Shown here piece by piece: positions 1 to 64,000 of a stretch of DNA of 64,000 bases (the first letter of the stretch is position 1; the number at the start of each line of letters is the position of its first letter). The notes beneath the pieces are model-generated. The model saw nothing but the letters and a program-made list of their open reading frames with translations, was not told the DNA's origin and did not search any database. Made by a program: the position numbers and the translations under genes. Location of the stretch: contig NC_092675.1 of NCBI RefSeq assembly GCF_964355755.1, positions 30,042,912-30,106,911 of the forward strand. Direction: 5' to 3'. This DNA comes from Antedon mediterranea. Taxonomy: Eukaryota; Animalia; Echinodermata.

Positions 1-214
1 AAATGTTATGGCTTGGCTAAATTATGAGACAATACCGTTTCAGGAATAATGATAAATACCGATTAAATTTGGAAAGAAAAACTATTTTTACTGCTTCTTG
101 CCGTTCATCATTTTATCATGGCAATTTTTATCCATGCTTACAGTATCAATATTTTTGTAGAGCGGACAAAATAAGTACGAACTACTTTTTTGTCCACGGT
201 ACTACACTCTCTAA

Positions 215-328
215 AGCTCTGTCTACACTATCAAACTTTATGTGATGTACATAATAGACATGATGACGTCATATCACTACCATATTTGGACAGACATTTT
301 TTTTTTGTCAAATTTGATAGTGTAGACA
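215..328. mobile_element. MITE family 1 (PIF/Harbinger-like), partial copy
   Basis: Left TIR AGCTCTGTCTACACTATCAAAC and truncated right end TTTGATAGTGTAGACA; shares the family's internal sequence. Confidence 0.75.
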
Positions 329-553
329 ACATAACTCTAGTTTCATTGATGTACTTTTAAATTAAAAGAATGCACATTCCACTGATGTGTCAGTTAGTGG
401 ACAGTGTAATACTGTGGTTTCCTGAATGGAGGTTAATTCATTTGGAATACAAATCAATTAAACACGCACATGATGCAAGTCATTAAAAAAAAAATACAAA
501 TCTTGATGAAACCAATTTTATAGACAGCGCCACCAATAGAGTAATTCATTATT

Positions 554-566
554 GTTGCTAGGATGC
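554..566 (+). promoter_or_regulatory. RFX X-box-like motif upstream of the EF-hand gene
   Basis: GTTGCTAGGATGC has a perfect GTTGCTAGG half and is one change from GTTGCTAGGATAC. It lies just upstream of the putative first exon of a probable ciliary gene. Confidence 0.5.
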
Positions 567-1112
567 GTAATAACAATCTGAGCGTGAAATAAGTTTTGTT
601 TTGCTGCTGCTGTGTGGTGTTGTTGTTGTGAACAGATTGAAGGCCTATAAGATTAAGAATAAGATTACTAATAATACTGTGTATGCATTGAAAACTAGCT
701 TTAAATATAGTAGGTCTATCTGGTGCACGTTAAAGTGAGTATACTTGTTTTGTAACGTTTATATAGGCCTATATCGCGCATAGTACAGTGATGTGCTCTC
801 CGGCCAGTTTCAGACTGGTTTTGTTGTTGGGACCCACCAACAGCAAACGGGTTGGATTTTCCACATGTTAGTAATAAATTAGGCTTGCGCCTAGCCGGCC
901 CATAGGCGGCTAGGCCTTGGCCCTAGTCTTGTTTATATTTTACATTTCATTTGGTATGAATAATACTAAAATATCGGCCCCTAAAATATATAAATTAAAT
1001 TATTTAATTAAATCCTGTTTTCTTTAAATATAGGCTCCTGAGTCCTATTAATATTATTATACTCATTTTTATTTAGTTTTAACAACACCTTTGTTTTTCA
1101 GAGAAAGGCATC

Positions 1113-4100
1113 ATGCCAATGAAGGACCAGGCAAGTTTAATTGAAGACCGAATAAGAACGGCTGTCCTGTCTAAAAGAGTTCGGGTTTCTGAGTTCTTTA
1201 AAGACTATGATAGGCTACGATCAGGATACGTAACACGTACGTTTATGCAGTAACATTTTGGCAAACAGTTTACTATGATATGATCATCCATTTTCTTTAA
1301 CAGTCATCAATTTTCATTCATGTTGACTTATTTTTGGTTGCAGGAACAAGATTTACAAGATGTTTGGATCAAAGCTTTGGTATCATTTTAGCTCCTGAAG
1401 ATGAGAATTGCTTACTCAGCAAGTATAACGACAAAAATGATGGAATGATAAATTATCATAGCTTTGCAAATAACATTGAACAAGGTACTGTTAACTAATT
1501 GCATCACCATTATGTTTCCATGAATAGTTTTATTTATTTATACAACTTTCAAACATAAAGATACAAAAAGATTCATAAAGTTAAAATTCTCAAACAGATA
1601 AAAATGTACAAAAATAAATAGAAACATTTTAAAATTCATTAAAAAGGAAAACATTATATAAAAGGACATATAGGTACCAAATATTGCTTATATATAATAA
1701 GTATATTATAATGAGCATTTTATCTATTTAATTTTCTTTTGTTATTCAATTCTTTTAGTTTTTAACCCTCAAGCTATGACTACTGATCCAAGGTACCAAA
1801 CAGTTGAGCCTGATGAATAGTAAGTGCTTTTAACTAATTAATAATAAATTCTGCAACTGCTATTTCATCACTTTCTGAAAGATTATGTAAACAAAATGTT
1901 ATATTATAGTGACAAAGTTGCGGTATTGTCTTGAAATTCATTTATAAAGGTGTCAACATTTTCTAAATTGTTTCTTCTTGGAATCGGAGATTTTCAAGTT
2001 TTCATCAAATCCAAATATGATGTTTTAATTAATGTAATGTCACATAAACAACTTATTTTACTATTTACAGCCTTGGTACTACGCGGTCAGTGCGCCCTCT
2101 CAGTCCAGCTTTTCAACACAAGATAAATCGCGTCTTGCAATCTCTGGCTCCGTACTATAAGTATCATGGGATTAATATTCGTACCAGTTTTGAGGATTTT
2201 GATAAGCACAACATAGGCCTTGTCACCGAGAGTCAAGTAAGTATTTATGATAGCATTATTGACACCTAACAAAGTGTGTTACCCAACCAGAATAGGGATG
2301 TACCCTCTGGAGGTTGGTTGTAATGTTTAAATACATATTTTACCTCATTCTTTTCATGAGTTCTAGTTTCCCATGACCTAGAGGATCGTAGATGAGATAC
2401 AGTGCACAAAGTCCTTCCATATAGGTGAATTAGTAGTTGTACTCATCATGATACGATACACAGGCATATGCCATATATTCTAATTGTGCCTATCTCCTCT
2501 CTGGGCCTGGAGCAGGTAGTATTGGATTACAAGATACCAATATCAAAGCCTCCTGACCTGACGTGAGTGTGTCTCCTAAAAAAAATAAGTACAGTAGTAT
2601 AATTTTATCAACATTATTTCTTATATTTAGTTCTACAGAAGCTTTCCACGTCCTCCAGGCTTGGAAGAGAGCAGCCTTGGGTTACTGGCACGACGATACC
2701 TTGACCCAGCCAAGCCTAGCATGTGTAACTACCTTAATCTGCATCATGACTTAGAGAAGGTTCAAGATCAAACTGAAGACACCTTGTTTGGTTCTGCTCC
2801 TCCTACTTCCTATAACATACCAAGAGAGGTAATAAAGAAAATACTTAAAGATGTCCCCTAAAATGATAATTTTTTTATCATATAAAAAACTGTAATTTAA
2901 AGCAAAAAATGGTCAAATTGGCTGCCAGCGTATGGGTTTTTGGTTGAATTTGACCATTTATGTTGTCATTTTATATGAGAAGGTATTTTATGAAAGGCAT
3001 TAACTTTATTATTCAGGAGATGCAAGATGGAACCACACAACAGATCTTTAACAAAATCCAAGTTGCCGTGCATAAGAACGGTGTACGTACCACTGAATTT
3101 TTTAAAGACCACGACAAATTGCGTAGTGGAGTGATCACAGAGAACCAGTTCACGTGTGGTCTGATGTTGTGCATTGGTAAAGAAGCACACCTTACAAAAG
3201 GAGAAGTGCAACATCTTGTTAACTTCTATAAGACTGATGATGGAAGGGTTCGTTACAAGGATTTTTGTGATTTAATGGAAAATGGTGAGTTTTATTTTAA
3301 AGATGTACTGTCCCCTAAACGTGAAAATTAAGGATTTATGAAATCAAACTATTTCTAATAAAGTTATTCACTTCAGACAAAAATAGATATTTCACTTCAA
3401 ATTTTACAATTTTTGTCAGACAGCTGTTGTTTTTTTTTTCCTAAAATGTCATATTTTGCTATAATTTTACTTTTTGTTATTAATTAAAATTCTGACTATT
3501 TATTTCAAAGCATTTAATGAACCACATCTTGAAAAGAAACCGGAATTTGAGGTCGTTCGTCCACCGCTAGGAGCCCTCTCTCGAACCTTGAACCCATTGT
3601 CTGAACGAGAAGAAGAACGTATACAAGTGGTGCTTAAGGCTTTGTCGGAAGATGTTAAGCAACGACGATTGATGATGATTCCATACTTTAAAGATTTTGA
3701 CAGAGTAAGTGCTAAGATCAAACTTACTGACTAAAAGAATATTGAAAGCTCTGTCTACACTATCAAATTTTATGTGACAAAAAATGTGATGTACCCATAT
3801 ATGAACATGATGATGTCATATCATACCATATTTGGGAATATCACTACCATATTTGAGCACATCACACTTTTTTTGTCAAATTAGTTTGATAGTGTAGACA
3901 GAGCTTTACTGACTAAAAGAATATTAAGTAAAACAAATTCATTGAGTTTGTGGAAAATCTGGTTTTAGAGAGTTTACTGAAATTACCAAAAAATCAATAA
4001 ATAAATCACACAAAGTTGTTACCACTTGTTAAATGTCACTTTCTAATATTGATGTTCTTTCTTTTCAGAGTAAAGCTTACACACGCAATGTTACTAAACA

Positions 4101-7100
4101 GCAGTTTGGCCGTATTCTTCATTTCCTATCATTGAATGTTGAACCGGAAGACTTGAATCTGTTGTGTAGAAAGTTTGAGGTTCCATTAAGTGGCGATATT
4201 AATTATCCTGCATTTGTTCAAAGTGTTGATAATGGTAAATTTATTTGTAATTCTTTTATAACATCATCTTTATTTATCGTTTCCGAAATGTATTTTTTTG
4301 TCTTGTTCTGTTGAAAAGTATTTTTTATTAGTTAACAATACAAATTGAGAATTATCTTTGATTCATTTGTCTACAACTCCACAAACACTTAAGCTAAACT
4401 TAATTAACACTTTTTTTTATAGATGTATAATATATTATATATAATACTACATAATATTAAAAACTTGTAACATGTGCACGACCCCAGGGAAAGAATAACC
4501 ATGAGCTTATTTGGGCCTCAGTGAATTTATCGGATTGGGTAGAAGTAACTATTAGTTTGTTCTTATTGTTTAGAATTTATTGGTTTCACAATGGAATCAG
4601 GTGATAAGCAGAGAGTGGAGGATGCGAGTGTGCTGTACACTGACATACCTGTAGACTCTAGCAATGTTGACATAGAGCATCTCAAAGCATCCATACGGCA
4701 TTTTGTACTTACTAACAGAATCAGGGTGAGAACAATGTCATCGGGTTCTGTGGATGACGGTTTTACTATTTTGGTGATAATGATATGGTGATGATGTGGT
4801 GATGATATGGTGATGATGTGGTGATGATATGGTGATGATGTGGTGATGATGTGATGATGATGTGGTGATGATATGGTGATGATGTGGTGATGATGTGGTG
4901 ATGATATGGTGATGATGTGGTGATGATGTGGTGATGATGTGGTGATGATGTGGTGATGATGTGATGATGATATGGTGATGATATGGTGATGATGTGGTGA
5001 TAATAATGTTGTGATGATAATGTTGTGATGATAATGTGGATGTATTCTTTACTAAAATTGGAATACTGAACATAGTAAAACTTCATTACTCCTTTCAGGC
5101 AATTTAATTTAATGTGGGAAAGATAGCTATGTTCAAATTTTCCATATTTTTTATATTTAGATAGTCTGCTTTTTTTGCCAGTTTTAGACAATTGATGGTG
5201 TACTGTATGTGGTGATGATCAAAATGTATTGATCAAGTTATAATAATATGTAAGAGCAAGGTGATCAACTTAATATTTTTTGTTTTGTTTGAAGGTTTGT
5301 GAATACTTTCAAGATTTTGATTCACTGCGTGGACATTCAATCCCTCGTAGCCAGTTCATCATGGGTTTGACTTCACTAGGAATGGAAGATATCACAAAAC
5401 CTGAATGTAAAGCTCTCTGTGATCACTATGCTAACCCCAAAAAGACCGACCAGGTCCTCTGGAAGTTGTTTGAAAAAGATATTGAAACTGGTAAGAAGAC
5501 TTTTAAATCATTTAAAAATGTTCAATCCTCAGAAAAAATGTGAAATCAGATCGGCTGAGGTGATTTGAGCCATTAAATTTTGTTCTTAGAAGTACATATT
5601 TTTGTTTACAGCTTTTACTCAAGTTCTTCCAAATTTGGAGAAAACGCCAACAAGCCATGTTCCTCCACATTCAGTTTACCTCATGAAGAAGCCTGGAACA
5701 ATGGATTGGTCAACAGCTGATCTCGGACAAGTAAAACTTGTTGATGAAGCAATGGAAAGGATGCAACAACGAGCCAATCAACGTAGAGTTCTCACAAAAC
5801 CGTGCTTCCAAGACTTTGACCCTCACAACCTTGGAATCGTTACCAACTCTCAGTTCCGCCAGTGTTTGACGTATCTTGGTCTGACGGCTTCCGAGTTTGA
5901 AATGTCTGCCTTGGAGAGCAAATATTCCAACAACATGGGATTTAATTATGTCAGATTCCTTGAGGACTTACAGCCTTCCCAAAAGCCTGAGCTGAAATAC
6001 ACAGAAAGATTAGAGGTACTTCGCAAGGTCAATTCCAATACAAGTTCACTCGAGCAAAATCCTTTGACGGACTTCGAAAGCATTATGACTAAAATTAAGA
6101 CCAAGGTAAACTATTAACAATTTACTTAACCAATAAATAAGAATTGATTTTATAATTTAATTATATAATCATGGTTATTCAAAGAAATTCTGTATAACCA
6201 TACCACACCAAGAATTTTAATTTTTTTAGTTACAAGACCAAGGTAGATTATTAAAAATTTACAAAACCAATAAATATTAAGAAATGATTTTCTAAAAATT
6301 GACTTCATATAATCATGGAGGTTTTACTAGTTTTATAGTTCCATGATATAATCATGGTTGTTCAAAAAAATCCTAATAATATTTGTTAGATGGTTCTTTT
6401 TTTTCCATTATATTTATTTAAGACAAGCGAAGATATGAGCACTGTAAATTCCATTATATTTGATAATAAAAGGAATCTGTATACCGTACCAGAACAAGAA
6501 TGTTAATTAAGTTGCGTATCACAAATTTATCAAAAATATCAAATATCCTTTGTCTTATGTTTCAATGAAAGGTTTCTATCTTTGTACTTGTGCAGGTTAG
6601 TAAACAACGTATACGAGTTCTTGAATTCATGCGAGATTATGACAAGCTAAGAACAGGCAGAATGCTCAAGACTTTGTTTCAACGTGCTTTAGATCTAGCC
6701 AACCTTGGACTGCTGCCCACTGAAGTTGATGTCCTAGCAACTGTGTAAGTATATTGAAAATAAATATTCTCATGGTTCCATATTTAACAAAATGTTAAAC
6801 TGGTATATATGAATATTTATTGTTTGATTCCAACAGTGGAGAGATTCACTATATGACAACAAATAATTCTTGGTCCTCTCTCCATGATGGTTGTCACATA
6901 ATGCTTTGTATTTCTTTTTTTTTTATTGTATGTATATGTTTCAGGTTGTCTGAAAAAGTTGAATGAATGAATATTGGGAATTTGCCCTACAAATTAAATT
7001 TAATAATAACAAAACTGATTCTGTCATTATTTTGTAAAATTTCTAAAATATGTCCTTGTTTCTGGTACATCTTCTTGTAAAAATCACTTGGTTAAAAAAA

Positions 7101-8094
7101 ATAATATTTCACTTGTCCTTACACAACTATTTTTCTTTTAAGTTATCAACTTTTAACATGGAATATGATAGTTATGAGTAATACATATTGTAAAGGTGAA
7201 TTTTTACAATCTTTTTTTTTTCTATTTCTAGATATGAGTGTCCAACGAATCCTGATTGTGTACAGTACCTTTTGTTCTCCGATGAGATTGAAAGTATATT
7301 CACATTGAAGAATCTTGAAAAAGCACCAGAAGTGACACCAACACAGTTCATCCCACCGGTGGAAGTAGACCAAAACATCTTGTCACCCGAAGCTGAAGCA
7401 ATGTTGATGCGAACTATGAGGAGATTGGCAGAAAAGGTGAGATGATGAGCACTTCTAAATGGAATAAATGTTGTGTTTAGATGGATAGAAATAACCAATT
7501 AGTTTAATTAAGTTAATCTCCAATGATGTTAAATATCCATATTTATCTTTTTATTTAATATGTTTTTATAGTTATGTAGTTAATGGTGGTATTCTTTGAT
7601 ATTTTTGTATAATAACAGAACTTTTCTTTTGTAATTTTAATGTATTTATTAAAGGAAATTGATAAATCCCTCTTCTTAATGTGTTTTAGAAGAAGTCAAC
7701 AATTCTCTGCTAAAAGATGTTTCTATTTTTAAAAATTATATTTGGCCAACTATTGCGAGTGTAGTACTAGTACACTGTATTGTTGAAAATGAGTTGATTT
7801 GTTTATGTTTTAATAGCATGTGTATATTTGTTTATCTTTAAGGTTCGACAACGGCGTATTCAACTATTTCCATTGTTTGAAGACTATGACCGCGTTCACA
7901 ATGGCACAGTTTCAGGATCTCAACTTATTCGTGTACTCAGTGAACTTGACTTAGGATCCTTAGTGAACAACAGCGAATTATGCAGCTTGTGCGAGAAATT
8001 TAACGTAAAAGTTGGCGGGAAACATGATGTTGATTATATCGCCTTCTGCAATATGATTTACCAGTTAGCCAAATTTGAAGTTGGGAAACCGTAA
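1113..8094 (+). CDS. EF-hand repeat protein, FAP115/EFCAB6-like (probable ciliary microtubule-associated protein), ~921 aa, 14 coding exons
   Basis: Exons: 1113-1236, 1344-1484, 1759-1819, 2071-2236, 2631-2828, 3017-3284, 3511-3704, 4069-4234, 4574-4725, 5295-5490, 5612-6105, 6596-6744, 7232-7436, 7843-8094. All introns are GT-AG and the sum of 2766 nt stays in frame. Eight degenerate EF-hand-like loops: FKDYDRLRSG, FEDFDKHNIG, FKDHDKLRSG, FKDFDRSKAY, FQDFDSLRGH, FQDFDPHNLG, MRDYDKLRTG, FEDYDRVHNG. AATAAA at 8136. A probable non-coding exon ends at the gtgagt donor at 735. The family name comes from recalled architecture, not a search. Confidence 0.85.
3747..3905. mobile_element. MITE family 1, full copy in an intron
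   Basis: TIRs AGCTCTGTCTACACTATCAAA...TTTGATAGTGTAGACAGAGCT. Confidence 0.85.
4773..5040. repeat. (TGATGATGTGG)n-type microsatellite in an intron
   Basis: Direct ~11-bp repeats; the source of the spurious His-rich antisense ORFs. Confidence 0.95.
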
Positions 8095-10567
8095 TTGACT
8101 TTTTTCACATTGAAGGAATAACTAAGTTGTCAAACAATAAATTTGAATGGCTTTCATGTGTATGTACATTGAGTGGTAATGTTTTATTTTCAGGCGCTGT
8201 GTAAATAAAAAGATTTCATTAATTGATAAGTATAATATTTAAAAAGTTAGTTTAGAACTGTAATCACTAGATGAATATGGAAGATAGTGTTATAACTTCT
8301 GCAAACATGTTTCCATCAATTTGAGAGCAAGAAACAATTCAAGAAACAGAATCGATAAAATGAAGATGATTATACAAAATATTTTATTTTTTATACAAAA
8401 TATATTTGATTTTGAAAGAATGAACAAATTAATGTAACACGCTGTGAGTAGCTAGTTTATTTCTAATGTGTAGAGGGCGCTTTAAATACTACTGTCTTTC
8501 TTCTTTGTCTTTCTTCCATTAATGAACGATTATTAAACATTAATCAAAATGCAAAATGCTTTCCACCAATAACAATGTATTGTTTTTATTTTATTGTAAT
8601 TAAATGCATCTTAGACAGGTATTATAATTATATTCAGTCAAATATTTAGGAAAAAATATGTTCACATAATAATACTTAAATGAGGTATTTTTATACAACT
8701 AGAGACGAGGTAGAAGTGATGCCAACAGCAGGCCAGGAACTCTGCAAATTAGCTGCCGTAGGATAATTCAGAATATAATGAAGAACATAAAAAGCATTTA
8801 TAAAATCAATTATAATCCTGATAAAAATTATATGATCTCTGATGATGATGATATATGATCTCTGATGATGAAGATGATGATTATATATATATGATCTCTG
8901 ATATATGATCTCTGATGATGAAGATGATGATTATAATCTTGGTTTCATCTAAAGACAAAGGTTAAAAAGTATCTGATTTGAATGAGTTAATTATTGATGT
9001 AATTAAGCGGAATCAGTTAAACATACCTCCATGGTTAACCAAGGCCATAATTAACTTGGTTAAACCATAGAGATATTGTTCACTATAATATCTCTATGGT
9101 TAAACCACAGAAACTATCGGTTAATTTTTGCTACAGAAACGCTAGGTATATTTTTATTTATTAGTATCCATAAAAAATAAATAGTATGTATTTTTTAGAT
9201 TCAATAAATCAAATCAATGTGCGGAGCAAAGTGTTATTCGTGCGCGCCAGCGGTTGGCTCAGCAGCCGCGCCGCCGATAGCTACAGTGTGTGCGCGCCGG
9301 CCTTTGTACGTTGCGAAGAAGTAACGGTATTCCCAACACTTATTGGCCCATTTTGTTTACATGTGTTTGGTGATTCTTCTGTATAAAACTAAATGTTTTG
9401 TGTGAATAAAGCAACAAAAAAATTATAATTATCCGGCTTGCCACAAGAGATTCAGTTTAAAGTGCACGGTAGGTAGACCTAGTCTAGGCTTATAATTAAT
9501 TTGTATAAGGGCCTAAAACTGTATAGAAATTATTAATTTTTTGTGAAAGAAAAATGTGTTCAAGATATTATTGTTATTGTCCCGGTCATTTGATACTTTT
9601 CGTTCCAAAGAAAAGAAGGATAGGCCTAGGCTAAGCCTACGTGAATCTAGTCTTTAATTAAATAATAATTTACTTGGAAAACTAAACACTTTGGAAATAA
9701 TGGCACGTATAGGCCTAGGCTACGCTTCTAGATACGAGAGGCGCGTCCACCAGAGTAATTCTTAAGTTTAACGGCCTATGCCTAGGGCCTATTTACATGC
9801 CATTTTAATGTAACATAATGAGTTATCCACTTTGACCAAAATCGAAGATTGGCTTCCATTCAATAATGGGTTTTTTTAATTGAATTTTAACCATGGTTAT
9901 TTTATAAGTGAATTAGTGAAGTGAAGCCTAATTGATCAAATTCAATTTCGGTATATAGGCCTAGGATAGGCTAATAATTTATTCGGAAAACGCTTTTTGA
10001 ACAGCGGCACACATAATAATGGTGCATCCTTAAAACAATTAAACATACAATATAAAAAAATATGAGTATAAAAAATAAAGGTAGACTAGATTAAAAGGAT
10101 TATAATATTCTGATAAAACGGAAGTTCGATAAAACCAAGTTCAAAATAAACTGTAATACTAATACCAATTAAATGCAACCCACATACATAACCTTGGACA
10201 CTAAATTAGCATATCAATTAGTGTATGAACAAAGGGATATACAGTAGGCCTACTTAGAATCTATGTTAATATATACACACTCTTGATACACAGTGTCTAC
10301 CAGCAAAAAAAAATAAATAAGGAACAATAGGAACCCAACTTAGGGACATCAATATAAACAGGAAAGCATAGATTAGGTTAATTCAGCTGTAGAGAATTAT
10401 TCGATGACTGTAAACAGAATTGATAAAAATACAGTATCTCCCTCTATGTCAAAGAATAGTTCTGTTTTGTTTGCGAACGGCGGCCAAAAAAGCAGGCAAC
10501 CAAAATAATAATAAAACGACAATACAACGGTGTAGGATCGATCGGAGAAAGCGATGAATTTTAATTT

Positions 10568-10999
10568 AAATGACGATATTAAACTGGCGGCCGCCAACTA
10601 AAGCGTCCGCTTCGACCATGATTGACGAGCCTTTATCCAGGGAGATGTGTACCCTGCTTTATCTCTGTGGTAACATACCAACGTTGGAACAAAACCTCTT
10701 TGTCCAAATCTCCAGTAATCCTAGCAATAGCAGCCTTAAACAATACGACTTACCGTTCCCGCCAAAGTCATCATTAATTAATGAATAATATCAAATGATG
10801 ACTTTGGCGGGAACGGTAAGTCGTATTGTTTAAGGCTGCTATTGCTAGGATTACTGGAGATTTGGACAGAGGTTTTGTTCCAACGTTGGTATGTTACCAC
10901 AGAGATAAAGCAGGGTACACATCTCCCTGGATAAAGGCTCGTCAATCATGGTCGAAGCGGCCGCTTTAGTTGGCGGCCGCCAGTTTAATATCGTCATTT
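10568..10999. repeat. Long near-perfect inverted repeat (arms 10568-10775 and 10794-10999, 18-nt AT-rich spacer)
   Basis: The arms are reverse complements apart from one substitution (gcgtccgc/gcggccgc) and a 2-nt indel (ctctttgtcc/ctctgtcc). The ORF track shows the same peptide on both strands. Confidence 0.95.
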
Positions 11000-11375
11000 G
11001 TATTGAACGCCACGTGCGCTTTAATCTTTGATTGTCGTTGTCAACGCCATGGCCTATGGCGAGTTGAGTTACAGCTGCTGTATGTATGGTCAAATGGTCA
11101 AACCAATAAATATAAGCCAAATCATGTACTATCGAATCTTTATATTTCTATAATAATTAAGCTTGCCTGCCGATAAATCAATGTATATTTTTTATTTGTA
11201 TTTTAATATTAACTAACTAAATATATTTACATATAGGCCTACTATCGAATCATTAATAATTTACGATTGCATCATAATCTACATCCATACTATTGAACCT
11301 TTATGTCTCATCATTTACGTACTATTTATTTGTTTACTTATATCTCTTGACCCGACGTTTCTTGAGCACTCTCCA

Positions 11376-12115
11376 ATCGAATCTTTATACAGTATTGCAT
11401 TAATAATTTACGTACGGTATTGCCGAATATTTATATCATTTACATCTATCGAATCTTCATACAGTATTGCAATAATAATTTACGTACGGTATTGCCGAAT
11501 CTTTATATCTCATTTACATACTATCGAATCTTTTTACAGTATTGCAATAATAATTTACGTACGGTATTGCCGAATATTTATATCTCATTTACATATTATC
11601 GAATCCTTAATACAGTATTGCATTAATAATTTACGTACGGTATTGCTGAATCCTTATATCTCATAGAATCTTTTTACAGTATTGCAATAATAATTTACGT
11701 ACGGTATTGCCGAATCTTTATATCTCATTTACATACATCGAATCTTTATACAGTATTGCATTAATAATTTACGTACAGTATTGCCGAATTTTTATATCTC
11801 ATTTACATCGAATCTTTATACAGTATTGCAATAATAATTTACGTACGGTATTGTCGAATCTTTATATCTCATTTAGGCTACATCGAATCTTTATACAGTA
11901 TTGCAATAATAATTTACGTACGGTATTGCCGAATCTTTATATCTCATTTACATCGAATCTTTATACAGTATTGCAATAATAATTTACGTACGGTATTGCC
12001 GAATCTTTATATCTCATTTACATCGAATCTTTATACAGTATTGCAATAATAAAGTTACGTACGGTAGGCCTATTGCCGAATTTTTATATCTCGTTTACAC
12101 TGTACTATCGAATCT
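11376..12115. repeat. Tandem array, ~70-bp unit, about 10 copies
   Basis: Unit atcgaatctttatacagtattgcaataataatttacgtacggtattgccgaatctttatatctcatttac; 70-bp spacing between 11951 and 12021. Confidence 0.95.
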
Positions 12116-12567
12116 TGTTTTTATTGAATAGTAATAGGGTGTGTTATACATTTAAGTGTTATTCCATTGTAATACATTGTTTGTGTTTTCAATAAAGCAA
12201 CGCCTGAAGACGAAAACGCGACCTTCTACAGCACTATTCCTGGCCGGCCGCCAGTCGAGTTATTAGCAGAAATTCGCGTAATTAATTACCGTACCGTACA
12301 GAGAGACACTTACAGTACTTGTCCCCCAGCCATTGTTGCTCGCTTCGCTCGCACCCCCCCCCCCCCATTATAAATGCTGCATATAACGGGCCTGCTTGCA
12401 TCTTATTTTATTATTTAAAACGCATCAATATTTATATATCTGAAGGTATAAAATAATTTAGGATATTAAATAAATAAATTGAGGTCATCATGTTATTGTA
12501 ATTAAATTATGTTTGCGAACACGTACTACTTACAGTAGTTACTTTACAATAACAAATATATATATTT

Positions 12568-13200
12568 TCATAGTCATAGTCATAGTCATATATACTTTAT
12601 TGTCCATTTAAAAAACAGAAATGTGATTTGAAAACTGGCAAAATACAAAAATATAAAATACAATTTACAAAAACACACACAAAAAGTTAAGAGGCTAAAA
12701 ATTGTTAAAATTAGATAAAAATTATCGGTTACATTTTACCTTTGTACTCTGGAGTTATATAAGTGTATAGCATTAGGTACAAACGAGCACCTAAACCGTT
12801 TTGTTTTGGTATTAAGTGCACGTAGTCTTATGCCAGAATTCATGAGAGCAAATTGTTTGTGAAGAGGATGTGTTTCATCATCAATGATACTTTTTACTTT
12901 TTTTAACACATTTTCTTTATACAAGGATTCAACATCAGGTAAGTGCTCTCCTACTAGTCTAATTGCTCTATTTCCTATTCGATTAAGTTTAATTTTATCT
13001 TTTTGCATTGTATTCCCATAAAAACAAACATTACAAAAAAGTATTACACTGAGAATTACAGAGTTATAAAACAATTTAAGTATAGTTTTGTCAATTTGTA
13101 GGTAGGCCTACTTCATTTTTCTTAAAATAAACATCCTTTGGTTGGCTTTGCATGTGGCTTTATTTACATTATTTATCCAATTTAGCTTATTGTCAATTAA
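12568..13200 (-). mobile_element. 5'-truncated non-LTR retrotransposon 3' end (Rex1/Babar-L2-like, DUF1891-type C-terminus)
   Basis: ORF 13074-12736 reads FYNSVILSVILF...IIDDETHPLHKQFALMNSGIRLRALNTKTKRFRCSFVPNAIHLYN. On the minus strand the 3' end is ggacaataaagtat followed by an (atgact)n tail. Confidence 0.8.
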
Positions 13201-14842
13201 TTTTGATATACTTTATAGAAAAAATATATATATATTATTCTTAATAGTTGGCTTATTATATATTATTATACAATAAAAACACCACAATGTTTTTTATTGA
13301 CTTTATTAAACATATATATCATTATTTAGAACAGTTAAATTAAGTATCATCGATTTGCCATTTCGTTTAAAAGAACGTATCACATTCAATCTGTAAAAAA
13401 AGAGAATATATTACATAATATTAATAATGTAGGTTGTTATTTACGTCCGAGGAAAAGAAAACCTGTCGATCGAAACAATGACAATCAAAAATTACAAAAG
13501 AATGACAATCAAAGCGCACACGGCGTTCCATACAAATTACCGTTATTGAACTAGCGGCCGCTTTGGTTGGCGGGAGGCCGCTTCGACCGTAAATCCGTTA
13601 TCATACCAGGGAGGGAGTTGTAAACAACTCCCTGATCATACCTTCTTAATTAGTCAGCTCATCATAGCAGTTGGTGGGAAGGCCACGTCTGCCTTGTGCT
13701 CATGATACTGCTGTAGGTAGGAGGAGTACATCATCAGTCTACAGACCACTACAACAACCAATTTTGATGCAATACAAATACTACTGTAGTAGGGCCTATT
13801 TGTAAGTGTTTGTGATATGTTGCCTATTTATTTGAGTGAGGGATTTCATTATAATATTTTACCAGAGTAGTCATTTGGTAAGTTGGTTTTTTTGAAATCT
13901 ATTTTATTAATTAATTATTATTTAATTTTTTTGTACTATAATCTATGGTTGTAACTTGGTGTAGGCCTAAAGTTGATTTAAGTAGTATTTTGTTTTCTAA
14001 GTAGGAATGTATTCCCATTGTTGTATTTTCTCTCCTTTTTTTTGGTTTCCCTGGACCATGAAGAAATAAGTAACTTAAATAAAGAAATAAACTTATTCTC
14101 CATGCTTGGATGCATGCACCTTCTCAAGTTAAAGTGCCACTGATAAAAAAAAAGTGCAGTGCCAATACATTCATTATACTTCAATTATATTATTATAATC
14201 AGCAAGGATTTGTGGCACACTAAAGCGAATCAGACATAAGTTGGAATTTTCAAAATTAAGATGTTCACAAATACTAAAACTACATAATTCAAGATTTAAA
14301 ATACTGAAAAAAAATCTCTTGATACTATTTACTTCCAGAGAGAGATGTCACAGTCTAAAGTTTTGGTTGTTAAATTACAATCAGTTTTTTGAGTGTTTTT
14401 AACAGATAAATCACAAGTAAAAACAAAAAAACAGGGCGTTTTTATGTTTGCGCCTTGTTAAAGGGGTATACTAATTGTTGTTGTATTTCAATGAAACTTT
14501 GCACCTTTGTTCACTAACTAACTATTGTTCTATTATTATGCTCAATTTTTATTAAAAACAACCCATTGGAACATTTTCAATTTAAGCATAAAACATGATA
14601 GGTTTTATGAAAATCTTGCACATTTTCAAACCAACAGACAACACAAAATGTTAAAAATCCTGCATTTATTTGTCTAAAAATAGAAAAACATTAAGATAAT
14701 GTAAATAAGTACCTGTTTCAACTATCATTTTCCGTAAAAAGTAAAAGTAATTTTTCAGCCTTTTATTGTTTTCTACACTTTCTATGTAACACTAACAGTA
14801 ATGATTGTAAAACATGTTAACACACAGAATGGAAAAATCGCC

Positions 14843-17800
14843 ATGGCAGGACCACTGATGACATTTTCTATTCCAAAGGTTAAAAGATCACCAGGTAAAG
14901 CAATTGCTATGTTAATTAATAGAGCAGATTAGGAATGGAGTAAATGTTGATGTGAAATTTGATTAAAATTACAGAAGACGGTTCTCTATGGTGAAGTAAA
15001 AAATCAAGATTTAGTTGGAGAAGGTGGTGTGAAGAATGCTGTTTCATCTTTAGCAAATGGCAATTTAAATACAATGAGTAACAAAACAATGCAATACAAT
15101 CGATAATAGTTCTGTTATGTGCTTTAAGAAACAACGATATTTGTGGAATGTGTTATAACAGTTGTAAAGAATGGCAGAGGGGTAAAAATTAAACTTGCTT
15201 ATGTTTTTTCTTAAGGAGGCTGTAAAAATTTAGGACTCTTCTAAACACTAATTTTAAGGTATTGATTTTTCAGGTTGCAGATCTGATGTTCCACCGACTT
15301 CCAGGAACTATAAAGAAACTCTACAGACAATTCAAAGTTCATTTTTGGATTCAAATTACAAATTCGAAAAAGATTGCCATATCAACTCTATTGAACAAGT
15401 TGTGAATAAGAAGTTTGAGAAAACTTTCCAACAGAAAAGACAAGAAGTGAGATCTGATCTAAACTGCGTTAATGTGGGCGAACGGTTTGCCTTTGCAATT
15501 GTCGACTGCGAAGAAAAAGTCAAAGAAGTGTGTCGGGATGGAATTAATAGCGGCCATGAAAAATTGACCTATGCGACCTTGGGAAAACAAACATGTGGTG
15601 TTCATTTGTGGCAGAATGCTGATGTTGTTCTACGATCAGTTTCCAAAATCCCTAGAACATTACACCTTATTGTATACAAGGTAATAAGAATTTTACTTTG
15701 ACAGTAGGATACATTATTGGTGCATTTTTGTGGTACGGCAATATACCTGTCTAAAGTTTTCTAAAGTTTTTTAAAAACTTTTTTAGTAGACCCAGTTTAG
15801 TCCATTTTGTTTTACATTATTTCTTGATTTCCATTGTGTAAACATTACATATAATACTATAACATCAATGAGTTACAACAGCATTGGAATTTTAAGAAAA
15901 AAAATAACTTACTATGTAAGTTAAAAAAATGTTTTGCCAGGATTGAATGGAATTGTTAACAATAACTCATACAGTACTAGCACATAGAAAATAAAACATT
16001 GCAAGGTGCTGACTTGTTAACCTCTCCATTTTTAACCTGATTGATCAACATTTCTAATAATTGCTTTAGGTGATACGTGGCAGAGCAAAACTCATTTCTC
16101 CAAGTATTGATAGTGATGTTGAACCCACGCCTAACTTTGAATGCCATGTAAGCCGCGATTTTCCAAAAACTACAGCATCACTTGGCCAGTTAATTAATAC
16201 CACACAGGTGAGTACAGAAAGCATCCGTTTATTACTGTATTATTAAATGTAAAATTTTTAGAATATTATTCTGCATTAATCGTATTTTATCTATTGTTTT
16301 TCTATCCTCCTTAGATTTTTATCTATGAATACGACGAGGAATGCCTACCGGTTAAGCGTCCCAGACATTGTTATCCTTATGCGGTTGTTACTTTCTCCAA
16401 ACTAATACATTCGCAGAAGCACCAATTATTGCCATGCATTTCAGATGTTGAACAAGAGTCTATGCATTGGTCTTCAGATGATCTGATGTCCAGATATATG
16501 AATGACGAAGTGATTACTGATAACACAAAATTGAGTAAACCTTGTGAAAATAAATCACATAAAGTAGGCATTTTTCAATCAGAGCAGGATGCAATAGTGT
16601 TTAGATTAAAAGAGAAATTAGCAAAAAAAAAGATGGCTGTAGAATCAAGTTCTTGGAAAATGAAAAACAAATTACAGACAAACTCTTCATCCAGTTGTGA
16701 CAGATTTAAAATCAAAGCAAAAACAAACCAAACTATTAAAGATGCCAATGATAATGACAGTAAACAATTATCTAAAGCAAAAAAGCAGAAATTGATTGCA
16801 GCAAACGAAGAAGATATGAATTCAGTAAAAGGAAATAGTTTGCTTTCAAAGAATAGTACAGATGATGTTCACAGAAAGTCGCATTTAACCCAAAAAATTG
16901 AAAGCAATGAAGCATGTAATATGTATTTGGAACACCACACCTCCACATGCCTCAACAAACATCATTTATCTAGTGAGAATAAGAAAGATTACTCAAAGAT
17001 GAGAATTAAAGAAAATGCTGATAGAAGTGATTGCTTGCCGGAATCACAATCGATGATACCATTGTCCACCAGTTCCTCAGACATCACTGTCATTACATCT
17101 GGTGATAATCAAAGCTTGTCTCCAATGATAAAGAAATCATTTGTGCTAATTCGCTTCACACGAAAATGGCTGAAAAAATATGGCTGGGGAGTTCAGACTA
17201 TGACTAAAAAATTACTTTGCAATTGCATCAGAGTTCTCAAGTGGATTGAAGTGATGGGAGTGAGTTATCGAGATAAAGGAATGAATCATTTTAACTTTGG
17301 CATCTTAGATGCCCGTGTGCTTCTTTACTACTTATCGTTGCATCGTGGTAATTTTGGTAGAAAGATTCAGTTGGTGAATGAGGACATTGATCAGAAAGAA
17401 TTTAGACATATGATAGATGGTTTGTTACTGCTTTATAGATTTGAAAAAATGCCTGAAGATATGATTGTATTGGTTGAAAATTTAGTTGAAAATAGAAATT
17501 TGAGGGCTGAAACATCCAGGGTAGGGCTAAATGCTGATAAAAGCAAGAATACAGTGGTCCAAAACAGACAGAAGAGAGAAGACAACGCAGATGACGATAC
17601 AGATTTAGAAGCAGTATCAGGTTACCTGGGGGATCAAGCCTGTTCTGGTACAAATATAGATGAAATTAATCTGAAGGAATCAAGTGAACCCAAACCCACA
17701 TGCACTGATCCTCATCCTCATGCTTTCATCTCTGAAGATAAGATTGTAAAAATAATTCAAAATTTATCAAGTAGAAGAATTGAATGTAAACAGAATATCA

Positions 17801-20775
17801 CTTTGAATATTTATAATGTTTGTTCTGATTGTGGTATGAAGAACAATCAGACCATTATCATTGAGTCAGATGACAATGAAAGTGATGATTTGAAAATGGA
17901 GATTAGTGAAAAACCTTTACAACCCATTGAAGACCATTTAGATACTGGGGCCATGGAAACTGAGATGGCAGAAGTTCCTTTACAAACCAAAAATATACAT
18001 GTTCTTTCAACTGTTGCAGCCAGCGATTCTGATAATGAAGACCAATTAGAAGCCGAGTGTATGATCAAATTGAAGATGGCAGAAGTTCCTTTACAAACCA
18101 AAAATATGGATGTTCTTTCTAATGTTGCAGCCAGTGACTCTGGTATTGAAGACCATTTCGAGTCTGAGGCCATAATCAAATTGAAGATGGCAGAAGTTCC
18201 TTTACAAAGCAAAAATATGGCTGTTCTTTCAAAATTTGCAGCCAACGAGTCTGACATTGAAGACCATTTAGAGTCTGAGGCCTTAATCAAATTAAAGATG
18301 GCAGAAGTTCCTTTACAAACCAAAAATATGGCTGTTCTTTCAAATGTTGCAGCCAACGAGTCTGACATTGACGACCATTTAGAGTCTGAGGCCATGATCA
18401 AATTGAAGATGGCAGAAGTTCCTTTACAAACCAAAAATATGGATGTTCTTTCAAATGTTGCAACCAACGAGTCTGACATTGAAGACCATTTAGAGTCTGA
18501 GGCCATGATCAAATTGAAGATGGCAGAATTTCCTTTACAAACCAAAAATATGGCTATTCTTTCAAATGTTGCAGCCAATAAGTCTGTTATTGAAGACTAT
18601 GTTCTTTCTGACATTGAAGACAATTTAGAATCTGAGGCAATGATCAAATTGAAGAAGGCAGAAGTTCCTTTACAAACCCAAAATATGGATGTTCTTTTAA
18701 ATGTTGCAGCCAATGAGTCTGATAATGAAAACCATATTCTTTCAACTGTTGCAGCTAATGAGAATTGTATTAAAGACCATTCAGGAACTGAGGCCATAAA
18801 GATGGGAAAAAAGCCTTATCAAACCAAACATGTAGATGCAGGTCTTTCAGTTGAAGCCAACAAATCTGATATTGAAGACCATTTAGAATCCGAGGCCATG
18901 ATCAAATTGAAGATGACAGAAGTTCCTTTACAAACCAAAAATATGGCTGTTCTTTCAAATGTTTCAGCCAATGAGTCTGCTATTGAAGACAATGTTCTTT
19001 CAAATGTTGCAGCCAATGAGTCTGACATTGAAGACCATTTAGAGTCTGAGGTCTTGATCAAATTAAAGATGGGAGAAGTTCCTATACAAACCAAAAATAT
19101 GGATGTTCTTTCAAATGTTGCAGCCAATGAGTCTGATATTGAAGACCATGTTCTTTCAACTGTGGCAGCCAATGAGAATGGTATTGAAGACCATTCAGGA
19201 ACTGAGGCCATGATTAAATTGAAGATGGCAGAAGTTCCTTTACAAACCAAAAATATGGATGTTATTTCAAATGTTGCAGCCAATGAGTCTGTTATTGAAG
19301 ACCATGTTCTTTCAAATGTGGCAGCCAATGAGTTTGACATTGAAGACCAATTAGAAACTGAGTGTATGATTAAATTGAAGATGGCAGATGTTCCTCTGCA
19401 AACCAAAAATATGGATGTTCTTTCAACTATTGCAGCCAATAAGTCTGACATTGATAGGGCATGTTTTTCAAATGTTATAGAGAATGAAGAAAAACCTCCA
19501 AAAGATGTGAACAATATCGAAGATGCATTGGAAACTGTGATGGTAAACAGGGCTTTGCGAATGAAATGTGCAGTGAACCTTCTAAAACTTAAAGAGATTA
19601 ATCTGGAAAATGGAGGTAATGATAAAGAACCCTCTCTCCTTCCTTCATCTTTGGCAAAAACAACTAGAAAATGTGCAAAGAACATTTCAAGACTTAAAGA
19701 AATTGATGTGGACAATGGAGTTAATGATAAAGAACCCTCTCTTCTTCCTTCATCTTTGGAAATAACAACTAGAAAATGTGCAAAGAACATCTCAAGACCT
19801 AAAGAAATTGATGTGGACAATGGAGTTAATGATAAAGAACACTCTCTTCTTCCTTCATCTTTGGCAAAAACAACTAGAAAATGTGCAAAGAACATTTCAA
19901 GACTTCCAGAAATTGATGTGGACAATGGAGTTAATGATAAAAAACCCTCTCTTCTTCCTTCATCTTTGGCAAAAACAATTGGAAAATGTACAGTGAACCT
20001 TTCAAGACTTGAGGATATTGATCTGGACAATAGAGTTCCTTCATCTTTGACAATAACAACTAGCAACCCTGACAAATGTAGTTCACAAGATTTAATTACA
20101 ACCCCTGCCAAGGGAGTTAAGCTGAAGAATAGTACTGCTATTTTTGAAGAACATGCTTATGACAAGTTAAAGAAAACCTTTGTATCAAGAGATCATAAAG
20201 GTACTAATCGTACTAAGCAGACAATTAGTTCTAATGAAACCAATAGAGCAGATAACACCATGTCAGATAACATTTTTCAGGAGTCAAATAATACTTCCAG
20301 TGTTGCTCGTCGTTTTCTACTTAGTAATGGAGACAAACATTCAAATGATATCAAGATAGTAGGTTGCCGACAATTAAGTAAATACAATTGCACTACCCAT
20401 TCTTCTAACATAAATAGTGGCCATAACGAGTCTGATTTTGAAAAAAGCAGGTTGATTATGGAGACGTTTTCAAAATATAACATCAATCGAAAACGCACAA
20501 GAAGTACAACTTCTATATCAAACTCTCCTCCGGTCAAGAGGTGCAGAGATGTGCCACCTAGAAGAAATTCAGAAAGATATGACACTTTGGATAGTACTCC
20601 GTATATGGCCTATCGCTCGCCACATGGAAGACGGTCAAGTGCTAACAACGTTAGGCCTATGTATCCAGAATATGTTGAGAATAATCGAAACATTAATCGG
20701 GCAGCAGACGACAGTCCGAGAGAAAGGGTAACAGACTCCAGAAGAAGTTATTGGTGGAATAATCTACTTGAATGA
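14843..20775 (+). CDS. TASOR/TEX15-like protein, paralogue A (N-terminal DUF3715 pseudo-PARP domain plus long repetitive tail), ~1685 aa
   Basis: Exons: 14843-14894, 15274-15680, 16070-16207, 16315-20775 (5058 nt, in frame). Motifs FSIPKVKR, VVNKKFEKTFQQKRQE, ERFAFAIV, TLGKQTCGVHLWQNADV, IVYKVIRGRAK, EPTPNFECHVS and QIFIYEYDEECLPVKRPRHCYPYAVVTF match the TASOR/TEX15 DUF3715 pattern (DPTPxxECHVS; YFYEY...RPRHxxPYAVV). Confidence 0.88.
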
Positions 20776-22769
20776 GTGAGACAAAGACGAAGAAATGATG
20801 AATACTCGCAAGCTATTTATTATAACCATAATAATTGTTAATGATTTATTATTATTCATTTGTGCTTTCTGGTTGTTTTACACTTTTATTGAAAACGATA
20901 CCTAAAGATCATGCTAGTGTACTGTTGGTTGTTATTTTAAGTTTTGCATTGTAATTCTCTGCCTTTTTTTTGTTTTTCTTCTTTTTTTTAAACTTTCATT
21001 CACTAATTAGTAGAATCATTTGTTACTTTGGTATTCTAATTTGTTTTAATCATATTTGTATGATGTCAATGCTCCTCAGATCGTCAACATGCAAACAGTT
21101 GATGAGAACAACTAAATAAGTATAAGAATGACGTCATTAGCATTTAGCTTCAGGACTAATTATTTATTTTAATTTATTTTACTGTATTTCTAACAAAATC
21201 ATAATCATAGTACATTTAATACTAAAGACTATAACGATCGTTGTATTTTAAATCTCCTTTCATCTTGAATTCTAACTAAACTTTTGTAAATTTAAAAAGT
21301 GTTATACAGTTAGGTATTAATTTGATAATTGTTTGATAATTAAGATTAACATCATTTAATGGTTTAATTTTTAAACAGTTGATAGGAAAAAGTATTTTAT
21401 TTTAATATTAATGATTAAAATTATGTACAGTATAAACAAATATTGATTTGTGACACTGTATCTAAGATGTACTGTAGGCCTATTAGTAATCAGATGCAGC
21501 TTTTTGTAAAGCAATTTTTATTTTTATATTATAAATTCAGGTTAAATAATGTATACAATTTTCCATTTTCAATCACGTATATTAGCAATCAAACGTGTGT
21601 AAAAATGATGTGTACAGTATAGCAATTTTACCAAATCTTACATTATAACACATGTAGGTACACATTGTTAATGACTCTCTTATTTTGTACATACAGCAGT
21701 GTTTTTAAATTATTGAAGTTTTGTTGAAATAAATATTTAAATACAGTAGATGTTGATTGTGTATTACCCACATATGTATATGTGTGTGTATTCATATTTA
21801 TTCAGTTTTTATATTTTTTTAATAACTTATTATATTTTTGTTTTATTTATTTTTTACTTTTTTTTACTTCGTGATGTTCTTGATTCACTTCAAAGGGGAG
21901 GTGACTTTGAATCAATGTAGCTTGATGTCTGGTTTCAAATGGCGCCAGTGTCACAGGATTTATTGACATATTAATAATTAAAACTTCACTCCCAAAGACT
22001 TTGTTTATATGTGGAGCAACTTGTGGTACACAGTACAAAAACGTCGTATGAATAAAATACGAATGACTAAACTTAATTTGACTTCTAGTCTATGACTCCA
22101 TTTATAACATTTTCGATCTTTAGGCCTACCCCTCAGTATACCACGATTAAACGTTTACAATTTCTGTCTAACGCATACTGTTTTATACCGTTTAGTGTGT
22201 ATGTATTATTTTTACAAGAGCAATACTTATACATCGTATATTTCTACGGTATACGTGTTTATATGCAGCAGCAGGTACAGTGTGTATAGTTCAGAGACCA
22301 AGTTTGATTCCGGGTGAATAAATAATTGCATACAAGGATACGTGGGTGTCGAAAGACACTTTGATATTCCAAATAAGGAAATCGTTACAACATATTCATG
22401 GTAAAGACGATGATGTCATTTTAATTTCATTTTAAAATATTTATGTGATGAGATCATAATCACCACGACAGGCCTATATAGGCTATGGTAGCTACTTTCA
22501 TAGATAGTCCTACACATGGAGGTATAAAAGTATAACTCCATGGTCCTACACGTATAAAAACCCAGTTGTCTGAAAGCTTTCAATTTGTGAACGGCATGAA
22601 GTAAAGTAAGTTGATGTGTGTTACCACCCTCTTTTTAAGATCAAATAATTTTGTTCAGTTTCATGGTTAATTTTCCTTTTTGTATACGGACGTGCCATTA
22701 TTGTTTTGCTTTGGGATATTTTGTTCGCGTTTTTTAGGATACCTGTCGCTTCAGCACGGGTATTGGTGA

Positions 22770-23400
22770 TAATATCACTACATTTTTCATAAACACTCCT
22801 TTCCGAACTTTAAGGACAAGCTGGAGACGACGGTCACAGAGCCTATCAAGAGAAAATTGTTCTAGGGCTGCAGTGTACGAATAGTACCCCTTCCCGTAGT
22901 ACAATTCTTAAAACCCTCTTCTAGACCGATTCGAGGTCACAGCCTAATTCGGAAGTCAGGGAGGAGTGCCAGGAAGGATAAGCATATTCAATTATGGGGC
23001 ATATGAAAGATTTATAAATCTTGATTAACTGATCTTCTGGTGCACCAAATCTTGTAGGGACCGACACAATATTATACATGGCTTTGGCCTTGCTAACGAT
23101 CTCACCAATGTGTGTATCCCACTTAAGGTTATCTTTGATAGTTAAACCTAAAAGCGTCAATTGCATAACAGTCTCAACTTGAACTCCATTATTAGTCAGT
23201 AAATTATAGTAACCAGAAGTTTTGCAAAAAGTTAATCTTCACTGATTTACACTTATTATAGCCTAGGGTTAAGGGCCATTTTATTTATTTTACACCATTC
23301 CTCTAAATTACTAAAGTACGATTGGATAGAGTCCAGACAGTTATTTTTTGAGATATCAGCGAATTAGGTAATTAAATCGTCGACAAATTTCCACCTTGTA
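22770..23400 (-). mobile_element. Degenerate LINE (CR1/L2-group) reverse transcriptase fragment
   Basis: Minus strand reads WKFVDDL near 23390, then LLGLTIKDNLKWDTHI...YKSFICPIIEYAYPSWHSSL, with stops and frameshifts. Confidence 0.8.
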
Positions 23401-23484
23401 ATGCAATATAATGCCGATCGAGTCATTGACCATTACTCGAAAAAGGCTTGGGCCAGATTTCGTTCCTTGTGGACACCACAATGT

Positions 23485-23955
23485 ACTAGAAATAATAGTA
23501 TTCATACTCATAAGACTAGATCCTCCTTACCACTTACCAAATTAACATTAATGCAACTTAATATCCGTTATAGTGGCACCAAATTATTTAATGATTTCCC
23601 TGACGAAATTAAAAATGGCACCTTCAAAACAAATATTTCTTTTAAACTTAAACGAATTCTACTCCATAAATAACTAATAATAATAAATAACAAAATAAAA
23701 TATATTTATTCTAGTTTTCAGTGCGCTTCCATAGTATTTTGATATTATTACATTGTCGTTGTTTTGCTTTACTTGTTTGTTTGTCTGTCCTGTCACTTTG
23801 TTTCTGTTTGTTCAAACTTCAATATGACCTTTAACTTGCTACCCGTCACGTTTTTTGAAGGGTGACCTTCAAAAGTTATTACTCCCTGGGTTTTGCCACT
23901 TGATTATTTATATTAAGTTGTTATTTTGTTTACAGAGAAAGAAATAAATGTTATT
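23485..23955 (+). mobile_element. 3' end of a second LINE (CR1/L2/Crack-like)
   Basis: SIHTHKTRS...IRYSGTKLFNDFPDEIK...SFKLKRILL*, then a T-rich 3' UTR ending in aaataaatgttatta. Confidence 0.65.
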
Positions 23956-24965
23956 AGCCTAAGAATGAATGTTAATTCGATATGTCATGTAGACAGCAGA
24001 ATGGAGAGAAGATAACCTTTTGTTGGAAATTAATTAAAACGGCGTAAGAAGCTCGGATTAATAAAAGATTAAATGACCATTTAGTCACGTTGCTCTTTTT
24101 ATCATTTTCAATAAAATTTTACTACGAACTTATGAGGCCACCCAAGGTCGCACTAACATTTTTTTCAGTTATAATAAGTAGTTCCCTTTATTATTAACCA
24201 AAAATTCTAAAAGTGTACTCGTTGATAATTATATCATAGCAGTAAATTGGTATTGAATTAAGAATATTACTCTTATCTTGTTAAATACAATGTAATATCA
24301 TGTTCTATACTTTGAATTGTTACTCTCACCATCGATAAAAAAAATAAACTGTGTTTCTAATAATATTACTTAATAAAATGATTGATAATTGAAATTAATT
24401 TCGTTGTTCCTTGGTCAAACTTTCACGGATCACTGATTTTGACCAAAAAGAAAGAGTCACTGATGACCAATGAGCTTGGCTTAATTACTGATGACTCAGC
24501 AAATTTGCATTAACAAAGAGGTACAAAACCTGAAAACTGTCTGCAATTGCGACACAAGGAAAAATAACTTGTGATGTGAATCTCTTTAGTTGTTGTCTCA
24601 GAGATAGAATATGAATCCGATATCGAGGAAGGCGCCAACCAAGGTCATGCGATATCAAAGGTCAGGGTAAAATTTCAAAAATGCTCCGACTTTTTACTCC
24701 ATGCTGATCAGAGAGGTATTTACACCTCCCTGCTCCAATCAAGCTGAAACTAAGGTATAGTTTTCAAACTTGGTGGGTGCCACTCCCGGTGCCACTCGGT
24801 ATAAGAAAAACGAGTTAATAGGTCGTCAAGGTCAAATCTCAAAATGATAGGGTGAGTATGAATCTGATCGCCACCAAAGGTCATGCGATGTCAGAGGTCA
24901 AGTAACTTTTCAAAATTGCTTCGATCAAGCTGGAACTCTTCATCATTAGTATTTCATTTATGGAA

Positions 24966-25916
24966 CTGTCACACCAAAATCAGTCCGGGCCAAAATCGGT
25001 CCGGCGGACCAGTTTTGGCTGCCAAAATCAGTCCGGTGGACCATTTATGGCTACCAAAACCTGTCCGGCCGGACCAATTTTGGCCGCCAAAACTGGTCCG
25101 GCCGGACCAATTTTGGCCGCCAAAACTGGTCCGGCCTGGATAAAATCGGTCCGGGTAGTAGGACTGTTTTTTGCCGCCAAATATGGTCCGGTCTAACAAA
25201 TATATGGTGTGCAAAATGAGTCATAATGTATATCATTAAAAAAAGGCCATGATTAGTCATTATATTGAAAACTACGGGGTTTTATTTGTTATTTTAATAT
25301 TATAAATTAAGCCTGTTTTTTTATTATCATTATTAGTAGTAACTCATCAATAATTAGTAGGCCTACTAATTGTTAGGCTTTTTGTATACAATATGTATCT
25401 CTGTCTGTTTTTAATCCATTTTGTTCTTTTTTAACATCTTCGTTTCCCCATGATGTTAAAAACAATTTAATTTATTAATTTTTTATGGTTAATCAATCAA
25501 TATATCAATTCAATACAATTATTATAAAACAATTATCCAATATTGATTAGGCTGAGGAAGGAAAAAGGCCTCAATCATAAATAAAATCTAGCTGGCAATT
25601 TTTATCAGCGTCTCATACCCGTTCGTGTGAGCGTGCAGGCCGAAATATGAGTGAACACCTAAGTCATGTTTTTAGATAAAATACATTTATTTATAGTATT
25701 TATCCGACAAGATAACTTACTAATATATATCATGGGATATTTTTCTAGCCATAAACAACTTAAAACAGCATCATAGGCCTAGTAATTCAATTAAAATCGA
25801 CAGAAGAAAAGCCCGGACCGATTTTGGCAGTGGCGGACTGCTTTTGGCCACAATTTTAGAGCCAAAACTGGTCCGGCCGGACCGATTTTGGCCCCGGACC
25901 ATATTTATCGTGACAG
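24966..25916. mobile_element. Non-autonomous DNA transposon with subterminal palindromic repeats
   Basis: Termini CTGTCAC...GTGACAG. Both ends carry multiple ccaaaa(c/t)tggtccggccggacc(a/g)attttgg palindromic units around an AT-rich core. No clear TSD. Confidence 0.75.
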
Positions 25917-27041
25917 AGCCCTAGTTATTGTTTTATATCATAAATGTATTACCAATTACATTTTATAATAATCTATTTTATAAAATATAGTCCTAATAAT
26001 TTAATTTCAATTAGGGCCTACACTTTTTTTTTTAACAATGTACTTAGGCCTATTGTATTTAGCCTACGTATGAACCACGATTTATGAACACCTGCCTCAT
26101 TGTCTTGCTTTTGTTCTCTATATAGGCCTATTGTTATTATATTGCGGAAATGGGAAGTAGACCCTGACGGTTATCTAACCTTGAGGTCACGAGGTCATGG
26201 GAATGGTCAATGTTTATATAACTAAATCTTTTCATTTGATATTTTATTAGTATTTACTGTTGTTTTTTAAAATATTATTTTCAGTTTCTCAGTAGGCCTA
26301 TTACTATTGTCAATTTATAGTTATTACTACTAATTTGGTTGTATATCTCAGTTATACCATGGAGTCCCATACCGACTACGACAGCGATCGTGTCGGTGGG
26401 TTAATTATTATTTTCTATTGTTTGTTGTATATAGGCTATATATATTTATTTTAAGAACGCATTGTGCATGAACGTGTTTCACCGTTGTAAAGGTGTAGCT
26501 TCAATACATATTATTATTATTATAGCCTCTCTTCTCCCAGAAGTGCTTTGGGGTTTGCGCATGACTAGTCCGAGTTTCTAAATATCCATTTTCCAACCAT
26601 TTTACCCGCTTGATACAGTTTCTCAATGCGTCTCCGGCGTCCCCTGCTTCATAAGTTAACTTCCTAAAGGCGCAGCGCGGAAAAAATATTTACACATCAA
26701 TAATATACTGTACATACAATTTAATTGAATATGATTAATACTAAAAATCAATCAATATAATTGTAATAATTATATCGAAGTCATTATTTTTTTTATTTGG
26801 GCAAATAACTTCATTAAAACTAAAACGTCTATTTAAAGATTTGCTTTATTTATATTTAGGGACAAAACAACAAACATTGATTACATTACGCAGGTACTTC
26901 TGCTTCTGTAATTAGATAATTTTGATTTAAATTGTTATTATTGATTTATTATTTATCGATGATCAAGAAAGAAATGAATTTCAAATACTGTAGTACAGTA
27001 ATTAAATAAATAGGCATCTCCAATATTAACAATATTGACTT

Positions 27042-27056
27042 AGCGCCCTCTGTTGG
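27042..27056 (-). promoter_or_regulatory. CTCF-like motif at the edge of a CpG-rich patch, possible promoter of paralogue B
   Basis: agcgccctctgttgg is close to the reverse complement of CCACCAGAGGGCGCT. It is followed by CpG-rich sequence and a candidate donor (gtaagg) at 27300. Confidence 0.4.
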
Positions 27057-28579
27057 GGAAAAACCCTTGTTTTGTACATCATCACCACGCCGCGCCTGAT
27101 TTCTGTTGTGTGCGCGGACGACGGGGGAGAGAGAGGAAGGTGACTTCTTGTGTCTTGTTCCTGAGAAAACGGGGGTGTTTTTGGCAAGACATAGGCCTAC
27201 AGTACGTACACGAGGAACAATTAGCTTGTTTAATCTTTCATTAAAGTGTGACAGTTTATCTTATAATCTGAACACAATGATGATGTTTGATTTTTAAAAG
27301 TAAGGATCATTCAATCTTCTTAGCCCACTTTTTGCCGCGGAAAGATTTAACATAAATAACATTCACACAAAAGGAGGCACCGTTATGATGTGACATGTCT
27401 GCAAGCAGAAACAATGGACGACGATCATAAGAAGAATAGAAGTTTCTAGATCGAGTAAATGAAGTAGTTTACAATACGTCTTCAGAAAACCACAAGAATG
27501 CAGCCAGTCACTGTGTTCGTTACAATTCACGAGGTTCACACACTACATACTACATTAGTCATTATAGAGAGGCCAATTCCTTCATACAATTATTCGAGCT
27601 GCAGAGTCACATGTCCAAAGAATTTTAATTAGTTTTTCAACAAGGTTAAATTCATACTGCATTATTTAGTAGCAGGTCAACTGTTTTATTCAAGAATTCA
27701 GCGCTTTGAAACCTTTGTCTCTTGCGCTTTATATGTTATTTATTATTTATTATTATTAATTCAGTCAGGGACTTTTCATACTCATATAGGGCCTCGGTGT
27801 TTTTGCTGCAAAAAAAATAATTGGTTATCAACCGTGTGAATAAATTAACCAAATTTCTTGGCAGCCACAATTTTCAGTAACCGGTTAAATGGAAGTCTGA
27901 AAATAATGGTTAAAAAAACCCAATCGATTCTGTGTTTAAGTAATTAGTGCTGTGTAACACAAAATAATGGTTTTGATTAACAGCAGTCAACTACACTGCA
28001 ATAACGTGCAGAGCCCATTGCATTTTGGGTAATACCACTGATTTCCATTGACGACCACCCACTGATTTAAATGGTTATTTAGAAGCAAGAGGTGAAAGAA
28101 AAGACCCATATTAAAACATGCTACAGTATTACAAGGCTATAAAATAGAAGGAAATTGCCTGGAAATGGAAGTACTGTGATTCATATACAGAGAGTTAATA
28201 TCCCATTTTGGCTCCGATGATTTATTCAAGTCGATTGAAGGTAAACCGTGTAAAATCAGCCGAAATGATTGTGCAGTTCAAAATGGATCACCGTGTTAAT
28301 AGATTAAAACTTGGTTTTCAGTTTTAACCATGACAGTCACAAGTTGAGTATCAGTTAAGTCTTAAAGCGTCCACTAAGCAGTGATGTAGCCACAAGAAAT
28401 AAAGTGGTCCGGTTTTCGCAAGAAAAGAGAACAATCTCTGTTCAAGCCACTGAGTTGTCAAAGACTTCTGTAAAAAAGTGATCAGACTGAAAGGTGTAGG
28501 ATTGGTTATAGCATGAAAATTGTACTGTGAGAATAAGGAAGAACAAGAAAAATTCTCTCAAAAGCATCATAGTGGTAGT

Positions 28580-30225
28580 GATCAGTGTCAAGCATCAGTT
28601 CAGCCTTACTTTATTCCAGTGGTGGTGTCAAGAATTAGTGCAGTCTTATCATGTCAGATTGGGAGGGTCAAGCATCAGTTTAGTCTTAACACATAGACAT
28701 AGAAGTGGTCTAACAAATCACAATGGCAGTTCTGAGCATAACTTCGGAACACATCAAGTTGGTGATGTCAAACATTAGTTCAGTCTTAACTTATCACAGT
28801 GGAAGTGTCAACATGAGTTCAGCCTTATCACATCACAGTGCAGGTGTCAGTTGAGCATCAGTTCAGTCTTTAAACATTACAATGACGGTGTTGTGCATCA
28901 GTCCACACATCATGGTGGTGTATGAAGCTTTAGCTCAGTATTATTGCATCACAGTGGTGTTATCAAGAATTAGTTCAGTCTTAAACTATGAGGGAAGTGT
29001 CAAGAATCATGGTGGCGTATCAAGCATTAGTTCAGTCTTTAAACATCACACTGGCGATGTTGAGCATCAGTCCATGCATCAAGGTGGTGGTGTCCAGAAT
29101 TAGTTCAGTCTTAATGTATCATGAGGGAATTGTTGAACATCAGTTCAGTCCTAAACGCTGTTTTCCTGTCGATGTTAGTCGACGCTATCCATTGAAGTTT
29201 TAACGATTTACAGGAAAAGGACTAACGACGACACAAAACTTCGGCAATTTAAAGGAAACTACGTAATAATTAATGATCGTTGACAATCGCGAGAGTGGAA
29301 TCCAGTTTTATTCTAGCGATATCGCAACGTTAAAACGCAAGAACTGACCAATCATCTTGGCGATACAGTACATCACATAATTGATGGAAAAATCCCGCTG
29401 ACTACATTTATTTTTATTACATCGCAGCGCAGTCAAGGCTAGGCCTAGCGAAAGTGACTATAAAATGATTAAATGAGGAAAGTAGGCATGGTATTAGGTA
29501 GGTCTAAGTCTTCAGCCTACTCCAAAATGCTACTGAGAACAAAGAACCATCAGTATAGAGATAGTAAGAAGACAGGAGTTTCGAATCTAACGTTCAACGC
29601 TAGAAATCAAATGTTCATGCTATCGTTATTCTTTCAACTTGATCGTTTTCAAACGATCGTCGTTGAACTTTTAACGATCATTGATAATAACGTCAACAGG
29701 AAATCAGGCATAACATACCACGAGGGAAAAAGAATTTGTTCAATCTTACGTATCATGAGGGAAATGTCAAGCATCAGTTCAGCCTTTAAACATCACAATG
29801 GCGATGTTGAGCATCAGTCCATGCATCATGGTGGTGGTGTCAAGCATTCATTCAGTCTTAATGTATCATGAAGGAAATGTCGAACATCAGTTAAGCCCTA
29901 ACATACCACGAGGGGAGTGTCAAGCATTAGTTCAGTTTTAGGAAAATTTCAAGCATCAGTTTAGCCTTTAAACATCACACGGCGATGTTGAGCATCAGTC
30001 CATGCATCATGGTGGTGGTATCGAGCATTAGTTGCATTAGTTCAGTCTTAATGTATCATGAGGGAAGCGTCAAGCATCAGTTCAGTCTTCAAACATTACA
30101 ATGGCGATGTTGAACATCAGTCCATGCATCATGATGGTGGTATCAAGCATTTATTCAGTCTTAATGTATCATGAAGGAAATATCTAGCATCGGTTAGTCC
30201 TAACATATCATGAGGGAAATGTCTA
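28580..30225. repeat. Degenerate minisatellite region (tcaagcatcagttcagtcttaa... units) interrupted by a MITE
   Basis: Many imperfect copies of tcaagcat(c/t)agttcagtctt plus the higher-order block gcgatgttgagcatcagtccatgcatcatggtggtgg. Confidence 0.85.
29155..29710. mobile_element. PIF/Harbinger-like MITE with TAA TSD
   Basis: Imperfect TIRs ctgttttcctgtcgatgtta / taacgtcaacaggaaatcag with TAA on both sides. An uninterrupted sister repeat unit (ccctaacataccacgagg, ~29896) shows the empty site. Confidence 0.8.
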
Positions 30226-30889
30226 TATAGTGGAGGTCAAAAAGCATCAAGATAGAGGGGTTATAAATGCATGGTACATGCCCTGGAGAAAAATTTACCT
30301 GCCATCACAGCTGGTCAGGTGTTTGCTAGGACCTACGTCATCTGAATCTGAAATCCACCAAAACTATGTTAAGGAATCAATGATGAACAGAGGCGTAGGC
30401 TGGGTTGCTGTCAAGGTTGCAAAAATTGTAAAATTCAGGCCAAGAGGCCTAAAAAAGTGGACTTTTTTGGGGGGTGTAGCCGATAAATTACCATCATTAC
30501 CTACTGTCACAAATCGAAAGCTCCACATTACAGCCAGCCTCACTGGTTTTCTCAGAGCATTATATCAGCAGTAAGGCAGTAAGAACATTCCTCGTTTTGC
30601 ATATCCATGTTTCAAGCATTAGCAATCTATTCAATGTAAACAGAAATGAATATCATCATTTTTGGCCAATACCACACCTGACTAGACCTGGATGCATGAG
30701 GTTGAAATAATTGTGCTCTGTTTTACTTGACTGAACCTCCTACAGTACAAGAAGCACTTATTTTTCTGCCCATGTTGCCATCAGTATTCTAAAGCTTACT
30801 ACACCAGATACCAAATACTGTAACAAGGATTATAAAAACAGATACCATTCGATTTACTGTGTTATATGTTTTTTGGTTTGATAATACTC

Positions 30890-31200
30890 ATCCTCCATTG
30901 GGGAACACTGGAGTAACTCCAGACACGGCCGGGTTTTTTGGTGGAAATTTGGATTACAGTAGGCCCTCTACAGACACACATCAGCCAGAGGTGCAACGCT
31001 AACCCAGATCAGCACACGAAAAGTACTCTTTGCGAACACTATGTACCATGCTCTTATTTAGGGACCAACGGCTTTATGTCCCATCTGAACGGGGAAAAAG
31101 AGGCAATGAGTGTAAAGCATCTTGCCTAAAGGATACAATCAGTATGGTGTACAAAGTGACTTGAACCTATCACATGGTAGGCTATTGCGCCATCATTCTC
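30890..31200 (-). mobile_element. tRNA-derived SINE with a conserved central domain (Meta/CORE-like)
   Basis: Minus strand has A-box tggcgcaatag and B-box ggttcaagtc, then tatcctttaggcaagatgctttac and cagatgggacataaagccgttggtccc. A related fragment lies at 46234-46330. Confidence 0.65.
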
Positions 31201-31209
31201 TGGTCTATA

Positions 31210-31330
31210 CTGTACATCATCTGATACTATATTGGCAGATGGTCTCCCATCCAAGAACACAACTGGACCAATGTAGCTTAACTTTAGTGATCTGACGAGA
31301 ACCAGTGTTTCAACGCAGTATGGCCATATA
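31210..31330 (-). pseudogene. 5S rRNA-derived sequence (pseudogene or SINE3-type head)
   Basis: Minus strand tatggccatactgcgttgaaacactggttctcgtcagatcactaaagttaagctacattggtccagttgtgttcttggatgggagacc is colinear with metazoan 5S rRNA, with CpG-type decay. Confidence 0.8.
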
Positions 31331-31502
31331 AGCGATAATCTAGATTAGATGTGGTTACCGTCTTGTCTATAATCTAATCCCATTTGGTCCCGGGGTAGAT
31401 CAACTATTTTAGATTTTGATTCCTTTTTTGTTTCTGTCGGCAAGCTAAATGAAAAGAAAAATTTAGATTTTCAGAATACAGTACCAGTTTATGTTCCCCA
31501 AT

Positions 31503-32413
31503 GCAGTATCGGCTTACTTGCGTGATGCACTACTAGCGTGACCATGCTTGATACTGTGGTTGAATATTCAAGGCAGTATCAGCTTACTTGCGTGATGCAC
31601 TACTAGCGTGACCATGCTTGATACTGTGGTTGAATATTCAAGGCAGTATCAGCTTACTTGCGTGATGCACTACTAGCGTGACCATGCTTGATACTGTGGT
31701 TGAATATTCAAGGCAGTATCAGCTTACTTGCGTGATGCACTACTAGCGTGACCATGCTTGATACTGTGGTTGAATATTCAAGGCAGTATCAGCTTACTTG
31801 CGTGATGCACTACTAGCGTGACCATGCTTGATACTGTGGTTGAATATTCAAGGCAGTATCAGCTTACTTGCGTGATGCACTACTAGCGTGACCATGCTTG
31901 ATACTGTGGTTGAATATTCAAGGCAGTATCAGCTTACTTGCGTGATGCACTACTAGCGTGACCATGCTTGATACTGTGGTTGAATATTCAAGGCAGTATC
32001 AGCTTACTTGCGTGATGCACTACTAGCGTGACCATGCTTGATACTGTGGTTGAATATTCAAGGCAGTATCAGCTTACTTGCGTGATGCACTACTAGCGTG
32101 ACCATGCTTGATACTGTGGTTGAATATTCAAGGCAGTATCAGCTTACTTGCGTGATGCACTACTAGCGTGACCATGCTTGATACTGTGGTTGAATATTCA
32201 AGGCAGTATCGGCTTACTTGCGTGATGCACTACTAGCGTGACCATGCTTGATACTGTGGTTGAATATTCAAGGCAGTATCAGCTTACTTGCGTGATGCAC
32301 TACTAGCGTGACCATGCTTGATACTGTGGTTGAATATTCAAGGCAGTATCAGCTTACTTGCGTGATGCACTACTAGCGTGACCATGCTTGATACTGTGGT
32401 TGAATATTCAAGG
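31503..32413. repeat. Near-perfect tandem array, 13 x 70 bp
   Basis: Unit gcagtatcagcttacttgcgtgatgcactactagcgtgaccatgcttgatactgtggttgaatattcaag. The only variant seen is a>g in units 1 and 11. Confidence 0.98.
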
Positions 32414-32599
32414 CTTTAACAAAACCAATATGCCTACTGTGATATAATGTAATGTGTATTTGTAGAATTAGTTGGTTTGGCTTGAATTTATGATGATCAT
32501 TGTTTTGGTTATTTTCATCATCCATTGTTTCTAGATTTGTGTGTAGTTTCATTAGATTACATGCTATTTAATTGTTTTTACAGGAATTTTGGGGTCACC

Positions 32600-35500
32600 A
32601 TGTCACAACCAAAAAAGGTCTACTTGATTCCAAAATTACCTAATGAAGGTAAGATGTATTTTATGTTGCATCAAGATAACAGTAACATGACTGATCATGA
32701 CATGTAAAGATTTGTTATGAAAAGTAAGGATAAAAGCATTTCGCCAGCCAAGGTTTGTTAGCATGCTCAACAATGGCTTATTGTCAGCAGAGACATAGGA
32801 ACCTGAATAAAAAAGTTACAGTAATGTGGTTCAGTATAATGGCTACCCCTGCTACCCCCATGATTAATCACTCCTTTATTTTTTAGGCTGCAAGAATACA
32901 ATTCAACCAGGAACTCGCACTTATCAAGAAATATTGCAGTCTATAAAAGATGCATATTTCGAATCAAGTTATGTGTTTGAAGATAACTGGACTATCTCAT
33001 CTGTTGATCAAGTTATTAACCAGGATTTTGAGAAATTATATCAAGACAAACGGCAGGAATTAAGATCAGAACTAAAGAGCAGTGATGTTGGTGAACGATT
33101 TGCATTTGCAATTGTTGGCAGTGAAGAGAAGGCAAATGATGCATGCAAAAATGGAGTCTTCAGTGGTCATGAGATGTTGACCTCTATGACCTTAGGCAAA
33201 CGAACTGATGGTGTTCATGTGTGGCTGTATTCAGACATACCTCTGAAATGGGCTACCAAAAATATTTTGAAAGCCTACCTAATTGTGTATAAGGTAATGC
33301 TTTACTGTAAAACCTAATTTCCACTTAGTAAAGGTGGCAGTGAAAAACTGAGTGATTACCTTAATACCATAATTGCTATGACATACTTTGGTAACCCATT
33401 GCAAATTTAAAGTTTCAGTGCTTGCATGTAGACAATAGATAACATTTGGTGCCTTTTTAAAGCAGATTTTTCAATGATACTTTTACAATTGTTTTAATGC
33501 AAACAAGCTTTCAGATGTTAATGCATGAATGATGAAATGGAAGATATTTTGAATTATAAATCTTCTCATCTGATTATTTATTGACAGGTAATGCGAGGAC
33601 GAGCAAAATTGGTGAAACCAACCGTAAACAGTAATATCGATCCAACACCAAACTTTGAATGTCATGTAAGCCATGTAACAAAAACTGCAAACTTTGGCAA
33701 GTTGGTAAATTCCAGCCAGGTAATGATAACATTGGCTCTTGAAAAGATCTTTTAGGCTTTATGCAAAAACCATCTAATATCTCCACATTGGCACGCATAA
33801 TGGCTGCATGAGTGTGTCTGACTGAATTTCACAATCATCAGCCTAATGTTGTTTTGTAAAGTAAAACATTGAACTTCCTAATTTAAAAAAAAGTTTTATT
33901 CTCATTTGTCCATATTGTAGATGTTCATTTATGAGTATGACGATGAGGCTTTACCCAGCAAGCATCCTAGGCATTGCTATCCGTATGCAGTAGTCAAATG
34001 CACAAGAATTCACAACGATGCACTTCCTTGGAGCAAAAAGAAAGTTGCTTCAGAAGAAGGAAAAAGTAAATTAGTACGTTTGATGGAAGTGGATACACTT
34101 CCACCAACAAAAGTTGTCAGGTCTAAAAGTAAAAAGAAAGTTACTTTCAAGGAATCTGTGAATACACTTCCATTGAAAAAGGTCTCTGGACCCAAAGGCA
34201 AAAAAAAAGTTGTTTTGAAAGAAGAGAAATGTACATCAATACTTAAGAAGGAGTCTGTGATCAAGGAGTCTGTGACTGGAGAGACCGTTACCGGGGAGTC
34301 TGTGACTGAGGAGTCTGTGACTGAACAACCAAATAAATTGGTGTCATTTATTGTTCTAGATGAGTATCATTGTGAAAACTGTAACTCAAATCAAACGTCC
34401 GATGAAGAAGAAACTAATTCCACAAATCAGATCAAATCAGATTCCAAGAAAACTGAAAATTGTCAACTGAAAAGAAATATAAATGAAAGAGGAAAGAAAA
34501 AGGCATATGCTGGAAAACTAGTCCGTAGAAAAAAACGTGATCGTTGGAGAAAAAATTACAAAAAGATTGGTAGATCGTTTATTAACGCACAGCCAAAGAA
34601 AGATTCCGATTTTGGACTTGCTGCTGAATATTCCAAATTATGTAATGAAAAGTTGTTACAAAATACAAAAAAGCAAGCTGTAAAAGAGAAGATGTTGCCT
34701 AGTCCAACAGAAGTAAAAAATGAACCTGTTGTTCACACTGGAATTAATGGTTTTAACCGGACTAATGAATTGATAATTCAAAATGGATCAAGTAATAATA
34801 GCAAAATACAGCATGTTTTCGAATACAACCATTCAGGAATTGCACATCCTGTATCTTCAAATGTTGATTATACTTCCAACAACCAATTAAAGACTGAATC
34901 TCCACAAGATGTTTTACCTGGATCTGCAGGAGTAAATCATCAGAATTGTAACACTTTTTCTCAATCAATTCCTACCTTGGTTATACCAGCAAGTCCACCT
35001 AATCAAATCAGTGATTTAGAAGATAAAACTGTTCCGCTGAACCAATCATTTGATTCCAACCAGAATGCAATGAGGCCAGCAGTTTCTTACAAAAATGGTG
35101 CCTATTCTCCATCCCAATCTATTTTAGATTATAGTGTTCAAGGGGATAACCAATCATTTGATTCCAACCAGAATGTGATGAGGCCAGCAGTTTCTTTCCA
35201 AAATGGTGCCTATTCTCCATCCCAATCTATTTTAGATTATAGTATTCAAGAGGATAATCGGGAAGTTATGGACATGGATGTTAGTAGTCCAGAACCAAAT
35301 GTGCCAATTCGACGTGCTGACACATTTTTGCAAAACAGTGTTTCTAATACAGCTGGATGTATTAACAAATGTTTTAAAGACACAATTGCTGAATATAATG
35401 TTTATGAAGATGAGAATAAGCAATTACATGTGTCACCTGTGAAAAAGACAAAAAAAATAAATAATTTTCATGGAAAGACATTTTTAACTAAAGAAGATCA

Positions 35501-37133
35501 TTTTGAAATACCTGTAGAGACACCAAATGGGTATACCAAACCTCCTGACCCTCGTCAGATGCTCTATCGCCCTCAGAAGGTGTCAGATTTGATTGTTCTA
35601 CAGTGGTCGTCGAAAGTTTGTAATAACGAAGTTCCCAATGTATCCGAAAAGAAAACCAATTTTGATTGTCCAGACAAAAGAAAAGAAGTCAAAACATCAG
35701 ATGTATCACCTAATTTGCAGTCAAACACAAGTTGTGTAAAGCTTGAATATGGTCAAGTTTCTGTAATTAAACACACCGCATTACAGACAATGTTGACAAT
35801 GAATCAAGAAATATTAAAGAAATCGGATAAAAATCATCAGACATGTATTGAAAAAAAGAATGTATTGGCATCAACACAGATGAATGGTCATTTACAACTA
35901 TCAACAACATTTACTGATGTTGTTAGAAAGCAAGAAGGGCTACAAGGTCATGACCCCAAACTGAAGAACAAGCAAATTGAAGCCTCAACACAGACAGATA
36001 ATTCACAAAATGATTACCTACAAACTAAGTTTATTTATAAAGACGACCTCTTGCGTATTATAGTAAATTTAGAGGAAAGTACAATCTCTGCAAATTTCCT
36101 GTTTGAATTGTTTGAGCGCAATGGAATAGTTTGTTCTTCTACTAACATGATGTCAAATTTGTTAGAGAACGATCAAAATATGAAGGAGAGGAGGAAGACT
36201 AACGAATTAAAAGAGAATGAAGATTCAGTTGATTACAACTTATTGTCAACTGTATCGCATGACAATGATCCATGTCAAACTACACAATCTGAAGTTAATT
36301 ATAAATGTGAAGATGTAGCTAATAAAAAGGAGATCATAACGGAAGAAGACCACCAAAATGACGATGCTGCTTGCTTTCACATTCCAACAACCGTAACAAA
36401 ATGTTCAAATCCTTCTATACAGATAGATGTAGCAAAAACCATTGACCATTGTCCTGCAATAATAACGACCAGAAATGAAGATCCAGTGCAGAACTTGTGC
36501 AAAGGTGAAGTTTCTTACTTGGATGCTGGGAGTGAGGTCAATTCATTGGCCATGGATACTGACCTTTCCATAAATAATGCTAATCAGAAAGATAGAATGG
36601 ACAAAAACCCATTTAAAAGATTCCCCGAAGACTTACAAGGAGTAAATCCAAATCTCATTGAACATCCTCATGAGGAAGAACATTTCGGTAAAAGAAGAAG
36701 AGGACGTGGAAAGCGACGACATTCTTCCAAAGACGGTGGTGTTATCAACAAAGATGATTTAAGACATCAGATTAATGAAGGTCGAAAGCACAGATTATCG
36801 GGTGACTCTTCAAAGTCTCCTGCTAAAAGCTCAAATATCAGTTCAGATAAAACTGATACTGATACTTTACACAATGTAGTAAAGCGCTTTAGAAGAGAGT
36901 CATCTAGTTACATGTGTAATAATAACGAGCATTTGCAAAATCATAGTCGCATTGGTACAAAAAGTTACGAAGATTACAGACACAGAGACCCATTTGAGAA
37001 CCAAACATGGCATCATCAAAATAAGTATGATGATAGGTGGGTTGAACGATGGCCGCCAAGGTATTTGAATGGTACGTATGTGCAATATGAAGATTATTGG
37101 AAGTGGTATCATTACTATTCACAATGGCCCTGA
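32600..37133 (+). CDS. TASOR/TEX15-like protein, paralogue B (N-terminal DUF3715 pseudo-PARP domain plus long disordered tail), ~1266 aa
   Basis: Exons: 32600-32648, 32887-33293, 33588-33719, 33921-37133 (3801 nt, in frame). Intron phases (1,0,0) and the 407-nt second exon are the same as in paralogue A. Motifs: YLIPKL, PGTRTYQEIL, ERFAFAIV, TLGKRTDGVHVWLYSD, DPTPNFECHVS, QMFIYEYDDEALPSKHPRHCYPYAVV. Confidence 0.88.
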
Positions 37134-38361
37134 AGACATGCATAGTTTTTGTTTTGTAATGTGATGAAAAAGAGGACTTAAAATTAGATTATTATTATTA
37201 TAGACATATTTTCCATTTCTGTTCTTTGCGTTAACATTTTAAATTATGCAATACAAATCAGTTTTTAATTTTTATTGAAAATCTATGAAAACAACACTTT
37301 TTAATTTGTGATATGCATATTGGAAAATAAATGAATGTTGATAAATTGATTACACCGTTTTAAAAATGTAATCAATCCTTGAAAGTGTTTATAAAATTGA
37401 ATTGCTTATGTATCAAATGTTACTGTTGGCTGGTGGTTCAAGCTTAGTTGTTAACCAGGATAAGTTGGTTCCTACCACCAACAAAGTTAGAGATAATTGT
37501 ATTTCACATCATTATGAGATGTTAGTTCTCAACACCTCCTTTAGTGATTCTTATATGCCTACATTTTTATAATGGTGTAAATTACGCTAATACATCACAC
37601 TGTTTTGCTTTCATTATTGTGTTTGTTTCAATTGAGTTTTAAAATTTTCATTTGATGTCCCACTAACCTCATGCTCCCTTCCCTCGCACCCCTCATTCTG
37701 ACACACAAACAACTAACTTTAACTGTCAACACTGTGTATCCATAAGCATGTTAACCTTTCACACTCAAATTGTATATGAAACTTGTTAAGTCTGTTTTCC
37801 ACCAGACGAATCCAGTCATGCGAATCCAGTTGTACAAATCTAATGTTTTTGCAAAGAACAAAATTGCGCTACCCTTTCCATATAAGAAAGCAGATAGCTG
37901 CGATTTGCATTGCATGAGTGCTCACAAAAACGTTGTAACTCATTTCTTGAGCTCTGATTGCTGGTGCAATTTTTTGTTTTTCAAAAGATAACATTATTCA
38001 AACTACTGTACTAATTTTGCTGAATAGCATAAAACACAAGGAACTGAAAATGGAATTGTTCACAGAAAAGAGATTTAGAAGATGGAAACTTGAATACTGA
38101 TGCATACAAGCTTTTGAATTGCGTAAACAAATTTGCATAGTAGAGAACAGGCTTCAGGAGAATATGAAAAGGATCAAATTTGTTTGTGTGTTGTTTTGTT
38201 TGTGTATTGCTATTAATTAATGTATGTTTTTAATGTTTTCTTACTATTCTAACCATCTGACAACTTAATTTTTTTTTCTGTACACTATTTTTAGATGGCC
38301 GCTGTGCACAAAGAGGATATAGACAAAGAGGAGGCATTTGCCGGGATAATTACTAGCATCT

Positions 38362-38560
38362 AAGGGACATGTCAAAATTATTCTACTGCAGCTACTGCAG
38401 TAAATACTCTCAATACTTTAGTAAACTCTTTCTGTTTATTGCTGTTTATTGTGACTATCTCATAAGCTTCTACGGTGAAACTAATTAAAATCACACCAAG
38501 AATCGTACAAAAATGTACCGCAGTAACTGACTGCAGTAGAAAAATTTGCATGTGTTCCTC
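38362..38560. mobile_element. MITE family 2 copy
   Basis: catgtcaaaattattctactgcag...ctgcagtagaaaaatttgcatg; related copy at 41487-41801. Confidence 0.6.
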
Positions 38561-40099
38561 AATTAATAATTATCTGTTTTAAAAAGTAAACCAAGAAATG
38601 TGGCTGCAATAGTGCCAGTTAGGATCAACATTGATTGAGATTAAAATCAATCAAATGTTGTAAAATTTGGTTTACTTGTTACGATAGATAATTTTAATTA
38701 ATACCGTATTGATTTTTAATTTACCATAAAAAAAAGTTGTTTGATGGTTTTATTGTTGGTTTGCCTGTCAAAGTACTTAAACAAGCACTTTTATTGTTTT
38801 AACATTTAAAATTGTTTTCATTTTACTAATTTTTTTGTTACTTAAATATTATGGTAATATTTAGTACATGACTTCCATTCTAAAGTACCTTGATTTTACA
38901 ACCATTTTCATAGAATGTTACAAGAACTACATTTGTGTACTATTGCAGTAGTTAGCTTGGTACCTCATTACTAACCAACATTAATTGTGTTCCGTCGCTT
39001 GTGATTGGTCAAATGACTTGTGTTTGTGCAATAATTCTTTATGGTAACTTTAACATTTATAATGTTATACAATAGTTTTGTTTCTTGCCAATAGGTAGAC
39101 AACAGCGGAGTGAAAGAATATTTCCAAACAGACTTTTCTTATTTATTATTACGGTATTACTATATATGATGAGTGAATTCCCAGGGACTGGTACAAAACT
39201 TAATGATAATTAGAGGGTGTTGTGTTCATAGAGAGAGAGTTGCATGAGCATGGCATTATATTCAGTCATATAGAAATGTAATTCACTGTTTATATTATAC
39301 ATATTTGATTGATGATTATTGTTTGATATCCAGAATGATATAAATTAGAAAATAGATAGATTTCTCAACTTGGAAATAATTATGATAAAGACGTAGATAA
39401 CTTGTTATAAAACTATATAAAACATTTTGAGATTACGAATTTATTTTAAAGATTTAAGCTAATAATTATTCACATCAGAAGATGTTTATTTTAAAAAATC
39501 AATTAAACACAATTGGTGCATAATGATTGGTTGGTGCTTATAAATCTGGTATCTACACTGGTTCTCATAGAATGAGGGATTGAAAACAGCTACAAGGGTG
39601 TAATGTGGGGTGAGGAGTTGGCCATAGTTTTTTTGAGAACGGCAGAGGTTTCAGATTTCTATATCTTGTTTTGTTATTGAATATTGTGCATTGATTGTTA
39701 CCAAGCTCTTATTAGTTTATATGTTTTTATAAGATAAATGTAATATACAGTTTATACATTGCAGAATAAATACAAATTGTTTTTATTATATTAAAATCAT
39801 TTCTGTGGCATTTTTCTTTCGGCCTTTTGATGCACATTGCTTGACTTGCACTGTCTGATTACAAATGTTTACATCTGTGAGTCTCACTCCTGAGGATGAT
39901 CAAAGTATATTGATTTAAACGTCGAGAAACTCAACATTCTTTTCGGACTACCACATCTGTTATTCCAGAAATGTAAGGTATCAAGACATTGGTTGTTGTA
40001 TTGTTTATCCGTTGTCTGCATGTTATTTTACACAATATACTTTATCTGTCCAATTTTGCTTTGATAATAGTGAGGATCTTCATGATCTATGGTACCATA

Positions 40100-40420
40100 A
40101 CCATATTATCATGGATCCTGAGCAGTCACAGGGTAACCAAATTGGTAAAATGTTTGACCCCAACAATGAGTCAACGCTTTTTAAAGATCTGGATTGTATC
40201 ATGGAATCCAGAGGAGTCACAGGGCAACCAAATTGGTACAATTTTTAGCCCCAACAATGAGTCAAACAATTTTTAAAGACCTGGATGGCAACCAATTTGG
40301 TATAATTTTTAGGCACAAGTCAAAATACTATTTATCTGACAAATATATTCATTCATTCAATTTTTTATTTCAGAGCAACCAAATTGGTACAATGTTATAG
40401 CCCCAACCACGAGTAAACGC
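40100..40420. repeat. Degenerate tandem repeats (aaccaaattggtacaat...ccccaacaatgagtcaa)
   Basis: About four imperfect copies are visible between the two convergent 3' ends. Confidence 0.7.
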
Positions 40421-41486
40421 CTGTAAATTCTACCTGTTTTAAATATCTTGGATATTAGATCAAATCATCATCATCAGCTCTTGCAAACATATTTTAGTAT
40501 TGCTAACAGTACACCATCATTGCACTCAAGTTATAGTGATTTAGTCCACTTTTGTGTTTCTGCATCATCTTGCCAAACTGTGCAGTATCTCATTTGAGTA
40601 TAGTCACACATGGGTTGGTCACAATTATGCAGCTGTGCTTCCTAATTTTCCTTAAATGTTGTGTTCCACACATTACCTCTTATTTCTCATTTGCATTTTT
40701 ATGTCTTGCAATAATTGTTAAATGATAAAAGAAAAGCATACACACCACAATCTATTTTACAATATTGCATTTTATTATTCACAAAGAAACTTGTAAATGT
40801 TACATATCATGAGTAACATTATAACGTTATCCACTCCCCCCACCCTAATGCTTTTTTTTTATAAGAGTATGACCCAACTCCTCTTGCAGTACATCAAAAA
40901 CTGTTGATAACTAAACATTCAGTACAGAAAATTGGACATAAATGTATTTTCTCTCGTAATAGCTTTCCTTTACCAAATCATATACGTACTGAGTTAATAA
41001 TACACTTCTGAAATATTATCTTAAAACGTTATAAATTGTAGCAAAATAGTATAATCACTTTCTATAATAATTATTTTACATCATCTTGACATAAAATATT
41101 ACATTTTTTAAACACAACATAATACTTTTATGAAAAATGACAAATGTGATAATATATAATTACCTTTTGCACAATAAAGTATCAATAATTAGTGGAGTGC
41201 TAAATATGCATGTATTATGTGAATGTGCTCCTTACTTAAAATGAGTTAATTATGTGGAAGCTATTAACCGAATTAGTCATCTTAATGTTACTTACTGTTC
41301 ACTTGTTTACTAGGTTTTGTTACAAAAATAAATCATTTTCAAGTGTGTTAATAGGACCGCACCTTGGGTTGTAGATTGGGGTAGGGGTTCCTTTTCAAGG
41401 AAAGGGAACAAAATTCTTTATCACATCAATTTTCTAAATTTTATGATGTACCTTAAGTAACCACTGTACAAGTCTGAATCTAAATA

Positions 41487-41801
41487 AAGGATAATGTCAA
41501 AATTATTATACTGCAGTTACTGCAGTAACTATGTTTTGTTTACTCTTAACCTATTAATATGCAATTATATAGCAAGTGCTTTACACATGTTTACTGCAGT
41601 TACGGTCTTTAATTGACATCAATTAACATTGAAAAAAAAGGTATACATCATTGCAGTAGTTTTATTTTTACTTCAACCATCTTTTAGGGTAATCCTTCAA
41701 GTTTAGCTCAATGGTCAATTGATATTCAGGGATCTCTTTTAAATAAAAGTAAATGTAGTTACTGAAGTAACTGCTCTAGAATAATTTTGACATGGTCCTT
41801 T
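41487..41801. mobile_element. MITE family 2 copy
   Basis: aaggataatgtcaaaattattatactgcagttactgcagtaac...gttactgaagtaactgctctagaataattttgacatggtcctt. Confidence 0.65.
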
Positions 41802-42121
41802 AACATGAATATAAATTATTTATCATAAATGTTACAGCATCTTTACACAACTAAATACTGTAAGTGTATTAGTATAATTATAGTGAAAATGACTTATTTA
41901 CCAATTTGCATACAGGTGTGCACCTTATGTCAAGACACTGTATATCTGTTTCAATGTACAAGAACTAAAGAACTTGTATTGTTTTATCAAAATATACTGT
42001 TTCGTTAAATTTACTTCTAATATTTTTTTTCTCCCTTTGGGCTTCTATAGTTGCACAACCCCAGTTTACATTTCTTATGTTGGAGGGAAAATATTCATTT
42101 TACTGTGTTCTTTCTAATCAC

Positions 42122-45100
42122 TCATTCTCCTGTTGAATTCCTTTTACAATTAGCACCAATAAACGCATCATCCATGCTTCCATGTGAACTGTTTGACGGT
42201 GTTGTTTCCTCATCAAATAATGAACAAACACCAGAATCGTGTCTTAGCACAGACTTAAGTGGAGTTACGGTGGCCGACGGAGTGTCAACGATTTCCCAAT
42301 CTCCGCTGCCATCCATTTTTCCAGATTGTTTCCTCTCGCGCCACGATATTAATCGATGCGTCAGTTCCCTGTTCTCGTTAGCAAAGAAAGCTTTGGCGTC
42401 ATCTGGACTGTCACAGTTTTCCAGGCGATCATCTGTACTTTGCAACTTTTTTCTTAAAACAGGAGATGTAGGTAAAGATATTGACTTTCTACGATCTTTA
42501 TTTTGGAATTGAAAATACTCTTCATCGAGGTCTAACTCATCAAACATTGCACTTAATTTTGGGGGTATATCCGCATCGATTCCTCGAGGGCTGCAAACTA
42601 TTTTTGTTTGCCCTCCTTTTAGTTCAGGTGTATCGAAAGGATTACTACTATTTATGCTGAAAAGCTGAGGGCGCTCTGATTGCTTCCTTAATCTTGCTGA
42701 ATTACTTCGAGTTAATGGGAAATTTCGTAAGTTATTTTTTACTGGAGCATCCAACTGACTGACAGATGTTCGTGCTCGTTTTTTCACCGCCATTTCATCT
42801 GAAAAAATATAATTGGAATTAGTGTACTGAATGAATTTCTACTTATTTTCTACTTTATTTTATACACATCCAATTACAGGATGGATAAACTATTTTATAA
42901 TTTATCATGCTTATAAACTAAGTCTCATAGGGAGTGGAGTTGAAAGAGCCGTGAGTTACAACCCTGACACTAGGTCAGGATTGAACCCCGGACCTTTGGT
43001 TTGGAAGGCAAGCACGTTAACCATCATATCATCAGCAAGATGTTTTGTTTGTTGACGCCGCTGTCTCTACATACAAACAAGTGTGGAAAGATGAGAAGGG
43101 AATTGTCATGTTAGAATCAAGTCAAGATACAATCTAGACATTTTATACTTAAGATAAGTGAAGTGTCAGTTAAGATTGAAACTTAACCCAACATTTTTAA
43201 ACGAAATACATAACAAACATTGATTGACAAATAATGAAACATAAAATAGCGCTCCAATACAGCAATATAAATCTCTATATAAGTTAACAAAAAACAATAT
43301 GCAGCTGGAGGACAAACTACCCAATAATTACTTACTCCGATTTCGGAACCAAACAGAATTTTGGTTTGCTCTGTCTTCTCTTATTTTACGTAGCATTTTG
43401 TTTAGCATGCCTAAGATCTGTTCAAAACTTGGTCTCTTCTCAAATTCCATCTACAAATTAAAATCATATTATTTTTTGTTATAATCACAATTTGAAATAT
43501 TGTGGTGTTTTGATCCAAATGTTATTGTTCATTCAGATGTTGTTCACTTCAAACCATCACCCCTCCAACCTCTAGTTTCTCCTCCGACCTCTAGTTTCCC
43601 ATCGAACTCTAGTTTCCCCGCCGACCTCTAATTTCCCCTCCTACCTCTAGTTCCCCTCTGACATCTAATTTACCCTCCGACCTCTAATTTACCCTCCGAC
43701 CTCTAATTTACCCTCCGACCTCTAGTTTACCCTTCCCATTGGTGGAAATGGTCACATTGTTGTCATCTCAAGCATATTAATGTTGAGATTCAAAAGTATG
43801 TATAGCATGGTGACTTACATTACAACATGTGAATGCTAATTGAAGAAAATCATGAGGACAATCATCAGAGGATAAACATTTAAAGCCTTCCTCATCAACA
43901 GCAAAATTCTAAAACAAAAAAATAATAACAATTCAAAAGAGAGAAAAGGGAAAGGTTAAACTTAAAAATCAGTGTAATTGGCAATTGATGAATGGATAAA
44001 CACATTCTGAAATAAATGTTGCTTTGTCTACACTATCAAACTGACAAAAAAAGTATGATGTGCCCAAATATGGTAGTGATGTGTCCAAATATGATAGTGA
44101 TATGACATCATCATGTCTATATATGGGCACATCACATAAAGATAGTGTAGTGTAGATAGAACTTTAGGTAAATAAAAAATGTACAAAGCAAACATTGTTT
44201 ATTACTATTTATTTAATATTAATTATTAATAATGTAATAAATTGAATGTGTAATATTACCCCAAGCCTTGGCAACCAGTTAGGATCAGCTTGTATTCTAG
44301 CAATAACTTGACAAAGAATAATACCATAGGAAAAGATGTCAGCCTGCAGGAAATGAACACAATAAATATATTTATAACACAGCTCTGTCTCAATCAATAT
44401 CATTCAAATAATACAGCATACACAATATCTATTTTTCCTTTTGTGAAAAACAATATTGATTTTATTTGAAAATAAATTTTTTTTTTTTTTTTTTTGGTTT
44501 TGAATGCAAGAAATTGTTATTTATTACAATAATGAACCTGTAATTGAAACCTATAATTTGAACCTGTCCCATTTTTCTTTCATTTCTTTATTTGAATTCA
44601 AAACAATATAACATTCATAAACTGTACAGGAATGAATTCAGGGTAGTACAACAAAGTAACCAATGGTCAAACTTGTTGCCATTGTGGCCCTTAATGGTTT
44701 CATGATCTGCAAGCTCCTGTTTTAACTAATCGATCAACTTTTTTTAGATTACTTATTGTGTAATTAACACACCTTTTCGTTGAAGAATTCATTCCGCAAA
44801 CATTCTGGGGCCATCCAGTATGGAGAACCTGCTATTGATCTCTTTTCATTATTCCTGAAATAAATAAAAATTTAGAATAAAATTATCAATAATTCTGAAA
44901 TGTTGATATCTTTACAAAATTGAATTAAATTGTGATTTATTTATTTAAATATTTGTAGCATTTATCATTTACTTCGTTGACATGTTAAAAGTATTTAAAA
45001 GGATGCTAATTTGTCATCGTGTGAATGATATATTATAGCAGATAACAAACTAAGTACATTATCCACTTTGCGCTAACACTCAACATTATGATGTGTTGTT

Positions 45101-48100
45101 GAAATCAATGCAATGTTAATGTTTGAGAAATAAAATATCTATTTTGCAAACAATGGACTACAAATAAATACAGCCATATATACTGTATATCAATCTCAAA
45201 CAATATAGCAGAAATAGCTGGACAATGAGGAGAGACAATTTAATAATCATAAGACAACAATAATAACAACTCGATTTTAACTCGTCACTTTGATGTATCT
45301 TTGTGATTGAAAACAAATTTTCTGACATTTAAAAAAAAAGAAATAAATAATTTGTGAATATTGTTCACCATTTTGGTACAATGCAAAATAGTTGAGATAC
45401 AGGTAGTCCGGGAACCTATCTATTTATTGGTTTGTAGGCACGTGCAAAGTTTTTCTCAAGAAACTTACTGTGGTATTGTGGTTGCCAGTCCAAAATCAGC
45501 AACAATTCCCTGCCATCTAGATCCTTCTTTACGCACCAATATATTCTACAAAAACATAAAAAGTGAAATATTACCAAAATGACAAGATAACATGAAGCAT
45601 GCAGGTCTTCTACAGACCAGTGGCAGGTACAGTGCACCGCTTATCCATCTCTTTTTCTCTTATCCATCTCTTTTTCGCTTATCCATCTCTTTTTCTCTTA
45701 TCCATCTCTTTTTTGCTTATCCATCTCTTTTTCTCTTATCCATCTCTTTTTTGCTTATCCATCTCTTTTTCTCTTATCCATCTCTTTTTCTCTTTTTCGC
45801 TTATCCATCTCTTTTTCTCTTTTTCTCTTATCCATCTCTTTTTCTCTTTTTCGCTTATCCATCTCTTTTTCTCTTTTTCGCTTATGCATCTCTTTTTCTC
45901 TTTTTCGCTTATCCATCTCTTTTTCTCTTTTTCTCTTATCCATCTCTTTTTCTCTTATCCATCTCTTTTTTGCTTATCCATCTCTTTTTCTCTTATCCAT
46001 CTCTTTTTCTCTTTTTTGCTTATCCATCTCTTTTTCTCTTTTTCGCTTATCCATCTCTTTTTCTCTTTTTCTCTTATCCATCTCTTTTTCTCTTTTTCTC
46101 TTATCCATCTCTTTTTCTCTTTTTCGCTTATCCATCTCTTTTTCTCTTATCCATCTCTTTTTCTCTTATCCATCTCTTTTTCCAATAGTTTACCAAGTTC
46201 TTTATTGTGTACACTTGCATTGTATACTGTACATGGGACCAACGGCTTTACAACCAAATCAAAGGATGAGGAAATAAGAATAATAGCCTCTTTCCTAAAG
46301 GATACAATGACCCAGACCGGTCTCGAACATATTCTATATTCTTTTACCATTATGCCATATTGCTACAATTATATTTTTGCAATTTAGAAAAAAAACAACA
46401 TGACTCCTCTGGTGCCAACAATTCTGTAAAATATCTAGGTTAGGGTTTAGCTGTAGATCCCCTGAGAGTGATATAGTAATGCATTGCTAAACCCACCTAT
46501 TACATACACCAATGAAATACTTGCAAATTAAAGTCAAAACCTTTTTAAGTAACCAATAAATATTAACATTATGAGTTAAAACGTATATTAAAGCATTGTA
46601 ATGTAAACTTACATGACCTTGCAGGTCGTTTCATTTTATATGTTTGTACTTGTATGAAATATGCTAATAATTGTACTAGTTCTGGATCGCCAGCCCGATC
46701 GCCAGTCATAGACATCAGCTATGATAGTATTGTGCAGTTAATCATGAAGATAATAATGAAGATGATATTAGAACAATGATTGAGGATGATGTTGCAAGGA
46801 GGTTATTCTTGTAGATGATAACAATGAATAGATAGTGATGATAATTTATGTACTGATAAGATTTAATGACAATGATGAGGGTAATAACGATTAAAATAAA
46901 ATAGAGATAATGATTTATATACTGATAAGATTTAATGACAATGATGATGAGGATAATTAATCTGATAACATATTAATAAAGATGGTTGATATGATATTTA
47001 ATAATTGTAAATATTCTGGTTAATATCCATAATATTGAATAAAATATTGATGACATAAACGGTGATAGTTAAAAATAAAACAAGATGAGAAAAATTCATT
47101 AAAATATTGATTTTGAAATTAGTGTAAAAACTAGAACATTTTGATTAACAATATTTAGGACATTGAAGCTTGACGCAAATGTAAGCTGCGAAATTAAACG
47201 TGATGATATTATTAATTAGAAAAGTAGAACATAATCTCAAAGATGCTTGTTGAATTACATTCCTAAATGAAATATCTACAACAAAAACTTCTGAAAGGTA
47301 TTATTTACTTCAATTTATTAAGAATGTCAACTAGATTCTGCTGCTGCAGGGTTAGATGAGCAATAGCTTGTAGTCAGCTTTGTAATATTATACTTTGTCA
47401 GATATCTTTGAATTATTATTAAAGTAATATAATGTTCTTGTTAATATTATTTGTTTACTGGACAGAAATCCCTTAATCTACACTTTAATCCAAACAAAAA
47501 GGCTGATTTAAAAGATAATACAGTACATTGTGGGTGTTCAATATAACACAAATAAATCAAATTAAATCGCATTCATTGTTTGTTAATGTTAGTTTACGAT
47601 TAATGGAAATGTTTTTGTTTACTAATGCAAAATAAAACTAAGCGAGTAAACAAATAGCGCAGACACACTTATACTTTTATAAATAAACAATCAAATAGGA
47701 AAGATATATTAATTTTCAATAATAATGTAAAAGACAATGATGCATAACACAGAAGCTTATACATGTATTTAGAGTTGTGGCTTGCTGGTTATGATGCTTG
47801 GCTATCATCCAATCTAATGGTCCTGGGTTCAAGCCCTGTCATTTTTTAAAAACAAACTCCACTCCCACCAAAGACTTTTAATAAAACTTTGTTTATCTAG
47901 AGCATCTTGTGTATGTTTGTCTTGTGAACAGGATTTACACCTTTAAAGAAGGATAATGAATGAATCCTTGGCACTTTGCCTTAAATATATATATATATAG
48001 TGTATAAAAATGTAATGAATACACCTCTTCCTGCCACGTCTTCTACCTCAACGTTAAATCCAATCCTCACTGAGCTGCAAGATACCTGTATATCCGCAAT

Positions 48101-51100
48101 CCGATAAAAATAGTTTTAATTTTCCTTGAACTGGGATGGCATGATTGCGGTTAGCACTTGTCAACAAATGAAGATGTATTTTGGTAAAATTATAAAATCA
48201 AAAGATTTTTAATAAAAACTTAACTAAGAATGCAACTAAATGAAAAATAATTTTATTTCTTTCTTACTTATTCCAATGACCTCTAGTTGTAGATCAGAGT
48301 TTGTGAAAATAATAAAATAAAAAAATTCAATACCTAGGCAATAATGTTCCTAACAACCGTCTAATACTTAATAAATAACTACATATTACTTTATTTTCTA
48401 TAGTGTGTACAGTAGTAGTTCATCCAGTAATGGCAAAATAATTTTCAGTTTTACTGTCTAAAAATAGTTTACTTCTGTACATACCAAAGTATTAACTATC
48501 TCATACATTCCAGACCTATAATGTTTTGATGCCTAAAGGGCAAATAATGTTTTATTAAATTCATTATAAAACATTATAAAGCCAATATTCAGAAGATGTA
48601 ACAGTATCCATAGCAACAAGTACATACCATAGAAAATAGCTACTCTCGCATGGCAACTATAACAGGTTTTTCTTTTATCAAACAATTTTTTAGTCTGAGA
48701 AACTGTTGACATGTTGATTCTCATAGAAATGTTTTGAAATGTAATATTTGCAAATATTATAAAAAAGAATATGAAACAGTAAAGTATCAAGAAGATGCCA
48801 TAAACAAGATAAAAACTAAATATACCACCTGCTAAAAATATAAATAAAATATGATTTATATTTAAAAATGGTATTATTCAATTCAGAGATCATGTATACT
48901 TCAGATAACATTTGTCTACTGATCTGATTAAACTAAAGGAGACAAAGTTGTTCTGTTCATAAACGTGTCAACTTGTTATACAGAAATACATTTAAAGAAA
49001 GCTTTTTTTTCAGTTGCTATAAGTACTTGGGTATTGATGTACCCCTTTCTCTACACAATTCTTGATTCACCTCATTACATTTTTTTATAGACTTTTTTGA
49101 AAAATGATAAAACCTGGTATTTAAAGTTTATTTTAAAGAATGCAATTAATTATAAGTATGCAAATGAATTCAGAATATGCAAATGAATTAAAAATATGCA
49201 ATTGATTTATAAGTATGTACATTAATTAATAAATAATTCAAATGATTTATAACTATGCAAATGAATTAATAATATGCAAATGATTTAGAAGTATGCAAAT
49301 GAATTAAAAATATGCAAATCATTTTAAGTATGTATTAATGAATTAATAATATGGAAATGATTTATAAGTATGCAAATGATTTATACATACGCAAGATGTA
49401 AAGGCCTTCCCATAGCAGTTAGATCCAGATTAATGTAAACTTTTGTAAAATTCATGCCATCAGTGAAATCTTGTAACAAATGTATGCAAATAAAGTGTGA
49501 CATTTTTTAATATATGCAAATAGATTAAAATAATATTTAAATTACCATAGCTGTTAGGTCTCGATGAATGTAGCCTTTTGTATGTACATAGTTCATGCCA
49601 TCAGCAACATCTCGTGATAGACTTATTCTTAACTCCCAAGATAATGTGATAACATTTTCATCTAGTAAAATATGTTGAAGATCTCCTCCATTCATGTACT
49701 GCAAGAAAGAAGTTTAAGTTTAATAATTACATTTGTGTAAAATAACAGATCATAACATTTAATTTAAGGAAAATGAAGTCACTTAATCAACTTGATCAAT
49801 TTATTGATAATGTAAAGGCATGGTTTTTAATGGTAATTAAATTAGTGTAGAAAAATGAGAGCTGAGATGGAAATAGAAAAAAAAAAATATTTCATTAAAA
49901 ATTACTAATTAGTGATTACAATAAAAACTACTGTACTACAGTACCAGTACTTTAACCAAGGGCTTAGATTAGTTTTCTTGAGACCTTGTTCTATAATAAT
50001 GACCTTTCATTTGGACATTCACAAGCATCACTACATTCATTCTATAAATAAATCTATTTTCTCATTAGGAGGTTTACAGCATGTAGATAAAAAAAAGAGA
50101 TTTTATTACAGATCAATACTCCCTCTACTATTGACTAAAGCTCTGTCTACATTATCAAACTAGTTTTACAAAAAAGTGTGATGTTCCCAAATATGGTAGT
50201 GATATACCCAATTATGATAGTGATATGACATCATCATGTCCATATATGGGCACATCACATTTTTTTGTCACATAAAGTTTGCTAGTATAGACAGTGCTTA
50301 ATAATATGCTTTAAAATTGAGGAAAACATTGTGAACTGAAAATCCCAGAAAAAAATCCCTATAAAAACCAAAACAAACCAGTAAATACCAGCTCACTCAC
50401 AGGAAAGCATCATGAATAGAATGATAAATTATTTCCCGCTTGCTGACACATTGGCCTTGAAAACTATCTAAAAATACTAAACAAATTGGCCAGCGATTTG
50501 TGAAATATACGGATGTCCATCAGCCAGATAGCTTTTATTTTACAATAATTTTAGCAGGATTAAACTTGAGAAATATGGTAGATGTGGGTAATCTGCATCA
50601 ATCAGTTTTAATACCCTGATTAAAATCACTGACGTAAATTAAGGAATTAACACCAATATTAGTGCTTTTCTAGAAAAATAAAATTGGTATCATAATACTG
50701 GATAACATTTACTTGCATAAAGTTGCTAGATCATGTTGCTTGGTTTGATTTCACAGTCTAAATCTACATTTTGCAAAAGGACCAACATCTTGCCATGATT
50801 TAGTAACCTTTTGTATTTAGGATAAATTGTGTCCTGATTGGTTAAAATCTCACTACTGTATATAACATTATTATATACTACTATACTATACACTAATGTA
50901 TATATGACCAATCAGGGAGAGTTTGACCACCACGATAATTTATATTTTAGATCATTTGTTCCAAAAACAATTCATATTTTTAATTTGAAATCTAAAAGAA
51001 CTTTTAAAAATCTTTATCTTAATAGAATTGCTATCGTCTTACTGTATATTTTACAAGTACAGTTTACCTTTATCTATAGTTTTTCGATGAATTGAAAAGA

Positions 51101-54100
51101 TCACATTATTTTGCAACTAACCTCCTCAATAAAAATAGCCTATAAAAAGTGTACAAAGTTCAAACACAAACCCATACATTTGTGTTTGTATGCATCCCTC
51201 AATATAACCAAATATGGAAAGGGAAGTGGATCGCCATTATTGCTCGTTCTGCAAATTTGTTCAACACTGTGCAACACCCAACGTTTACACAAATACAGAT
51301 GTACTTTAGATAAATGATTATTAGATAGTAGTACTCAATATACTGTGGTTCTCATAGAGTAAATAATTAATAATACTAATATTTTGGGGATTACAATCTC
51401 AAGTAAAGCTAGCAGTTTTTGGGCAATCTGCATAAAGGTCCTTTCATACCTGTCCAGACTCACTGTACTGTACCAAGCAATCCGACACAAACAACCTGAA
51501 CAGGGTCTGGACTGAAGCAGGTGTGAAAAGCCCATTATTCTATATTGGTCACAAATTAGAAGAAATACAGTAGAAAGTATATTGGAGGAGAAAACTTTAA
51601 TATGAATTTAAATTTATAAAAAAATCAATTATTACTACTACTAATGTCCTACTAATCACATCCCCAATCTCCTTGTACATCAAAGGTCTGAGTTCTATTT
51701 GACAATTATAGGCATCAGGCATGCTTCTTGTGTTTTGTTTCTAAATTTAGTTTATCGTATCATTAACAGGTGATCAACAAACCTATTAATGATGTCCTTA
51801 ATTACTATGGAGGTGATTGTTTGCTGGTAGTTGAATCATACTTAAAATAATATGAATAAATTAAATCATAATACATTACTCATCATACTTTTTGATTGTT
51901 CAGTTTGGCTAAAATGTAATGTCTGAATATTAAGAGAAATGGCTAATCAAACAGTTTGGAGGCTATTTCTTTCAATTTTTAGTGATGTCATCATGGTTTA
52001 TAACAAGTTATTTCTATTGTATAATTCATAGTAAAAGTTTGGATGGCAGTAGAATTAATGGTTTATATGTATAATTTGGAAAAAAATTGATGTGAAGGTA
52101 CAATTGAACAATTTAGTGGGAAAAGGTGCCATGCTTTGACATTTGTTAATATCATGTCACATGAGGTTTTTCCTAACTAACATCTTGATTTCCTGCACAA
52201 AGCCTTATAGTAAAAGTTTAAATGGTAACAGCAGTAATGGTATGTAGAATTTGGAAAAATGTATGTGAAGGTAAAATTGAAAAACCAATAAATATCAGCC
52301 TTTACTAAACATTGACAGTTGAATACCAACACTTTGTTGTTGTCTTTATATTAATTTATACTATCTAACAGAAATTCTCTTTGTGATTTTTACCATTTGC
52401 CAAGGATAAATTTAAATAATAAATAGTAGTAAAACTGAGGGATTTACATATTGGAGACTGCATTTAACAACTGAATATTCTATTTGTCAAGGACCAAGTA
52501 CAGTAACTCTGATTTAAAATATAGTATTGTAATGTAAGATAACAATTTTGTAAAATGCATGTTGTCACATTTATATATCAAAAAATAGTCCGTTCAAAAA
52601 AGTGAAAAGGGTGTTTTCTCTCTCTATCCAACCGCATGCTCATACTACAATTATTTTCTACATGATATCATTATTGCAATTAGGACGACCTAAAAGACAG
52701 TACTATAGTACCCCTGACACTAGATCAAAATATAGGTTGAGTTTAGGTAGTATGGCAGGTAAGAAAAAGTAAATTTTAACATTGTATGATTTCCTATTTG
52801 TAAATTATCATATTATCTATGCTTTATGACCTTTTTTACACATTAATCATCTGAAATATGTAATTTAAAAATATAAATACAATTTTATGCATGAACAGAA
52901 CTATAGTACAGTAATTTCAAATATCTCAATGAACTTATAATTTATAAGTTAACCCTAATGGTAAAATATATGTGTAATTAAAGAATAGATAAAAAGTATT
53001 ATAATAATACTAAGCATCGTTCATTATATTATACAAAGTTTCTTTTTAAATTAGAAAAATGAAAACTCAAAATTACTACTGTACTGTACAATATGGAGCC
53101 TGAAATACACAAACCAGGAGTGTTAGTCGATGGTGTAAGCAGGCAAATACACAAACCAGGAGTGTTAGTCGATGGTGTAAGCAGGCAAATACACAAACCA
53201 GGAGTGTTAGTCGATGGTGTAAGCAGGCAAATACACAAACCAGGAGTGTTAGTCGATGGTGTAAGCAGGCAAATACATTTAAAAATGTTGTTTTTTATCA
53301 ATTTTAACAATGAAAATGTGGTCACATGATAAATGTAAGTGTCCAGTAACTGGTAAATGAATGTCAAGAGGTAGTTAGAATGATAGATATAGACTCTTAA
53401 GAACTCTTAATAAGAGAATGAAGAGTGTCCAGGTGCCTTGTTGTCCAGGGGCTCATCCCATGTCTTCAACCCCATACCAATCATAGCATTCTATAGCCTA
53501 CACAAGGACCTACTTCCGCTATTGTATCCTGCTACTAGCAAATAAACTTGGACAATTGCCAACAAAGCTTATAAATATTAAAAATAATTTGCTTTACTAT
53601 ATTTTAATATGTATAGATTAGTAGTAACTGTAGTATAGCAGTCAAAAGGCAGAATAGCCTGAAAATGACCATTAAATCACTCATTTTCCAATGCATGCAC
53701 CAAGTAGTTTGCAACTAGTGATGACAAATAATACATTTTATTAGCTTTTTAGTAAAGTATGTTATTTAATCAATAAAATGAAAGTCTTATAAACTTTGTC
53801 CTCTTTCTCCTCCCACGACCCAATACGTGTGTATAGGGTACCTATTTATCAGGTTGCAGATTCATCACCAATTCATTATCTAGGCTAAGATGGTGCTGGC
53901 CCATTGGAGAGATAACCGCTAGTAGTCCCCTTTTACAACAGAACAGAAACAGCTTCACAAGATTCTATTTCCATCCAGGGTTACCTTCTATATCCCCGCC
54001 ATAAGAAATTCTTAACCTCCTTGTCGAAGCAGCAGTATTGTTTTTTGGCATACACCCATAAACTTAGCTGGCGCCTAAACTAGATATCAATTTGTAGTTA

Positions 54101-57100
54101 AATTCATGGCCACATTTTCTAGGGACCAACAGTAGGAAATGACAAGCAAAACAACCAATACTGATAATGTTGAATATTGGTTATAATATTTATGTGAACG
54201 GATTACAAAAATCAAGTACCTGTACATACAAGTTCAATCAAATGTTTCTTTAAGTAATAATATGTAATGAATGTTTATGAGTTGGATGGGAGAATATTTT
54301 TATGAGTTGAAAGACTGACTGTTCTAAATGAGGTGGAGCCAAATTAAATAGAACGGTCAGCCTGGGCGTACTGTACAATAGGCTTACACTTTTTATGGGC
54401 CTAGGGGTACTGTAGACTTACACTTTTTATGGGCCTAGGGGTACTGTAGGCTTACACTTTTTATGGGCCTAGGGGTACTGTAGACTTTTTAAGCAGTAGG
54501 CAAGCTACTGTTGGATGGCGATTTGCCATCCTTCTTCAAGCACAATACTATTATTGTCTCCAATAATTGTAGCGCTGTATCCACTACTGAATCAAAATCA
54601 AACAAATTTCAAGCTACTTTAAGTAAAGCGCCTTTTTGGAGACGATACTGTTATCACTATCAGTATCAACAACGTACTGTTTTAGATTGATTAAACTATT
54701 ATGAAATTTATCTTCAACATCCGGCCTACTGTTTGAAAAAAAAACTCACAATTAACTAATCACCATCATAATTAATAAATTTTCCTGTTCAGTAAAACTA
54801 ATACTTGAATAACATAATATGCAATAGTTGAATGGCAAAGACACACTTGAGTGTGTTATGTAATCACTAATAATATTAATTGTTGTCCAAGGTTTGTTCA
54901 AATACAACTTCCAAGTTAAGCAGATCATCTATTAAACATTTTGCACAAGTTTTCAGGGTGATATTAAATATTGTTTCAATTGATGTCATAGCACAACTTT
55001 GAGATTATGTCACATCTTTGGTGAACCTTAGGCTCTGTCTACATTATCAAACTAGTTTGACAAAAAAGTGTGATGTGCCCAAACATGGTAGTGATGTGCC
55101 CCGGTATGTGATATGACATCATGTTCAAATATGGGCACATCACATTTTTTTTATAGTGTAGACGGAGCTTTAGTAGATTTTTGTACACATTTACATTTTA
55201 CCTTAATAATATTCCTGGTACGGTAGTTTTTTAAACTCTTAGGAAAGTTTCTGTTGTAAAATGCAAAAATCATTCACATATCAAAACAATGTATTTGAAA
55301 TTTAAATCACAGACCTTTTAGACTATGAACAGCCAAACTTGATTAACAACATTTTCTGCTAAACTCATTTCAGAAAAAAGTGTTGCAAAGTCAAAACAAC
55401 ATGTGTTTTATTCAAATATTTTAACATATTTTTATGTTAATCTCAAAGTTGTAGTATCCAGATGATTTTAGTACATTTTCAGCTCAATATTTTTAGAATC
55501 AATTTACTTTCCATAAAGCCTACTAGGTCTATATTGTCAGCAAAGCTAAGTGAGCTTAAAATAGGACATTGATGTACTTATTGCATTTACATTAGATCGA
55601 CAGTAAAACCCCTCAAGTGCTGAAGGAGAAAGGAAGTGTATCCAAAATGAACAAACTCATATCTAGGACATCATTATAATCTTTCAAACATTGATGAGTG
55701 CATTTTACTTTATTAATTGGCAGCTTTTTCTGTGCTTTACTATCTGGAACATTTCATCAGTAGGCACTTATATGCATCACTATTTCTAACTTTGTCTAGT
55801 GCTCTTAAAGCCACAAATTTAAATATTACAGTTTTATGACTTTATTATAATAACTGTAGGATACCCATGCTCCCATGTTATTTTCAAACATAGTCATCTT
55901 ATTTGCTCTATACTGTTATTATTTTTTCAGTTACAAAACTAGCATGTTAACACTAAATTGTGCTAGCTATAAAAAATAAATAAATATTGATTCTATACTA
56001 TTTTTCAGCTATTTTAATTAGAAAAATGTTTTTGTGAATGTCTTCACCAACTTTATAAAATAATTTACATGTATTACATTATCATTAGAAAATAATATGA
56101 GTTATAAAAACAGTAAAATTATGTTATGGGACTCAATGGCCTCATAACTACCAGGATTCTCGGGTCATAGGTTGTGACCTATGTCTGCATTTTGTTATGG
56201 TTGCTAGGTAATATTGGAAGCCCACATGATGAAGTAGAAATGTTTTATATTCAACAATATCTTTATTTGTATTTTGAGGGAGTAATGAATCAGGGTTGTT
56301 TCACCCCAAGAAGACGTTTCAACCCACTTTTTTGCATTTGGGGACGGGGAGTTAATAGCGGGAGGGGGACATTTTGTCACAATTGCTATTGATAAACTAG
56401 TAGCAATCTCAAACTTGACATGTATACAGTATTACATGGACATTTGTCATAAATCTAGTAAATTTAGATTACTAACCTCAGTTAACGCATGTAGTTGTCC
56501 ATTATGTACACACACTCCTTTGAATCTATAAATAACAACATTTTATTTAATCATAAATAACAATGTAGTATAAATGATAACAATCAGTCAAAGAAAAGAA
56601 GAAATTCCAGAAGCGCAATATAAAACTAGTTTGACAAAAAATGATGTGCCCAAATATGGTAGTGATATGAAATCATCATGTCCATACATAGGCACATCAC
56701 ATTATTTTTGTCACATAAAGTTTGATAGTGTAGACAGAGCTTTAAACTCATTCACCAGAGAGTTACTGTACATTGAAAGCATGTCATAGTAGAAATTTAA
56801 ATAAATATTTAACAGTACTATTCAAACTGTATACTTTTTGTTGGTAGAGTACATACTGTAAATGCAGATGCATTCTATAATAACTATGTCAATGTGTCAA
56901 AGGTTAACCTATAAATAGATTTTTATCTACTACTATTCATATTTTCAAGGTCATTTATTACTTTCAATTTATATGATGAAATGAAATAATGAAATTTGCA
57001 AATTTTGGCTTATTTACATTGTAAATTTATATATAGCTGGAAGTCATAAAACATGAATAAGGTTTGTTATTCAACATGTTTGGTAAAGCTGCATATATTA

Positions 57101-60031
57101 ATTATTATATTTAGGGCAACTTGTTTACATGAATCATGGAGGTATAAATTATACCTCCATGCATGGATGAAGCATATTTATCTTGTAATGCATTCAGTGT
57201 GAATACAAAATGTCTGTCATAACAAAAAAGTAAGGGCCTGTTCAGACTTTAGAATTTGCACATGTAAATGGTTGCGTTCGGAAATTAAATTGTTCTTCGG
57301 GTATAAATTTTGCAATAAACAACTGTATAAAAAACCGGACAAATTTGGTGGATTTTTCAATTACACTTTAAACTGCAAGCTTGTGTTGACAAGTTTACCT
57401 TACATTTGTAAAAAGATGCGCGGCCTAGCTTAGAGCTCTGAGCTGGCTTTATGTTCAAGGCACTACTTACTACTGTAGTAGCAAGCGACGCAATCGCTGC
57501 TTTGTTTTGACTGTATTCAGCAGCCACTGTTTGTGGGTGAAGAAGTAAATCATCCAAAAAGAAGCAAAATAAAACTTCTTGCTGGATTTAATATTGATAA
57601 TTTGTTGTCAATTTGTAAAGTTGGTAACTAAAGGGAATCATACTATAGTTCGTCAAAGGTCTGAACACCGAACATGGGATATGGGAATAGCATCATAGTA
57701 ACTTTTTTTTAGTCCATGTATGGTTACACGTATAATTGGGTCTATGTCCGTAGTTCAAACCCAAAATTTGAATTTTGTTACATACTGTTGCAAAGATAGT
57801 AAAAAGGGCAAATGTTTTAACTTGCCATTTAAAGTATGACCATTATAAACATCACATGGTTCCATTGAAATGAAAGTGACCACATACTGTATTTACATTC
57901 TAGTGTAAATTAATTTGAACATGACATATTTCTTTGTGTAAATGCTGCTTTGTTGTCCAATCATCTTGTTGTTTATACTATGTACTTTAAACCCAATCAG
58001 GACATTCTGACAGTAAATCCATATTCTTGGTTCTTTTTTGTATTTTGTCTCTTGGAAACTAGTACAGAACACTTACTGTTAAGCTCTGTCTACACATGGA
58101 GAAATCAGTTAGCTAACTGATTTCTCCATGGTCTACACTATCAAACTTTATGTAACAAAAAAATGTGATGTGCCCATATTGACGTGATGATGTCATATCA
58201 CTACCATATTTAAGCATATCACTACCATATTTGGGCACATTTTTTTGTCAAACTAGTTTGATAGGTAGACAGAGATTTACAGATATTCAGTTTGGAAACA
58301 AATTCATTTTTAATCTACCTTATTTGACCCATTTAATGCCATATCGCCCTTCTTAAATATCAGACTACCAACTGATTTCTCAGATATTTTGTTTCCTGTT
58401 GGCATGTAAATTACAAGGATGCATAAGATTTAAAAGGAAAGATTGCAATAAATTATTATTCTAACAATTGGTGGCCAATCAGAAGCAGTATGACGTATCA
58501 TTGAGTATCACTATCATTACGCCAGGAGCAGATGCAGATTTACTTGTATTATTTACTGAAAAGGTGTATGTTTGGTTTACATACTTGATGTATTGTGATA
58601 ACAAAAATGAATTTAAACATTACTTTAAAATTGTTAAAGATATATTGTCTCACTGGAAAAAATAATGATTTGTAGAATATTCTACTTTAACATCAATAGT
58701 AACATTTATTTTAAACAGTTTATTTTGTCTTATAATGAATGAAATTATTATTTTTGTTCGTTTTAACTAACTTTATTAATTATGCACTATAATATCACCT
58801 ATTCTATGTTCTTTATTATTTATGTTTAGACATCTTTGCATTCATCAAATTATTGTCATTGAAGAGTTTTGATTCACACAAACAAGGCGTTGGATTTGTT
58901 CATTCTTAAAAAATAGGATACATTTAATTAAAAAACAGTACAGTACTGTATGAAGGAAAACAGAATTCTGATATTTCATTCAAATGTTTTAAAATGTAGT
59001 AGTACACAGCCTTCACGTGTCACATAATTAAATTTTATTTCATGATATGCTGGCTAATGGGCATATATTTAATGTTTCCTTTAAATGCTTTTATGAGTTT
59101 GTCATGTGATTAGTTTGTCATGTTATGAGTTAAAATAGTATTCAGACATCAGTCATGTGGTAAATAGACTCTCGGCTGCTACTATGTCCTTTAAAACATT
59201 TAGGTAATTGTGCCACAGTATTTACCGGTATGTATTAAGAAGGGAATGTGAGGGGATAATAAAGAAAGGATAGAAAGAGAGAGGATAGAAAAAGAGGGGA
59301 TAGAAAAAGAGGGGATAGAAAAAGAAAGGATAGAAAGGAAGGGGATAGAAAGAGAGGGGATAAAAAGAGAAAAGATAGAAAGAGAGGGGATAGAAAGAGA
59401 AAAGATAGAAAGAGAGAGAGAGAAAAAGAAAAGATAGAGAGGAAGGGGATAGAAAGAGAGGGGATAGAAAGAGAGGGGATAAAAAGTGAGGGGATAGAAA
59501 CAGAAAAGATAGAAAGAAAGGGGATAGAAAAGAAGGGATAGAAAGAGAAATAATAGAAAGAGAAGGGGATAGAAAGAGAAATAATAGAAAGAGAAGGGGA
59601 TAGAAAGAGAAAAGATAGAAAGAATGGGGATAGAAAAGAAGGGATAGAAAAGAAGGGATAGAAAGAGAAATAATAGAAAGAGAAGGGGATAGAAAGAGAA
59701 ATAATAGAAAGAGAAGGGGATAGAAAGAGAAAAGATAGAAAGAATGGGGATAGAAAAGAAGGGATAGAAAAGAAGGGATAGAAAGAGAAATAATAGAAAA
59801 GAAGGGATAGAAAGAGAAATAATAGAAAGAGAAGGAATAGAAAGAGAAAAGAAACTGAAGAGAGGAAAGAATTAACTTTTAAATGTGAAGTAAAATAAAA
59901 ACGATTTACCTGACAATGTTTTTGTGCGTTAATCTATTGAGTAGTTCAACTTCATGTATAACATTAGCTCTGTTGTCATAGCGTGTATTCATCTTGAGCA
60001 CCATTACTTCTCCACTTATTCGATGCCAAAC
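42122..60031 (-). CDS. TESK: Dual-specificity testis-specific protein kinase (TESK1/2, cdi family), 5'-partial
   Basis: Minus-strand exons: 60031-59910, 56525-56477, 49698-49546, 45545-45469, 44854-44773, 44343-44260, 43908-43819, 43450-43336, 42798-42122 (1449 nt, in frame). TESK-type motifs: [71 protein letters not shown], C-terminal NPF and RRKSISLPTSP. The glycine-loop exon was not found and presumably lies beyond 64000. Confidence 0.92.
42925..43030 (-). mobile_element. tRNA-derived SINE fragment
   Basis: Minus strand gatggttaacgtgcttgccttccaaaccaaaggtccggggttcaatcctg...aactccactccc; a same-family copy lies on + near 47775-47870. Confidence 0.6.
43560..43735. repeat. ~19-bp minisatellite (ccctccgacctctagttt)
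   Basis: Direct tandem copies in a TESK intron. Confidence 0.9.
44021..44164. mobile_element. MITE family 1 copy
   Basis: gctttgtctacactatcaaac...gatagtgtagtgtagatagaact, with the same internal gatgtgcccaaatatggtagtgat. Confidence 0.75.
45640..46182. repeat. Pyrimidine-rich minisatellite (cttatccatctctttttct)n
   Basis: Direct repeats; the source of spurious ORFs on both strands. Confidence 0.95.
47775..47875 (+). mobile_element. tRNA-derived SINE fragment
   Basis: gtggcttgctggtta (A-box-like), ggttcaagccc (B-box), then aactccactccc. Confidence 0.55.
50139..50298. mobile_element. MITE family 1 copy with TAA target duplication
   Basis: TAA-AGCTCTGTCTACA...TATAGACAGTGCT-TAA. A TWA TSD is typical of PIF/Harbinger. 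Confidence 0.85.
53104..53277. repeat. 42-bp tandem repeat, about 4 copies
   Basis: aaatacacaaaccaggagtgttagtcgatggtgtaagcaggc repeated. Confidence 0.95.
55031..55169. mobile_element. MITE family 1 copy with TTA target duplication
   Basis: TTA-GGCTCTGTCTACA...TGTAGACGGAGCT-TTA. Confidence 0.85.
56622..56741. mobile_element. MITE family 1, left-truncated copy
   Basis: Family internal sequence plus right TIR TTTGATAGTGTAGACAGAGCT. Confidence 0.75.
58082..58276. mobile_element. MITE family 1 copy whose left TIR is interrupted by a 36-bp hairpin insertion
   Basis: agctctgtctaca[CATGGAG...CTCCATG]gtctacactatcaaac ... gtagacagagat. Confidence 0.8.
59260..59855. repeat. Purine-rich minisatellite (gatagaaagagaagg)n
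   Basis: Direct repeats immediately 3' (minus strand) of TESK exon 60031-59910. Confidence 0.95.
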
Positions 60032-61107
60032 CTGTAAAATGAAGAAAATACGTCATACAGACTTCAATAACGTCATTCGAATGATAGTCCATTGCTCATG
60101 GTGCTGTTACTCATACAGCAAATTACATTGTCTTTATTAATATGCTTACAATTACATAAAGACACACCAAGACATTGTACAAAATGTGTATAGTACATGT
60201 TCAGTAATTGCAGTAAAGTACGTTTTGTAGTAAGTAGTCATTATTAATGAATGATTTTGTTCTGGCATTTTTAACGATCTATAATTCATGTAGCATCAGA
60301 TGGTTGAACGTTGAAGAAAAAAGATTAGAGAAAAAGGTCTACGTATATCTGCCAGAATTGAAAAATATATACATACATACATTGTTGAAATTAAACGCCA
60401 TTTATTTACCTATTTTCCTCTGTTTTTTTGTCAATTACTTTTGTTCTTACACGCAGATTATAAATTTAAGTATGAAAAGTGTATTCATATTTACTATACA
60501 GAGTTTACAACAATAATTTTGGATGACATTTTAAAGTTTATTTTCTAGCGACAGAAATAGGCAAAACATTTTAAACAGTTAAATTTTAAATTTATTTTTA
60601 TTCTGTCTCAATTATAGTAAATACTTGTTGTATCTGATTTTTTGGCCATTTATTATTGTAATACTAGGCATATTACAGTATATTGTACTTTATTTATTTT
60701 TTTTGCAATTTTAAGAACACTATTTTTAAAGAAATGTTATAAATTGATAAGGATAGATGAACTTCTGATCTAAGTGAATTAAGGAAACGATTTATCATTT
60801 TAACCATACGCAAGAGTGGATCTAATGCTATAATCTTTCACACCAGTAGCTAAAAAAGCAAAAGATATTTATTTAAGATAATTGAGTAGAAGTATATAAA
60901 GAGGCTATTTGTCTGATAACAGTTCAAGAGATAGTTACAATACCAGACTGTTCACAAGCTATGTATTATTCCTTCTAGTTTTCACTGTTTTATTTATATA
61001 GACTAATGAACCATTTCGAGACAAGTTTAGTATTTTGGTGTTCTTTGTGTTATGTAAGCGCACGCTTTATTGTAATTAACATGGATGATTTGGCTCTACT
61101 GGAATCT

Positions 61108-61288
61108 GATCAGCTACAGTACACTATCAAATGTTTGTACTTGAATCTAACAGAAACAGATAGATTTGATCGGCTACAGTACACTATCAAATGTTTTTAC
61201 TTGAATCTAACAGAAACAGATAGATTTGATCTGCTACAGTACACTATCAAATGTTTTCCTTGCATAAACAGAAACAGATTTGATCTAA
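61108..61288. repeat. 60-bp tandem repeat, about 3 copies
   Basis: gctacagtacactatcaaatgttt...acagatagatttgat at 60-bp spacing. Confidence 0.9.
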
Positions 61289-64000
61289 AGGTCTGTTTCT
61301 GCTGCGAGCAAATAAACGATTAATAAACTTTGTGAATAAGTATCTAAGTATAAATAAGTATAAATATCCAAATGTCAACACTGGTTCTCATTTTGCTTGG
61401 ATGTTGTAAACTGGTTGCTATTCAGCTGCATTGCAAAATAATGGTTAATTGTTTGACAGCCTGAGCACATTGCATGTTGTTAGGTAATGCTAATGTTTTA
61501 TTGACGACCACCCACGGATATTAAACATTTTTTTTTAAATTCTATTATGAAATAAATGTTTGGTATGTAGCAGACAAGCCCTTACTGTACAGTACAAGTT
61601 GTCATACAAATATAATGTATACAGTATCTCAATAAAGAAAAAAAAACAATCAAAAACAGGTCATTTATAGAACAGTATTATTAATAATCCTCTGGTATAA
61701 TCCCACCCCTCTAGAACACGAAATTGGGCCGGCATGGAATAATCCCCGGGAGAACCTTGGTTCAGGAAAAAAATTATTAGTATTCGTAAGCATTTCTTGT
61801 AAAAACTCATCTGAACTGACTAAAGATAGGCCTATATCCAGACCAAAAGTCAATACTGGGACTATAACCGGAGATATGCCTGTTTGTGAATGAAACACAG
61901 AAGTAAGGGATGGGATTAGACCCGAAGTGGGATTAGACCCGAAGTGGGATTAGACTCGAGGATATACAATACCAGTTTTATGTGTTACTATAATTACAGT
62001 ATCATCATTATTACTTTCATTACCATGAAATCCTTATTTTATAAAATCTATTTTGTTAATAATAACAGCTTACTGGGGATTTGAAGAATACAATATAAAG
62101 GTAAAAATGAACTCAAGTTTATTGAACCAGTTAGATAAGCTGTCAGGTATTTCAAAATGAAATTGTGAGTAATATCTAAAACGGATTCATTGTTAGCCTA
62201 TCGGACATTGGAAGCATTATAGATATTGTTTGAAACTTTATAGGAATGAACCAGGAAGGGGGATGTGTTTATTTCCTGTTTCTAACAATATTGACGTGTA
62301 TAGCCTACGGTAATCATCACGATCTCTTTATATCTATTGTACACATTGTGTTGTTACTTCCAATATTAACTGATCTTTCAATTGATGTAGGCCTACTGGA
62401 CAAGTAGTAAACCAACAAAACAGCAATTTGAAAAGGAAAATTCTAAAGTAGTAAAATCATCTTTTATTTCAAATAAAAAAAAACATATAAGGTATAAACC
62501 AACATCCCAGGTCACAGCTTGGAGGTCAGAGCATGAAAGGGTAAGCAAGACAACCAATACAAAACACTTAAAATAAGAAGGTACAAATAGTAGAAAACAC
62601 ATCCAAAAGCCATAACATTAATAATAGATTGCTATTAAAAAAAATTGCTTCCACACAGTTACATTTCTTCTGAAATACCAAATCATTTTTTTTGTTACCA
62701 TATTCAGTAATTTTGCTCCCTGAAAAACTGGTGGTATTAGTACGCCATTCATATCATTTTTACTTTTATGTTGAACAATATTCATTTTGCAATATAGGGA
62801 TTTTTACGAAAAATGGTCAAAGGCACATAGCGTAAAACAATTACTGATTGGGTGTCTTTGATAGTTGATTTGAGACCATTTTATTTGTCCTGTTGGCAAT
62901 AAAATGAAGGTAATTCTATCAGTATTTACAAGTTATTTCCTAGCACAACATAAACGGGTCCAAAAGTCTTTCTATATGCGATTAAATTAGAGAAAAATGT
63001 CAAGGTCTACTACTAGTATACACCTTATATTAATATTAGTAATGCTGTTATCTTTATAGCCACTTTGCCAAGCAATCTTGTACCAAATGACTGATTTTTC
63101 ACAGTCGACTTTTCATTTAACAGACTCTCTGAAAACCAGAAACTCTCCCAATACCAGAATTTTCTTGAGGACCAAAACGTCCCAAATTACTTTTCAAAAA
63201 CACATTCCGAAAACCAAACATACAGTATTTGGCCAGCCGAAATGTGTCTGGTATTGGGAGAGTGGACTGTATACTGTACAGTGACACTGACCAGCAGCAA
63301 CACTGCTGTGCGGAGGTTTAATTCACAGAGTCTGGTAAACATGGCAATGACATTGACATTAATCAATAATTATCAATCATATCATTCCACCTACTCATTG
63401 CAAGTCTACAGAATGTCTGCCATTATTACTACAGAAAATTATGCCTACTGTAATTACAGATGTACAGAAATGTAGATTTAAGAGGAAAATAAATTATGAT
63501 TTGCTGTAAATTATGGGAAATTACAGTAAAACGTAATAATTATGGACGACACCATGAAAAGACTCGTTTCCAGGTTTTTTGTCCAGTGTGGAAGTGCCAA
63601 ATGGTAGACCGTTGGCCTTTCGCTTTCATAATGTGCCAAACAGTCAGAAAATCTGCTCCAGTCCACATGCCCAAACTGACATGTGTAAAAAAAAAGATAA
63701 TTGAACTTTTCTATATTCTTTGTTTTGCCTGGTTTTAACTTCACATATCAATATAACTGATTTTGATCAATGTTTATTTGGTATTATCTGATCTGATATT
63801 ATTCAGGAAGTTATTAATTAAAATTAATTATGAAGTTTGTCAGGATGGAGTATCAGTTGTAAACCCATTGTATGTTGACCTTTTGACCTTTGTATGTTGA
63901 CCTTTGTGTGTTGACCTTTGTGCTGACCTGTCAATCTGCCTGACTTTAAAATAAAAACATAATATTCAAAAGCAATAATCCTGTGGTTGAATTGGATTGG

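Follow-up and report, generated by a model that had tools for sequence, protein, structure and literature searches.

Vertebrate TEX15 and TASOR are transposon-silencing proteins, and two neighbouring genes of the crinoid Antedon mediterranea, here termed A and B, raise the question of how a pseudo-PARP (DUF3715) domain came to be joined to two giant and seemingly unrelated last exons in an invertebrate. Both genes lie within a 64 000-nucleotide stretch of genomic DNA (the window), a preliminary description of which had regarded them as a lineage-specific module converging on a TEX15-like layout. In the spliced models, both are located on the plus strand and consist of four exons separated by GT-AG introns, which, as already described, have common phases (1/0/0), and the products (1685 aa for A and 1266 aa for B) contain no internal stops (Table 1). 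The B model is identical, letter for letter, to the annotated protein XP_071953096.1, and the A model corresponds to the final 1685 residues of XP_071954281.1, whose annotated start at position 14801 is placed 14 codons upstream. The distance from the stop of A at 20775 to the start of B at 32600 is 11.8 kb, in good agreement with the earlier estimate of about 12 kb. Exon 2, previously considered identical in the two genes, is indeed of the same length, but its nucleotide identity is only 63%. For B, a second isoform (X2) is annotated, with a short fifth exon that brings no domain; read coverage was taken for positions 26500–38500, the gene B side.

Table 1. Positions, in window coordinates, of the exons, motifs and repeats of genes A and B.
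Feature	Position	Strand	Basis
Gene A exon 1, start of extended DUF3715 (F-x-I-P-K motif)	14801..14894	+	annotated start 14801, second in-frame ATG 14843; XP_071954281.1
Gene A exon 2, 407 nt, N-terminal DUF3715; Ala and His at PARP His and Tyr positions	15274..15680	+	model, domain match, alignment
Gene A exon 3, 138 nt, mid DUF3715; last residue Gln at PARP Glu position	16070..16207	+	model, domain match, alignment
Gene A exon 4, coding part, 4461 nt: DUF3715 end (YEY loop, PRHCYPYAVV) and tail, without DPR	16315..20775	+	model, motif count, alignment
Short A-tail motif AIVFRLKEK, common to A and Anneissia (residue 152 on), not in B	16588..16617	+	window comparison p 0.01, borderline; profiles
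A-only predicted helical domain, about 125 aa, 44% identity to Anneissia 985–1110, not in B	17125..17508	+	sequence comparison; low-confidence models
Second A/Anneissia block (FISED...NVCSDCG); likely remnant of first half in B	17704..17886	+	window comparison, profiles
Gene A in-frame coding repeats, units 111, 135, 156 and 45 nt	17925..19476	+	repeat search
Gene A second in-frame coding repeat, 105 nt x 4.5	19564..20037	+	repeat search
Gene B exon 1, 49 nt coding	32600..32648	+	XP_071953096.1
Gene B exon 2, 407 nt; A91 and H127 at PARP His and Tyr positions	32887..33293	+	model, domain match, alignment
Gene B exon 3, 132 nt; last residue Q196 at PARP Glu position	33588..33719	+	model, domain match, alignment
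Gene B exon 4, coding part, 3213 nt: DUF3715 end with Y202 (TASOR Y305 equivalent), tail with basic clusters	33921..37133	+	model, 6TL1 alignment
B/Anneissia motifs FIVLDEY, basic cluster, DFGLAAEY, VFEYNHS; not in A	34347..34835	+	window comparison, profiles
Acidic MDMD(V/I)S motif, also in Anneissia, starfish, brittle star and Lingula; not in A	35268..35297	+	motif search, profiles
F(H/Y)G...DPR motif with candidate WDR82-binding DPR (B 739–741); not in A	35466..35555	+	motif search, counts, profiles
FIYKDDLL in B, likely remnant of block after A-only domain	36030..36053	+	6.7 bits, E 0.06; profiles
C-terminal B/Anneissia motifs PFKRFPEDL, KDDLRHQI; not in A	36609..36773	+	window comparison, profiles
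Gene B alternative last exon (isoform X2), short; intron 37072–38294	38295..38356	+	annotation; contig ends

Whole-protein hmmscan against Pfam gave no DUF3715 match for A, B, P0029 or P0011, and exons 2 and 3 of both genes yielded DUF3715 matches with E-values of 8.5e-6 to 1.6e-4, each piece remaining below the Pfam cut-off. The TASOR crystal structure 6TL1 matched residues 22–224 of B with an E-value of 3e-19 and, taken with the exon matches, this confirmed the assignment to DUF3715 and the homology to the whole 111–328 domain of TASOR. The N-terminal domains of A and B share 51% identity over 229 aa (E 5e-75), and a dN of 0.35 against a dS of about 2, the latter near saturation, indicates purifying selection between the copies. 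When aligned, the H-Y-E triad of active PARPs is lost and reads A-H-Q in A and B, as compared with L-Y-Q in TASOR (PMC7955679, Table 1). The glutamine at the Glu position thus stands as first described, whereas the His position is occupied not by the FAF tripeptide itself but by the alanine directly after it. The same glutamine is found in 60 of 61 TASOR-type rows and 11 of 13 mollusc SPOC-less rows, and TEX15 differs. Both copies have kept a tyrosine in the β8–β9 loop (YEY) at the position of TASOR Y305, as numbered via the 6TL1 alignment, a residue needed for silencing by TASOR (10.1101/2020.03.09.974832). Judged by their sequences, A and B are pseudo-PARPs with a dead-looking active site.

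A profile of the SPOC region, built from 23 TASOR-type rows and run on 48 targets and the six frames of the window, matched 12 of the 48, including P0139 of Antedon (E 1e-28) and P0164 of Anneissia, and found no SPOC-DomI in A, B, P0029 or any of the six frames. Neither a DomII/PIN domain (domain scans and profile searches) nor a TEX15 domain (PF15326; Pfam scans and profile searches) was detected in A or B. The initial impression that the pair carries no SPOC or other TASOR C-terminal domain was therefore borne out, and Antedon possesses a separate SPOC-bearing, TASOR-type gene, P0139, the pair not being the ordinary TASOR orthologue.

Direct blastp comparison of the two last exons produced no alignment (best E 0.71), yet the view that the tails are unrelated did not survive comparison with Anneissia japonica, in which a single protein, XP_033106779.1, holds the conserved blocks of both tails, collinear and interleaved in the order B-A-B. 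Out of 96 Anneissia windows compared at p ≤ 0.01, 13 matched B only, 11 matched A only and a single one matched both. One B-only window, at Anneissia 796, is lysine-rich and out of order and was taken as chance. Profiles of the B blocks scored at most 1.7 bits on the A tail, and the profile of the A domain found no match on the B tail. As one Anneissia protein carries both sets of blocks, the tails appear to be homologous, and A and B most likely lost complementary parts of a single ancestral tail; the XP_033106779.1 gene model lacks its first two exons and is the only outgroup model behind the loss of the helical domain from B. The coding repeats of A aligned with the Anneissia repeat region no better than shuffles did (p 0.5) and were not counted as homologous. 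B grouped with Anneissia in the tree (93/71, unstarred); the two copies may therefore be older than the separation of the two species, and a second gene of this kind may exist in Anneissia.

The A-only helical domain had no homologue outside crinoids in the sequence sets searched; a word-index search with this region returned only its own protein and also missed the known Anneissia homologue, and is thus weak on absence. Calponin-homology (CH) clusters were listed first in a feature search, with a score of 0.79 that lies below the trust level of the tool, and no CH sequence match to the block was obtained from Pfam or the PDB. Structure models of the block were of low confidence (pLDDT 38 and 47); Foldseek searches with them gave nothing at E ≤ 0.001, and the best hit of a wide fold search (Z 6.6, rmsd 3.9 over 117 residues) was within what the tool yields by chance with helical models. 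These fold searches listed no CH domain, and a CH fold may still apply to the block, as a weak lead.

The conserved motif of the B tail that contains its DPR extends to starfish, Lingula and amphioxus, and gene A is devoid of any DPR. The pattern F[HY]G..DPR occurred in nine of 143 tails, two of them isoforms, and in none of the 143 reversed tails. DPR itself was enriched in tails throughout the family, including TEX15, which constitutes a new lead: 86 were observed against 18 expected in invertebrate SPOC-less proteins, 28 against 5 in TEX15 and 39 against 11 in vertebrate TASOR-type proteins, the motif being three residues long and the counts not independent, as kin share it. A conserved DPR site was present in 25 of 28 TEX15 proteins. 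A profile of its context did not pick out the invertebrate sites (best E 0.06), leaving positional homology between the branches unsupported, and searches with B exon 2 (word index) and B 630–770 (atlas) returned only the own protein and no usable match, respectively. In Symplekin, SET1A and ZC3H4, DPR is the motif to which WDR82 attaches (PMC13710762), and WDR82 is pulled down by TASOR (PMC10915761). The DPR of B is accordingly named here as a predicted WDR82 docking motif, part of the known context (the cis-Pro loop) not being readable from the sequence.

SPOC-less, long-tail DUF3715 proteins were found in starfish, brittle star, acorn worms, amphioxus, a brachiopod and molluscs. In the tree, 17 TASOR-type rows including P0139 formed one side at 98/96, with A and B outside; joining the pair to P0139 was rejected (p-AU 0.0019), whereas its placement as sister of the TASOR-type clade was not (p-AU 0.09), the deep branches being weak. 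Vertebrate TEX15 falls on the pair's side of this split. Since the SPOC-less layout is spread across bilaterians and stands outside the TASOR-type clade together with TEX15, inheritance is the simpler reading, and the pair has probably not arisen within crinoids by convergence on TEX15, contrary to the first proposal. The branch to which the pair belongs likely also gave rise to TEX15, with trees that reject neither one lineage nor two. The human intron at c.699/700 may match crinoid intron 3, both being of phase 0, with YEY located at 232–236 in similar TEX15 rows, which were used in place of the human sequence.

A rather unlikely alternative is that the pair represents a third DUF3715 lineage of ancient origin, characterised by FHG-DPR, neither TASOR nor TEX15, and lost in vertebrates, in which case the partitioning of the tails would still hold. 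A group of 12 rows supported at 95/91 unites crinoids, other echinoderms, hemichordates, Lingula, one amphioxus paralogue and one unnamed row, and leaves out TEX15, the molluscs and the other amphioxus paralogue; the motif tracks most of this group, including an FHxHKL..DPR form in three amphioxus proteins, and was absent from the TEX15 and TASOR-type tails searched. However, the branch leading to Lingula is long, no clear motif was seen in the hemichordate member or in one of those from brittle stars, and a single species-tree-like lineage that includes TEX15 was not rejected (p-AU 0.21 and 0.23). We consider it quite improbable that there is no division of labour, B being the working orthologue and A redundant, drifting or in a new non-silencing role (e.g. 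meiosis or DNA repair), with motif losses that reflect neutral decay of a disordered tail. Every motif conserved beyond crinoids is indeed gone from A, young tandem repeats make up about 40% of its tail, and in crinoids the SPOC-less domain changes more rapidly than its TASOR-type counterpart (60–64% versus 81% of about 72 residues identical to Anneissia); but the 4.46-kb exon has stayed open with repeat units that are all multiples of three, the domain is intact under purifying selection, and A keeps the block conserved with Anneissia that B lost. Very improbable, and already largely refuted, is an origin of A and B as lineage-specific TASOR offshoots that lost SPOC/DomI, acquired their tails independently and converged on TEX15: the TASOR-like glutamine and the unrejected sister position would suit it, but the glutamine recurs in mollusc SPOC-less rows, the tree tests reject a union with the TASOR-type gene of Antedon itself, and the tails are homologous via Anneissia, with motifs common to starfish and Lingula.

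The explanation that we hold on balance to be the probable one, if only just, is that A and B are tandem duplicates from the SPOC-less DUF3715 branch that is likely also the source of TEX15, that their ancestral tail was likely split between them, and that they would serve as non-catalytic nuclear adaptors in co-transcriptional silencing. Following duplication, A would have shed the MDMD and FHG-DPR motifs, both ancient, together with those of the C-terminus, and B the crinoid helical domain. Silencing activity would stem from the pseudo-PARP via its tyrosine loop, as in TASOR and TEX15, and the mostly disordered tail would carry it to elongating RNA polymerase II, B being targeted through binding of its DPR by WDR82 and A by contact of its helical domain with a different partner; between them, the copies would serve both of the routes by which the ancestral protein reached its targets. 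The nuclear partners of the mammalian piRNA pathway originated within vertebrates (PMC7618676); therefore, a piRNA link cannot be carried over to the pair.

More tentatively, it is possible, at clearly less than even likelihood, that pseudo-PARP plus DPR represents the ancestral core of animal co-transcriptional silencing, with TASOR, TEX15 and the SPOC-less proteins all docking on WDR82 at terminating RNA polymerase II independently of MPP8, periphilin and PIWI. If so, TEX15 would bring to the piRNA pathway a so far unrecognised WDR82 dock, its conserved xIKDPRL site, one termination factor would connect this pathway with HUSH, and the Antedon pair would be a natural dissection, one copy having the WDR82 route and the other the crinoid-specific domain. 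The pair and the DPR lead bear on the molecular role of DUF3715 and on the route of TEX15 to its targets (PMC10578480), and the invertebrate SPOC-less proteins suggest that the TEX15 branch predates the vertebrate domains by which TEX15 is defined. The pair also offers a clean case in which short motifs of a single giant exon appear to have been shared out between duplicates, and illustrates why tails split in this manner seem unrelated when compared pairwise.

Among known systems, vertebrate TEX15 resembles the pair in having an N-terminal DUF3715 without SPOC, a very long, mostly disordered tail and an exon of several kilobases (variant coordinates place the human one at 5.2 kb or more; PMC10206016), in lying with it on one side of the split from TASOR-type proteins and, as in B, in a DPR within the tail. 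It differs by its TEX15 domains (PF15326), which the pair lacks, and in the pair the triad Tyr is replaced by His and two copies with complementary tails exist. The giant exon of the pair starts inside DUF3715, whereas in human TEX15 the exon that begins at c.700 lies about 10 kb before c.1636 with at least one intron between (PMC10206016). TASOR, TASOR2 and invertebrate TASOR-like proteins (HUSH scaffold; 6TL1) are likewise pseudo-PARPs by sequence, with Gln at the Glu position and Tyr at that of Y305, and TASOR-type proteins share the DPR motif with B; unlike this whole set, the pair has no SPOC-DomI, alpha/beta or PIN domain and stands outside the TASOR-type clade. The WDR82-binding DPR proteins (ZC3H4/Restrictor, SET1A and fission-yeast Symplekin) are, like B, disordered proteins of nuclear type with DPR in a conserved context; they show no further homology to B, whose binding to WDR82 is a prediction, and A is without the motif. 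'Truncated Tex15 homologs' have been reported in 21 of 28 cnidarians (bioRxiv 10.64898/2026.09.07.749791). The invertebrate DUF3715-only proteins of that work and of the branches in PMC10578480 are, in the parts of these sources considered here, noted as domain presence, with no tail motifs, duplication or partitioning described, and have the same architecture as the pair, the nearest relatives of which are the DUF3715-only proteins of starfish, brittle star, hemichordate, amphioxus and Lingula.

The two tandem DUF3715 genes, A and B, were modelled with four exons each (see table), all six introns being GT-AG with phases 1, 0 and 0 in either gene. The stop-free products of 1685 aa (A) and 1266 aa (B) are identical, respectively, to the Antedon mediterranea proteins XP_071954281.1 minus 14 N-terminal residues (annotated start at 14801) and XP_071953096.1. 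Intron phases and the 407-nt length of exon 2 are thus shared as the preliminary description had stated, but this exon is only 63% identical between the genes and not the same sequence. Residues 1–229 are 51% identical, whereas no direct alignment was obtained between the tails that follow DUF3715, and no third copy was found within the 64-kb window. The sense strand of the giant last exons is A-rich (36.5% A in gene A, 37.8% in gene B); long A-rich exons are of the kind targeted by HUSH in mammals (PMC7619638).

Coordinates of the gene pair and of neighbouring features in the window
Feature	Position	Strand	Remarks
Gene A exons	14843-14894, 15274-15680, 16070-16207, 16315-20775	+	splice model
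Gene B exons	32600-32648, 32887-33293, 33588-33719, 33921-37133	+	splice model
Multi-exon gene	1083-8091	+	repeated EF-hand pairs; upstream of gene A
Protein kinase gene exons	42125-49713	-	downstream of gene B; Pfam kinase match on one exon; presumably TESK/LIMK-like
Short frame	12739-13107	-	presumably LINE ORF2 C-terminal end; no match in Pfam search
Short frame	22924-23238	-	presumably as preceding; no match in Pfam search
Short frame	23368-23670	+	presumably as preceding; no match in Pfam search
High-copy repeats	~28100-29700, ~30900-31700		between A and B
70-bp unit x 13	31499-32414		99% matches; ends 185 bp before gene B start codon

The assignment to DUF3715 was borne out, as in A and B alike exons 2 and 3 matched the Pfam family (26+23 and 22+22 bits, every piece under the 28.5 cut-off) and residues 22–224 of B matched the TASOR crystal structure 6TL1 (E 3e-19); whole-protein Pfam scans of A and B gave no match. 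The residues aligned with the triad, which is L-Y-Q in TASOR (PMC7955679, Table 1), are Ala, His and Gln in either copy, so that the tyrosine retained by TASOR and TEX15 is also gone, and this degeneration is consistent with the dead enzyme proposed earlier. The tyrosine inferred to be equivalent to TASOR Y305, which is required for silencing (10.1101/2020.03.09.974832), is retained in the pair. Over 223 codons, A and B differ with a dN of 0.35 and a dS of ∼2, near saturation.

A search of 1.84 billion representatives found 288 proteins at E<=0.001. Sorted by tail similarity, the best 150 of these 288 included 61 of TASOR type and 34 of TEX15, and many others were SPOC-less proteins of invertebrates. 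Among the 20 of the 150 that were looked up, SPOC-less members came from Asterias, Acanthaster, Amphiura (two), Saccoglossus, Ptychodera, Branchiostoma (two kinds), Lingula, Batillaria, Sinanodonta and Argopecten, and Saccoglossus has a TASOR-type protein as well. Such proteins in starfish, brittle star, hemichordates, Branchiostoma, Lingula and molluscs speak against a lineage-specific module. The layout of the pair is probably old and has received little description, and crinoids are unlikely to have invented it; the open-access literature searched on echinoderm, amphioxus or invertebrate TASOR or TEX15 yielded no account of the genes. Two SPOC-less genes also occur in Amphiura (P0011/P0014) and Branchiostoma (P0017/P0033), with an FH..DPR motif in one member of each pair and absent in the other. 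The starfish members P0004/P0152 (Asterias) and P0005 (Acanthaster) carry long C-terminal Ser/Arg (RSRSP) repeats and are mislabelled SRRM2-like.

Antedon has a separate TASOR-type protein of 3696 aa (P0139), encoded on a different scaffold and represented by an orthologue in Anneissia, and a SPOC-region profile matched both of these and missed A and B, in line with the earlier claim that the pair lacks SPOC. P0139 showed no PIN match; it contains 22 DPR motifs, 21 of them inside a 19-residue C-terminal repeat (2924–3437). In an IQ-TREE analysis of 47 rows picked from 146 domains (eight isoform or partial rows already removed), 17 TASOR-type rows from sponge to vertebrate formed one side of the tree (98/96), and A, B and the Anneissia homologue grouped outside it (100/100). 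A constrained tree grouping this trio with the Antedon TASOR-type gene was rejected (p 0.0019). The trio as sister of TASOR-type (p-AU 0.09), and TEX15 joined with chordate (p-AU 0.21) or deuterostome (p-AU 0.23) SPOC-less proteins, were not rejected. These tests indicate that the pair is no recent TASOR offshoot; being compatible with several placements, they would suit either TEX15 co-orthologues or a third old lineage. The architecture of TEX15 is regarded as confined to vertebrates, and its DUF3715 branch as ancient (PMC10578480), in a tree that may already include echinoderm members, and DUF3715-only ‘truncated Tex15 homologs’ were reported in 21 of 28 cnidarians (2026 preprint, bioRxiv 10.64898/2026.09.07.749791).

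The new points are the complementarity of the tails and a family-wide DPR motif. The tails, previously called unrelated, both map onto the single Anneissia japonica protein XP_033106779.1 (2023 aa, gene model without exons 1–2), A at E 2e-39 and B at 3e-6, with 15 motifs in collinear order. Among 96 sliding windows of this protein, 13 matched only B, 11 only A and one both at p<=0.01 relative to locally shuffled tails, with ∼2 expected by chance. Segments 96–590 and 1756–1865 match B, and 956–1275 together with one short motif at 152 match A, a B-A-B order that speaks against two tandem Anneissia genes having been mis-joined. Profiles of the B blocks scored at most 1.7 bits on the A tail, and the profile of the predicted ∼125-aa helical domain of A found no match on the B tail, where a stretch scoring 6.7 bits is probably what is left of the block that follows this domain. 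MDMD and F(H/Y)G..DPR both recur in starfish, brittle star and Lingula, so A has probably lost these motifs; B, judged from the single Anneissia protein, would have lost the helical domain. Identities over ∼72 residues are similar within the trio (A-B 64%, A-Anneissia 64%, B-Anneissia 60%; TASOR-type orthologues 81%), suggesting a duplication of roughly the same age as the species split, and possibly earlier.

Counted in tails of at least 500 aa, in which related rows are not independent, DPR was present in 30/35 invertebrate SPOC-less tails (86 observed, 18 expected), 25/28 TEX15 tails (28 versus 5), 25/35 vertebrate TASOR-type tails (39 versus 11) and 14/23 other TASOR-side proteins, and permuted D/P/R triplets were far rarer. 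Nearly all TEX15 occurrences are one conserved xIKDPRL site, S-x-V-I-T-S-(K/R)-x-I-K-D-P-R-L-x-(K/R)-R, 100–250 residues after DUF3715 in 25 of 28 rows (P0009, P0012, P0019, P0064 and others). DPR binds WDR82, as established by crystal structure and mutation, with SET1A and ZC3H4 cited; the accessible part of that source notes one DPR in TASOR and does not mention TEX15 (PMC13710762). TASOR co-precipitates WDR82, and its binding to chromatin is lost without WDR82 (PMC10915761). By its sequence, the TEX15 site is a candidate WDR82 dock; the open-access literature searched, including the accessible part of PMC7619638, yielded no such description and no TEX15-WDR82 link.

In sequencing run X1 (presumed RNA, one study), contigs end at 37071 and cover 37042–38323, exactly the ends expected with spliced and unspliced forms of the intron (37072–38294) of isoform X2, the second annotated gene B transcript. 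Run X2 crosses this region in one piece, and another X1 contig has 279 other letters before the gene B exon 4 acceptor. Together, these contigs give a weak hint that gene B is transcribed and spliced; for gene A, expression would be suggested by the annotation and the intact frame.

Most likely, the A and B proteins would act as non-catalytic nuclear adaptors, in which the pseudo-PARP domain would serve the silencing step and the tail the targeting. The B tail is predicted to use WDR82, and the helical domain of A would engage some other partner; a feature search and a resemblance by eye give a weak calponin-homology lead for this domain. We tentatively consider, as an idea rather less probable than its alternatives, that a pseudo-PARP domain with DPR docking on WDR82 may be the ancestral core of animal co-transcriptional silencing.
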